From contig JBJEXX010000064.1 in NCBI GenBank assembly GCA_051886215.1, forward strand, positions 1 through 44,450: a DNA stretch of 44,450 nt. The letters run 5' to 3'. Positions 1 to 44,450 of this stretch are shown here, piece by piece. Source of the stretch: Bacilli bacterium (lineage in GTDB: Bacteria; Bacillota_I; Bacilli_A; RF39; UBA660). The notes below the pieces were generated by a model. The model had not been told where the DNA came from and made no database searches. It worked only from the letters and a program-made list of their open reading frames with translations. The position numbers and the translations under genes were made by a program. Each line of letters starts with the position of its first letter. The first letter of the stretch is position 1.

Positions 1-395
1 TTCTTAGATAAAGTATCCTTTATTCTCCATAGGCTTAAATTCCGATAGTCGCTACTGTATTTTTCTTTTCTTTATTATTAATTTTTTAATTTCTTCTACA
101 TATCATATGCTTTATACATTGCATCACCACCATGATATTATTGTATTTATATTATACATACAAAACTTATGTTCGTCAATATATTTTTTCAAAAATCGCA
201 CTTTTCTTATTAATGAAAAAATATTATTTTTTCAAATAATACTTTTTTTATTAATTACCAAATAATTTATTGAGGATATTCCTTATGACTTAAACCATCT
301 AGTCTACATTTTTTTCTTTGTACATTTTTTCTATTTCTTTTTTTTGAAACTTTTCTTCACAAATAAATTTATTATACAATTTGTTTCAATATAAA

Positions 396-413
396 AGAAA
401 GCTATTGCTTTCT
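396..413 (-). terminator. putative rho-independent terminator after the PBP5-type carboxypeptidase gene
   Basis: Stem AGAAAGC (396-402) / GCTTTCT (407-413) with a 4-nt loop. On the minus strand it is followed by a T-rich stretch. It overlaps the stop codon. Confidence 0.35.
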
Positions 414-1584
414 AAATAAATCCTGTTATTAATTCTTTTAAATTTCTTATGTATAATCCTGGTAAACTTATCTTTTTTATATCATTTTTGACTGTAACTT
501 CTGCACTTGATACTTCTTCTCCATTATATTTTATTATTACTTTACCTACAACATCTCCTTTTTTTATTGGTAGTTCTATCTTATTTAGTTTTAGTTCTGT
601 TGTATATTTTTTATTTTTATCTGTTTTTTTAGTAAATACTGCGGCATCTTCTTTTAAAACTAAATCTATATTCTCTTTATCAGCTTTATCTAAAGTAACA
701 GTATCTACTTTTGTACCTTTAGCTTGTAACACTTCTAGTTTGTAATTATTAAATCCATAATCTAACAAAGTTGCTGTTTCTGTATTTCTAACTTTACTAT
801 TAGATTCTCCTAATACTATAGCTAAGAGTCTCATACCATTTCTTTTTGCAGTTGCCGCCAAACAATATCCTGCATTATCTGTATGTCCTGTTTTTAACCC
901 ATCGGCTCCTTCATATGTTCTTACTAATTTATTGGTATTTACAAGCCAAAATTTATTATCTGTGTCTTCTCTTAAATAATCTTCATAAATTGATGAAAAT
1001 TCTAATATTTGTTCATGTTTTAATAATTCTCTTCCCAATATTGATAAATCTTTAGCAGTAGTATAATGATTATCTGCATCTAAACCTGTAGAATTTACAA
1101 AATTAGTATTTTTTAATCCTAATTTCTTGGCTTTTTTATTCATCATCTTTACAAATTCTTCTTCTGTACCCGCAATAGTTTCCGCAATTGCAACAGTCGC
1201 ATCATTAGCACTAGCTACACATACTCCTTTAAATAAATCTTCTATAGACATTTCCTCATTTGGTTCTAAATATATTTGACTTCCTCCAAATGAAGCAGCA
1301 TTTGCACTTACTTTTATTTTATCAGTTAATTTAATTTTTCCACTTTCTAAATATTCTAAAAATATAAGTTGAACCATCATTTTAGTAAGTGAAGCTTCAG
1401 CTAATTTTTCAGTTGGATTTTTTTCATATAATACTTTTCCACTATTTACATCAATTAAAATACCACTTTTTGCATTTTCAATTAATTTAATTTGATTATT
1501 ATTGTTTTCTTCTAATGTTTCAGCTAATGTAAATAATGGGGTGAATATACTTAAAATAGATATTAATATTAAAAACTTTTTCAT
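412..1584 (-). CDS. serine-type D-alanyl-D-alanine carboxypeptidase (PBP5/S11 family), secreted
   Basis: 390-aa ORF with a signal peptide (MKKFLILISILSIFTPLFTLA). PBP motifs SLTK (SxxK), SAN (SxN) and KTGHT (KTG) are present. AGGAGG lies just upstream of the ATG. Confidence 0.9.
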   Translation of the reverse strand: MKKFLILISILSIFTPLFTLAETLEENNNNQIKLIENAKSGILIDVNSGKVLYEKNPTEKLAEASLTKMMVQLIFLEYLESGKIKLTDKIKVSANAASFGGSQIYLEPNEEMSIEDLFKGVCVASANDATVAIAETIAGTEEEFVKMMNKKAKKLGLKNTNFVNSTGLDADNHYTTAKDLSILGRELLKHEQILEFSSIYEDYLREDTDNKFWLVNTNKLVRTYEGADGLKTGHTDNAGYCLAATAKRNGMRLLAIVLGESNSKVRNTETATLLDYGFNNYKLEVLQAKGTKVDTVTLDKADKENIDLVLKEDAAVFTKKTDKNKKYTTELKLNKIELPIKKGDVVGKVIIKYNGEEVSSAEVTVKNDIKKISLPGLYIRNLKELITGFI

Positions 1585-1648
1585 TATAGCCTCCTATTAA
1601 TTAATATGTTTATACTTTTTAGAATATTAAATAATAGAGGTGTTTTAT

Positions 1649-2467
1649 TTGAAAAAAGCATTATTAATATGTATTATGTCCTTATCATTGATTGGATGTT
1701 CTCAAAATAAAAGCAATAATAAATTAGATTATTTAAATAATATTGATAAAAAAATTAATTACTTTAATTATGATTATGTTGATAGATATATAAATTATAA
1801 AAGAAATCATAGTGAACTTAATGATATAGATATTATTACTCGTGTTAATATTGGATTAGATCAAGCTTTTTATACCAATACTAAAACTAGTGATAAATTA
1901 AACGATATAAGTATTTTAATAAATAAATATATTAAAGTTCCTGATAATTACACTCCTGATAATTTAGTTAAAATGGAAAAATATGCAAAAAATGATATTT
2001 ATTTAGTAGATGAAGCTTATAAAAATTTTGTTAAAATGGTGGAAGATGCAAAAGCATTAAATTTAAATATTAGAGCTATTTCAGCATACAGAGATATAAC
2101 TTATCAAGAAAATCTTTATTCTAGTTATTATAAGTCTGACTCAAGAGAAAAAGTGGATACTTATTCTGCCAGAGCTGGTCATTCAGAACATCATACAGGT
2201 CTTTGTATAGATGTTGACAATATTAATTCAAATTACGAATATTTTGAGTATACAGATGAATATCAATGGATGATAAATAATAGTTATAAATATGGATATA
2301 TTTTAAGATATCCTAAAGGTAAAGAAAATATTACTGGTTATATGTATGAATCTTGGCATTATAGATATGTTGGAAAAAAAGCATCTACATATATTCATAA
2401 AAATGGTATCACTTATGATGAATATTTTGTAAAATTTTTAGAAAATAAAAAAGGTACTACTACTTAG
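1649..2467 (+). CDS. VanY/M15B-family D,D-carboxypeptidase lipoprotein
   Basis: Motifs SAYR, HSEHHTGLCIDV and ESWHYRYVG are typical of the VanY zinc peptidase family. Lipobox LSLIGC is present. The ORF track starts at GTG 1640, but TTG 1649 follows AGAGGTG at good spacing and gives MKKALL. Confidence 0.85.
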   Translation: MKKALLICIMSLSLIGCSQNKSNNKLDYLNNIDKKINYFNYDYVDRYINYKRNHSELNDIDIITRVNIGLDQAFYTNTKTSDKLNDISILINKYIKVPDNYTPDNLVKMEKYAKNDIYLVDEAYKNFVKMVEDAKALNLNIRAISAYRDITYQENLYSSYYKSDSREKVDTYSARAGHSEHHTGLCIDVDNINSNYEYFEYTDEYQWMINNSYKYGYILRYPKGKENITGYMYESWHYRYVGKKASTYIHKNGITYDEYFVKFLENKKGTTT

Positions 2468-3356
2468 TACTTTTTTTTAAATCTTCTGCTAATTTATCTA
2501 TTTCTTTTTTATTAAGCTCCATAGTTTTTTCTCTTTCTATTTCTTCATATTCTGTTTCATTTAATGCCATTCCTAAAACGAATATAAAAGCAAGAATATA
2601 TACCCAAAGGAACAATACTATTAAATTGGCAACACTACCATAAAAAATATTATATCTAGTAAAATGTCCTACATAATATGAATATATTTCTGTTGCTAAA
2701 ATCCAACATATTGTAGTAAAAACAGCTCCCTTAGTTGTTGTTTTACTTTTTATTCTTGTATCAGGTGCCATTGTATATAAAAGTTTAGCCGAAATAAAGA
2801 TGAAAATTATTGATAATGGATATTTAATAATCTTATATATTTTATATGCTCCTTCAGTAACAGCACTACTACCTACTAATAATTCTATTCCTTGGAATAT
2901 AAAATCCCCAAAAGCAGGTACTACTATTACAAATAGTATTAATGAAACTAAAATTACTGTCATTATTAGTGCTTTGAATCTTCGACTTAAGTAATTTTTA
3001 TTTTTAAATTTATACATTGTATTTGAAGCTAAAATCATAGAGTGTGGTCCATTGGAAGCTAAAATGAAAGCTGAAATATAGAACACTGTCATATTAAAAC
3101 TTAATCCGTCACCTTCAATGACACTTCTAATTATAGAAGCAGCTTCTTTAGGTATACTATTTAAAAATGTATTAATAAAGTCTGTTATAGATATAGAAAA
3201 AATTGACGCAATTCCAACTATTAACGCTACTAACGGAATTATGGATAAAACCAGAAAGAAAGCAATCTGTCCTGGTAAAATACTCATTTCTGGTCTTTTC
3301 CAATTTTTATATAATTTTTTTATATTTCTTTTTAATTTTCTTTTCATAATAATCAC
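2460..3356 (-). CDS. YihY/BrkB-family polytopic membrane protein
   Basis: 298-aa multi-TM ORF. N-terminal ILPGQIAFFLVLSIIPL resembles the YihY signature region. It has a charged C-terminal tail. Confidence 0.7.
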   Translation of the reverse strand: MIIMKRKLKRNIKKLYKNWKRPEMSILPGQIAFFLVLSIIPLVALIVGIASIFSISITDFINTFLNSIPKEAASIIRSVIEGDGLSFNMTVFYISAFILASNGPHSMILASNTMYKFKNKNYLSRRFKALIMTVILVSLILFVIVVPAFGDFIFQGIELLVGSSAVTEGAYKIYKIIKYPLSIIFIFISAKLLYTMAPDTRIKSKTTTKGAVFTTICWILATEIYSYYVGHFTRYNIFYGSVANLIVLFLWVYILAFIFVLGMALNETEYEEIEREKTMELNKKEIDKLAEDLKKSTK

Positions 3357-5389
3357 TATTTATAATCTTCTTTTTTAGTTTTCATTTCTAATGTTGCTTC
3401 ACTTATTGCGTCATCTATGGTTTTTATATCATCTTTAATCATACTATAACCAATACAAGCTCCAAATCCATATGGTAATTTTTTTAATTCTTTATTTAAT
3501 TTTTTAGTATAGGTTTCAATTTGTGATTCGCTATAACCTATAGTATATATTAAAAATTCATTACCATCGGTTCTTATTATTTCACTTTTTTCAAGTTGAG
3601 TGTTAACTAGAACTGAAGCAGCTTTTACTATTAATTCATCTCCAGCTTCATAACCATGATTATCGTTAACATACTGAACATTATTTAAGTCTACAATTAT
3701 TATTGATTGTGGTAAAACTTTACATTCATCCCAACTAGCTATATTTAAATTTAAATAGTTTCTATTTTTTAGAGATGTTAATAAGTCAGTATATTTAACT
3801 CTTTCTTCTTTTTTTACTTCTTTTACTTTTTTGTTTTTCTTATGAATTAATATAAATATAAATGTTCCTGTTAATACTAATAATATTATTACAAATATAT
3901 AAGTAAATACTTTAATAAATGAAGAATTATCAATTTTCTTTGTATTTAAACTTAATAAACCTGCATTTCTATATTTATAATATGAATTTGTATTTATTAT
4001 GTAATTAAATAAATTATAGAATGTAGTATTATCTTTTTTAATATTAAATTTATAATTATTAGTCATTTTATCTTGATATAATACTTGATATTTACTGAAT
4101 TTACTATTTTTATAATAATTATAAACATTTGAATCTACTACTAATAATTCATTATCTTTTATCTTTAACTTATTTATATTATTTACTTTTGTAACTATTG
4201 CGCGACTATTATTTTCAAAATATTTAGTAAGTGAATCGTTTGCTAGCATTTTAATATTCTTATCTTTCATTGCTTCAAATGATGTTATAACATTATTTTC
4301 ATCAAGTTTTCCTAAAACGACATACTCTTCTATAAATGGGGAAATTGTTGATTTATAATTTTTACTATTAATACCATAATAATCAAAATATATATCTACT
4401 TTATTGTCTGCGATATCTTTCTTTAATGCATTTACTGTTTTATATTTTTTATATTTGAATTCAATATTAGTAAGTCTAGACATTCTATTAATATATTCCA
4501 TAGCTATTCCTTCAACTGAGCTTCCTTTAGTTACTTCGTAAGGAGTGTTTTCTACATAGCCATATACATAAGTTTTAGAAACTAAATCTGTCTTTGTTTT
4601 ATCAGATATATTATTAGATTGTATATAATATTCTAATAATTCTTGATTATATTCTTCAACATAATTATTATTTTTCCAATAATTAAATTCTTTCTTTAAA
4701 ATATTATTTAGAGTTTTATCTTTGCCATTTATATTTAATACTATCTTTTTAGAAAAGTCTGTGAAATAAAAATTAATAAAGTATTTGTTATTTGATATCG
4801 TTCTATCCAAATTCATAATATATGGAACAATGATTAAATCAACATTTTTGTTATCTAAAGCTTTAAATAAATCATCTGTATTCTCATAAGTTGTATATTC
4901 TAAATTTTTACTACTTTTTAAATAGTAACTAGTCTCCGATAAATCACTATTTAGAACTCCTAATTTTAAATTATTAATATCTTTTTCGCTTGAAATTGAC
5001 ATTTCTTCTGTACTAATAGCTACATAACTATCCACAAATAACAATAAATCATTTTTAGATAGTTCATCCTCATTATTTAAAGCTTTTATACTATATTCAC
5101 TTGTTGTATCATCAGATAATAGTGTTGGTATCTGATTAAATTTTAAATCTGTATGATTTTCTATATCATCTATTAAATCAAAAAATACACCTGTTCCATC
5201 TGTACCATATACAGGATAATTATTTAAAATTTCAATATCAATAATTGTTTTCTGATTATTTTCTATCCATCTTTTTTCTGATATAGAAAGTGTAGTTGAT
5301 TTATTTATATTATAAAAATAAAAGAAAACTATTAATAATGATATTAAAACTGCAAGAAATGGTATAACAATTATATACTTCTTTTTCAT
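3356..5389 (-). CDS. membrane sensor with two extracytoplasmic solute-binding-like domains and a C-terminal GGDEF-type domain carrying a degenerate DGNEF motif
   Basis: 677 aa with an N-terminal TM and a second TM (FTYIFVIILLVLTGTFIFILI). The GGDEF-domain hallmarks are LTSLKNRNYL, VDLNNVQYVNDNHGYEAGDELI and RTDGNEFLIY. Confidence 0.8.
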   Translation of the reverse strand: MKKKYIIVIPFLAVLISLLIVFFYFYNINKSTTLSISEKRWIENNQKTIIDIEILNNYPVYGTDGTGVFFDLIDDIENHTDLKFNQIPTLLSDDTTSEYSIKALNNEDELSKNDLLLFVDSYVAISTEEMSISSEKDINNLKLGVLNSDLSETSYYLKSSKNLEYTTYENTDDLFKALDNKNVDLIIVPYIMNLDRTISNNKYFINFYFTDFSKKIVLNINGKDKTLNNILKKEFNYWKNNNYVEEYNQELLEYYIQSNNISDKTKTDLVSKTYVYGYVENTPYEVTKGSSVEGIAMEYINRMSRLTNIEFKYKKYKTVNALKKDIADNKVDIYFDYYGINSKNYKSTISPFIEEYVVLGKLDENNVITSFEAMKDKNIKMLANDSLTKYFENNSRAIVTKVNNINKLKIKDNELLVVDSNVYNYYKNSKFSKYQVLYQDKMTNNYKFNIKKDNTTFYNLFNYIINTNSYYKYRNAGLLSLNTKKIDNSSFIKVFTYIFVIILLVLTGTFIFILIHKKNKKVKEVKKEERVKYTDLLTSLKNRNYLNLNIASWDECKVLPQSIIIVDLNNVQYVNDNHGYEAGDELIVKAASVLVNTQLEKSEIIRTDGNEFLIYTIGYSESQIETYTKKLNKELKKLPYGFGACIGYSMIKDDIKTIDDAISEATLEMKTKKEDYK

Positions 5390-5391
5390 TA

Positions 5392-5877
5392 TTATTCCAC
5401 CCCTCTATCTTTTGTCCAAGAGATATTATCTTTGCCACATTTTTTATGGCCGATTATAGGAAAATTATTTTTTGTTTCATCTTCCTTATAAACATAAAGT
5501 TCTATATCATAAAAACCTAATTCTTCTTCATTGAATGAAGATGTTATTTTAGAAGCACTTTTTTTAGCAGTATCTAAATCTATTTCATTTTTTACTTTTA
5601 CAGTTGCAGTTATTATTTTTCCTTCCGTTGCAACTTCTACTTCTTCTATATTTTCATCTTTTAATAAAGTTTCCTCTACTTCTTTTAATTTATCTTTTTT
5701 TATTTCTACTTTTTTAATACCATCTAATCTGTTGCCATATATTGGAGATGCAGTATTTTCTGTAAAAAAACCAAATACTCCATATACTAATAAACAACCA
5801 ATTATAATTATTCCCCCAATATTAACAGCTTTTCTATGTCTTCTATAGAATCTAGCTAAATTATTTAATATTTTCAT
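5392..5877 (-). CDS. hypothetical membrane-anchored protein
   Basis: 161-aa ORF with a single N-terminal TM (VNIGGIIIIGCLLVYGVFGFF). It lies 2 nt upstream of the GGDEF gene. No domain recognised. Confidence 0.55.
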   Translation of the reverse strand: MKILNNLARFYRRHRKAVNIGGIIIIGCLLVYGVFGFFTENTASPIYGNRLDGIKKVEIKKDKLKEVEETLLKDENIEEVEVATEGKIITATVKVKNEIDLDTAKKSASKITSSFNEEELGFYDIELYVYKEDETKNNFPIIGHKKCGKDNISWTKDRGVE

Positions 5878-5958
5878 AATTACACCTCGTTAGTATTATA
5901 CAATAATTTTATTTATTAATCAATTTAATTAGGACAAAACAAAAGAATAAAATAAATT

Positions 5959-7059
5959 TTATTCTTCATAGAAAGTTTTATTTTTCTTTTTAGTTCTTAT
6001 TTCTTTTTTTAATACTTTAGCATTATCCATAACTGTTGCTATTTTTTCTATATTATTTTCTATTGATAAATAATAATCATCTAGTAATGATTTATTACTT
6101 TCTAGCACATCTAAACATTCATATAATACTGGAGAAAATTTAGTGTTTTTAGCAAATTCTAAATTATTTAAAGATAACTCGTCTAAAAGATTTATATTTT
6201 TTTCATTATTTATCATATAACTAAAACCTTTATTTAGAGTATATATACCTTGTCCTTCTACTATTTCTGCGGATGTTTCATTTAATATATTTAATAATGC
6301 AACATTTGTAGAATCATAAATATATAAAAAATTATTATCTTTAATTAAATTAAAAGCATGATTACCAATATTATTAGATATAGGTGTTAAAATTTTACCT
6401 AATAACTGAAAAGATAATTTTTCTTTTCCAATATTCCTTTTTATTCTTCTTTCATAATCTAATTTTGTATTTTTATCTACAGCGTTAATTAAAGTAGCAG
6501 CATCATATCCAGCTTGATTTAATAATTCTGTAAGCATAGAACTAAAATTTAAGCAAACACCTTTAGAATTCATGATATCATAGGAAAATATTCCTTGTAT
6601 TAGTCCTCTTTCTGAACCTTGAAAAAATAAATGTTTATCTTTAGAATAATAACCATTCCATAATAAATATGTATGTAAAATAGACGTTTTTAAAGCATTA
6701 TTAAAGTCAAGTTCTTTAGCTAGCTGACAAGTGTTTGTTAAAATGTGTTGATAATCAGTTTGTGTTTGTGTTTTTTTATCTATAAATTCTTTTGTCTTAT
6801 TAGCTTCTTTTTGCATTAAGTCCGTCATTGTATAAATCATGACTGTGTTTAATAAAAGTGATTCTATATTTTTCTGTTCTTTCTTTTGCACTTTTTTAGG
6901 TAAATTTAAACTTTCTAGATAACTTTTATAATTTTCTTTAATATCTGTTATAGATTGTGATACATCATCAGAATCTATAGTCTTTAACTTATTAAATAAT
7001 AATATTTTTCTTTCATTATCACTGGCAGCTTTTATTAATTGATCCGTGAATTCTTCCAT
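5959..7059 (-). CDS. cytoplasmic transglutaminase-like (Cys-His-Asp) putative cysteine protease
   Basis: 366 aa with no signal peptide. KGVCLNFSSMLTELLNQAGYDA (Cys), GNHAFNLI (His) and LYIYDSTN (Asp) occur in the order and spacing of the transglutaminase-core fold. Confidence 0.6.
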   Translation of the reverse strand: MEEFTDQLIKAASDNERKILLFNKLKTIDSDDVSQSITDIKENYKSYLESLNLPKKVQKKEQKNIESLLLNTVMIYTMTDLMQKEANKTKEFIDKKTQTQTDYQHILTNTCQLAKELDFNNALKTSILHTYLLWNGYYSKDKHLFFQGSERGLIQGIFSYDIMNSKGVCLNFSSMLTELLNQAGYDAATLINAVDKNTKLDYERRIKRNIGKEKLSFQLLGKILTPISNNIGNHAFNLIKDNNFLYIYDSTNVALLNILNETSAEIVEGQGIYTLNKGFSYMINNEKNINLLDELSLNNLEFAKNTKFSPVLYECLDVLESNKSLLDDYYLSIENNIEKIATVMDNAKVLKKEIRTKKKNKTFYEE

Positions 7060-7105
7060 ATAATCCTCCCCAAATAACGACTATTATACTTAAAAAAAAT
7101 AAAAG

Positions 7106-8524
7106 TCAAATTTCTTTTATTTTTTGTTTACTTTTTCCAAAAATTACTTTTTTATATTCCTGATATTTATCATGTTCACTATATGAATTAAATATATCAA
7201 TTAAATCATCATCTTTAAATATATTTAAACATGTTTTAATAAATATTAATTTTTCTGTTTGTTTGTTTAAATTTTTATTTTCAAAGATATCTACAATCAA
7301 TCCTTTGGCAAATGTATTATAATCATAAATATATTCATAATTTCCAACATTTTTATAATAATTATAACAATAATTAAAAGTTTCATCATCATATAAGTTT
7401 ATATTTAAATTATCATAAAAATATATTAATTTATTCTTAATTTTTTCTAAGTTTTTATTAATTTTATGACTTGAATTATATTCTTTTATATTATTTATAT
7501 AATTAAAAGCAAAAGATGTCATTTGATTCCTATAGTTCCTTTCGGATTCTTCAGCTTGAGATTCCATTTCATCATATTCATCATTTTGAAAATCTATATC
7601 ATAGTTTTCTTCAGAAAATTCATTATAATAATCATATAATTTTTCGTCATCTTCGCCATAATCATATAATTCTTCGTCATCTTCGTCATAATCATATATT
7701 TCTTCATAGGATAATTCTTCATTAATACTTAAATCATCTAAAATTCTAGATATTTTTAATACCGCAATTGATTCATCAGTAAATATAGCTCTTAATATCG
7801 GATCATATGTTAAACATGTATTTTGAAAATCAATTATCTCATCACAAATATTAGTGTTTTTTAGTATTTCACTATCTATTACTAATGGTACATCCCGATT
7901 ATTCTCATGAATTTGATTAACAAATCTTCTAAAATAACGAAAATCTTTTTTTAGTAAAGAGTGATATTTTACATTAGATAAATATTGCATTAAATTGATG
8001 TGATTAATAATTTCTTTATTATGTTCTTTTGTTTCTAATTTTTCATACATCTGTTGAATGTTTTTTTCATGATTAATGAATTCTTCTATTATTTTTTTAA
8101 AGTCTTTTATATTTAGAATATCTAAAGCTTCGTTGCAATAGTGACTATCAAGTAGAAGAGCTTCTATTACATAATTATCTATATTATAATAATTTATTAT
8201 ATTTTCTAAATCATGTGCAGTAATATCTTCTCTTAATGTAATGGTATTTTTATTAAAATAAAAAATATCTTTATTATTAAAATATAAGTTTTTAATATCA
8301 TTTAAAACTAGTGATTTAAACTCTATTTTATTATTATTTAATACTATTTTTTTATCATAGTCATACCATTTAGAATTTTTTTGATATTTTTCATTTATCT
8401 TTTTTATTAATAACTCTCTATATTCAAGTAATTCTTTTAATGTTAAATCTCTTTTATTTTCTGTTTCTAATTTTAACTCTATAGCTAAATAAGATATTAA
8501 ATCTAAAGGTATATCATATTTCAT
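7106..8524 (-). CDS. hypothetical 472-aa protein with internal acidic Tyr/Asp/Glu repeat
   Basis: Long ORF, co-directional and closely spaced with its neighbours. It contains YDYDEDDEELYDYGEDDEKLYDYY. No recognisable domain. Confidence 0.6.
   Translation of the reverse strand: MKYDIPLDLISYLAIELKLETENKRDLTLKELLEYRELLIKKINEKYQKNSKWYDYDKKIVLNNNKIEFKSLVLNDIKNLYFNNKDIFYFNKNTITLREDITAHDLENIINYYNIDNYVIEALLLDSHYCNEALDILNIKDFKKIIEEFINHEKNIQQMYEKLETKEHNKEIINHINLMQYLSNVKYHSLLKKDFRYFRRFVNQIHENNRDVPLVIDSEILKNTNICDEIIDFQNTCLTYDPILRAIFTDESIAVLKISRILDDLSINEELSYEEIYDYDEDDEELYDYGEDDEKLYDYYNEFSEENYDIDFQNDEYDEMESQAEESERNYRNQMTSFAFNYINNIKEYNSSHKINKNLEKIKNKLIYFYDNLNINLYDDETFNYCYNYYKNVGNYEYIYDYNTFAKGLIVDIFENKNLNKQTEKLIFIKTCLNIFKDDDLIDIFNSYSEHDKYQEYKKVIFGKSKQKIKEI
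7628..7705. repeat. 30-bp tandem repeat (about 2.6 copies) inside a CDS, encoding the acidic repeat
   Basis: ATAATCATATAATTTTTCGTCATCTTCGCC (7628-7657), ATAATCATATAATTCTTCGTCATCTTCGTC (7658-7687), then a partial third copy. Confidence 0.8.
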
Positions 8525-8541
8525 ACCAAATCCCCCATTAA

Positions 8542-9174
8542 TTATTTTACAAAAGCATTTTTTACGGTTAAAGCATTAGGTGTTGTTTTAGTTTTATTTC
8601 TAAAGTTATCTACTGTGCCAACAATAGTTATTTCTTTATCTTTATAATCTTGAGCTAGTTGATACATTAAGTAAAAATCTATAGCAAAAGTATACTTTTT
8701 ATCTTCATCAGTGTATTGAAACCTTATAACATTATTTGTTTCATCTATATAATAAGGTTTAGCTTTAATCCTAATATACTCTCCTTTATACTTTTTATAT
8801 GTTTTTCTTGGATTATCTGTATATTCAATAGCAAGATCTAATACATTTACATCTGTTGGCTTATCAACAAATTTCATTGTCCAAGGTCCAATTATTGTAT
8901 CATATCTTCCATCTACTTGTCGATAAAATATTATTTTATAACCAATTCCCATATATTCTGTAGATACACCATCAGTATATTCACCTGTTTTTAGAGCAAA
9001 TATAGGTGTTTTTTCATTTTTTAAAACTCTTGTCATATCTACTAAGTAAAATATAAAGAAAAGTCCTAATAAAAGTATAAGTATTAGAATAAATTTTTTA
9101 TAATTCTTTTTTAGCCATTCTTTGAAAGAAAGTTTTTGTTTTTTCTTTTTGTTTTTCTTTTTCATATTAGTCAC
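8542..9174 (-). CDS. hypothetical membrane-anchored protein translationally abutting ligA
   Basis: 210 aa with a Lys-rich N-terminus followed by a TM (FILILILLLGLFFIFYLV). Its ATG at 9174 directly follows the ligA stop codon (9175-9177). Confidence 0.6.
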   Translation of the reverse strand: MTNMKKKNKKKKQKLSFKEWLKKNYKKFILILILLLGLFFIFYLVDMTRVLKNEKTPIFALKTGEYTDGVSTEYMGIGYKIIFYRQVDGRYDTIIGPWTMKFVDKPTDVNVLDLAIEYTDNPRKTYKKYKGEYIRIKAKPYYIDETNNVIRFQYTDEDKKYTFAIDFYLMYQLAQDYKDKEITIVGTVDNFRNKTKTTPNALTVKNAFVK

Positions 9175-11199
<2,025 letters not shown>

Positions 11200-11208
11200 T
11201 TAGACAAT

Positions 11209-11640
11209 AAAAAAAATCAAATATTTAATTGCAAAAGTAAATTGATGTTTAGAATGAGTTTATACAATTTAATCTGTCAACACTTTATATTATAGTCAAG
11301 GGCGAACGTAGTGAGTTTATCTTGACCCTTGACTAAATCTGTTATTATATAATCGTTATTGGCAAAAGCAACCTTGTGCTTTTGCTTATTTGCTGTTATA
11401 ATAAACTCAAAATTTAGCACAATATGGGAATAAATTATCTCAATTTAATTTTGCACGATTTTCGGCAAAATCTCTTTTGCATATAACAATTCATTTAATT
11501 TCTTATATAGAAGATCACTTTTGTAACAAAAATTAAAGAAAAAAGTGTATTTTTTCTCAATTAATTCATACACTTTATATCTTCTAAACAAATTTACAAT
11601 TTACTTTTGAAATTCACCAAAAAAATCAAATTATTTAATT
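11209..11640. mobile_element. MITE-like structured intergenic element: direct repeat, inverted repeat, about 330 bp with hairpins, inverted repeat, direct repeat
   Basis: Direct repeat AAAAAAAATCAAATATTTAATT (11209-11230) versus AAAAAAATCAAATTATTTAATT (11619-11640). Inverted repeat GCAAAAGTAAATTG..ATGTTTAGAA (11231-11254) versus the reverse complement of 11582-11610. Internal hairpins lie at 11296-11333, 11362-11385 and 11465-11480. Confidence 0.4.
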
Positions 11641-11693
11641 AAAATTTGATAATAAAATCATAGTATATGATATACTTATAAAGTGAGGTTATT

Positions 11694-12527
11694 ATGAAAC
11701 ATAGTAGAATGAGAAGACGGAAAAAACTAATTTTAAAAAAATGGATTAAAATAATAATATTAATTATATTTTTAGCAATATTTATATTTTCTATTTTTAA
11801 AATATTTAAATGGAAACAAGATCAAAATAAAATAAAAGAAATTGAAAATAATTTAATTAAACCTATAGAAAAAACTGCAGATGAGAACAATAGTGAATTA
11901 ATAAATCCTCCTGATGATAAAGATAATGATTATTGGAATTATATAAAAATGGATATGCTTAATGTTGACTTTAATGAACTTAATAAAAAAAATAGTGATA
12001 CTATTGGTTGGGTAAAAGTTCAAGGCACAAATATAAACTATCCTGTTGTTCAGACATCAAATAATGAGTATTATTTGGATCATTCCTATGATAAAACTAA
12101 AAATGAAGCAGGTTGGGTATTTGCTGATTATAGAAACGATTTTAATAATTTTGATAAAAATACTGTTATTTATGCACATGGTAGACTTGATACAACTATG
12201 TTTGGTAGTCTTAAAAATATTTTAGATAGTTCTTGGTATGATAATAAAAATAATCATGTCGTAAAATTTTCAACACCTAATGAAAATACCTTATGGCAAG
12301 TTTTCTCTGTTTATACTATAAAAGCAGAAAGCTATTATATTACAACGAAATTTTCTTCAGATAAAAATTTTAAAGATTTTATAAATACATTAAAAAGTAG
12401 AAGTAAAGTACAATTTAGTGCAGAAGTTAATGAAAAAGATAAAATATTAACATTATCAACTTGTAAAGATAATAATGGAAATAGAGTTGTAATGCATGCG
12501 AAATTAATAAAAATTGAAAATAGATAA
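11694..12527 (+). CDS. srtB: class B sortase
   Basis: 277 aa with an N-terminal TM. SrtB-type blocks TIGWVKVQGTNINYPVVQ, VIYAHG, catalytic LTLSTC and a downstream conserved R (NRVVMHAKL). Confidence 0.85.
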   Translation: MKHSRMRRRKKLILKKWIKIIILIIFLAIFIFSIFKIFKWKQDQNKIKEIENNLIKPIEKTADENNSELINPPDDKDNDYWNYIKMDMLNVDFNELNKKNSDTIGWVKVQGTNINYPVVQTSNNEYYLDHSYDKTKNEAGWVFADYRNDFNNFDKNTVIYAHGRLDTTMFGSLKNILDSSWYDNKNNHVVKFSTPNENTLWQVFSVYTIKAESYYITTKFSSDKNFKDFINTLKSRSKVQFSAEVNEKDKILTLSTCKDNNGNRVVMHAKLIKIENR

Positions 12528-12559
12528 AAAAAATACTTAGATAATTCTAAGTATTTTTA
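12526..12559. terminator. bidirectional rho-independent terminator between the convergent srtB and surface-protein genes
   Basis: 9-bp stem AATACTTAG (12532-12540) / CTAAGTATT (12547-12555), with an A-run upstream and a T-run downstream. Confidence 0.7.
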
Positions 12560-13372
12560 TTAATTATTTTTTATTAAACTTTTTGTAGTTATTCCAACAA
12601 CACTTAATCCTATAACTGCTAAAGCAACATATAATATTATATTATCAGATGTATTAGGATTCTTTTCAGTATCTGTAGTTGTTTCTCCATTAGATGGTTC
12701 ATTATCTTCTGGAGTTACTGGAGTTGGAAGAACTGTCCATATATTTAATGCTTTTTGAAGTGGTCTTTGTGCATCATTATTATTTCCACCATATATCCAC
12801 ATAGTTCTCAATACAGTTGGTTTAACACCTGTATCTGCATGTTTAAACTCATATGCTGAAACTAATTCTCCAACTTCTTGACCATAGTTATCAATTGTAA
12901 ATTTACCAGTTACACTACCATCATTAGATTTTGTAAAAGTCCAAGTATAGGTATAAATTCCTGATTCATTAATTTCAATTGCATCACCATAGTTTGTCCA
13001 AGGTGAAGTAATAATTGCTCCATCTTCATTTACAGTAGTAATAATTTGAAAATCTGATACATAATTTGGATATTCTGGATTACCTTCTTCTTCACCAACA
13101 TTTGAAGTGATTGTAAAAGTAGAATCTTTTAGACTTTCTAAATCAAGTTCTACATTTACAGACATACTAGTTCCATCTTCAGTAATTTCAGTTCCTGCAT
13201 AGCTTTTATTAATTATTCCACTACCATCTGTTCCAATAGTAATTTTATCACCTGAAATTGAAAAAGTTGTATCCATATAACCTGTCCAATTACTTTCTGC
13301 ACTAACTGTTGGTACCATGATACCAAATGCAAGAGCAATGGCAAATAATCCTCCTAAGATTCTTTTTTTCAT
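12560..13372 (-). CDS. secreted surface protein with NPNTS sorting signal (putative sortase B substrate)
   Basis: ATG 13372 is preceded by GAAAGGAGGAAATATGTA. Signal peptide MKKRILGGLFAIALAFGIMVPTVSA. The C-terminus has NPNTS (12647-12661), then a hydrophobic segment and a KSLIKNN tail. The ORF-track start at 13441 is an unsupported N-terminal extension. Confidence 0.8.
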   Translation of the reverse strand: MKKRILGGLFAIALAFGIMVPTVSAESNWTGYMDTTFSISGDKITIGTDGSGIINKSYAGTEITEDGTSMSVNVELDLESLKDSTFTITSNVGEEEGNPEYPNYVSDFQIITTVNEDGAIITSPWTNYGDAIEINESGIYTYTWTFTKSNDGSVTGKFTIDNYGQEVGELVSAYEFKHADTGVKPTVLRTMWIYGGNNNDAQRPLQKALNIWTVLPTPVTPEDNEPSNGETTTDTEKNPNTSDNIILYVALAVIGLSVVGITTKSLIKNN

Positions 13373-13585
13373 TACATATTTCCTCCTTTCTATATACTTC
13401 TTCACAGGTGTGAGTTTATATTCACTATTGTATGATATCATTATTATAAATAAAAATTTGTCGAAAATAATTTTCTAAACAAAATTTTTTATTTATATTC
13501 AAACTATAGTAACTAACTCTCACACTATTGTGATTTTTGAATAGTGAAAATACTGCTACCACTATTACAAACTTATTATAAAATA

Positions 13586-13594
13586 CCCCCCCCC
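13586..13594. repeat. C9/G9 homopolymer tract
   Basis: Nine consecutive C, read directly from the sequence, in an otherwise extremely AT-rich intergenic region. Confidence 0.95.
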
Positions 13595-13596
13595 GT

Positions 13597-13635
13597 TGTC
13601 AACAATTAGTTAACTTTTTGTTAACTGATTTGACA
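13597..13635 (-). terminator. imperfect 16-18 bp palindrome: putative terminator of the HerA-like gene or an operator site
   Basis: TGTCAACAATTAGTTAAC (13597-13614), loop TTTTT, GTTAACTGATTTGACA (13620-13635). It lies 26 nt downstream of the stop at 13661 on the minus strand. Confidence 0.4.
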
Positions 13636-13660
13636 TAAAGGCAAAGAAATTATCATTTTT

Positions 13661-15457
13661 TTAAGCATGCCATTTATTTTTTACATCACAGTTTTCAGAT
13701 TGTGGTGCAGGATTAGGCATATCCATTTTTATAATTAGTGGTACTTTGAATGCTGTACCAAAACCTAAGCAAGTACCAGATTGTAGAGATTTTTGTTTTT
13801 CTACTATTTCATCTGTTATATTTGGTAACATCTTTTTAATATAATCAACATCCATTGGATGGGTCATTTTAAATATTAAGAAATTAGAACATTGAGAAAG
13901 AACTGTATCACTCATTTCAACTGGTCTTTGAGTAATTATACCTAAAATAAGTGCATATTTACGTCCTTCTTTAGCTATTCTATCAAAGATATTATAACCA
14001 ATTATATAATGGTCTTTATCTTGCTGAATATATCTATGAGCTTCTTCTATAAAAATATGTATTGGTATAGAACCTCTATCTTTTATTACTTTTGTAAATT
14101 CAAATAACATTCTTGAAAATATTTTAGTAATTGCTTTAGCAAAAGAGTCGTCTACATCATTAAAGTTTATATTTACTATTTGATATTTTTGATTTCCTTT
14201 AACTAATAAACTTGATATAAAAGTTTTTATATCAACATTTTCTTTATAATCAAAGAATTTAGCATTAGGTCCAGTTAATAAATCATGAAGTCTTACTCTA
14301 AGTGTAGTTGCATCTGAATAAGTATTTTCATTTCTCAACCAACCATCTGATATTAGGGTAAAGTTTAAAGCTTTTTCTAAATCATCCAAAGTATAGAATC
14401 CATTTTTTGGGGGTTTATAATTTTCATATTCTTTCTTTAAAAAGTTTTGCACATATTCTGTTAATAAAATTATTTCTGATAATTGTCCATTATTATCAAT
14501 TAAAAAACATTCTCTAAATTTTCTAGTATATCCAATTCCAGGTATTATAGCTTCTAAATTAAAATTATCTGTTGAACAAGATTCTAAAATTGAAAATATT
14601 TCATCTCTTTTAGAAGCTGATGTAGAATTACTATAAAGAATAGTCATAACAGCTTTTGCAATAATATAATCTTTATAACCATTTGATTTATCATCATTTT
14701 GAGCAAAGCATCTAGCTAAATCTAATGTTTTTTGAATAATTGCAAGTTGTGAATGATTAGAACATTCAAGTAGTAAAGTTAAATCTTCACTATTAAGTAA
14801 ATACGGAGGAATAGCTAATTGTTCTCCTTGACCTGCATCAGTTTCACTTGTTGTTATAAATCTATAATTATAGTTAGGATTTATTCTATTTAAGGAACTA
14901 AAAGCATTATAATATTCTCCTGATGCATCAAATAAGAAGATATTTGATCTAAAAGGAAATATTTCTTCACTGCCAAATAAATTTTGAATAATTCTTGATA
15001 TACCACAAGTTTTACCACTACCACTATTACCAAAAATTGCAAAGTGATTACTAAAAAACTCATTAACATTAATAAATATTGGTGATGAATGATAATAAGG
15101 ACTATTACCTATTAATAAATTATTTTCATTATGTTCCCCAATAATTAAAGGCACTTCACTATCGGATATTATTCTAACAATGGAATCTAGAGTTGGTTTA
15201 TGTATAACTCCACCATATAAAACATTATTAATTATTTCACCTAAAAATCTGATAGTAACAATCTGTCCATCAATATTATCTACTTCTCCTAAAACTTTAA
15301 TATCTCCATTTTCAAATATAACATGCATATTCATAACATCTGTAGTAACACCTGTGCCAATCTCTACATTTGGATCTACATTTAAATAATTGTTATTACC
15401 AGCACCCATTTCAACTTTGGCACCATTATTACTAATATTTAGTATTCTACCAAACAT
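13661..15457 (-). CDS. HerA/DUF87-like P-loop ATPase with N-terminal HAS-barrel-like region
   Basis: 598 aa. Walker A FGNSGSGKT, Walker B-like IHIFIEEAHRY, and RKYALILGIITQRPVEMSDTVLSQCSNFLIFKM, which is typical of HerA-type ATPases. Confidence 0.75.
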   Translation of the reverse strand: MFGRILNISNNGAKVEMGAGNNNYLNVDPNVEIGTGVTTDVMNMHVIFENGDIKVLGEVDNIDGQIVTIRFLGEIINNVLYGGVIHKPTLDSIVRIISDSEVPLIIGEHNENNLLIGNSPYYHSSPIFINVNEFFSNHFAIFGNSGSGKTCGISRIIQNLFGSEEIFPFRSNIFLFDASGEYYNAFSSLNRINPNYNYRFITTSETDAGQGEQLAIPPYLLNSEDLTLLLECSNHSQLAIIQKTLDLARCFAQNDDKSNGYKDYIIAKAVMTILYSNSTSASKRDEIFSILESCSTDNFNLEAIIPGIGYTRKFRECFLIDNNGQLSEIILLTEYVQNFLKKEYENYKPPKNGFYTLDDLEKALNFTLISDGWLRNENTYSDATTLRVRLHDLLTGPNAKFFDYKENVDIKTFISSLLVKGNQKYQIVNINFNDVDDSFAKAITKIFSRMLFEFTKVIKDRGSIPIHIFIEEAHRYIQQDKDHYIIGYNIFDRIAKEGRKYALILGIITQRPVEMSDTVLSQCSNFLIFKMTHPMDVDYIKKMLPNITDEIVEKQKSLQSGTCLGFGTAFKVPLIIKMDMPNPAPQSENCDVKNKWHA

Positions 15458-15474
15458 CTAACCAACTCCTTCTT

Positions 15475-15768
15475 TTATAATAATTCTTCTATTTCCTTTA
15501 ATTCTTTTTCTTCTAGCTTGTTTCCTATTATACTTATAATTTTATTCTTTTTTTGATATAATTGCAAGATGTTTTCATATTCATTTAATCTTTTTTCCGC
15601 TATTTTTAATTGATTGAATACTGCATTTCTCGATACATTATAATTTTCCGCAATTTCTCCTAATGATAAGTTATTAAAATAATATTCTTCAAAATATAAT
15701 CTTTGTTTTTCTGTTAATAAATTTTGATAATAATCATATAAATTATTTAAATAAAGCATTTTATCCAT
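15475..15768 (-). CDS. ylxM: UPF0122 / YlxM putative HTH protein
   Basis: 97 aa. LYDYYQNLLTEKQRLYFEEYYFNNLSLGEIAENYNVSRNAVFNQLK closely parallels B. subtilis YlxM. Confidence 0.9.
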   Translation of the reverse strand: MDKMLYLNNLYDYYQNLLTEKQRLYFEEYYFNNLSLGEIAENYNVSRNAVFNQLKIAEKRLNEYENILQLYQKKNKIISIIGNKLEEKELKEIEELL

Positions 15769-15776
15769 TTTATCAC

Positions 15777-16070
15777 CTAAAATTTAATAATTGATTTTAT
15801 TGTTATTATAATCATTATTAAAGCCATAATTAAATATATTAAAGTAAAATTTTTTCTTTTATATATTTTGGCATTATTATATGATAATACTAATAATACT
15901 AAAGTTATAAGTGCTTCTAAAATTATTAAAAATATTCCTTGTTTAAAACAACATATTACCATAAATATCATAACTAATATAGTTAATAAAAATTGTATAA
16001 CTACTGTTGGTAAGTTTAAGATAACATTATTACTAGTTTCTTTATTGTATTTTTTATTTTTCTTACTCAT
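15777..16070 (-). CDS. small hypothetical membrane protein (3 TM)
   Basis: 97-aa ORF wedged between ftsY and ylxM with 8-nt gaps on either side. Strongly hydrophobic. Confidence 0.5.
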   Translation of the reverse strand: MSKKNKKYNKETSNNVILNLPTVVIQFLLTILVMIFMVICCFKQGIFLIILEALITLVLLVLSYNNAKIYKRKNFTLIYLIMALIMIIITIKSIIKF

Positions 16071-16078
16071 ATTTCCTC

Positions 16079-17059
16079 CTAAAGCATATCTTTAAATAAT
16101 CCATATATATATTTTTCAATATCAAACACTTCTAAATCATCCTTTGTTTCACCAAGTCCAATATATTTTACAGGAATATTTACTTCTTCTTTTATAGCTA
16201 GTACTATTCCTCCTTTAGCAGTACCATCTAGTTTTGTTAAAACTATTCCTGTAATATTAGTAATTTCTTTAAAACTCTTAGCTTGAGATATTCCATTTTG
16301 TCCTGTAGTAGCATCTAGTACTAACAAAGTTTCGTGAGGTGCGTTTTCTATAATATTAGAAATTACTTTATTCATTTTTTCTAATTCTTTCATTAGATTG
16401 ACTTTATTTTGAAGACGTCCTGCGGTATCAATAAAAACAACATCATAGTTTTCTTCTTTGGCTTTGGTAACTCCATCATATACAACAGAAGATGGATCTG
16501 CTCCCTCACCTTTACCTAAAAAGTCAACTCCAATACGTTCACTCCACTCTTTTAATTGTTGTGTAGCTCCCGCTCTAAAAGTATCTCCCGCAACTAATAA
16601 TACTTTTTTTCCTTTTTCTTTTTCTTTATTAGCAAGTTTAGCAATAGTAGTAGTTTTTCCTACTCCATTTACTCCTACCATTAAAATTATAGTAGGTCCT
16701 TTTTCAGCATAATTAATTTTATTAACTATTACATCATCATTTACATATATAATAAATAATTCATCTACAATAATTTCTTTTAATTCTTCACTATCAGTTA
16801 TATGTTCATGTTTTACACGATCTTTTAATCTATCAATAAAATTCATTACAGTATTAACACCAAGATCTGCCATAATTAAAATTTCTTCTAATTCATCGAA
16901 ATAGTCATCTGTAATTTTTTTATATTTATTAGTAAGACTAACTAATTTTGATACAAATCCTTCTCTTGATTTAGTTAATCCTTTTTCATAAGTTTCTACT
17001 TTTTTTAATTCTTGTGAATTATTTTTAAAAATTCCTTTTATCTTATTAAAAATCCCCAT
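16079..17059 (-). CDS. ftsY: signal recognition particle receptor
   Basis: 326 aa. SRP-GTPase motifs GVNGVGKTTT, DTAGR and TKLDGTAKGG. Confidence 0.95.
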   Translation of the reverse strand: MGIFNKIKGIFKNNSQELKKVETYEKGLTKSREGFVSKLVSLTNKYKKITDDYFDELEEILIMADLGVNTVMNFIDRLKDRVKHEHITDSEELKEIIVDELFIIYVNDDVIVNKINYAEKGPTIILMVGVNGVGKTTTIAKLANKEKEKGKKVLLVAGDTFRAGATQQLKEWSERIGVDFLGKGEGADPSSVVYDGVTKAKEENYDVVFIDTAGRLQNKVNLMKELEKMNKVISNIIENAPHETLLVLDATTGQNGISQAKSFKEITNITGIVLTKLDGTAKGGIVLAIKEEVNIPVKYIGLGETKDDLEVFDIEKYIYGLFKDML

Positions 17060-17167
17060 AATACCTCCTGTATTTATTTATATGTTTCTTTATATATTGT
17101 ACCATATATTTATATTTGTTTTCTATAATATTTGCTAAAATAAGCAATTTGTGTTAAAATATGCTTC

Positions 17168-17875
17168 ATGGTGGCTGGTATGAATATTTATAGAAAAAAG
17201 AGTTTTTATGATAATTTAACTTTTGATTATTCGGGTACAAATTCTAAATTATATATAAATGAGTTTAATTTATTAGATAAAGTAATTATAGAATATGATG
17301 AAAATAGAGAAAATAAAAATAATGAATTATTAAAACGTCAAGAAAATATAAAAAATACCTCTATATTATTAGGTAATTTGTATATTAATAATATATGTTT
17401 TGGAGCAGTATTACCTTTTTTTGATAATCATAATGATTTTAGTATTATTCAATCATCATTAGATTATGATTTAAAATTTCATAAATTAAATGAATTTATT
17501 GATAATGTTACTGAACTTGAAAATAACTTTATTTATCCACAAGATATAACTTGTTTAAAAAATACTTTAATTTCTAAAAGTACTGGTAAAATAGAACTAA
17601 TTGATTTAACTGATTTTATGACTGATATATGTGATAATGAAAATAATTATTTATATAGTGTAGTTAATAAGCGTTTAAAATTAGTTTTATTAAATACTTT
17701 AACTTATCCTTTATTAAATAGAAAAGTACATAGTTACGATGATTTAAATAAATTAAATATTAATGACAATATAGTTAATATAATTAAAAATGTTAAAACT
17801 AATGAAGAATTAAAAAAATTTAATGAATTGACATATAAAGACAAAGTATTTTCTAAAATATTAATTAGAAAATAG
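17168..17875 (+). CDS. hypothetical protein
   Basis: 235-aa ORF. The start may instead be ATG 17180 (MNIYRKK). No confident domain. Confidence 0.5.
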   Translation: MVAGMNIYRKKSFYDNLTFDYSGTNSKLYINEFNLLDKVIIEYDENRENKNNELLKRQENIKNTSILLGNLYINNICFGAVLPFFDNHNDFSIIQSSLDYDLKFHKLNEFIDNVTELENNFIYPQDITCLKNTLISKSTGKIELIDLTDFMTDICDNENNYLYSVVNKRLKLVLLNTLTYPLLNRKVHSYDDLNKLNINDNIVNIIKNVKTNEELKKFNELTYKDKVFSKILIRK

Positions 17876-17940
17876 ACAAATAATTTAATTAATAGTATAA
17901 TCTATATGTTAGTTCTTAATAAAAGAAAGGAGTTTATATA

Positions 17941-19611
17941 ATGAATAAACCAATTGAAACAAAAGTTGTTGTTTTAGGTGGTTTAGGTGAAGTCGGTAAA
18001 AACATGTATTGTGTAATGCATGGTGATGAAATTATTATTATTGATGCGGGTATAAGTTTTCCTGAAGGAGACTTATTAGGAATAGATTATGTTATTCCTG
18101 ATTATACATTTTTAAAAGAAAATGAAGATAAAATTAAAGCTTTGATTATAACTCATGGACATGAAGATCATATTGGATCTATTCCATTTTTAGTACAAAA
18201 TGTTAATATTCCTGAAATATATGCACCTAATCAAGCTAAAGAATTGATTGCTTTAAAATTAGAAGATAGAAATATAAGATATGATAATTTATTTGTATAT
18301 ACCGAAGATACTAAACTAAAATATAAAAATATTGAAGTAGAGTTTTTTAGAACAACGCACTCAATACCAGATTCTCATGGAATTAGTATTACAACACCTA
18401 ACGGTAGAATTGTAACAACAGGAGATTTTAAATTTGATTTAACTCCTATTGGACCTATGGCTGATTTACATAAAATGGCTGAGATTGGTAAAAAGGGTGT
18501 TGATCTTTTAATAAGTGATAGTACTAATGCTTTAAATGAAGGTATGTCTACTAGTGAGTCTAAAGTAGATGGTGCCTTAAATGATATTTTTGATAGATAT
18601 AGTCATACTAGAATTATAATAGCAACTTTTGCATCTAATATTTACAGATTAAAACATATAATTGAAACTTGTTATAAACATAATAGAAAAGTTTGTGTAT
18701 TTGGAAGAAGTATGGAAAATAATATAGATATTTCTATTAAAGGAGGATATATAAATCATAAAGAACTAATTGTTTCTCCTGAGGTAGCCAATACTTTAAA
18801 ACCAAGTGAAGTTTGTATTCTTTGTACTGGTAGCCAAGGTGAACCTCTTGCGGCTTTATCAAGAATCGCAGCAGGTAATCACAAACAAATACATTTAAGA
18901 CCAGATGACATCGTTATATTTTCATCAAGTGCCATTCCAGGTAATGCTTTGAGTATTTCAAAAACAATTAATAAATTATATTTACGTGGAGTAAAAGTAT
19001 TTACGACTACTACATTAAATTCTTTACATACTTCAGGACATGCTAATCAAGAAGAATTAAAGTTAATGATTAGACTTATTATGCCAAAGTACTTAATGCC
19101 ATTCCATGGTGATTATAGAATGCTTAAAATGCATGCGAATGTTGGTATTGAATGTGGAATACCTAAAGAAAATACTTTTGTAATCCAAAATGGCGATACG
19201 TTAAATTTAGTTAATCATGTTATTACTAAAGGAGAACATATTGAAGCTGGAGAAGTATTTGTAGATGGTAATCGTGTTGGTGAAATATCTTCTGCAGTAA
19301 TACGTGATAGAAAAACAATGAGTAATGATGGAATATTGGTAGTTATTGCTAATATAAATATGAAGGAAAGAAAATTATTAATTAAACCTAATATAACTAC
19401 TCGAGGATTTATTTTAGTTAATGAAAATGAAGAATTAATAAGAAAAATAGAAGGTATCGCTACTACTTCTATAAATAAAAAACTTATTGATCCTAAGGCT
19501 GGTTTTAATGAAATAAAATCACAAATAACAGCAGATTTATTTCCAAGTATTTATGAATTAACAGGAAGAAAACCTATAATTTTACCTGTAATATTAGATA
19601 TAAGAAAATAG
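17941..19611 (+). CDS. rnj: ribonuclease J
   Basis: 556 aa. Metallo-beta-lactamase HGHEDHIG, beta-CASP region and a C-terminal domain. AAGGAG lies upstream of the ATG. Confidence 0.93.
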   Translation: MNKPIETKVVVLGGLGEVGKNMYCVMHGDEIIIIDAGISFPEGDLLGIDYVIPDYTFLKENEDKIKALIITHGHEDHIGSIPFLVQNVNIPEIYAPNQAKELIALKLEDRNIRYDNLFVYTEDTKLKYKNIEVEFFRTTHSIPDSHGISITTPNGRIVTTGDFKFDLTPIGPMADLHKMAEIGKKGVDLLISDSTNALNEGMSTSESKVDGALNDIFDRYSHTRIIIATFASNIYRLKHIIETCYKHNRKVCVFGRSMENNIDISIKGGYINHKELIVSPEVANTLKPSEVCILCTGSQGEPLAALSRIAAGNHKQIHLRPDDIVIFSSSAIPGNALSISKTINKLYLRGVKVFTTTTLNSLHTSGHANQEELKLMIRLIMPKYLMPFHGDYRMLKMHANVGIECGIPKENTFVIQNGDTLNLVNHVITKGEHIEAGEVFVDGNRVGEISSAVIRDRKTMSNDGILVVIANINMKERKLLIKPNITTRGFILVNENEELIRKIEGIATTSINKKLIDPKAGFNEIKSQITADLFPSIYELTGRKPIILPVILDIRK

Positions 19612-19637
19612 TAAGAACATTCTTACTATTTTTTTTA
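19611..19637 (+). terminator. rho-independent terminator of rnj
   Basis: GTAAGAA-CA-TTCTTAC hairpin (19611-19626) followed by TATTTTTTTT. Confidence 0.75.
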
Positions 19638-19650
19638 TTAAAAAGAACCT

Positions 19651-20037
19651 TTATATTAAGGTTCCTAATTTTTTAACTTTTGCTTTTCCTTTTTCGTTAT
19701 CTCTTTTTACAGCTTTTTGATTTTTGAATATTTTAACAACATCGTATAATGTTACATATCCTTGATCTATTTGAATTCTATTGAATACATTTTTCTTTAC
19801 TGGTTCTGGAGCAACTACTGAAGTAACCCCTACTTTAGCTTCATTTAAGTTATTTATTACATCACTTATTTCTCTATTAGTAAATACTTCTCTATATTTA
19901 TCTCCAAATCTCTCAAAATATAAGTAATATTTTGAAGTTCTTATAAATTCTGAATGCTTAGCAAAAAGAGGTCTATACTTTTCTGTTATTCTAGCTTTAT
20001 AAAAATTATTTATTGAAATTTTTCTAGATTCATTCAT
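19651..20037 (-). CDS. hypothetical basic protein downstream of pcrA
   Basis: 128-aa ORF, co-directional with pcrA and 53 nt downstream of it. A GAACCTT/AAGGTTC hairpin (19645-19664) plus T-run lies at its 3' end. Confidence 0.5.
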   Translation of the reverse strand: MNESRKISINNFYKARITEKYRPLFAKHSEFIRTSKYYLYFERFGDKYREVFTNREISDVINNLNEAKVGVTSVVAPEPVKKNVFNRIQIDQGYVTLYDVVKIFKNQKAVKRDNEKGKAKVKKLGTLI

Positions 20038-20089
20038 ATACCTTACCTCCCTTAAAGGATATTATCATATCATAAATAGATGCTTTTTG

Positions 20090-22177
20090 TCAAATTTTTT
20101 TCAAAGCTTTATGATTCTTCATTAATTTTCTTACACCATATGGATGCTTAAAAGCAATAGTTATTAAAGTTTTAGATACTTCTAATACTTTACCATTTCC
20201 AAATACATCATGATATACAAAATCATCAACTTTATAATCAACATCTTCTTCATAGAATTTTTCTTCTTTATTAACTATCTTATTTATTTCTTGTTTTTGA
20301 GGCATATTCATTAAATTTTCATCTATTTCTTTTATGAATCTACTTATAGGATTAACTTGTGTTTGTCCAAATAGCATTCTCATTCTAGCATTAATTAAAT
20401 ATAATTTTTCTTTCGCTCTAGTTATAGCAACATAACATAGTCTTCTTTCTTCTTCTAATTCATGGCTATCATACATGGAATTAACATGTGGAAATATTCC
20501 TTCTTCCATACCAACTACGAATACATAATCAAATTCTAATCCCTTTACTGAGTGAACAGTCATTAAACTAACTCTATTATTATCTTCTTTGTATTCTTCC
20601 ACATCACTTATAAGACTTATTTCAAGTAAAAATTCTTCTAATGAAACTAATCCTTCTCTTTCTTCAAATGCTCTAGTTATGGATTTAAATTCTTCTAAGT
20701 TTTCTAATCTTATATCTGCTTCTAATGTTTTTTCTTGTTCTAATTCTTTTTTTATACCAGAAAGTTCTAATACTTTATCGATTAATTCTGTAAGTGTAGA
20801 ATCATGACTTATATTTTTTAGTTCTTCTATAATATTTTTAAATTCTAATTCTTTTCCTGTTGAAATTGCTTCATAATAACTTATATTCTGTTCTTCTGCT
20901 TTATCTATAATATTTTGAATAGTTTTTAAGCCTATTCCTCTTTTAGGTGTATTTATTACTCTAAGTAAACTGACATTATCTTTTTCATTATGAATAAGTC
21001 TTAAATACGCAATTAAATCTTTTATTTCTTTTCTGTTATAGAAATAGAAACTTCCTATAACTCTATATGGAAGGTTTGCTTGTAAGAATGCTTCTTCTAA
21101 ATTTCTTGATTGGGCATTCGTTCTATATAATACCGCAATATTTTCATATTTGATATTTTTTTCTTTGACTAATTTTTCTATTTCTCCCACTACGTATGTA
21201 GCTTCTTGTTTTTCACTATCACACCTAAAATATTCAATTTTTTCTCCTGTACCCTTATTACTTCTTAAATTTTTATCTTTTCTATCTTTATTATTACGAA
21301 TAACACAATTTGCTGCATCTAAAATTGTCTTTGTAGAACGATAATTTTCCTCTAACATTATTGTCTTACTATCTGGGTAATCTCTTTCAAAATTTAAAAT
21401 ATTTTTATAATTAGCTCCTCTAAAGCCATATATTGCTTGATCATTATCTCCCACACAACATATTTTTCTATATTTCGCAGAAATTAATCTAGTTAAAATA
21501 TATTGTGCTTCATTAGTATCTTGATACTCATCTATTAATATATATTGATAATGCTCTTGATACTTTTCTAATATTTCACCGTTTTCTTTAAATAATTGAA
21601 TAGGTAATATTAATAAATCATCAAAATCAACAGAGTTATTTTGTTTTAAAGTACTTATATATTTTTCGTATATTTCTACTACAATATTTTCATAATCAGT
21701 TCCTGCATATCTTGAATACATTTCAGGAGTCATAAGTTCATTTTTACAACTACTAATCTTATTTCTTATTGCCTTAGGATTATATGTTTTAGGATCTAAA
21801 TTCTTTTGTTTTAATATTTTCTTAATAATTGATAAAGAATCATCACTATCAATAATTGTAAAATTAGAATCATATCCTAAATATTTATAATTTTCTCTTA
21901 ATATTTTTAATCCAAAACTATGAAATGTTGATATTTGAATAAATTTAGAAACACTTCCTATTAAACCATCAACTCTATCTCTCATTTCTTTTGCGGCTTT
22001 ATTAGTAAATGTAATCGCTAAAATATTAGTTGGACTAACATTTAGTTTTTCAATTAAATAAGCTATTTTGGTGGTTAATACTTTAGTTTTTCCACTACCT
22101 GCCCCTGCCAAAACTAATAAAGGTCCATCATTGTATAATACAGCTTCTTTTTGTTCTTTATTTAAATTTTCTATCAT
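20090..22177 (-). CDS. pcrA: ATP-dependent DNA helicase PcrA (UvrD family)
   Basis: 695 aa. LVLAGAGSGKT (Walker A), ILIDEYQDTN, VHSVKGLEF, and a C-terminal FVYHDVFGNGKVLEV motif. Confidence 0.93.
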   Translation of the reverse strand: MIENLNKEQKEAVLYNDGPLLVLAGAGSGKTKVLTTKIAYLIEKLNVSPTNILAITFTNKAAKEMRDRVDGLIGSVSKFIQISTFHSFGLKILRENYKYLGYDSNFTIIDSDDSLSIIKKILKQKNLDPKTYNPKAIRNKISSCKNELMTPEMYSRYAGTDYENIVVEIYEKYISTLKQNNSVDFDDLLILPIQLFKENGEILEKYQEHYQYILIDEYQDTNEAQYILTRLISAKYRKICCVGDNDQAIYGFRGANYKNILNFERDYPDSKTIMLEENYRSTKTILDAANCVIRNNKDRKDKNLRSNKGTGEKIEYFRCDSEKQEATYVVGEIEKLVKEKNIKYENIAVLYRTNAQSRNLEEAFLQANLPYRVIGSFYFYNRKEIKDLIAYLRLIHNEKDNVSLLRVINTPKRGIGLKTIQNIIDKAEEQNISYYEAISTGKELEFKNIIEELKNISHDSTLTELIDKVLELSGIKKELEQEKTLEADIRLENLEEFKSITRAFEEREGLVSLEEFLLEISLISDVEEYKEDNNRVSLMTVHSVKGLEFDYVFVVGMEEGIFPHVNSMYDSHELEEERRLCYVAITRAKEKLYLINARMRMLFGQTQVNPISRFIKEIDENLMNMPQKQEINKIVNKEEKFYEEDVDYKVDDFVYHDVFGNGKVLEVSKTLITIAFKHPYGVRKLMKNHKALKKI

Positions 22178-22191
22178 GTTATCACTACTTT

Positions 22192-22821
22192 CTATTGTTT
22201 TGTTTTCTTTTCATTTATTTTAACTAATCCTTTATAAAATTCTATTTCTAATAGTCCTGTACCTATTAGATTATTTTTTATTCCTTCATTAAAATTATCT
22301 TTATCAATTAAAGAATAATCTAATTCATATTCTCCAAAGTTTATATTCTTATTATTATAATCTACAAATTCTCTTAAGAACTCTCTTATTGTACGACCAT
22401 TGCCTTCTCTAAAAGGATGAATACAAACTAATTCTTTATAAAAATTAGCTAGAAATGAACTATAGGCTCTATCACTTGTTATATTCGTTGCTTGTTGTTT
22501 ATATCTATTTAAAGTTTCATCTAACTTATTATCAATTTCCTCATAAGGAATAAAGTAATCCCACTGCCACACTTTCTTTATATTAACATCTCGAAAATTA
22601 CCAGCAAAATCATAAATATCTTCAAATAGATATTTGTGCAAATCTTTTAGATATTGTTTATCAAAAGTACTAGGTATCTTATCAGGATTCATATATAAAT
22701 AAACCAATTTATTTTCTAAAATTGCTTCTTCTTTATTTCTCAATTCTACTGCATCCCTTATATTAAATTTATTTTTTAAAACATTTGTACCTTCATAAAT
22801 ATATTTATCAAAATTATCCAT
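22192..22821 (-). CDS. Fic-family protein (Fido domain, putative AMPylase)
   Basis: 209 aa. Canonical Fic motif HPFREGNGRTIR, matching HxFx(D/E)GNGRxxR. The N-terminus YEGTNVLKNKFNIRD is typical of short Fic toxins. Confidence 0.9.
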   Translation of the reverse strand: MDNFDKYIYEGTNVLKNKFNIRDAVELRNKEEAILENKLVYLYMNPDKIPSTFDKQYLKDLHKYLFEDIYDFAGNFRDVNIKKVWQWDYFIPYEEIDNKLDETLNRYKQQATNITSDRAYSSFLANFYKELVCIHPFREGNGRTIREFLREFVDYNNKNINFGEYELDYSLIDKDNFNEGIKNNLIGTGLLEIEFYKGLVKINEKKTKQ

Positions 22822-22927
22822 TATTTTTACCTTTCTCTTTTTTTAATACTTTATTTTTTTCTTCTTGTTTATCCATATTTATATTAGCTTTAGCTTGTTC
22901 TTTTGCTTTTTCAATATTTCTTTCCAT
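22814..22927 (-). CDS. 37-codon ORF overlapping the fic start (candidate partner or antitoxin)
   Basis: Hand translation gives MERNIEKAKEQAKANINMDKQEEKNKVLKKEKGKNNG. The ATG at 22927 is preceded by GGTAGAGGTAG. Its stop overlaps the fic ATG by 8 nt. It is below the ORF-track size cutoff. Confidence 0.45.
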   Translation of the reverse strand: MERNIEKAKEQAKANINMDKQEEKNKVLKKEKGKNNG

Positions 22928-22950
22928 AATTGCTACCTCTACCTTAATAA

Positions 22951-22959
22951 AGTATACCA
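22951..22959 (-). promoter_or_regulatory. extended -10 element (TGGTATACT) for the small-ORF/fic unit
   Basis: The minus strand reads TGGTATACT immediately after the upstream terminator and about 25 nt before the ATG at 22927. Confidence 0.4.
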
Positions 22960-22960
22960 T

Positions 22961-22988
22961 AAAAAAAATAGATTTTCATCTAATCTAT
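22961..22988 (-). terminator. rho-independent terminator ending the adhesin-sortase-phosphatase operon
   Basis: ATAGATT (22968-22974) / AATCTAT (22982-22988) hairpin, followed on the minus strand by T8. Confidence 0.7.
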
Positions 22989-23059
22989 CTTTATTTTATT
23001 TGATTTTTATTTTATATTTTCTTAATATCAATCAATTTATTATTATCATCAAAACTCAT

Positions 23060-23617
23060 TTAAAAAATTGCACAATTTTCTATATTACACGGTGATATTT
23101 TTTCACCTTTATAATATATTCCTTCTTTATCATAAGTGCACCAATTAAGTAGAAGAAAAAACATCGCAGTAGAATGTGTTACTATAGCTACTTTTTTATT
23201 TTTAAAATTATTAAGAACTTGATCTAAACTTTCTAGCATACGAGTTCTAACTTCTTTTTGTGATTCTCCATTACCTATTTTATAATCTATTTCTCTTAAT
23301 TGTTTATCATAAAAATCTATAGGTATATCATCCCAGGATGGAACTCCAAATTTTCTTTCACCAAAAGTTTCGATTATATTAATATCAATCCCATTATTAT
23401 TAGCTATATATTTTGCTGTTGATATTCCTCTTATATAATTGGAAGAAATTAAAATATCTATTTGTTTAAGTTCATCTATATTTAATTTTTTGCTTGCTAA
23501 ATTTTCTCCTTCAATTGATAATATTTGCTTTTCATTTTGGATTTGCAAAGAATCACTATTAAGAATATTATTTACTTTTTGTGATATGGAATGTCTAATA
23601 AAATAAATTGTAGTCAT
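23060..23617 (-). CDS. histidine phosphatase superfamily protein (RHS variant of the RHG motif)
   Basis: 185 aa. IYFIRHSIS at the N-terminus and VAIVTHSTAM (second His). Confidence 0.75.
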   Translation of the reverse strand: MTTIYFIRHSISQKVNNILNSDSLQIQNEKQILSIEGENLASKKLNIDELKQIDILISSNYIRGISTAKYIANNNGIDINIIETFGERKFGVPSWDDIPIDFYDKQLREIDYKIGNGESQKEVRTRMLESLDQVLNNFKNKKVAIVTHSTAMFFLLLNWCTYDKEGIYYKGEKISPCNIENCAIF

Positions 23618-23632
23618 ATTAATTCCTCTTAT

Positions 23633-24379
23633 TTAATCATCTTGATTTTTATTTTTTTCTTTTATCTCATTTAAATATTGATATAATAGCTTATATTCTT
23701 CTAAAGTAAATAAATCTTCTTTCTTTTCCCTGGGAATAAACTTTGGTTTATCATATATAATAGTTTGAGTTTGTTCTGGTTGTATTTCTTTTTCTTCTTG
23801 ATCATTTAGTTCTGCTTTTTTTCTTAATTTATTTATAAGTTTTACTATTAATAATACTAATATCCAGATTGTAAAAATATTCATAGTCATTTGAATCATT
23901 ACTAATAAATATTCATTAGAATATACTGCGATATCAGAATATACATTTATATTTTTATCTATTACTATATTTAAACTTAATAATAATAAAAACATAATTA
24001 TTAAGAATACTAAAGTATTTAATCTTTTTAATCCTTTACTAATATTAGGTTTAAACATAGTAGAAATAAATATAATTATTGTAATTATAACCATAATCAT
24101 ATATATTGGTAAATTAGGAAAATATATTGCAACAAAAATATTGTCTATTAAATAATCAATAAAACTCCAAAATGCGGTTCCATATACTATTATTAGAGCA
24201 ATAGTGGCGATTGCGAAAAAAATAGTATAAATAATTTTGTGTTTTTTAGTATAAACTGGACTTAAAATCAAGTAAAAATAAACCAATATAAAAATTAAAA
24301 ATATAAAGATGAACAATGGGTTTTTTCCTAAATATTTAAAAAATTTAGATAACATATCTATTAGTGTTAATCTATCCAT
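23633..24379 (-). CDS. polytopic membrane protein with charged C-terminal tail
   Basis: 248 aa with about 6 TM segments. It lies between the sortase and phosphatase genes with gaps of 12 and 15 nt. Confidence 0.55.
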   Translation of the reverse strand: MDRLTLIDMLSKFFKYLGKNPLFIFIFLIFILVYFYLILSPVYTKKHKIIYTIFFAIATIALIIVYGTAFWSFIDYLIDNIFVAIYFPNLPIYMIMVIITIIIFISTMFKPNISKGLKRLNTLVFLIIMFLLLLSLNIVIDKNINVYSDIAVYSNEYLLVMIQMTMNIFTIWILVLLIVKLINKLRKKAELNDQEEKEIQPEQTQTIIYDKPKFIPREKKEDLFTLEEYKLLYQYLNEIKEKNKNQDD

Positions 24380-24391
24380 AATTCACCTTCC

Positions 24392-25090
24392 TTAATAATT
24401 GGCTTTTTTTCTTAATTCTGCAACGTATATTGTTTGTGTAGTTGAACTATCTTTAGTACAAGTTATAAGAGTTAAAGTAGTTTTTTCTTTATTTCTATAT
24501 ACATTTACTGTTCCAACTTTTGGTTGTTCATAAATATTAACTATTTGATAAGTATATTTTACATTTTGATAATAAACATATACGACATCACCATTAACTA
24601 ATTGATATAGTTGATTAAAAAAAGAATTCCAAGCAGTTCCTGAATGACCTGCGATTATAAAATTACCTTTACTTACATTAGGATAATCAGATCCTGCCAT
24701 AACAGCAATATTTTTATCTACATCATTGTCTGTAGAATTCATATCTAAAAATCCTTTTTTTAATCCAACTTTGGGTACTTCTAATGTTCCAATATAATTA
24801 TAATTTGAATCATAAGGTGTTGGATCTATTCCTTCTTCAGTAACTGTTTCTACCTCTTCCTGCTTTTTCTTCTCTTCTTCTTGTTTTTTCTTTTCTTCCT
24901 CTTCTTTTCTTTTTTCTTCTTCAGCTTTGGTTTCGTTATATGCAAAAATTTTATTATTCATATATGTATAAGCATAATCTATTTTTTTATCTACATAATT
25001 AAAAACAAGCAAAGAGATTCCGAGTATTATACCCAAAATCCCAATTGTTGTTTTTGTTTTACTATTTATTTGTTTTTTCTTTTTTAACAT
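24392..25090 (-). CDS. sortase (class uncertain, A/D-like) with Glu/Lys-rich linker
   Basis: 232 aa with an N-terminal TM. FIIAGHSG (His), LTLITC (Cys) and a downstream Arg (VAELRKK). It overlaps the adhesin gene by 29 nt. Confidence 0.85.
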   Translation of the reverse strand: MLKKKKQINSKTKTTIGILGIILGISLLVFNYVDKKIDYAYTYMNNKIFAYNETKAEEEKRKEEEEKKKQEEEKKKQEEVETVTEEGIDPTPYDSNYNYIGTLEVPKVGLKKGFLDMNSTDNDVDKNIAVMAGSDYPNVSKGNFIIAGHSGTAWNSFFNQLYQLVNGDVVYVYYQNVKYTYQIVNIYEQPKVGTVNVYRNKEKTTLTLITCTKDSSTTQTIYVAELRKKANY

Positions 25091-26420
25091 TTTTTATAAC
25101 AAATCCTGTTCCAACTATGATTATAATTGCTCCTACAATATACATTATCGTTGAGGCAGTTGAGGCAGTATCAGGAACAACTACAGTTTCAGTTACTACA
25201 GCTTCTGGAACTTCCTCTTCTTCTTGTTCTTCAGGTGCGTTATACATAGTTACTGATATAACAGTTCCATCTGCTTTTACTTCAAATTCTACAACTTCTG
25301 TACTTAATGTATATCCATCTGGTGCAGCCGTTTCAGTCAATGTATATTTCCCAGCCGGTAAATTTTCTATGTAATAGTCTTCATCAGTAGTTGTCCAACT
25401 AGCAACAATATTTCCATTAGCATCTTTTACCTCAAGTTTAGCTCCTGGCAAATTTTGTGCAGTGGCCATATCAATCTTTGATATCTTAACTTTAGTTGTT
25501 GTATATATTAATTGTCCTGCATTGCTTACTTTGATTTCTTCTGGAAAGTTTGCAACTAAACTTTGTAATGAACTTGAAGCTGTATATTTATAAGCTTTAT
25601 TTACTGTACCACTAGCATTAACTGTAATTGTAAATTTATTAGTTAATTCTTTATATGAAGCTGCTGGTACTTTTACAACAAATTTATCTCCTGCTGAAAA
25701 TGAATTTTTTTGATTTCCTTTAGTATCTGTAACTATAGTTCCTGATGGAGCCGAATTTAGTGTTACTGTATAATTTCCAGTAATACCACTAGCAGTTACA
25801 CCTATTTGAGTTGATTCATAATATTTTTTATCACTACTTAAAGTCATATTTTTATCAGTAATGTTTAACTTAATACTTGGTTTTGCATAACTTGCTTTTT
25901 TAGCACCCTCTTTTAATGAATATGCCATTTTATAAACATTAGTATTTTTATATGACCCATTTTTGAAATTTTGTAGTGGATCATAACTGTTTCCATTACT
26001 ATTTTTATATTCACTTCTTGGAGTTATCTTGTTTTCTATTCCATTCAAATAGTCAACATACCACCACATTGCAACTTGTGTTGCACCATATCTTTCAGCT
26101 GCACTCATGTTACTATTATTGTCGTATGGATATCCATTATTTATAATGTATGCATATCCAGCATTTAATTCAGAACCTGATTTTTTAATAGTAGTTCCTG
26201 TTGATGGTGATGATTTCTTATCCAAATCTATACAATACACATAAACAGTTTTATTATTATATGTAACTGATTTTTTATAAAAATGCATAGATCCTATTGG
26301 ATTGATTTCTGTTTTACCAGTTATTTTTAAACTACTTGGAGCTTCAGCTTTAACACCTAAAGCAAAAATTCCTACTACTGCAATAATTAAAGTTAATATT
26401 GATTTTATTATTTTTTTCAT
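25062..26420 (-). CDS. sortase-anchored adhesin with TQXA thioester-type domain and CnaB/SpaA-like domain, VPDTA sorting signal
   Basis: 452 aa with a signal peptide. It has a single Cys in VYVYCIDLD and a TQVAMWWY motif. The CnaB-like block is GAKLEVKDANGN...LPAGKYTLTETAAPDGYTL. The C-terminus has VPDTA (25164-25178), a TM and a KKEKTNK tail. Confidence 0.8.
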   Translation of the reverse strand: MKKIIKSILTLIIAVVGIFALGVKAEAPSSLKITGKTEINPIGSMHFYKKSVTYNNKTVYVYCIDLDKKSSPSTGTTIKKSGSELNAGYAYIINNGYPYDNNSNMSAAERYGATQVAMWWYVDYLNGIENKITPRSEYKNSNGNSYDPLQNFKNGSYKNTNVYKMAYSLKEGAKKASYAKPSIKLNITDKNMTLSSDKKYYESTQIGVTASGITGNYTVTLNSAPSGTIVTDTKGNQKNSFSAGDKFVVKVPAASYKELTNKFTITVNASGTVNKAYKYTASSSLQSLVANFPEEIKVSNAGQLIYTTTKVKISKIDMATAQNLPGAKLEVKDANGNIVASWTTTDEDYYIENLPAGKYTLTETAAPDGYTLSTEVVEFEVKADGTVISVTMYNAPEEQEEEEVPEAVVTETVVVPDTASTASTIMYIVGAIIIIVGTGFVIKNVKKEKTNK

Positions 26421-26625
26421 ATTTTTCTCCCCCTTCTTTAATTACTTGTGTATTATATCACAAAATAACTAAAAAAGCAAATTTGATTTAACAAGTTAAT
26501 TATACCATAATTTTTATTTTTTTAAATATCAAATCTAAATAAAGCTTAATTATTTCTTTTTCAGACATAATTATACACACTTTTTTAAATTTTACGTAGA
26601 ATACAATTGTAAAAGGAGGTATATT

Positions 26626-27217
26626 TTGAAAAAGAAATTATTAACAATAATATTTTGCTTAATCATATTATTGTTAGCATGTGCAGTTTTATTTAATAAT
26701 GTTAAAAAAGATACAAATGAATCTTTGAAAACAGTAAAAGTTTCTGAAGTAACTCACAGTATTTTTTATACTCCAATGTATGTAGCTGATGCTTTAGGAT
26801 ATTTTGAAGATAATGGAATCGATGTTGAAATAATTACAAGTAGTGGAGCGGACGCAGTTGCAGCTGCAGTACTAAGTGGTGATGTTGATATTGGATTCTG
26901 TGGAAGTGAACAAACAATTTACATCTATAACCAAGGTGAAAAAGATTATTTAATTAATTTTGCTGGGCTTACTAAAAGAGATGGTAGTTTCTTAGTGGGA
27001 AGAACAGAAGATAATAATTTTGATCTAAATAGTTTAAAAGGTAAAACTATTATAGGTGGAAGAAAAGGCGGTATGCCTTCAATGACACTAGCTTACACTT
27101 TGTATGAAAATGGTATTGATCCATATAAAGATGTAACTATTGATACTAGCATCGCTTTTTCATCTATGTCAGGAGCATTTATTAGTGGTACTGGTGATTA
27201 TGTAACACTATTTGAAC
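26626..27217 (+). pseudogene. 5' fragment of a split NMT1/SsuA-like ABC substrate-binding lipoprotein gene
   Basis: TTG start after AAAGGAGG. Lipobox LLLAC. The reading frame continues exactly at 34024. The ORF-track extension to 27234 is element-derived sequence. Confidence 0.85.
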
Positions 27218-27229
27218 TTAGTGTAAGAG
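27202..27229. other. attL of integrative element 1
   Basis: GTAACACTATTTGAAC|TTAGTGTAAGAG, consisting of a host half-site and an element half-site around a shared GAAC. Confidence 0.75.
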
Positions 27230-27265
27230 AATGAAGTCACCAAGTAAAAAATTATAAGTCTATAA

Positions 27266-28975
27266 TCATAGACAAAAATAACAATTCACTTGGTAACACA
27301 CCTTATATCTTTTAGTTCCCCTAGTATCGTATCCTCTTTTAAATTCATAACTACTTCTTAAAATTGGTTGTAGTTTTTTTGTTTCATCATTCTCTTTGTA
27401 TGATAAAAATATATTTAATTCCATATCATTTTTATCATTACATATTTTATACACTACAATATGATCTAATAATAAACTTATTATTTTATTTGTTGTAGAT
27501 TTTTCAGTTGTTTTTATTTTGAGAAATTCATTAAGTTCTTTAGTTTTATCTATTGTTACTTTTATTTGTTTTTTATTTTTATTTAACTTAATTAATTCAT
27601 TATCAATAATCTTAATCTTTTTATTATAAAAATCATTTCTTTCCGTAAATTCTTTATTTGATATACTACCTTCTAAACTAAGTTCTAATAACTTCTCTTT
27701 TTTTTGAAATAAATCATTTTTTTTCTTTATTATAGTATTGATTTCATCATCTATGTCAGTATCAAATTCTAAATATTTATAATAGTTCATAAGAATATTA
27801 ATTACTTCATTAGAATCTATTTGTAATTTAGAAATTAAATCCTTAAAAATTACATATAATTCTGATTCTCTAATATTAGGTGAATCACAAAAACTTTTGC
27901 CTTTTTTTAAATATTCAGAACAAACCCAAGTAATATCTTTTTTATTTTTTCTAAACTCTCTTCTGTGAAAAACTGTATTATGTTCAGCACAATATATTTT
28001 AGCACTATATAAATATCTATTTTTATATATACTTTTATCTTTTTTTCTTTTACTAAAAGCTTTTTTTCTAGCTATTAATCTAGTATTAGCTCTTTCCCAT
28101 AAATCTTCATCAATGATTGGTGGTATTCTTGTTTTATCTTCGTAGATAACCCAATCATTTTTTTCAAAGTATTTTATCTTTTTAGTCATATAATCTACTA
28201 TTTCAGATTTTTTAGCACAATAATATCCTTTATATTTAGGATTTTCAATCATTCTAGAAATAGTAGATATACACCATTTTTTACCTAATCCAGTTTTTAA
28301 ATCTTCATTATTTAAAATCTTAACTATTTTAGAAAGCGATAATTTTTCTATACCATAATATTCATAAATTCTTCTAACTACTTTTGCTTCTTCCTCTATG
28401 ATATTTAATACTCCTGTATCCTTATTTTTTTTATAACCATAAAGTAAATCATTACCTAGTATTTCACCACGTTCTATAGCTCTATTCATACCAAATTTAA
28501 CACGTTCTGATAATCTTCTAATTTCATCTTGAGCCATAGAAGCCATTATGGTTAATCTAAGTTCTGAATCAGGCATAGCAGTATTAATATTATCATTGAC
28601 AAATAATACAGCTACTCCGAAAGATAAAAGTTCTCTAGTATATTTAATACTATCAAGAGTATTTCTTGAAAATCTAGAAATTTCTTTGGTGACTATTAAA
28701 TCAAATTTACCATTTCTAGCATCTTCAATCATTTTCATAAAGTTATCTCTTTTAACATCACTTGTACCAGTTATTCCATCATCTACATAACCAGGTATAT
28801 AAGTCCAATTTGGATTTCCTTTTATATATTGTTCAAAATGTTCTATTTGATTTTGAAGAGATTTTTTTTGCTCACTGGTGTCTGTGGATACTCTTGCATA
28901 ATCTGTTACTCTAAGTTTTATATTAGTAAGAGGTACTCCCATATTTAATTGTTTTCGAACAGTATATAAATCCAA
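27266..28975 (-). CDS. large serine recombinase
   Basis: 569 aa. Resolvase catalytic region YARVSTD...KKSLQNQ, a recombinase domain, a Cys-rich zinc-ribbon region (CAEHNTVFHRR...WVCSEYLKKGKSFC) and a coiled-coil tail. TTG start after AAAGGAGAA. Confidence 0.92.
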   Translation of the reverse strand: MDLYTVRKQLNMGVPLTNIKLRVTDYARVSTDTSEQKKSLQNQIEHFEQYIKGNPNWTYIPGYVDDGITGTSDVKRDNFMKMIEDARNGKFDLIVTKEISRFSRNTLDSIKYTRELLSFGVAVLFVNDNINTAMPDSELRLTIMASMAQDEIRRLSERVKFGMNRAIERGEILGNDLLYGYKKNKDTGVLNIIEEEAKVVRRIYEYYGIEKLSLSKIVKILNNEDLKTGLGKKWCISTISRMIENPKYKGYYCAKKSEIVDYMTKKIKYFEKNDWVIYEDKTRIPPIIDEDLWERANTRLIARKKAFSKRKKDKSIYKNRYLYSAKIYCAEHNTVFHRREFRKNKKDITWVCSEYLKKGKSFCDSPNIRESELYVIFKDLISKLQIDSNEVINILMNYYKYLEFDTDIDDEINTIIKKKNDLFQKKEKLLELSLEGSISNKEFTERNDFYNKKIKIIDNELIKLNKNKKQIKVTIDKTKELNEFLKIKTTEKSTTNKIISLLLDHIVVYKICNDKNDMELNIFLSYKENDETKKLQPILRSSYEFKRGYDTRGTKRYKVCYQVNCYFCL

Positions 28976-28978
28976 TTT

Positions 28979-29119
28979 TTATTCTCCTTTTAATTCTTTT
29001 AATATATTTTCTTCTGTATATTTAAACATTCTATAGGAAATTTTATTTTCATTTAATAATTCTTTATTTATAAAAAGCGCTAGTTCTAACATAAGTTTTT
29101 TCTTATCAATATATTCCAT
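28979..29119 (-). CDS. 46-codon ORF immediately upstream of the recombinase (possible directionality factor or regulator)
   Basis: Hand translation gives MEYIDKKKLMLELALFINKELLNENKISYRMFKYTEENILKELKGE. ATG after AGGGGA. Its stop lies within the recombinase RBS region. Confidence 0.35.
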   Translation of the reverse strand: MEYIDKKKLMLELALFINKELLNENKISYRMFKYTEENILKELKGE

Positions 29120-29189
29120 AAATTCCCCTATATAAATTTATGAAATAAATATTAAGATATACTTAAATTAATTTATATATCTTTTTTAG

Positions 29190-29222
29190 TAAAAAAAATA
29201 GAACTTATAATTAAGATTCTAT
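29190..29222 (-). terminator. rho-independent (bidirectional-looking) terminator ending the cargo operon
   Basis: ATAGAACTTA (29198-29207) / TAAGATTCTAT (29212-29222) hairpin flanked by an A8 run and a T-run. Confidence 0.65.
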
Positions 29223-29348
29223 TTTTTACAATATTTTTCATTTAAAGATTTTTCTATTTTTTAGCAATATTTACAAATATAATTTTAATTAATTGTCATC
29301 ATCTGTTTTTAATCTAGCCTTACTCGTTAATTTCATAATAATCTTCTT

Positions 29349-29873
29349 CTATAATTCAAATTCCAACATTTCACAATTTTTAATACCAATGTTAAAAAGT
29401 TTGCCATTACCTACTCCATTAAAATAAACCTTAAAGGCTCTACCAACACCCTTATGTGTAACTACTAAAACATTCTCATACTTTTGTTGTTTCAATTCTT
29501 CAATAAAATTATTAACTCTATTTAAAAAACTTTTAATATCTTCACAATCTTCATATTTATATTCATTATAATAATCCCAATATCCTTCACGATTAATATC
29601 GGTTAAGGTCTTACCAATTAATGTGCCAAAATATCGTTCTTTTAATCTATCATCAAAAATAATACTCTTATTTTTAACATTTATTATTTCTGCAGTGTTT
29701 TTAGCTCTTATAAAAGGTGATGAAATGATAATATCATAATTTATATTTTTAATTTTTTCTCTTAACCTTTTAGCTTGTTCAATTCCTATATCTGCAAGAT
29801 TTGTTTCAGGTGCATTATGGACTTTTAATAAATTTGCTACTGTTTTACCATGTCTAATTACATATATTTTCAT
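29349..29873 (-). CDS. histidine phosphatase superfamily protein
   Basis: 174 aa. IYVIRHGKT (RHG) and VVTHKGVGRA (second His). Confidence 0.85.
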   Translation of the reverse strand: MKIYVIRHGKTVANLLKVHNAPETNLADIGIEQAKRLREKIKNINYDIIISSPFIRAKNTAEIINVKNKSIIFDDRLKERYFGTLIGKTLTDINREGYWDYYNEYKYEDCEDIKSFLNRVNNFIEELKQQKYENVLVVTHKGVGRAFKVYFNGVGNGKLFNIGIKNCEMLEFEL

Positions 29874-29889
29874 AAATAGTCTCCTGAAT

Positions 29890-30396
29890 TTAATTTATTT
29901 GTAATTCTTTTTCTACTTCGATAGGAAGTAATGCATTAATTCCTATCTTTTTATATTGTTCAATATTATTTATCAATTCATCTATAAACAATATTTCATT
30001 ATAATTACAATTATTTATTTTACTTATTATTTCTATTGCATTAATTTTTAATTTTTGACTCGATGAAATTATAATTTCAATATCTTCATTATAATGTTTT
30101 TTTATAAAAGACTTTTTAGCTTGTAAATTAAATGAAAACTTCATACCTGAAACACAATACATTTTTATATTTCTATTTTTTAAAATCTTTATTAGTTTCT
30201 TTAATATATCTGATTCATAACATATTTCTATTTCATCATAAAAAATATCAGGATTTAAATATGCATTTAGTAAATAATTCATATAAACTTCTTTATTATC
30301 TTTCCTTTTTTGTAAATATTCCTTATCTTTGTGTATAGCTAATGTATCATCAAAATCAAATATTACTACTTTTATATTTTCCAACTCATTAATCAT
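29890..30396 (-). CDS. small HAD-superfamily hydrolase-like protein
   Basis: 168 aa. Motif I VVIFDFDDTLA (DxDxT), a motif II-like YCVSG, and a motif IV-like LFIDE. Confidence 0.65.
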   Translation of the reverse strand: MINELENIKVVIFDFDDTLAIHKDKEYLQKRKDNKEVYMNYLLNAYLNPDIFYDEIEICYESDILKKLIKILKNRNIKMYCVSGMKFSFNLQAKKSFIKKHYNEDIEIIISSSQKLKINAIEIISKINNCNYNEILFIDELINNIEQYKKIGINALLPIEVEKELQIN

Positions 30397-30397
30397 A

Positions 30398-31846
30398 CTA
30401 TTCTCCCATTTTTATAAAAAAATCTTGATATATTTTATTTCTATATAAATCATTAACAAATATAACTTGATGTCTATCTGTTGTTTGCTCATATAATCCA
30501 TTATCTAAAACAATCGGACAACTAATCATTTCAGATTTAAACCAATCAGCATTTATTTCATAGGCAATTGCACTTAAATCCCATAGTGTTTTACTTGATC
30601 CTATTTCATCAGCTGGTTCTTTCATAAATGACTTTTTACATTTAATAAATTCTTCACATAAATATTTATTTAACTTTGTATTTTCACTTAAATAATGTTT
30701 TAACTCATATATTGTGGTAGATAAATTTGCTGCGACATTTCTGCAAGGTATAACTACTAATTCTACTTTAGAATCAAATACTTTTTGAACTGCTTTAATG
30801 TCTTGTCTAAAGTTGAATTCACTATTATCCTTAGTTAAGAAACTATTTCCTCCTAACCAAACAACTTTTATTTTATTTACTATTTCTGGAGATTTTTCTA
30901 TTGCTAAAGCTACATTAGTTATTGCACCAATTGCTAGTATTGTAGTTTTATTATTCTTATTAGCTATTTCTATTATTTTTTCTACAGCTTCATTAGTTTC
31001 CTTACTATCATTAAAATATTTTGTAGCACCTTTATAAACTTTTTCTTTATATTCTGTTTTATTTAGCATATCTAATATATTTAATGTTGTTTCATAACTC
31101 TTTTCAGTACCTTCTTCAATAGTTTCTGTATTTGCATAACCACTTTTTAAAAAAGGGGCTATAGTTATTGCTTCTAAATCAAAAACATCTAAAGATTTCA
31201 TCAAATAAGTTAATGCAAATTGATCATCAACTTCATTATACATATCTGTATCAAGTATTACTTTTTTCTTATCCATATTTGTCACCACCTCATATAATTC
31301 TTTCCAATTATTAACTACTTTTAATCCTTCTATATTTTTTAAATTATAATTTGTTGCCATTAAATAACAATTAATATTATTCTCTTGTAATTGTCTACAA
31401 TTAGTTCTAACATCATCAAACATTATATCTATATTATTTTCTTTACATTCTTTAGTTTTATTTGTATCTTTGGATAATATTAATTTAGTATAATTTATAT
31501 TGTTTTCTTCTAACCATTTTTTTGTTACTTGATATGGATTGGTGTAATCTGGATAAGCTCTATGGGAAATAAGATATAGACTATGTCCTTCTTGCAATAA
31601 TTTATCCATATAATATTTAGAATCTTTTCTTGGTTCAAATTGTTTAGCAAAGCTTTCCATATTTTTATGATAAAACTCTTCTATTTCCTCTTTAGACCAA
31701 TCAAAAAAATCTTTTATCCAATTACCATTTGGGTTTACTATTCCTCTATTTCTTTTATTTTTATCTTCCTTTAGAAATTCAGCTAATAATTTTTTATCAA
31801 AATCCGTTATAACATTATCTATATCTAATCCAATTCTCATATACAC
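30398..31846 (-). CDS. fusion protein: N-terminal 5'(3')-deoxyribonucleotidase-like HAD domain plus C-terminal inosine/uridine-preferring nucleoside hydrolase domain
   Basis: 482 aa. N-terminal IGLDIDNVITDF (DxDxV/T nucleotidase motif). From about residue 193, KKVILDTDMYNEVDDQFALTYL matches the DxDxxxDD nucleoside hydrolase fingerprint. Confidence 0.7.
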   Translation of the reverse strand: MYMRIGLDIDNVITDFDKKLLAEFLKEDKNKRNRGIVNPNGNWIKDFFDWSKEEIEEFYHKNMESFAKQFEPRKDSKYYMDKLLQEGHSLYLISHRAYPDYTNPYQVTKKWLEENNINYTKLILSKDTNKTKECKENNIDIMFDDVRTNCRQLQENNINCYLMATNYNLKNIEGLKVVNNWKELYEVVTNMDKKKVILDTDMYNEVDDQFALTYLMKSLDVFDLEAITIAPFLKSGYANTETIEEGTEKSYETTLNILDMLNKTEYKEKVYKGATKYFNDSKETNEAVEKIIEIANKNNKTTILAIGAITNVALAIEKSPEIVNKIKVVWLGGNSFLTKDNSEFNFRQDIKAVQKVFDSKVELVVIPCRNVAANLSTTIYELKHYLSENTKLNKYLCEEFIKCKKSFMKEPADEIGSSKTLWDLSAIAYEINADWFKSEMISCPIVLDNGLYEQTTDRHQVIFVNDLYRNKIYQDFFIKMGE

Positions 31847-31863
31847 CTCTATATTATATAAAT

Positions 31864-33918
31864 TTATCTTGTAATATTATATATAATTCCATATAAATCG
31901 TATTCTTTTTCACCTATTAAAGATTTTTTTTCAAATTGTATTTTACCACCTGTTTTTTTATAAAAATTTAAAGCTCGTATATTATCTTTAAGACACCATA
32001 AAATCATTTTCTTTTTATTTTGAGATTTAAGATAATTTATTGTATGCTTTAATAAAAATGTTCCAATATTTTTACCTTTATATTCTGGTTTTATATATAA
32101 ACTAACTAGTTCGCAGTCATATTCATTATTATTTATATTATCATTAAAAGTTGAATATCCTACTACTTCTTCAGTCTTATTATCTACTGCGACTAATACA
32201 GAATTTTTATATTGTTCAAAACTATCTATATACTTTTTAGTCTGTTCTTCATAATTTAGACTTTCTAAATAATCTAAAGAAATTATTTCTTTATAGGCAT
32301 CTTTCCATCCATCTACTTTTATATGAGCCATCTGTTCTTGATCTTTTAATTGATTGAAGCGAACAGTATAATTATTCTCAACTAAAAGTTTTTGAATTGA
32401 ATCGTTCATTAAATTCATACAATATATTAATTTATCTGTTTCAAAGGCAAAAGTAACTCTTCCAACTAATTCATCATGATATGGCCAACTTATAGATTGT
32501 CCAATAAGAAAACGTAAACGATTGGTTAAATAGAAAAATTCTAACAAATCTCTTTCTGTTTCAATTTTTTTACCATTATACATCATTCCTTTTAAAGCAG
32601 TAAAATCTAATATAGCGAAAAAACCTGCCTCTGGTTCTAAATTATCTGGAAATTTTACATATGGCAATCCTTTTAATAATTCATTTCTTTTTTTCTCATC
32701 CGGAATATTTTTTTCTATTTCCTGTTTTACTTTAATATACATTTCTTGATTTTGAATACTATCTATACCTTCTACTAAAGCTTTTAAAATATTATATCTA
32801 AAGACATAGTTTTCTCTTATGGGATTAAAATATTCTTCATATTCAATCTGTCTGTTTCTAGATGCATTAAACGCTCCAATTAAAGCTTTTCCAACTATAT
32901 CTGGTGAAGAATCCATTTCTTGAAAAATTCTATTAACAACTTCACGAATTATAATTTCATCTGCGACTATGAAACCAGCTCGTAAACTAGCTAAACCATA
33001 ACTTTTTGATAATCCAAATAAAGTAATAGTATTTTTAAACATTCCAGGAATTGTAGCGATTGGTTTAGCTATATTATTTTTATCAAAAGTAATATCTCTA
33101 TAAACCATATCATCAATTACAAAAACTCCTCTTTCTAAACATACCTGACCTATTTGTCGCAATAGTTCTTCTTCATTTTTACCCATGACTTTACCAGTAG
33201 GATTACTGGGATTAATATTCAAAAACGCAACAACTCTTGGAACATAGCCTTTTCTTCTATTGTATATTCTTTGCAAAGAATAATTAATCTCATCAATTGT
33301 ATTGGCTAATTTAGTAGGATTAATTAAAAAGTTATCTTCTTTTTCCAAAGGAATTACTTCTACTTCAGCACCTGCTCTTTCAGCACGAATAGTAAAAAGT
33401 CCATAATTTGGACCAGGTATTAAAATTACGTCTCCTGGTTTTGAGATAATATTTATTAAAATATTAAAAATAATAGAAGTAGATGGTAAAAAAGTCAAAT
33501 TATGAACAGATAATCCTTTTTCATCTATATCCTCATAATCATATGGCTCTGTATTTATAAAACCTTCTTGTTCTATATAATCCAAAAGAATTTTTCTAAT
33601 CCTATCATCACCTTCTGTATAAGGGTATTTATACATTTCATCATTTTCTAAAGATGTTATCATTTCTCTAATTGATCCCGGAAAAGGTTTACATTTCATA
33701 GAATTTCCTCCACCTAAATCAATATCTGGTCTTGTAGCAATTTCTTCATCGCGAACTTCAAAACCATAAAAATTTATCGCATCTGCGATTTCTTGAACAT
33801 TAGGATTAAACTCTTCCCTATCTAATCTTTTACCTATTGCAGGCAAGCCAAATCTTCTTTCTTTTAAATCAGGATTTTCTCTTAATAACCTATCAATTGC
33901 CGTAGACTTTTTTAACAT
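31864..33918 (-). CDS. fusion protein: class I/II PLP aminotransferase plus C-terminal GNAT acetyltransferase
   Basis: 684 aa. Aminotransferase blocks ILIPGPNYGLF, NINPSNPTGKVM, VIDDMVYRD and LFGLSKSYGLASLRAGF (PLP Lys). The C-terminal GNAT motif A is LYIKPEYKGKNIGTFLL. Confidence 0.75.
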   Translation of the reverse strand: MLKKSTAIDRLLRENPDLKERRFGLPAIGKRLDREEFNPNVQEIADAINFYGFEVRDEEIATRPDIDLGGGNSMKCKPFPGSIREMITSLENDEMYKYPYTEGDDRIRKILLDYIEQEGFINTEPYDYEDIDEKGLSVHNLTFLPSTSIIFNILINIISKPGDVILIPGPNYGLFTIRAERAGAEVEVIPLEKEDNFLINPTKLANTIDEINYSLQRIYNRRKGYVPRVVAFLNINPSNPTGKVMGKNEEELLRQIGQVCLERGVFVIDDMVYRDITFDKNNIAKPIATIPGMFKNTITLFGLSKSYGLASLRAGFIVADEIIIREVVNRIFQEMDSSPDIVGKALIGAFNASRNRQIEYEEYFNPIRENYVFRYNILKALVEGIDSIQNQEMYIKVKQEIEKNIPDEKKRNELLKGLPYVKFPDNLEPEAGFFAILDFTALKGMMYNGKKIETERDLLEFFYLTNRLRFLIGQSISWPYHDELVGRVTFAFETDKLIYCMNLMNDSIQKLLVENNYTVRFNQLKDQEQMAHIKVDGWKDAYKEIISLDYLESLNYEEQTKKYIDSFEQYKNSVLVAVDNKTEEVVGYSTFNDNINNNEYDCELVSLYIKPEYKGKNIGTFLLKHTINYLKSQNKKKMILWCLKDNIRALNFYKKTGGKIQFEKKSLIGEKEYDLYGIIYNITR

Positions 33919-34007
33919 ATCACACCTCTAATATATCTTTATTATATCATATATAGTCTGTTTTTGATAAAAATATATCTACAATAATATTTTACTGACT
34001 TTGTTTT

Positions 34008-34035
34008 GTTACACTAAGAGAACCTAGTGCTTTAC
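34008..34035. other. attR of integrative element 1
   Basis: GTTACACTAAGAGAAC|CTAGTGCTTTAC. The element half-site mirrors TTAGTGTAA at the left end. Confidence 0.75.
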
Positions 34036-34433
34036 AATTGGAAAAACAAGGTTTTGGTAACGTCGTTGCAAGTATAGGTAAATTAGGTGGAGAGGTTCCT
34101 TATACTACTTTTAATGCTAGAAAAAGTTTTATAGAAAATAATCCTGAAACTATTGAATCTTTCACTAATGCAATTCAAGAAGGCATTGATTATACATTTT
34201 CTCATAGTGAAGAAGAATTAGCGGATATCATAATAGATTATTTTACTGATACTTCTAAAAAAGATTTAATAGAAGTTATAAAAAGATATAAAGATAATGA
34301 TTCTTGGTATAAAACAACATATATTACAGAAGATGGTTGGAATAGAATTCAAAATATAATGGAATATAATAAAGTTTTAGATTCTAGGGTAGATTACAAA
34401 ATATTAGTAGATAATACTTATTCTAATGAATAA
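34024..34433 (+). pseudogene. 3' fragment of the split NMT1/SsuA-like substrate-binding protein gene
   Basis: The frame is continuous with 26626-27217 (…TLFE-P-SALQLEKQGFGNVV…). It overlaps the ATPase start by 8 nt, as expected in an operon. Confidence 0.85.
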
Positions 34434-34840
34434 AATACTAAGTATTAAAAATCTTAAGAAAATATATCATACTAAAAATGATGAAACATTAGCTGTTGAT
34501 AATTTTTCTTTTGATTTAAATGATGGTGATTTTGTCGCTATTGTTGGCCCTAGTGGATGTGGTAAATCAACAATACTATCAATACTTTGTGGTTTAGAAA
34601 ATAAATCAGATGGAACAATTGAAAAAGATAAAAATATTAAATTTGGTTATATGCTTCAGGAAGATTGCTTATTTCCATGGAAAAATATATTAGATAATTG
34701 TATATTAGGACTAGAAATACAAAAAAATGTAAATAAAGAAAGCAAAAAATATGTTAATGATTTATTAGATACATATGGACTTAAAGAATTTAAAAAAAGC
34801 TATCCTGAAAACTTATCAGGAGGTATGAGACAAAGAGTTG
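34426..34840 (+). pseudogene. 5' fragment of a split ABC transporter ATP-binding protein gene
   Basis: Walker A GPSGCGKST and ABC signature LSGGMRQRV. The host frame breaks after QRV; the remaining codons to the stop at 34845 are element sequence. Confidence 0.88.
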
Positions 34841-34860
34841 GTTGAATACTATTAAGACAC
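34831..34860. other. attL of integrative element 2
   Basis: Core CAAAGAGTTG (34831-34840) followed by the terminal inverted repeat TTGAATACTATTAAGACAC. Confidence 0.75.
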
Positions 34861-34938
34861 AATTTAAATTATCATTAATATTATTTTTTCGTATATTAAG
34901 TTATTAAATAAATATAATAGTATTGTTAGGTGATGTAA

Positions 34939-36303
34939 ATGAAAAAGAAATTATTTTTTTGTTTTTTAGTAATTATTATTTTAGTGCTAATTATTTTTAC
35001 TACAATATGCTTCTGTAAAAAAGATACTAAAAGTACTAAAAAGTTAGAAGCAACAGTTATGGCAATAGATAGTGATAGTATATCAGTTCAAGATAATAAT
35101 AATATTATTTATACATTTAATAATCAAACAATAAATACCAACATTGGAGATAAAATAGTTATTGAATATACAGGACTATTAAATAAGAATTATAATATAC
35201 AAGATAATAAAATTATTGATTATACTATTGCTACTATAGAAAAAAATGAAAATGGTATACCAAAATCATGGTTAGATAATGGCATATTTAGTCAATATTA
35301 TATTCTTGCTAATGACAAATTACAAGAATTAACATTAGAGGAAAAGATAAGTCAACTTCTTTTAGTTAGATATCCTGATAATGATCCAATAGGAGAATTG
35401 GGAAAATATCAATTTGGTGGTTACTTGTTTTTTGAAAAAGATTTTAAAAATAAAACAAAAAAAGAAGTTCAAAACATGATGGCATCTCTTCAAAAAAGCG
35501 CTAAAATACCTATACTTACTGCTGTTGATGAAGAAGGCGGAAAAGTAGTACGTATTAGTAGTAATACTAACCTTGTTAATGAAAAATTCAAATCTTCTCA
35601 AGAGCTATATGCATTAGGTGGTTTTGAAACAATAAAAAATGATACAATAAATAAAAGTAATTTACTTAATAGTTTGGGAATTAATTTAAACTTAGCACCC
35701 GTTGTTGATGTATCTACTAATCCAAATGATTATATGTATGAAAGAAGTTTTGGCCAAAATACTGAACTAACATCTACTTATGCTAAAACGGTAATTAATG
35801 CTAGTAAAAATTTGGGTGTATCATATACATTAAAACATTTCCCAGGATATGGTAATAACGATGACACTCATAATGGTATATCTGTTGATAATAGAGATTA
35901 TGATGACATCATAAATAATGATTTACCCCCATTTAAGGCCGGAATAGATGTAGGAGCTGAAGCTGTTTTAGTAAGTCACAATATTGTCACAAATATTGAT
36001 AATTCAAATCCAGCCTCTCTTTCTCCAAGTATACATAATTTACTTCGCAATGAATTAAATTTTACAGGAATAATTATAACAGACGATTTAGCTATGGGAG
36101 CAATATCATCTATAAATAATGCAACTGTAAAAGCAATACTTGCTGGCAATGATTTAATTATTACTACAGACTATATAAAAAGTATAAATGAAATAAAAGC
36201 AGCAGTTAACGATGGTACTATTAGTGAAGATTTAATTGATAAATTAGCTTTTAGAGTATTAGCTTGGAAATATTACAAAGGATTAATGTTTATAAATAAA
36301 TAA
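34939..36303 (+). CDS. membrane-anchored glycoside hydrolase family 3 (NagZ-like beta-N-acetylhexosaminidase), element cargo
   Basis: 454 aa with an N-terminal TM. GH3 N-domain motifs AVDEEGGKV, KHFPGYG and IIITDDLAM. Confidence 0.85.
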   Translation: MKKKLFFCFLVIIILVLIIFTTICFCKKDTKSTKKLEATVMAIDSDSISVQDNNNIIYTFNNQTINTNIGDKIVIEYTGLLNKNYNIQDNKIIDYTIATIEKNENGIPKSWLDNGIFSQYYILANDKLQELTLEEKISQLLLVRYPDNDPIGELGKYQFGGYLFFEKDFKNKTKKEVQNMMASLQKSAKIPILTAVDEEGGKVVRISSNTNLVNEKFKSSQELYALGGFETIKNDTINKSNLLNSLGINLNLAPVVDVSTNPNDYMYERSFGQNTELTSTYAKTVINASKNLGVSYTLKHFPGYGNNDDTHNGISVDNRDYDDIINNDLPPFKAGIDVGAEAVLVSHNIVTNIDNSNPASLSPSIHNLLRNELNFTGIIITDDLAMGAISSINNATVKAILAGNDLIITTDYIKSINEIKAAVNDGTISEDLIDKLAFRVLAWKYYKGLMFINK

Positions 36304-36323
36304 GGATCATTGATCCTTTTTTA
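36302..36323 (+). terminator. rho-independent terminator after the GH3 gene
   Basis: AAGGATC-ATT-GATCCTT hairpin followed by TTTTTT. Confidence 0.7.
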
Positions 36324-36513
36324 TTAGTCTTAAATTTAAGAATAATTAATATAATATATTAGTGATAATTATGAAAATTAAGTATAATATTATTTCTATT
36401 TTTAATAATAAATATTCTCAAAATGTATTAAGTAATATTATAAATGAAAAAATATATAGGATTATTTTTTATTTAAACAACAATAAAAATATATTTTAAA
36501 AAGTGAAGGTGAT

Positions 36514-38100
36514 ATTATTAATAAAAAAAACAAAAAACTAAATGTAGGAATCTATTTACGATTATCTGATGAAGATAAACATAAGAATCATATAGACGAT
36601 GATAGTGAATCAATAAAAAATCAAAGAAATTTACTATTAGAAGAAATTAAAAAACATCCTGAATATATTTTAGTAGATGAATATTCAGATGAGGATCTAT
36701 CTGGAGCTGGTACTTATCGTCCAGAATTTGAAAGATTAATAAAAGATTGCAAAAACAAGAAATTAGATATTGTTCTTTGTAAAAGCCAATCAAGATTCTC
36801 TAGAGATATGGAAATTATTGAAAAATACTTACATAATAAATTTTTGGAATGGAATGTTAGATTTATTAGTTTATCAGATAATGCAGATACAGCAAATATT
36901 GGAAATAAAAAATCACGTCAAATCAATGGACTTGTAAACGAATGGTATTTAGAAGATGTTTCAAATAATATTAGAAGTGCTTTTAAAGCTAAAATGAAAA
37001 ATGGTGAATTTATTTCTCCATTTGCACCATTTGGTTATGAAATAAGTAAAATAAATAATAATAAATTAATTGTTGATAAAGAAGCTAGTGAAATAGTAAA
37101 AAAAATATTTCAATTATATATAGAGGGGTTTGGATTCGGAGGGATTGCTAAATATTTAAATGAAAAAAATATTCCTAGTCCATCTCTTTATAAATTTCAA
37201 AAAGGTATAAAACTAAATATTGTAAGCAACCGTTCAAGAAAAGATATTAAATGGTCAAATAACGCTATTAAAAATATACTAAAGAATGAAGTTTATCTAG
37301 GTCATTTAATACAAGGGAAAAGAACTACTATAAGTTATAAAAATCATAAAATTAAAAGAAAAGATAAATCTGAGTGGATAAAATATGAAAATACACATCC
37401 TTCAATAATTGATAAATATACTTTTAACAAAGTGCAGAATATTATGAAACAAAAAATAAGAACGGCTAAAAATAGTTATATAATTCATAACCTTTCTGGT
37501 AAAGTTTTTTGTTTGGAATGCAAAAGTAAAATGCGAAAAAAAAATTCTAGTAAACATAATTATTTAGTATGCTCTAATTATAGTATTAATAAAAAATGTA
37601 CTAACGTAAAATCTATTAGATATGACGAACTAGAAAAAATAATACTTAAGGAAATTAATAAACAAATTGAAAAATTTTATGATGAGAATGCTTTAAAAAT
37701 AAAATTTAATCATAATAAAGAGTTAAATGTTAAACATAATATAAATAATATGTATAAGCAATACAATAATATAAATAATAAAATAATTGAAATTAATAAT
37801 TATATTAAAAATTTATATGAAGATAAAGTAAATGATATTATAACCAATGAGCAATTTTGTTTGTTTTCTTCTCAATATAATAATGATTTAAAAAAATATA
37901 AATCACAAATTAATTTAATAAAAAATAACATTGAGTTATATAAAAATAATAATTATTTAAACTTTAATCATTTTTTTAATAAAGTTGGTTTTAAAGAACT
38001 TAATAGAATTATTGTAGAAGAATTTATAAAAAAGATATATATTGGTCACATTGATTTAGATACTACTCAAAGAGATATTATTATAGAATGGAATTTTTAA
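36514..38100 (+). CDS. large serine recombinase with no canonical start codon upstream of its catalytic domain
   Basis: The frame is open from 36487. The catalytic region VGIYLRLSDEDK (Ser codon 36565-36567) lies upstream of the first ATG (36808, the ORF-track start). GAAGGTGA (36505-36512) precedes ATT codons at 36514 and 36517. Recombinase and Cys-rich domains (CLECKSKMRKK...LVCSNYSINKKC) follow. The exact start is uncertain. Confidence 0.8.
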   Translation: MINKKNKKLNVGIYLRLSDEDKHKNHIDDDSESIKNQRNLLLEEIKKHPEYILVDEYSDEDLSGAGTYRPEFERLIKDCKNKKLDIVLCKSQSRFSRDMEIIEKYLHNKFLEWNVRFISLSDNADTANIGNKKSRQINGLVNEWYLEDVSNNIRSAFKAKMKNGEFISPFAPFGYEISKINNNKLIVDKEASEIVKKIFQLYIEGFGFGGIAKYLNEKNIPSPSLYKFQKGIKLNIVSNRSRKDIKWSNNAIKNILKNEVYLGHLIQGKRTTISYKNHKIKRKDKSEWIKYENTHPSIIDKYTFNKVQNIMKQKIRTAKNSYIIHNLSGKVFCLECKSKMRKKNSSKHNYLVCSNYSINKKCTNVKSIRYDELEKIILKEINKQIEKFYDENALKIKFNHNKELNVKHNINNMYKQYNNINNKIIEINNYIKNLYEDKVNDIITNEQFCLFSSQYNNDLKKYKSQINLIKNNIELYKNNNYLNFNHFFNKVGFKELNRIIVEEFIKKIYIGHIDLDTTQRDIIIEWNF

Positions 38101-38110
38101 CACCATATAA

Positions 38111-38136
38111 GTGTCTTAAAAACATTCAAAGAGTTG
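38111..38136. other. attR of integrative element 2
   Basis: GTGTCTTAAAAACATTCAA (the inverted copy of the left terminus) followed by core CAAAGAGTTG (38127-38136). Confidence 0.75.
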
Positions 38137-38468
38137 CTTTAATCAGGACACTTGCTACAAAACCAGATATTTTACTTTTGGATGAACCTTTTTCAGCTCT
38201 TGATTATACATCAAGATTAGCTATTTCTGATGATATATATAAAATTTTAAAAAAAGAGAAAAAAAGTATAATAATGGTTACTCATGATATTGCTGAAGCA
38301 ATATCCATGTGTGACAAAGTAATTGTTTTATCAGAAAGACCTGCTAAAATAAAGAAGATTTATGATATAAAATTAAGTGACAAATCCAATCCTATTAATA
38401 ATAGAAAAGCTAAAGAATTTTCTTATTACTATGATAAAATATGGAAGGATATAGACTTTCATGTATAG
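38137..38468 (+). pseudogene. 3' fragment of the split ABC transporter ATP-binding protein gene
   Basis: ALIRTLATKPDILLLDEPFSALD (Walker B) and VTHD (H-loop). The frame is continuous with 34426-34840. Confidence 0.88.
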
Positions 38469-39249
38469 TAATGAACATAAAATTTTCTTGAAAAAAGAAA
38501 AAAGAAAAAAAAGATTAATTCTTTTCTTTCAACTCCTAATAATTTTACTATTCATTATTCTTTGGCAAAAATTAACAGATATGGGTATAGTTAATAGTTT
38601 TATATTTTCATCACCTAAAAAGGTTATTATGACTATAGGAGATTTATATATTAATAACAATTTATTAAAACATATCTGGATTACAGTATATGAAACTATT
38701 ATAAGTTTTGGACTTGGTACAATATTGGGAATTGTAATTGCTAGTATTCTTTGGTGGAACGATTATATATCAAAAATAATGGATCCATATTTAACAGTAT
38801 TAAATGGCCTACCTAAAGTAGCACTTGGTCCTATAATAATAATCTGGTTTGGAGCAGGAATAAAATCAATAATAGTTATGGCTCTTCTAATTTCATTAAT
38901 TATTACAATTATAAATGTTTATCAAGGTTTTATAAAAATAGATACTAATAATATTAATTTAATGAAATCATTAGGAGCTAATAAAAAACAAATATTTTTT
39001 AAACTAATATTACCTGGCAATTTAAATACAATTATAAGCGCTTTAAAAGTAAATATTAGTATGTCTTTAATTGGCGTAATAATGGGTGAATTTTTAGTAT
39101 CAAAAGAAGGAATAGGATACATAATTATGTATGGTTCTCAAATATTTAATTTAAATTTGGTTATTACTGGAACTATTATATTGTGTGTTGTAGCAACTAT
39201 AATGTATTGTTTAATCACTTTTATAGAAAAGAGATTAGTAAAAAACTAA
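38461..39249 (+). CDS. ABC transporter permease (SsuC/TauC-like)
   Basis: 262 aa with about 6 TM segments. It overlaps the ATPase stop by 8 nt. An EAA-like loop region reads NLMKSLGANKKQIFFKLILP. Confidence 0.85.
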   Translation: MYSNEHKIFLKKEKRKKRLILFFQLLIILLFIILWQKLTDMGIVNSFIFSSPKKVIMTIGDLYINNNLLKHIWITVYETIISFGLGTILGIVIASILWWNDYISKIMDPYLTVLNGLPKVALGPIIIIWFGAGIKSIIVMALLISLIITIINVYQGFIKIDTNNINLMKSLGANKKQIFFKLILPGNLNTIISALKVNISMSLIGVIMGEFLVSKEGIGYIIMYGSQIFNLNLVITGTIILCVVATIMYCLITFIEKRLVKN

Positions 39250-39268
39250 TCTCTTTATTTTTTATATA

Positions 39269-41305
39269 TTAATTGTTATATATAATTAATTGATGTTGAC
39301 ATCTAGTACAAGCTACATAGTATAAATATTTTTCATTTTCTGTATATTTATTATCTTTTGTTGTATAAACTATAACATTATCAAACTCTAGTCCCTTGGA
39401 AACATATGAAGGTACAATTATTGAATCTCTCTTAAAATTTTTACTTTCAGAATTTAATATTGATATGTCAATATCATTTTTTATTAAATTATATATTTTT
39501 TCTGCTTCATTATCTGTTTTAGTAATTATAGCTAAAGAAGAACCCGTATTTTTTAATTGGTTTATATCATTAAGTAATTGTTCTTTTATATTACTTTCTT
39601 CTTTTTCAATGACCGGATGATTTGTACTATTTCTTATCGCACTTACGTGATTAAGTCCCAAAATCTTATTAGTATGATTTACTATTTCTTCGCTAGAACG
39701 ATATGTTTTATTTAATTCTAAATATCTGGAACTTGGAAATAATTTTGTTAAAATTTCTAGTGTTTCATATTTGTAATAAGGATTTATAGTTTGATTAATA
39801 TCACCTAAAATAGTGAATGAACTTCTAGCAAATATCTTTTTAATTATTTTGTATTGTAAATAAGAATAGTCTTGAGCTTCATCTATTATTACTTGTTTTA
39901 TTAATCCTTTATATTCAAATCCTTCTAATAATCCTTTTATATAAACAAATAAACAAGCATCTTCATATTTTATTTTCTTTTTGTTATTTAATGTTTTTAT
40001 ATCATTTTCTGTAATTGGTCCTTTATAATTATCTAAAAAATACTTACTATGGAAAAAATCTTTATAAATATCTATAAAATTTATTTTAGTATTTAATAAT
40101 GATTTTAATTCAGATTTGATTTTACTTTTTTTATTCTGTTTTCCCTCAAAACTATAATCACAGATTTTAGTAGCAATGGCATCTATTCTATCCATCAAGA
40201 GAAGTTTGCTATAGCGAGATTTAAACATTTCATTAAGTTCATCCTTTGTATAAAAATATTCATGTTGTATTAAATCATCAGTAAATTCTATATTTTCTAT
40301 GTAATCTTTTATATAGTTTTCTATGTGCTTAATTATTTCATCACTTTGTTTGTATTTAACTAAATCTTTATTTGGTTCTGTATATTTATAATATCTTTCT
40401 ACAAAAGATGTAAAAGTTTCGACTTCTTTATATTCTGTAATAAAAGAAGAAAGAAAATCGCTAAAAGTAGTTTGCATAGTGTTATTTTCACCAAGTTCTG
40501 GTAAAACATTGGAAATATATTCTGTGAATACTTGATTTGGAGAAAATATTAAAACATTATTGGAAGTTAAGTTTTCTATTTTATAAAGAAGAAAAGCTAT
40601 TCTATGAAGTGCAACTGAAGTTTTTCCACTTCCAGCAATACCTTGAACTATTAAGTTTTTATCTTCTATATTTCTTATAATCGCATTTTGTTCTTGTTGT
40701 ATTGTATTTACAATATTTTTCATTTTATCATTAGAAGATGTCGCTAGAACTTCTTGTAATAATTCATCATCTATATTGATATCATTATCAAAAACATGAA
40801 TCAGTTCTGCATTCTCAATGGTGAATTGTCTTTTTTGAGTTATATAGCCATCGACTCTTCCAGCTGGAGACATATAATATGCTGGTCCTTTTTCAAAATC
40901 ATAAAACATACTAGATATTGGTGCTCGCCAATCATATACTAAATGATTATTAGTTTCATCTTCATCTACATGAGTTATACCTAAATATAGTTTTTCTTCT
41001 TTATTATTTTCCTTGAAAGTTATTGCACCAAAATATGGCTTATTTTGAATTTTAAATAATTTTTTTAGATATGCTCCCCTTTGGGTCATCAAAAATACTT
41101 GTAAATCACTTTCTGCCATCATTTCTTTCATTTCTGTTGGATCCATGTCATGTTTTGTATCCCAGATTAGTTTTTTAAATTCTTCTATTTTATCTTCCTT
41201 ATCATATAGTTGCTGTCCAAGTTCTGAAATATCCTTGCGTATTTTTTTTACTGTCTTATCTAAATATGCTTTTTCAAGTTCAATAGCATGTTGACTAAGT
41301 TTCAC
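39269..41305 (-). CDS. helD: HelD-type UvrD-like helicase (helicase IV / RNA polymerase recycling ATPase)
   Basis: 678 aa. N-terminal PYFGAITF...LYLGITHV...LVYDWRAPISSMFY is typical of HelD. Walker A GIAGSGKTSVALHR. IIDEAQDYS. C-terminal SKGLEFDNVIV. Confidence 0.85.
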   Translation of the reverse strand: MKLSQHAIELEKAYLDKTVKKIRKDISELGQQLYDKEDKIEEFKKLIWDTKHDMDPTEMKEMMAESDLQVFLMTQRGAYLKKLFKIQNKPYFGAITFKENNKEEKLYLGITHVDEDETNNHLVYDWRAPISSMFYDFEKGPAYYMSPAGRVDGYITQKRQFTIENAELIHVFDNDINIDDELLQEVLATSSNDKMKNIVNTIQQEQNAIIRNIEDKNLIVQGIAGSGKTSVALHRIAFLLYKIENLTSNNVLIFSPNQVFTEYISNVLPELGENNTMQTTFSDFLSSFITEYKEVETFTSFVERYYKYTEPNKDLVKYKQSDEIIKHIENYIKDYIENIEFTDDLIQHEYFYTKDELNEMFKSRYSKLLLMDRIDAIATKICDYSFEGKQNKKSKIKSELKSLLNTKINFIDIYKDFFHSKYFLDNYKGPITENDIKTLNNKKKIKYEDACLFVYIKGLLEGFEYKGLIKQVIIDEAQDYSYLQYKIIKKIFARSSFTILGDINQTINPYYKYETLEILTKLFPSSRYLELNKTYRSSEEIVNHTNKILGLNHVSAIRNSTNHPVIEKEESNIKEQLLNDINQLKNTGSSLAIITKTDNEAEKIYNLIKNDIDISILNSESKNFKRDSIIVPSYVSKGLEFDNVIVYTTKDNKYTENEKYLYYVACTRCQHQLIIYNN

Positions 41306-41344
41306 TTTATCATCTCCAATCTATAAAATATTATACAACACTGC

Positions 41345-41377
41345 AAAAAACGACCATTCCAAAATGGAAGGGGTCGT
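41345..41377 (-). terminator. rho-independent terminator after the tsaEB-rimI-tsaD operon
   Basis: ACGACC..TTCC-AAAAT-GGAA..GGTCGT hairpin (41350-41377), followed on the minus strand by T6. Confidence 0.65.
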
Positions 41378-41483
41378 CTTGTTTGTTATGCAAGAAAAAA
41401 TTGTCGTATGGACAAAATATAACATAAAAAAATATGTTTGTCTATACATATTTTTATTTTTTATTATTTTTAAGTAAACATAT

Positions 41484-42485
41484 TTAAAGATTTAAATTTG
41501 ATTTAGGATTTAAATTTAAATCTGCAAATACATTGTTTTTATATAAGAAATATCCCACTGCTGCAATCATAGTAGCATTATCGGTGCAGTATTTCATATC
41601 TGGACACGAAAAATCTATATTATTGTCTATACATAATTTAGTTAATGCTTCTCTTAGGGATTTATTCGCAGAAACTCCTCCAGCCATTATTAATCTATTT
41701 ACTTTATAATCTTTAAGAGCTTTTAATGTTTTTTTTGTTAAAGTTTCTACAACAACGTCTTGAAAAGAACAAGCTAAATTTTCCTTATTTATAGAATGAC
41801 CTCTTTGTATTTCATTATGATATAAATTTATTACAGCGCTTTTTAAACCACTAAAACTAAAATTATAACTATCATCATTCAATGGAATTGGTAAATTATA
41901 TGTATGTTTACCTATATGTGCCAGTTTATCTACTTTTGGACCACCAGGATATCCAATGTCAATAACACGTGCTACTTTATCATAACATTCACCTACTGCA
42001 TCATCTAATGTTGCACCTATCTTTTTGAATTTTAAATGATCTTCCATGTATATTAACTCTGTATGTCCACCACTCACTACAAGTCCAATCAAAGGAAATT
42101 CCATTTTTTTTGTTAAATTATTAGCATATATGTGTCCGGCCATATGATTAACAGGTATCAATGGTTTATCATATACATACGCTAGAGTCTTCGCAGCCTC
42201 TACTCCAACTAATAATGATCCAATCAAACCTGGTCCTTCAGTGACCGCAATAGCGTCTATATCTTCCATACTCATATTAGCTTTTCTCAAACATTCTTCA
42301 ATAACAATAGTTATATTTTTAACATGTTCTCTTGAAGCTATTTCTGGAACCACACCTCCATAATTAGTATGGATATCTATTTGAGATAATATAATTGTTG
42401 CAATATCTTCACAACCATTCTTAACAATAGAACAACTAGTTTCATCACAACTACTTTCTATTCCTAATATAAAAGTATCTTTCAT
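41484..42485 (-). CDS. tsaD: tRNA N6-adenosine threonylcarbamoyltransferase
   Basis: 333 aa. ILGIESSCDETS, NHMAGHI, SGGHTEL and AGGVSAN are hallmark Kae1/TsaD motifs. Confidence 0.95.
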   Translation of the reverse strand: MKDTFILGIESSCDETSCSIVKNGCEDIATIILSQIDIHTNYGGVVPEIASREHVKNITIVIEECLRKANMSMEDIDAIAVTEGPGLIGSLLVGVEAAKTLAYVYDKPLIPVNHMAGHIYANNLTKKMEFPLIGLVVSGGHTELIYMEDHLKFKKIGATLDDAVGECYDKVARVIDIGYPGGPKVDKLAHIGKHTYNLPIPLNDDSYNFSFSGLKSAVINLYHNEIQRGHSINKENLACSFQDVVVETLTKKTLKALKDYKVNRLIMAGGVSANKSLREALTKLCIDNNIDFSCPDMKYCTDNATMIAAVGYFLYKNNVFADLNLNPKSNLNL

Positions 42486-42920
42486 CTACATCATCTTTCT
42501 TTCCATCAATATTCCATCTGTTCCGTTATAATATTTTTTTCTAATAGCTACCTCTTTAAATCTATATTTTTTATATAAATTAATAGCGATACTATTATTA
42601 CTATTTACCTCTAAAGTTATATTTTTAATATTATGATTATTAGAATAAATAATCAACTTGTCCATCAGTAATTTACTATATCCTTTTCCTTGATATTCTT
42701 TTTTTATATTTATATTAACAATCTCTATTTTATCATAAATTTCAAAAATATTAAGAAAACCAATTATTTTATTCTTTTGAAATAAAATAAAATATTTATT
42801 AAATGGGTTATTAGCAAATTCTATTTCTATATTCCTATTTTTAAACACTTCAGGAAATAACTTGATAAGTTCTTGAAAAGTGTTATCAACATATTTTGTG
42901 AATATTTTAATTTCCTCCAT
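42486..42920 (-). CDS. rimI: ribosomal-protein-alanine N-acetyltransferase (GNAT)
   Basis: 144 aa. GNAT motif A IKKEYQGKGYSKLLM. It sits at the conserved position between tsaB and tsaD. Confidence 0.8.
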   Translation of the reverse strand: MEEIKIFTKYVDNTFQELIKLFPEVFKNRNIEIEFANNPFNKYFILFQKNKIIGFLNIFEIYDKIEIVNINIKKEYQGKGYSKLLMDKLIIYSNNHNIKNITLEVNSNNSIAINLYKKYRFKEVAIRKKYYNGTDGILMERKMM

Positions 42921-43542
42921 TTTTATTTTCCTCAGCTTCTGTTAATTTCAAATATAGAGGATTTATATTATGTGAATTTTCACATTCTTTATTTTGAAAT
43001 TTGTTTACTATTCGTAATAAATCAGGATCATATGCAGTAATATTTCTATCATTAATATCTGTTTCATTAGAAATGATCTCATATTCTCCATCTAAATGGG
43101 AAATACATTCTAGTATATATTCATTAGTTGCATACTTGTTTTCTACTATTACATTATTATTTTTATCATAAATTGAAAAATAAGAACTATTTCTTCTAGC
43201 GTCAATTACCGGTATTTTATAAATATCTTTATTATTTGATACAGCCATTGCGTCTAGACTACTTATTGTAGTGATTGGAATATTCATGCTCCAAGCTATA
43301 ACTTTGGCAATAGTTACTCCTATCCTAATTCCAGTAAATGAACCAGGCCCATTTACAATTATGATTTTATTTATATGTTTAGGTTTTATATTAACATCAT
43401 TCATCATTTCTGTAATATACTTCAAAGCCTCAACAGACATGTTTTTTCCTAAATTTTGTTTTACTTCAGTTAATACTTTGTTTTCCTTTATAATTCCAGC
43501 ATATAAAAAACTAGATGTAGTATCTAGATATAAAATCGTCAT
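42907..43542 (-). CDS. tsaB: tRNA threonylcarbamoyladenosine biosynthesis protein TsaB
   Basis: 211 aa. ILYLDTTS, and VNGPGSFTGIRIGVTIAK is typical of TsaB/YeaZ. Confidence 0.9.
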   Translation of the reverse strand: MTILYLDTTSSFLYAGIIKENKVLTEVKQNLGKNMSVEALKYITEMMNDVNIKPKHINKIIIVNGPGSFTGIRIGVTIAKVIAWSMNIPITTISSLDAMAVSNNKDIYKIPVIDARRNSSYFSIYDKNNNVIVENKYATNEYILECISHLDGEYEIISNETDINDRNITAYDPDLLRIVNKFQNKECENSHNINPLYLKLTEAEENKNGGN

Positions 43543-43991
43543 AATACAGCCTCACAAAGTTCCTCGTATTTTGAACCTTTAGGTATTATTGTAATAATTC
43601 TAGTATTTTCATCTATAATCTTAAACTTAATTCTTAAATAATTTTTTGGTAGATAATCTCTTATAGTATCTGCCCACTCAATTATAACAACTCCGCCTTT
43701 TTTATAGTATTCTTCAATACCTAGATTTTCTACATTACCATCTAAACGATATACATCCATATGATATAAAGGTAATTCTCCTGAATCATATTCTTTTATA
43801 ATATTAAATGTCGGAGATGTTACAGGTTCTGTAATTGCCATTGCTTGTGCAAAACCTTTAGTAAACAATGTCTTTCCACTACCTAAATCCCCCTCTAAGC
43901 AAATAACCATATTTTTAAATTTTTCTGATTCAAAGTTTTGTGCTAATTCAATAGTATCTTGCTCTGAATATGTTGTAATTTTATAATCCAT
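43539..43991 (-). CDS. tsaE: tRNA threonylcarbamoyladenosine biosynthesis ATPase TsaE
   Basis: P-loop GDLGSGKT, SPTFNI and HMDVYR motifs. ATG 43991 follows GGTGATAGAA. The ORF-track TTG at 44003 is less likely. Confidence 0.9.
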   Translation of the reverse strand: MDYKITTYSEQDTIELAQNFESEKFKNMVICLEGDLGSGKTLFTKGFAQAMAITEPVTSPTFNIIKEYDSGELPLYHMDVYRLDGNVENLGIEEYYKKGGVVIIEWADTIRDYLPKNYLRIKFKIIDENTRIITIIPKGSKYEELCEAVL

Positions 43992-44015
43992 TTCTATCAC
44001 CAAATTAATTATAGC

Positions 44016-44043
44016 AAAAAAAAAATAAGTTATACAACTTATT
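44016..44043 (-). terminator. rho-independent terminator downstream of 5S rRNA, overlapping a candidate tsaE promoter
   Basis: AATAAGTT (44024-44031) / AACTTATT (44036-44043) hairpin followed on the minus strand by T10. TGCTATAAT (extended -10) follows directly, and TTGTAT within the hairpin lies 18 nt upstream. Confidence 0.6.
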
Positions 44044-44089
44044 TAAATCTTTTTTATAAATTTTACATAATTTTATAAATAAAAAAAAT

Positions 44090-44196
44090 TCTTGGCAACG
44101 TCCTATCTTCGCTTACACTATTTTCAGCGTTAATGAGCTTAACTTCTGTGTTCGGTATGGGAACAGGTGTACCCTCATCACTATAGTCACCAAGAA
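44090..44196 (-). rRNA. rrf: 5S ribosomal RNA (short, about 106-108 nt)
   Basis: The reverse complement reads UCUUGGUGACUAUAGUGAUGAGGGUACACCUGUUCCCAUACCGAACACAGAAGUUAAGCUC...GAUAGGACGUUGCCAAG. It has the conserved CCCAUACCGAACACAGAAGUUAAGC block and helix I pairing. Ends are accurate to about 2 nt. Confidence 0.9.
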
Positions 44197-44258
44197 AATA
44201 TATGAGAAATAATTCTCTGAAAACTTAGATAATATCGATTCATCAAATTATAAATAAT

Positions 44259-44450
<192 letters not shown>

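Follow-up and report, generated by a model that had tools for sequence, protein, structure and literature searches.

Large serine recombinases (LSRs) that target conserved sites within coding sequences are well documented (PMC10083194). The elements catalogued by Durrant et al. 2022 (PMC10083194), like the classic cases of A118 in comK and SPbeta in spsM, carry a three-domain LSR at the element edge and have short att sites that are imperfectly dyad-symmetric about a short common core. Integration takes place within a conserved ORF, which precise excision restores, and many diverged recombinases with varied cargo can use one attB. The locus described here resembles these elements in all of these respects. 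It also recalls the developmental elements skin (sigK), SPbeta (spsM, SprA/SprB; PMC4191935, PMC5499854) and gin (gerE, PMC5595907), in which a gene is precisely split by a serine recombinase element whose small neighboring ORF could be the directionality factor. The nif elements of heterocyst-forming cyanobacteria are a further parallel: several of them can interrupt one gene cluster (PMC11249958).

Two integrative islands split one transporter operon

The window, by which we mean the whole stretch of 44,450 nucleotides analyzed, comes from an uncultured, very low-GC, reduced-genome gut Bacilli bacterium. It contains an SBP-ATPase-permease operon for a NitT/TauT-type ABC importer, and family profile matches assign the importer to the SsuA/Tau/Nit-type class. 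The SBP gene is split by element E1 and the ATPase gene by element E2 (Table 1). Read as ORFs, the SBP fragments span 26626..27234 (Pfam NMT1, E=2e-17) and 34038..34433 (matching the end of the NMT1 profile, Pfam), and the ATPase fragments span 34426..34845 and 38088..38468 (ABC_tran profile positions 2-117 and 115-137, respectively, Pfam). Deleting E1 in silico joins 26626..27217 to 34024..34433 in frame to give an uninterrupted 333-aa SBP, and deleting E2 joins 34426..34840 to 38137..38468, also in frame, to give a 248-aa ATPase. Stops and frameshifts are absent from the four gene fragments, the permease, both recombinases, both small ORFs and the four att arms. The original prediction of two independent, precise insertions by two distinct LSRs was borne out, with all parts placed as it claimed.

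Table 1. Features of the split operon and of the two islands (window coordinates)
Feature	Position	Strand	Basis
SBP 5' part, NMT1/SsuA-like lipoprotein, residues 1-197	26626..27217	+	Pfam NMT1 E=2e-17; residues 1-197 of intact 333-aa alleles match
attL1, B-P' hybrid; core GAAC 27214..27217; element arm TTAGTGTAAGAGAATGAAGTCACC	27190..27250	.	Sequence reading
E1, LSR-type integrative island, 6,806 bp, 23.9% GC	27218..34023	.	attL/attR comparison; empty site in L108
rec1, large serine recombinase, 569 aa, intact	27266..28975	-	Resolvase, Recombinase, Zn_ribbon_recom
SM1, small conserved ORF, 46 aa, directly upstream of rec1	28979..29119	-	Same-position ORF in relatives
E1 cargo, four genes in all	29349..33918	-	Pfam
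E1 cargo: histidine phosphatase	29349..29873	-	Pfam
E1 cargo: HAD-like	29890..30396	-	Pfam
E1 cargo: NT5C-nucleoside hydrolase fusion	30398..31846	-	Pfam
E1 cargo: aminotransferase-GNAT fusion	31864..33918	-	Pfam
attR1, P-B' hybrid; core GAAC 34020..34023; element arm ends ...GTTACACTAAGAGAAC	33995..34050	.	Sequence comparison
SBP 3' part, residues 198-333	34024..34433	+	Pfam, join, intact alleles
ATPase 5' part, residues 1-138: Walker A, Q-loop, LSGG signature	34426..34840	+	ABC_tran, join, intact alleles
attL2; core CAAAGAGTTG 34831..34840; element arm GTTGAATACTATTAAGACAC	34810..34876	.	Sequence comparison
E2, minimal LSR-type integrative island, 3,296 bp, 22.4% GC	34841..38136	.	att comparison; empty sites in relatives
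E2 cargo: membrane-anchored GH3 beta-N-acetylhexosaminidase-like protein, 454 aa	34939..36303	+	Glyco_hydro_3 1.4e-60
SM2, small conserved ORF, 42 aa from ATG, directly upstream of rec2	36371..36499	+	Homologs in relatives
rec2, large serine recombinase, ~527 aa	36517..38100	+	Recombinase, Resolvase, Zn_ribbon_recom; N-terminal alignment to homologs
attR2; core CAAAGAGTTG 38127..38136; element arm AAGTGTCTTAAAAACATT	38101..38172	.	Sequence comparison
ATPase 3' part, residues 139-248: Walker B, D-loop, H-loop	38137..38468	+	Pfam, join, intact alleles
Permease, intact, 262 aa	38461..39249	+	BPD_transp_1 2e-27; identical protein in L001-L003

The two recombinases are only about 24% identical, and both have the full three-domain LSR architecture (rec1: PF00239 4e-32, PF07508 3e-22, PF13408 5e-8; rec2: PF00239 6e-20, PF07508 1e-26, PF13408 7e-13). 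The catalytic motif YARVST is present in rec1, whose 569-aa homologs form more than 100 clusters at 80-86% identity. For rec2, the original prediction had given a 430-aa ORF starting at 36808. This start is too late, as the frame is open from 36517, and in fact from 36487, and the frame from 36517 on holds the catalytic motif VGIYLRLS (YLRLS). No ATG, GTG or TTG start is found in frame; the ribosome-binding site GAAGGTGA is followed by ATT ATT, and translation likely starts at the ATT after this site. The same non-canonical start and ribosome-binding site arrangement is kept in the closest relative, L005. Lacking a canonical start codon, rec2 may be poorly expressed or inactive.

Each family has its own target. 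For rec1 it is the SBP codons for LFE|PSA, with the shared core GAAC, and for rec2 the ATPase codons for RQRV|ALI just past the LSGG signature, with the shared core given in Table 1. The reconstructed attP1 reads TTACACTAA-GAGAAC-TTAGTGTAA, in which TTACACTAA and TTAGTGTAA form an inverted repeat; attP2 has the nested inverted repeats GTGTCTTAA...TTAAGACAC and ATTCAA-AGAGTTGG-TTGAAT. The attL1 element arm also occurs in relatives L008-L012 and L095-L102, and the attL2 junction and arm recur in at least 14 other genomes. Element boundaries and att structure are established by these comparisons.

A small ORF lies directly upstream of each recombinase and had been proposed as a possible directionality factor. 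Every rec1 element examined has an SM1 counterpart, 74-77% identical, in the corresponding position, and SM1 has no Pfam or NCBIfam family match. SM2 homologs directly precede rec2 in L005, L024, L029, L035, L036 and L040; in L029, L035 and L036 the SM2 stop overlaps the rec2 ATG (ATGA). Because both ORFs are conserved beside every homologous recombinase examined, they are real genes. On the strength of this conserved position SM1 is a candidate directionality factor or regulator, and the proposal for both ORFs is a reasonable one.

The cargo of E1 and E2 is unique to the window genome. In a collection of 15 billion proteins, the aminotransferase-GNAT protein of E1 and the GH3 protein of E2 are each singleton clusters. 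The GH3 protein, which matches the NCBIfam beta-N-acetylhexosaminidase model below cutoff, has a 71% identical ortholog in the L005 element.

Empty sites in near-conspecific strains

Intact alleles from near-conspecific strains, defined as members of the window's own 90%-identity protein clusters in public data, were compared with the in-silico joins. Nine SBP variants of 333 aa differ from the join at 5-9 residues and six ATPase variants of 248 aa at 4-5 residues. The joins are thus equal in length to intact alleles and 97-98% identical to them; the window fragments differ by 2-3% and the junctions are free of differences. This agrees with the original prediction that excision would regenerate intact ORFs. 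Fixation of the elements in the population, which that prediction had also considered, is not what we found: most alleles in the window's 90% SBP and ATPase clusters are intact.

Comparison of attB occupancy among close relatives had been proposed as a check. On contig L108 (94.6-96.2% nucleotide identity) the whole locus is uninterrupted and both sites are empty. Over 66 nt its attB1 matches the predicted join exactly; at attB2 it shows 3 nt differences, consistent with an overall identity of about 95%. Other members of the species cluster show further states: a different element occupies the same ATPase site in L110, and in L107 a third LSR element (532 aa) lies at SBP residue ~150.

The operon as a probable integration hotspot

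Among 26 assessable representatives of related gut Bacilli species, the ATPase is interrupted at one and the same codon in 13, and the element arm TGAATRTTRTTAAGACAC is conserved. The cargo at this site varies and includes metal P-type ATPases, PrsW, RhuM/Fic, SocA and a Mob_Pre relaxase. In every context examined the rec2 family is strictly single-site, its members sitting at this one codon. Empty and occupied sites occur in closely matched pairs (L009 against L008, 99.9% identical over 10.2 kb; L038 against L035, flanks 94-98% identical).

Element and host histories are incongruent. In L033-L035 the host dS is 0.14 and the element dS about 0.5, while in L027-L029 the host dS is 0.5 and the element dS 0.11-0.19. 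An identical rec1 protein, with identical cargo and element ends, is joined to three different host SBP sequences, and the element occurs in three host species. The window and L009 share 85% identity in rec1 and only 55% in the host SBP. In some relatives the permease is cut by a fourth recombinase (it is truncated in L096, L099 and L103), which brings the recombinase target sites in this operon to at least four across relatives. Polymorphism, horizontal spread and variable cargo are established features of the locus. The ATPase and permease are absent altogether from L100-L102 and L015, which points to a dispensable importer.

Of the three explanations offered originally, an insertion hotspot in a dispensable locus is the one favored by the polymorphic sites, the variable cargo, the rec1 element in three species, the dS incongruence and the four or more target sites. 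We conclude that E1 and E2 are probably two mobile LSR islands at a multi-site integration hotspot, strain-specific insertions and not parts of a host-encoded developmental program. Two separate islands, each with its own attB, would have entered the importer coding sequences by LSR site-specific recombination, with attP and attB recombining to attL and attR and splitting the host gene. Because integration splits the genes, the window genome would lack a functional transporter. The reverse reaction, attL with attR, would leave both genes exactly restored; if these enzymes behave like other LSRs, it would require a directionality factor, a role for which the small ORF preceding each recombinase gene is the candidate. 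Gene-restoring excision of E1 and E2 is plausible, and both may be active at present. Searches for the family attP junctions in viral contigs and JGI metagenome contigs, where the clade is rare and power is low, gave no excision product. Mobilization genes are found in relatives, namely a Mob_Pre relaxase with an AAA_25/DnaB_C protein (L103, L111) and a NikA-like protein (L008, L095). No ORF of E1 or E2 in the window matches a relaxase, Mob or NikA-like gene, and since both differ in this from their relatives, their present mobility is uncertain. A further point against this conclusion is that E2 (GH3 and rec2) is 75-78% identical to the L005 element at the nucleotide level with a dS of about 1, the same divergence as the flanking host genes, so that long co-residence with that lineage fits better than a very recent arrival. 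Over this distance the ATPase 5' half still has an omega of 0.08, and there must therefore be some way back to a working gene, or insertion must have recurred.

Alternative explanations

A possible but unlikely alternative is reversible on/off switching at the population level, in the style of active lysogeny or phase variation, in which frequent excision and re-integration would let a lineage alternate between transporter-off and transporter-on states without a host developmental program. The att sites, both recombinases and the small upstream ORFs are all intact, the site is occupied in half of the representatives of related species, and exact empty sites exist in very close relatives (the L009/L008 pair and L108). 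Selection on the split genes also fits: the ATPase 5' halves of occupied genomes have omega values of 0.05-0.2, like those of uninterrupted SBP genes, up to a dS of about 1. Between the window and L005 the ATPase 5' half has an omega of 0.08 and the orthologous E2 is equally diverged. However, the omega values would follow equally well if the genes had evolved uninterrupted and been hit recently and independently, a reading that the incongruent element and host dS support. The failure to find attP or a circular form in the low-power contig scans also weighs against switching, as does the lack of ATPase and permease in L100-L102 and L015. L005-L007 lack the attR2 arm and the ATPase 3' half directly downstream of rec2, and that copy can therefore no longer excise precisely.

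A more far-reaching proposal, and a distinctly unlikely one, is that in this clade the operon is a dedicated landing pad for at least four unrelated serine recombinases, each with an attB evolved in a different part of it, that insertion and exact excision amount to a selected population-level on/off switch, and that SM1 and SM2 are new families of directionality factors. Two observations prompt the proposal: occupancy in about one in two representatives of related species, and purifying selection (omega ~0.1) on the split halves nonetheless. Transporter loss may bear on fitness, and if the proposal were true the off state could be favored, for example where having the transporter is costly because it serves as a receptor or admits a toxic compound.

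Sequential decay, in which the window genome would carry immobilized remnants of elements in a dying cluster of pseudogenes, appears very unlikely. It could account for the non-canonical start of rec2, the absence of mobilization genes from both elements, and the erosion seen in relatives, where L005-L007 and L100-L102 with L015 have lost parts of the operon as described above and another recombinase truncates the permease in three more. Against this, the window's fragments, permease, recombinases, small ORFs and att arms are free of lesions, the fragments are only 2-3% away from intact conspecific alleles, and the retention of the rec2 start with its ribosome-binding site in L005 argues for function.

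Extremely improbable is the two-key switch of the original prediction, in which both elements would be domesticated like skin, SPbeta, gin or the cyanobacterial nif elements and a host signal would trigger their excision and so restore the operon. The geometry fits, with each gene interrupted precisely and each recombinase placed at the edge of its element next to a conserved small ORF, and nif clusters offer multi-element precedents (PMC11249958), but such a switch needs lineage-conserved elements, whereas most near-conspecific alleles have none, cargo and even element type at the same site differ between strains, the rec1 element crosses species boundaries, the interrupted operon encodes an ordinary importer that several relatives lack or can dispense with, and nothing in the window points to a terminally differentiating cell type. 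No sporulation genes were found in the 44-kb window, a span too short to settle the host's lifestyle.

Implications

The window importer is best annotated as two reversibly disrupted genes rather than as four fragments or pseudogenes. The islands account for metabolic genes specific to the strain, namely those for an extracellular GH3 hexosaminidase and for nucleotide/nucleoside salvage. For LSR biology the locus is a clean natural data set, with two predicted attB/attP pairs, many diverged recombinase orthologs per site and, next to each recombinase, a conserved small partner ORF that may be a directionality factor. An operon struck at four or more positions by different recombinases is useful for studying the evolution of LSR specificity and the origin of hotspots in conserved but dispensable genes of small genomes.

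Comparison with known systems

The locus reveals no new type of genetic switch, and its islands belong to an LSR-element kind that is already known: E1 and E2 have the domain architecture, the hybrid att sites with dyad symmetry and the unoccupied attB in relatives. They differ from the catalogued elements in being tiny non-phage islands (6.8 and 3.3 kb) with predicted attBs, in lying in neighboring genes of one operon that has at least four sites across relatives, and in their hosts, which are uncultured, reduced-genome gut Bacilli. Firmicutes integrative and mobilizable elements (IMEs) with serine recombinases (PMC5704250, PMC5357655) are similar in that relatives of E1 and E2 have mobilization modules next to the same recombinases and accessory or defense-type cargo (RhuM, Fic, SocA, metal resistance). 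In the window, E1 and E2 are stripped down to a recombinase, a small ORF and metabolic cargo, without a recognizable relaxase or relaxosome gene; an oriT may be present, but on gene content they do not qualify as IMEs.

A relationship of rec2 to the TnpX/TndX-type DUF4368 recombinases of Tn4451/Tn5397 was also considered. It matches the TnpX catalytic domain (PDB 2mhc, E=3.7e-8), and most rec2 homologs have a weak DUF4368 match. Assignment to this multi-targeting clade (PMC10083194) was rejected, as DUF4368 is not detected in the window rec2 and the family is single-site, with all homolog contexts examined at one ATPase codon. The skin, SPbeta, gin and nif elements, finally, are lineage-conserved and lie in genes that only a terminally differentiated cell (mother cell or heterocyst) requires. 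E1 and E2 are not conserved throughout the species or lineage; they are strain-variable and horizontally exchanged, with changing cargo, and their target is not a gene reserved for such a cell but an ordinary importer that some relatives lack.

Structure of the interrupted operon

The region 26626..39249 carries, on the plus strand, an ABC importer operon of three genes, which lies in five pieces because of two insertions, E1 in the SBP gene and E2 in the ATPase gene. NCBIfam places the transporter in the SsuA/Sao/Tau/Nit-like group, with every match below the curated cutoff, and no Rfam match was obtained for a riboswitch ahead of the operon, which would name the substrate. The operon is flanked by core chromosome (thioester pilin and sortase, PcrA, FtsY, RNase J, LigA, HelD, TsaBDE and the 5S/23S rRNA end). 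The pilin, of the SpaA type with a thioester domain (TED), and its sortase lie just upstream of the operon (22192..26420), and the pilin-sortase-SBP synteny is kept in four relatives (L100-L102 and L108). With the stretch 11694..12527 included, the window also has a second sortase and proteins of the Fic and GGDEF types, and 5S rRNA and the 3' end of 23S rRNA lie at its edge (44090..44450, minus strand).

Features of the interrupted operon, the two elements and related loci (window coordinates unless a locus is named)
Feature	Coordinates	Strand	Element, size or basis
SBP, N-terminal two-thirds	26626..27234	+	Pfam: NMT1/SsuA-type lipoprotein
SBP, C-terminal end	34038..34433	+	Pfam
ABC ATPase, Walker A to just beyond the LSGG signature	34426..34845	+	Pfam
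ABC ATPase remainder, Walker B onwards	38088..38468	+	Pfam
Permease, intact	38461..39249	+	Pfam
E1	27218..34023		6,806 bp
attL1, ...CTATTTGAAC / TTAGTGTAAGAGAATGAAGTCACC			E1
attR1, ...GTTACACTAAGAGAAC / CTAGTGCTTTAC			E1
rec1, 569-aa large serine recombinase (LSR)	27266..28975	-	E1
SM1, 46-aa ORF	28979..29119	-	E1
E2	34841..38136		3,296 bp
SM2, 42-aa ORF	36371..36499	+	E2
SM2-family ORF	L029 15431..15541		
SM2-family ORF	L035 10832..10942		
SM2-family ORF	L036 8639..8749		
Fourth recombinase at truncated permease	L096 2035..3963		
Fourth recombinase at truncated permease	L099 2137..3960		
Fourth recombinase at truncated permease	L103 12048..13962		

Element junctions were read from the sequence, and the empty host site (attB) and the element site (attP) were then rebuilt. 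The hybrid ends of E1, attL1 and attR1, have the common core GAAC, and the reconstructed attP1 contains a perfect inverted repeat, TTACACTAA / TTAGTGTAA, flanking GAGAAC. For E2 the common core is CAAAGAGTTG, and attP2 carries nested inverted repeats, GTGTCTTAA...TTAAGACAC and ATTCAA-AGAGTTGG-TTGAAT. Based on the symmetry of the attP sites, the central dinucleotide is probably GA at site 1 and GT at site 2. LSRs integrate DNA when a recombinase dimer on each of attP and attB brings the sites into synapsis, after which double-strand cleavage at the central dinucleotide is followed by subunit rotation and religation; the reverse reaction needs a directionality factor. E1 and E2 would have been integrated by this established mechanism.

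All E1 genes are on the minus strand and those of E2 on the plus strand. The E1 cargo consists of a histidine phosphatase, a HAD-like protein and two unusual fusions, one of a deoxynucleotidase (NT5C) with an inosine-uridine nucleoside hydrolase (30398..31846) and one of a class I/II aminotransferase with a GNAT acetyltransferase (31864..33918). The latter is a singleton among approximately 15 billion proteins. The E2 cargo is a membrane-anchored GH3 hexosaminidase-like protein; the other E2 genes are SM2 and rec2, the recombinase gene.

Intact alleles and empty sites

Removal of E1 leaves an uninterrupted SBP ORF of 333 aa joined between LFE and PSA (SBP residue 197), and removal of E2 leaves an uninterrupted ATPase ORF of 248 aa joined between RQRV and ALI. 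Intact alleles were sought in the 90%-identity clusters that hold the SBP and ATPase fragments of the window. Nine intact SBP variants of 333 aa differ from the predicted join at 5 to 9 positions and six intact ATPase variants of 248 aa at 4 to 5 positions, with no differences at the junctions themselves. A near-conspecific contig (L108, Logan SRR31627669), 94.6 to 96.2% identical to the window, has the gene order Fic, His_Phos, sortase, pilin, SBP, ATPase, permease, HelD without insertion; its attB1 is exactly the predicted join over 66 nt, and its attB2 is off by three bases. The intact cluster alleles and this uninterrupted locus therefore confirm the two insertions and rule out a chance explanation. 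They also bear out the original prediction that both insertions are precise and that excision would give back intact ORFs. The E2 junction of this strain also occurs in three sequencing runs (SRR30616816, SRR30616818 and SRR30616838).

Recombinases and small upstream ORFs

The two recombinases are only distantly alike (approximately 24% identity). Among solved structures, the nearest to them are those of a recombinase from a C. difficile conjugative transposon (3g13), of SPbeta SprA (9dxh) and of TnpX (2mhc). Viral contigs scanned singly with the rec1 and rec2 proteins gave no useful match.

The rec2 gene might be taken for a truncated pseudogene of 430 aa beginning at the ATG at 36808. We rejected this reading, as the open frame reaches back to 36487 and covers the whole catalytic domain, including ...NKKNKKLNVGIYLRLSDEDK, the start of that domain in all homologs. 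The frame has no ATG, GTG or TTG start; instead, a strong ribosome-binding site, GAAGGTGA, is followed by an in-frame ATT ATT (36484..36520). In L005, the closest relative, GGTGGTGG is followed by ATT ATC at the equivalent place (4503..4530). Since a ribosome-binding site and ATT occupy the same position in both, the absence of a canonical rec2 start is read here as a possible weak AUU start that is conserved, rather than as a lesion. If so, it may limit expression of the recombinase. Orthologs further away have an ATG start.

Every rec2 ortholog checked has an SM2 homolog directly upstream. In three relatives (L029, L035 and L036) the stop codon of the SM2-family ORF, approximately 39 aa long, overlaps the recombinase ATG (ATGA), an arrangement of translational coupling. 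This conservation and coupling led us to discard the idea that SM2 is an AT-rich artefact. SM1 homologs, 74 to 77% identical, are found upstream of rec1 across rec1 elements. A "NEKIY"-like motif is common to SM1 and SM2, but the hhalign probability of 0.15% argues against homology between them, and neither matched Pfam even at E<=10. Both small ORFs are candidate directionality factors.

Occupancy of the ATPase site in relatives

Scanning the species genomes of GTDB with the SBP gave 80 loci. Among the assessable Bacilli loci, the ATPase gene was intact in 13 and interrupted at one shared codon (residue 139) in 13, and all of the latter share the element arm TGAATRTTRTTAAGACAC. A rec2-family LSR (60 to 73% identical) is present wherever the contig is long enough (L005, L024, L029, L035, L036 and L040), and protein look-ups added L103 and L111-L116. 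The cargo at this site is variable: GH3 in the window and L005; two heavy-metal P-type ATPases with HMA, ArsR, Sua5 and Bro-N; a PrsW protease with RhuM/Fic; DMP19/AAA_25/DUF4238; and SocA_Panacea with AAA_25 and a Mob_Pre relaxase.

Empty and occupied sites are found in very close relatives. L009 and L008 share 99.9% identity over 10.2 kb, and the flanks of L038 and L035 are 94 to 98% identical. The window's own species cluster has the ATPase site in three states: empty in most alleles, occupied by E2 in the window, and occupied by a different element (P0257/P0260/L110). Elements fixed as in a programmed switch are thus at odds with the occupancy data, where most near-conspecific alleles are empty at this site.

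The possibility that the ATPase works as two separately translated halves was dismissed, as the ATG-started 3' ORF of the window is not conserved. An in-frame TAA lies shortly before the ATPase junction in one occupied locus, L040. An apparent frameshift in the ATPase half of L036 is not decay; it comes from a string of Ns in the assembly.

Several other features of these loci were recorded. The L029 element carries as apparent cargo a full-length sigma-70-type factor (regions 1.2, 2, 3 and 4; 514 aa; 8260..9804), whose gene adjoins the metal-resistance genes. The Sua5/YciO/YrdC-family cargo gene of the metal-resistance variant (L028 7595..8215; L029 14748..15362; L033 18623..19237; L035 10148..10762) has an omega of 0.2 to 0.47, above that of neighbouring genes. 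In L020, a 6.9-kb stretch without a recombinase separates the SBP and ATPase genes and includes a bacterial protein (16968..17627) with a eukaryote-like ubiquitin-family domain (E=3e-28) and a Listeria-Bacteroides repeat.

The SBP site, further sites and operon loss

Homologs of rec1 form more than 100 protein clusters, 80 to 86% identical and nearly all exactly 569 aa long. Their contexts were taken from exact-protein look-ups; the genome-collection scan kept only full-length SBP matches and hence under-sampled rec1-occupied sites. Wherever the flank is readable, the homolog lies against the 5' portion of an NMT1 SBP gene, at the same codon and with the same element arm. Between the window and L009 the host SBP is only 55% identical and rec1 85%. 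An identical recombinase (P0217) occurs with identical cargo, namely a hydrolase, RhuM, DUF3419, a NikA-like protein and a small ORF. Because the identical ends of this element adjoin three different host SBP sequences, it must have been transferred between species very recently. The NikA-like module is missing from E1 of the window, whose cargo is its own.

The operon is also hit at other positions. An element with a third LSR (532 aa) lies at SBP residue ~150 in L107 (2198..9463), within the window's own species cluster, and an element occupies this position in L008, L095-L097 and L099 as well. The L107 element, ~7 kb long, is full of small phage-like ORFs; its attB is GGTGGAAGAAAAGG / TGGAATGCC and its arms carry GTGATAAC/GTTATCAC repeats. 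A fourth recombinase (Resolvase plus Zn ribbon, ~390 to 424 aa, no Recombinase-domain match) adjoins a permease gene that is cut short at residue ~206 to 223. Double occupancy as in the window was also seen in L005, L008 and L098.

Parts of the operon are lost in L100-L102 and L015. By SBP similarity, L015 and L016 rank first among the relatives (68% identity each); L016 keeps the ATPase and permease genes, and L015 (9998..16037) has an orphan SBP gene followed by Lon, MiaA and QueA on the opposite strand, with no adjacent ATPase or permease gene. L005-L007 have lost the E2-type element's right arm. The sequence right after the rec2 stop codon in L005 (6101..6200) is unrelated to attR2, as it is at the equivalent position in L006 and L007, and L005 diverges from these two from ~25 nt onward. 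In L005, Ank and AAA_5 genes follow in place of both the 3' half of the ATPase gene and the permease gene.

Inheritance and selection

At a coarse scale rec2 identity follows host identity. E2 of the window and of L005 are orthologous and have diverged as much as the host flanks (75 to 78% nucleotide identity, dS about 1), and long co-residence of E2 in this lineage is possible. Strict vertical inheritance fails as a general rule, since at a fine scale dS is incongruent with the host. Within the metal-resistance group, host dS is 0.14 and element dS ~0.5 among L033-L035, and host dS is 0.5 and element dS 0.11 to 0.19 among L027-L029. On the strength of this disagreement, rec2-type elements pass between related hosts.

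In occupied genomes the 5' half of the ATPase gene evolves at an omega of 0.05 to 0.2, matching the SBP where it is uninterrupted. Such a value would arise if the insertions are young compared with the divergence of the species, or if the gene is restored from time to time, and both fit it equally. Given the incongruence between element and host and the polymorphism at strain level, recent, repeated insertion is a sufficient explanation.

Hotspot or switch

Our observations fit two mobile LSR islands that inserted, each in a strain-specific event, into an operon that is conserved but dispensable and forms an integration hotspot in the clade. An insertion hotspot in a dispensable locus was one of the explanations first offered, and the strain polymorphism, the further recombinase sites and the operon loss in relatives all speak for it. 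Two recombinase sites are present in one operon here, and up to four in relatives.

Stochastic reversible switching is possible and is the most interesting reading remaining. In viral contigs the attP1 and attP2 junction patterns of excised circles had no matches, and in JGI metagenome contigs the attP1 pattern of excised E1 circles had none; as the clade is scarce in both collections, these negatives carry little information. The elements may be active at present and may have a phenotypic cost. The two-key, host-programmed switch that had also been proposed has conservation of the elements in the lineage as its defining feature; the elements are not conserved in this way, so that it is not supported.

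LSR integration at conserved sites within coding sequences, with many diverged LSRs per site, has been documented at scale (PMC10083194), and Firmicutes are well known to carry IMEs with serine recombinases (PMC5704250, PMC5357655). For genes restored by excision, the SPbeta, skin, gin and nif elements are known precedents. The present case adds two uncharacterised small ORF families, and it represents new members and a hotspot example, not a new kind of system.

Follow-up and report, generated by a model that had tools for sequence, protein, structure and literature searches.

The four tightly packed minus-strand genes analysed here are probably not a dedicated four-gene system, but a mosaic operon in which two independent pieces are joined: a salvage-type phosphohydrolase block and a separate aminotransferase-GNAT gene. 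The window (the whole stretch of DNA that was analysed, 44,450 nucleotides) belongs to an uncultured gut Bacilli lineage with about 24% G+C. The genes are cargo of a chromosomal large-serine-recombinase integrative element of 6806 bp, which is inserted site-specifically in a coding sequence and splits an NMT1-family ABC-transporter binding-protein gene into two parts (Table 1). The initial annotation had placed the genes at 29349-33918 as cargo of a serine-recombinase element of about 6.8 kb, and both the position and the context agree with the present analysis. Its view of them as one undescribed four-gene system was not upheld, since the nearest relatives of the two parts differ (77% nucleotide identity for the aminotransferase-GNAT gene, 82-86% for the phosphohydrolase genes, in different loci) and the aminotransferase-GNAT gene is not linked to the others in 76 of 80 species.

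Table 1. Features of the element and its flanks in the window (positions of the whole window).
Feature	Position	Strand	Basis or remark
Substrate-binding protein gene (NMT1/THI5 family), N-terminal part	26626..27234	+	Pfam NMT1 64.2 bits, profile 5-145 of 216
blastn block holding the recombinase gene	27037-28993		85-87% to L094-L099 and L112
attL	27202..27229	.	GTAACACTATTTGAA / CTTAGTGTAAGAG; left half from attB, right half from attP
Large serine recombinase, 569 aa, apparently intact	27266..28975	-	Resolvase, Recombinase and Zn_ribbon_recom domains
Conserved 46-aa ORF, immediately upstream of the recombinase gene	28979..29119	-	ORF list and tblastn
A/U-rich hairpin with U-run, candidate intrinsic terminator of the cargo operon	29186..29227	-	RNA fold
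HD-domain gene stub, 15 codons	29289..29336	-	Ribosome-binding site and MKLTSK, then unrelated sequence and stop
blastn block	29320-31840		82-86% to L172-L174
Gene 4, histidine phosphatase, 174 aa	29349..29873	-	RHG motif; Pfam His_Phos_1, 119 bits
Gene 3, small HAD-superfamily phosphatase, 168 aa	29890..30396	-	AlphaFold and Foldseek; HMM weak
Gene 2, NT5C-type HAD 5'-nucleotidase (about 1-190) and nucleoside hydrolase (about 195-480) fusion	30398..31840	-	Pfam, AlphaFold, Foldseek
Gene 1, class I/II PLP aminotransferase with C-terminal GNAT, 684 aa	31864..33918	-	Pfam
blastn block	31886-33920		77% to L010-L014
Promoter-like site, best of the region	33941..33970	-	TTATCA, 18 nt, TG-TATAAT; 23 nt upstream of the gene 1 start
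attR	34008..34029	.	GTTACACTAAGAGAA / CCTAGTG; sequence reading and junction comparison
Substrate-binding protein gene, C-terminal part	34020..34433	+	Pfam NMT1, profile 179-215

Mosaic origin of the cargo

By blastn, the element falls into three blocks, each with different nearest relatives (Table 1; related loci are cited by L numbers). Both the alignment and the translations show that homology to L172 and L173 stops about 18 nt into the HD gene, and the HD stub marks the recombination joint between the phosphohydrolase block and the recombinase module. The phosphohydrolase block is also found in other loci, in the order NT5C-nucleoside hydrolase (NT5C-NH), HAD, histidine phosphatase and HD in L172-L174, as NT5C-NH, histidine phosphatase and HD in L186-L187 and L188-L190, and as NT5C-NH and HD in L003, L005, L007 and L183. 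Neither the aminotransferase-GNAT gene nor a recombinase accompanies the block in L172-L174 and L186-L190. Several of the NT5C-NH loci are in variable regions, with integrases, a reverse transcriptase or AAA ATPases as neighbours. Genes 2-4 are a truncated copy of this recurrent operon (NT5C-NH, an optional small HAD, the 174-aa histidine phosphatase and HD), cut six codons into the HD gene on joining the recombinase module.

The aminotransferase-GNAT gene has a different distribution. It was found in at least 103 species genomes of uncultured Bacilli, and its nucleotide-level relatives are L010-L014 only, at 77% identity. In 76 of 80 loci, taken from 80 different assemblies, no other cargo gene or recombinase lies within 10 kb of it, and no neighbour cluster was common to more than 15 of the 80. 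The island-borne copies are monophyletic and look vertically inherited. The gene is lineage-wide and otherwise stand-alone, and came to this island in the clade of the window. It shares an island with NT5C-NH in two forms, that of the window and that of L010-L014 with L013, whose NT5C-NH is only 58-59% identical to the one in the window; this co-occurrence could hint at a functional link.

A recombinase homologue (48-84% identity) was present beside fragments of the same binding-protein gene in 25 metagenomic loci. In these related elements at the same site, which were found through the recombinase, none of the four cargo genes occurs. Their own cargo is unrelated, including a pilus-sortase cluster, large putative membrane proteins, a putative permease, a two-component-like pair, and an operon that encodes small helical proteins and one of 1519 aa, possibly for type VII secretion. 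Both the recurrence of the phosphohydrolase block apart from the aminotransferase-GNAT gene and the lack of all four genes in the same-site elements found via the recombinase speak against a four-gene unit.

Organization of the operon

The ORF list gives the four genes in transcription order as 31864-33918 (684 aa), 30398-31846 (482 aa), 29890-30396 (168 aa) and 29349-29873 (174 aa), with intergenic gaps of 17, 1 and 16 nt. These gaps are those noted earlier, but the first is probably longer. The listed GTG start of gene 2 falls within a ribosome-binding site (GAGGTG) that precedes an ATG at 31840, which is probably the true start; gene 2 would then encode 480 aa and the first gap would be 23 nt. 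Good ribosome-binding sites precede genes 3 and 4 as well. The site at 33941..33970 was top-ranked in the consensus scan; it fits the consensus at 10 of 12 positions and has an extended -10 element. Sites of this kind are not enriched over shuffled sequences in this AT-rich DNA, so the site is suggestive only as the cargo promoter, from which all four genes would be read. A terminator had been placed at 29190-29222; a hairpin with a U-run does exist there, with 15 pairs and -9.7 kcal/mol, but it is A/U-rich and, though plausible, weak (z = -2.06); 7 of 200 shuffles fold equally well. The consensus terminator scan passes over it because it has no G-C pairs. Moreover, the four genes are not the only cargo as first described, since the element also carries the 46-aa ORF and the HD stub.

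Domain architecture and homologues of the cargo enzymes

Profile HMM searches bore out the initial domain calls for Aminotran_1_2, Acetyltransf_1, NT5C, IU_nuc_hydro and His_Phos_1. The HAD call for gene 3 fared less well in these searches, with scores below threshold in Pfam and NCBIfam, but its AlphaFold model (pLDDT 91.7) and Foldseek matches confirm it; all 50 of the PDB matches listed are HAD-superfamily phosphatases or HAD-like-domain proteins, with probability 1.00. The two fusion architectures, not recognised at first as described, were both confirmed, but neither is rare; in metagenomic Bacilli the close homologues of each number in the hundreds. No description of the NT5C-NH fusion was found in a limited literature search.

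In gene 1, the aminotransferase domain (about 66-500; Aminotran_1_2, 92.5 bits) contains the SKS lysine at K305, and is followed by the GNAT domain (about 520-680; Acetyltransf_1, 61.5 bits). The enzyme shares with the class I aminotransferases (aspartate/prephenate, LL-DAP and kynurenine aminotransferases, and PatB-type C-S lyases) a Pfam Aminotran_1_2 match above the gathering cut-off, as well as the SKS lysine, the NPxNPTG and DD-x-Y motifs and a C-terminal GR motif, all invariant in the gene 1 family. It differs from them in an N-terminal extension of about 65 aa and in the GNAT domain. The fusion does not extend beyond a single 50%-identity cluster, from uncultured Bacilli, and homologues of about 500 aa without GNAT fall outside that cluster. 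Identity to plasmid-encoded aminotransferases is at most 27%, and matches in PDB and NCBIfam are weak throughout.

Gene 2 matches NT5C (49.3 bits) and IU_nuc_hydro (98.6 bits), both above the Pfam gathering cut-offs, and its AlphaFold model has a pLDDT of 89.1. Among its Foldseek matches are RihA and IU-NH, along with further N-ribohydrolases (target TM-scores about 0.7). The hydrolase domain resembles the IU-/IAG-type Ca2+-dependent N-ribohydrolases (RihA/B/C, Crithidia IU-NH, Trypanosoma IAG-NH, yeast Urh1 and the Trichomonas riboside hydrolase) in its fold; it also retains their N-terminal Asp cluster, residues equivalent to Asn168 and Asp242, and the Ca2+ and ribose ligand positions. Unlike these enzymes, it carries an N-terminal NT5C nucleotidase domain, and its Asp motif (DTDxxxxxDD) is two residues longer than their DxDxxxDD. 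Moreover, W422-D423 align with H241-D242 of Crithidia IU-NH, so that His241 is replaced by Trp. A Trp in place of the catalytic His is typical of the purine-specific (IAG) nucleoside hydrolases. Scores against the NCBIfam nucleoside-hydrolase equivalogs are all far under the cut-offs. Where relatives of the hydrolase domain stand alone (33-35% identity), a PfkB sugar kinase lies on one side of them and a nucleoside transporter on the other. The N-terminal half shares with the NT5C/5'(3')-deoxyribonucleotidase-type HAD phosphatases the DIDNV nucleophile motif and a C-terminal DD, both invariant in the gene 2 family; here, however, NT5C forms the first of two domains in one enzyme.

The gene 3 family has 427 homologues, mostly stand-alone genes, with D14, D16, T18, S83 and D139 invariant. 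Like the branch 1 histidine phosphatases of the CobC/PspA type, gene 4 has an RHG motif and matches His_Phos_1 over its full length, and its best models are alpha-ribazole phosphatase and PspA. The best NCBIfam model is the CobC-type alpha-ribazole phosphatase, but the score of 109 bits is below the cut-off of 162.9, so gene 4 is not a CobC equivalog. It also differs from that type in being short and characteristically linked to NT5C-NH and the HD protein. Judged by full-length sequence identity (51-52% to its counterparts in L186 and L188), it is the orthologue of the 174-aa gene found 3' of the NT5C-NH gene in other genomes.

Proposed function and alternative explanations

All matches of the cargo enzymes to characterised enzymes are distant, so we can only infer their substrates. 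The phosphohydrolase module most likely degrades riboside monophosphates to base and ribose for salvage. The phosphatases would remove the 5'-phosphate, and the Ca2+-type N-ribohydrolase domain, with its Trp for the catalytic His as in the purine-specific IAG hydrolases, would then free the base and ribose. The initial idea of genes 2-4 degrading nucleotides to base and sugar agrees with the recurrent linkage of these genes elsewhere and the catabolic context of the stand-alone hydrolase relatives. Salvage is also favoured by the placement of the block inside an NAD-salvage cluster in one relative (L186), by the conserved Ca2+ and ribose ligand positions and by N-ribohydrolases being the closest structures. 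A candidate concrete route, possibly followed by the module, would lead from NMN or nicotinamide riboside to nicotinamide. The aminotransferase-GNAT enzyme would work separately, on an amino or keto acid.

The NT5C-NH, histidine phosphatase and, where present, HD proteins might more specifically recycle pyridine nucleotides, with NMN/NaMN converted through the riboside to nicotinamide/nicotinate to feed the PncA/PncB Preiss-Handler route, and with the histidine phosphatase or HD protein handling NADP or related dinucleotides. This is rather unlikely. In L186/L187, pncA-pncB-nudix-nadE-nadD-pncC lies on one side of the block and nrtR-nadK on the other, the latter two apparently in one operon with it, and in L186 the junctions overlap or span 12 nt; however, NAD genes occur in only one of eight distinct NT5C-NH contexts (this single lineage), no shared NrtR-like operator motif was found upstream of the L186 operon, and the Trp-for-His active site is typical of purine-specific hydrolases. 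The HD partner also bears a weak similarity to the HD domain found in NadD-HD fusions (NF005519, E ~1e-6). Moreover, N-ribohydrolases of yeast and Trichomonas, which are among the closest structural matches of gene 2 by Foldseek, are described as salvaging nicotinamide as well as nucleobases (PMC11241417, PMC10474468).

A single pathway for all four genes, as first proposed, would dephosphorylate and deglycosylate a phosphorylated nucleoside derivative, and transaminate and then N-acetylate an intermediate. The tight packing, the ribosome-binding site of each gene and the one upstream promoter-like site are consistent with it, as are the shared islands of L010-L014 and L013, the GNAT genes adjoining NT5C-type genes in L005 and L188, and an NT5C-GNAT fusion in L094. 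However, the GNATs beside NT5C-NH elsewhere resemble this GNAT domain by generic motifs only, and in L014 another gene stands between the aminotransferase-GNAT gene and the NT5C-NH, which is only 59% identical to that of the window. Together with the different nearest relatives of the two parts, the truncated gene at the joint, the recurrence of the block by itself and the isolation of the aminotransferase-GNAT gene from conserved neighbours, this makes a single pathway highly improbable. Anti-phage defence or counter-defence, another early suggestion, is extremely improbable; nucleotide or NAD pools would here be depleted or rebuilt by a system spread by the recombinase element. The operon is on an integrative element, some NT5C-NH/HD loci are in variable regions near an integrase, reverse transcriptase, Fic or AAA ATPases, and phages and their hosts are known to contend over NAD metabolism (PMC13464706); whereas none of the five proteins matched PADLOC models and no relatives of either fusion were found on IMG/VR viral contigs. 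Each fusion is a widespread chromosomal gene, apparently in single copy; one of the NT5C-NH copies lies within an NrtR/NadK housekeeping operon, and the operon has no sensor or effector-type component. The mosaic of a salvage-type block and a separate aminotransferase-GNAT gene is the preferred explanation.

The integrative element and its insertion site

The stop codon of the N-terminal part of the binding-protein gene is derived from the element. The C-terminal part is read in the frame EPSALQLEKQGFG..., with an ORF-finder start at TTG 34038. The reconstructed attB gives back ...VTLFEPSALQLE... in this gene, and the rejoined protein aligns without gaps across the junction with the solved NMT1-family structures 3qsl and 4esx (PDB). 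The attL crossover, as read from the sequence, is close to the GA at 27214-27215. Junction comparison located the same attL junction, 3' of the V/T-L-F-E/D codons, in about 25 related loci, and in the 25 loci described above the junction codon is identical wherever the contig includes the N-terminal junction. The attP rebuilt from attR and the right half of attL is TTACACTAAG-AGAA-CTTAGTGTAA, with perfect 10-bp inverted arms around AGAA.

The recombinase, which matches the phrog_95 integrase with 371 bits and keeps the catalytic serine of its RVSTD motif in the alignment, would drive the element together with the 46-aa partner ORF. By tblastn, at least 30 related loci have this ORF at the same place ahead of the recombinase (76% to about 32% identity), and it had no PHROG match; it is part of the recombinase module and a candidate directionality factor or regulator. 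Neither an empty attB site nor an excised circle was observed, so any present mobility or activity of the element is putative. The recombinase is truncated to 308-461 aa in several relatives, and this, with the vertical-looking inheritance of the island copies of the aminotransferase-GNAT gene, suggests that the island may be largely fixed.

The element might also be a regulated intervening sequence, like skin or SPbeta of Bacillus, whose excision would rebuild the transporter gene as a genetic switch. Precise excision would return an intact reading frame, the insertion site is kept across many species, and a relative carries the sporulation gene SpoIIP. A second recombinase element interrupts the adjacent ATPase gene of the same transporter operon, likewise in L010; but its recombinase lacks the catalytic domain, so the ATPase gene is not restorable. 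The ATPase gene is intact in L094, so the double split is not universal. The many truncated recombinase copies better match decay after insertion than a maintained switch, and with no empty site observed, a switch is quite improbable.

Compared with the SCC/Ccr, Tn4451/Tn5397-type and phage/skin-type elements, the element has the same three-domain recombinase build, short att sites with dyad symmetry and a central crossover, site-specific insertion inside a coding sequence, and a conserved recombinase module with varying cargo. The recombinase falls outside the named Ccr and XisF families (NCBIfam models 88-112 bits versus cut-offs of 375-900). Unlike those elements, this one targets an NMT1-type binding-protein gene, its copy in the window has no conjugation, mobilisation or phage genes, and the conserved 46-aa ORF precedes its recombinase gene.

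Cargo operon and domain assignments

The four cargo ORFs are packed on the minus strand with mechanical gaps of 17, 1 and 16 nt. The start of gene 2 is most likely the ATG at 31840, which is preceded by the ribosome-binding site GAGGTG; the GTG chosen by the ORF finder lies within that site. With this start the first gap would be 23 nt. Good ribosome-binding sites also precede genes 3 and 4. The top promoter-like site of the region (TTATCA, 18 nt, TG-TATAAT) is located directly upstream of gene 1. An A/U-rich hairpin followed by a U-run is found 3' of gene 4 (dG -9.7 kcal/mol and z -2.06 by direct folding), which supports a putative weak terminator; the consensus terminator scan, which demands G-C pairs, did not pick it up. 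The operon was correctly described in the initial annotation as four tightly packed minus-strand genes with a terminator of their own. The features are listed in the following table.

Coordinates of the features in the window and in related loci from the genome and metagenome scans (L handles)
Feature	Locus	Coordinates	Strand	Remarks
Cargo operon	window	29349-33918	-	genes 1 to 4
Gene 1, aminotransferase-GNAT	window	31864-33918	-	684 aa
Gene 2, NT5C-nucleoside hydrolase (NT5C-NH)	window	30398-31840	-	
Gene 3, HAD protein	window	29890-30396	-	168 aa
Gene 4, histidine phosphatase	window	29349-29873	-	174 aa
Recombinase	window	27266-28975	-	569 aa; Resolvase, Recombinase and Zn-ribbon domains
46-aa ORF, MEYIDKKKLMLELALFINKELLNENKISYRMFKYTEENILKELKGE	window	28979-29119	-	directly upstream of recombinase gene; at least 30 related loci
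Block: binding-protein N-part end and recombinase gene	window	27037-28993		nearest L094-L099, L112; 85-87% nt identity
Block: genes 2-4	window	29320-31840		nearest L172-L174; 82-86% nt identity
Block: gene 1	window	31886-33920		nearest L010-L014; 77% nt identity
Second serine-recombinase element, about 3.2 kb	window	34426-38468		
ABC ATPase gene, N-terminal part	window	34426-34845		
ABC ATPase gene, C-terminal part	window	38088-38468		
GH3 glycosidase gene	window	34939-36303		cargo of second element
Recombinase of second element	window	36808-38100		
Second His_Phos_1 protein	window	23060-23617	-	185 aa
Fic-domain protein	window	22192-22821	-	
Thioester-domain/SpaA pilin and sortase cluster	window	24392-26420	-	
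5S rRNA and 3' end of 23S rRNA	window	44090-44450	-	window edge; Rfam
Pilus-sortase cluster	L096/L097	3044-9329		
Pilus-sortase cluster	L014	14073-16611		
NT5C-GNAT fusion	L094	11938-13023	-	361 aa
Serine recombinase	L094	13246-14667		
NAD cluster	L186 (also L187)	1143-10223		compact NAD cluster, then tight NT5C-NH, 174-aa histidine phosphatase, HD, NrtR, NAD kinase

Profile searches confirmed the domains that had been called for genes 1 (Aminotran_1_2 and GNAT), 2 (NT5C and IU_nuc_hydro) and 4 (His_Phos_1). None of these three proteins gave an equivalog-level match in NCBIfam, and the PDB sequence matches of the cargo proteins were distant throughout. The Aminotran_1_2 match of gene 1 scored 92.5 bits (Pfam gathering cut-off 19.7), and the residues K305 (in SKS), N239, D270, Y273 and R487 are invariant across 17 homologues. 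The conserved class I residue set is full; with residue roles taken by analogy, the putative Schiff-base lysine and cofactor-binding residues are present. The Acetyltransf_1 match (61.5 bits; cut-off 20.7) covers residues 555-657. The aminotransferase part belongs to a family of homologues of about 500 aa (35-54% identity) without the GNAT domain, and the fusion is restricted to one 50%-identity cluster.

The hydrolase domain of gene 2 matched IU_nuc_hydro (98.6 bits; cut-off 34.2). Its AlphaFold model (pLDDT 89.1) was matched by Foldseek to RihA (E = 1e-15, target TM-score 0.73), and to IU-NH and other N-ribohydrolases at about 0.7. The textbook Ca2+/ribose motif of the nucleoside N-ribohydrolases is DxDxxxDD; the N-terminal Asp motif here is DTDMYNEVDD, with five residues instead of three before the DD, and all four Asp are invariant in 30 homologues. 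Profile alignment to the Crithidia enzyme (1mas) placed EFNF on EFNI, so that the Asn168 position is kept, and LWD (W422-D423) on VHD (H241-D242). We take a Trp before the Asp242 equivalent to be the IAG-NH state, and a His to be the IU-NH state. In the NT5C domain (49.3 bits; cut-off 24.8) both the nucleophile motif DxDx(T/V) and the acidic motif distal to it are present, with D8, D10, D144 and D145 invariant.

The gene 3 product scored under the Pfam and NCBIfam cut-offs, but the earlier HAD call is upheld by the structural matches and the motif residues. All 50 Foldseek matches listed for its AlphaFold model (pLDDT 91.7) were HAD-superfamily phosphatases or HAD-like-domain proteins, and D14, D16, T18, S83 and D139 are invariant in the family; the protein has the Rossmannoid fold of the HAD superfamily, with motifs I-IV. 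Gene 4 was also considered as an equivalog of the CobC alpha-ribazole phosphatase, which was rejected by its score (109.3 bits; TIGR03162 cut-off 162.9); its assignment goes no further than the His_Phos_1 superfamily. The second His_Phos_1 protein of the window is unrelated to the cargo one. It is encoded together with the Fic-domain protein in a variable stretch from the pilin cluster to the pcrA/uvrD-type helicase gene.

The serine-recombinase element and its attachment sites

The window is chromosomal, with a G+C content of about 24%, and its genes include ligA, ftsY, the RNase J gene, a pcrA/uvrD-type helicase gene, tsaD/tsaB, and the end of an rRNA operon. No tRNA gene was found across the window, and the Rfam search for riboswitches or other RNA elements in the region gave no hit beyond the 5S and 23S rRNA genes at its end. 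The proteins of the window occur on one contig only in the collections searched, and neither an empty attB site nor a circular junction of the element was found.

A single NMT1-family binding-protein gene is split into the two plus-strand ORFs beside the element, which has a length of 6806 bp. Its left junction joins GTAACACTATTTGAA to CTTAGTGTAAGAG, and its right junction joins GTTACACTAAGAGAA to CCTAGTG. The reconstructed attP is TTACACTAAG-AGAA-CTTAGTGTAA, with perfect 10-bp inverted arms (junction sequence ...TTTTGTTACACTAAGAGAACTTAGTGTAAGAGAATGAAG...). The reconstructed attB is ACACTATTTGAACCTAGTG (junction sequence GATTATGTAACACTATTTGAACCTAGTGCTTTACAATTGG), which restores the reading frame and the sequence ...GDYVTLFEPSALQLEKQGFG...; the rejoined binding protein aligned with solved NMT1-family proteins through the junction without a gap. 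The att sites are short and have imperfect dyad symmetry with a shared central crossover, and attL and attR each combine one half of attP with one half of attB. This is the textbook architecture of a serine-recombinase integrative element.

The recombinase matched Resolvase (111.7 bits, Pfam), PF07508 (79.1 bits), PF13408 (33.8 bits) and the phrog_95 integrase (371 bits), and its R28-V-S30-T-D motif is invariant in five homologues. By these features it is a large serine recombinase of the integrase type, with putative integration and excision activity. The Ccr recombinases of the SCC type were rejected, since the CcrC and CcrB scores were 112 and 103 bits against a cut-off of 900 (NCBIfam); the SCC type inserts into rlmH (orfX), whereas the target here is the NMT1 binding-protein gene. 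The 46-aa ORF, without Pfam or PHROG annotation, is conserved in related elements, with identities that range from 76% to about 32%. It is part of the recombinase module because its position upstream of the recombinase is kept in those loci, and it may encode a recombination directionality factor or a regulator.

The second serine-recombinase element splits the adjoining ABC ATPase gene of the same transporter operon. Its recombinase has lost an intact catalytic domain; the similarity begins at 36532, in a part uncovered by any ORF. A comparable arrangement exists in L010/L014, with a NAGPA-domain gene in place of GH3, and the ATPase gene is intact in L094.

Mosaic structure of the cargo

In the blastn comparison the element fell into three blocks, each with nearest relatives of its own. 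The window order and spacing of genes 2-4 are also found in L172-L174, where an HD-domain gene follows them; the aminotransferase-GNAT gene is not ahead of them there, and no recombinase comes after them. Of this HD gene the window retains six initial codons (MKLTSK, against MGLTSK in L173) with their ribosome-binding site, and the similarity ends past these codons. The stub is the scar left by the joining. The sequence comparisons show that the four genes are not a conserved unit, and that the cargo is a recent splice of unrelated pieces; as it stands, it is a spliced operon with one putative promoter.

In a scan of one genome per GTDB species, at least 103 species carried the aminotransferase-GNAT fusion; they are uncultured Bacilli and 'Tenericutes' MAGs. 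Homologues of genes 2-4 and the recombinase were absent within 10 kb of it in 76 of the 80 loci fetched. Clustering of the ORFs within 7 kb across 80 genomes revealed no partner in more than 15 of the 80 loci. Only in the closest relatives does the fusion lie between the binding-protein halves with this recombinase family (L014, L015 and L017 in the genome scan; L010-L013 found earlier). The other cargo of these islands includes GH77 and DUF5662 in one, and PfkB, TetR-like and unrelated genes in the rest. Since the island copies are monophyletic and one locus came from each genome, the island copy seems to be the orthologue that belongs to the lineage and not an additional gene. Nothing in these comparisons links the fusion functionally to genes 2-4. 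The GNAT proteins beside NT5C-NH in other loci were rejected as kin of the gene 1 GNAT domain, as they share generic motif similarity only. The search for plasmid relatives gave only distant single-domain matches.

The recurrent NT5C-NH block

Eight distinct NT5C-NH contexts, a small set, were sampled. NT5C-NH is followed by a 174-aa histidine phosphatase (51-52% identical to that of the window) and an HD protein of about 203 aa in L186/L187 and L188-L190; by a small HAD phosphatase, a histidine phosphatase and an HD protein in L172-L174; by the HD protein only in L003, L005, L007 and L183; and by no partner in L001. Because of these partner sets, gene order indicates a recurrent unit of NT5C-NH plus HD, with or without the HAD and histidine phosphatases; the window copy has lost the HD gene. 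DUF5662, which follows NT5C-NH in L014, was rejected as a diverged HD partner, with no BLASTP similarity to HD and no NCBIfam match.

The L186 unit has pncA-pncB-nudix-nadE-nadD-pncC before it and nrtR-nadK after it, and the junctions to nrtR and nadK overlap or measure 12 nt. The co-localisation with NAD genes is tight in L186/L187 only, and absent in the seven other contexts. The HD partner shows weak similarity to the HD domain found in NadD-HD fusions. The palindrome TGTTATTAA...TTAATAACA is repeated upstream of pncA in L186, and it was not found upstream of the NT5C-NH operon as a shared NrtR-type operator. The NrtR operator may be the palindrome TGTTATTAATATAATGTTAATAACA, which recurs with related half-sites upstream of pncA. 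Common to the NT5C-NH upstream regions of L003, L007, L172, L186 and L188 is an extended -10 box, ATGTTATAAT, shortly before the ribosome-binding site (in L188, upstream of the preceding GNAT gene). In the window a TATAAT remnant alone is left, located after the stop codon of the aminotransferase-GNAT gene and before the gene 2 ribosome-binding site. The hydrolase domain has stand-alone relatives (33-35% identity) in catabolic or salvage contexts: on a Klebsiella plasmid between a PfkB sugar kinase and a nucleoside transporter, and in Mesorhizobium beside an ABC importer.

Proposed function and alternative explanations

All the substrate assignments are inferred. The NT5C domain, probably with the HAD and histidine phosphatases acting at other specificities, would strip the 5'-phosphate from riboside monophosphates. 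The N-ribohydrolase domain would then split the riboside into base and ribose, and the bases would be recycled via phosphoribosyltransferases, a logic known from purine-auxotrophic parasites. In a variant, genes 2-4 would convert NMN to nicotinamide riboside and then to nicotinamide, feeding PncA/PncB. This variant is unlikely, because NAD genes occur in one of the eight contexts and the shared operator was not found. In another form, the block of NT5C-NH, 174-aa histidine phosphatase and HD would serve uncultured gut Bacilli as a module, so far undescribed, for the recycling of pyridine nucleotides. A single polypeptide would take NMN or NaMN through the riboside to nicotinamide or nicotinate for use by PncA/PncB. 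NADP or related dinucleotides would be the substrates of the partner phosphatases, and a family of serine-recombinase elements, all at one transporter-gene codon, would carry such metabolic modules from genome to genome. We consider this form quite improbable. Two papers describe the yeast and Trichomonas N-ribohydrolases as salvaging nicotinamide (PMC11241417, PMC10474468). Both the NT5C-NH fusion, with its histidine phosphatase and HD partners, and the aminotransferase-GNAT fusion are abundant uncharacterised families in poorly known gut Bacilli; the former offers a testable substrate hypothesis, nucleotide or NAD salvage.

The ORFs, domains and element of the initial annotation stood, and its interpretation of the cargo did so only in part. 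A tidy operon on a mobile element resembles a 'system', but the comparison says splice: a single four-gene pathway is contradicted by the gene distribution and the three-block mosaic, an outcome that curbs a likely over-interpretation. The role in phage defence or counter-defence that had also been suggested would fit the several NT5C-NH/HD loci in variable regions; the searches yielded nothing in its favour, as the PADLOC protein models gave zero families at E <= 0.01 for five proteins, and IMG/VR scans with the profiles of both fusions gave no match. A regulated switch, in which excision of the element reconstitutes the gene, is conceivable; against it, decayed recombinase copies are numerous, and the element that interrupts the adjoining ATPase gene has lost its catalytic domain. 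The spliced cargo and its carrier are of known kinds, namely a serine-recombinase integrative element with metabolic cargo and uncharacterised members of known enzyme superfamilies, and none of the results is very surprising for a specialist. The literature search found nothing specific on either fusion, or on recombinase elements at binding-protein genes.

The recombinase family at the same site

With the recombinase as anchor, the metagenome scan revealed 25 loci in which a homologue (48-84% identity) is located beside fragments of the same binding-protein gene. The N-terminal junction is at the same codon in every locus whose contig holds that junction, and none of the four cargo genes occurs in the 25 loci. 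Among their cargo are a pilus-sortase cluster, a two-component-like pair, large putative membrane proteins, a putative permease, and an operon, possibly for type VII secretion, that encodes small helical proteins along with one of 1519 aa. The family is well defined: its attB, inside a transporter gene, is precisely conserved, its attP is a clean palindrome, and its cargo varies widely. It offers a convenient natural set for studying how cargo turns over, and new att/integrase pairs might also come from it.

The pilin-sortase cluster of the window flanks the split binding-protein gene, and similar clusters are serine-recombinase-element cargo at or within this gene in relatives (L096/L097 and L014). 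L014 has two overlapping N-terminal fragments of the binding protein (query residues 148-200 and 19-187). In L094, an unusual fusion of an NT5C-like N-terminal domain and a GNAT C-terminal domain adjoins another serine recombinase, just past the N-terminal fragment of the binding-protein gene.
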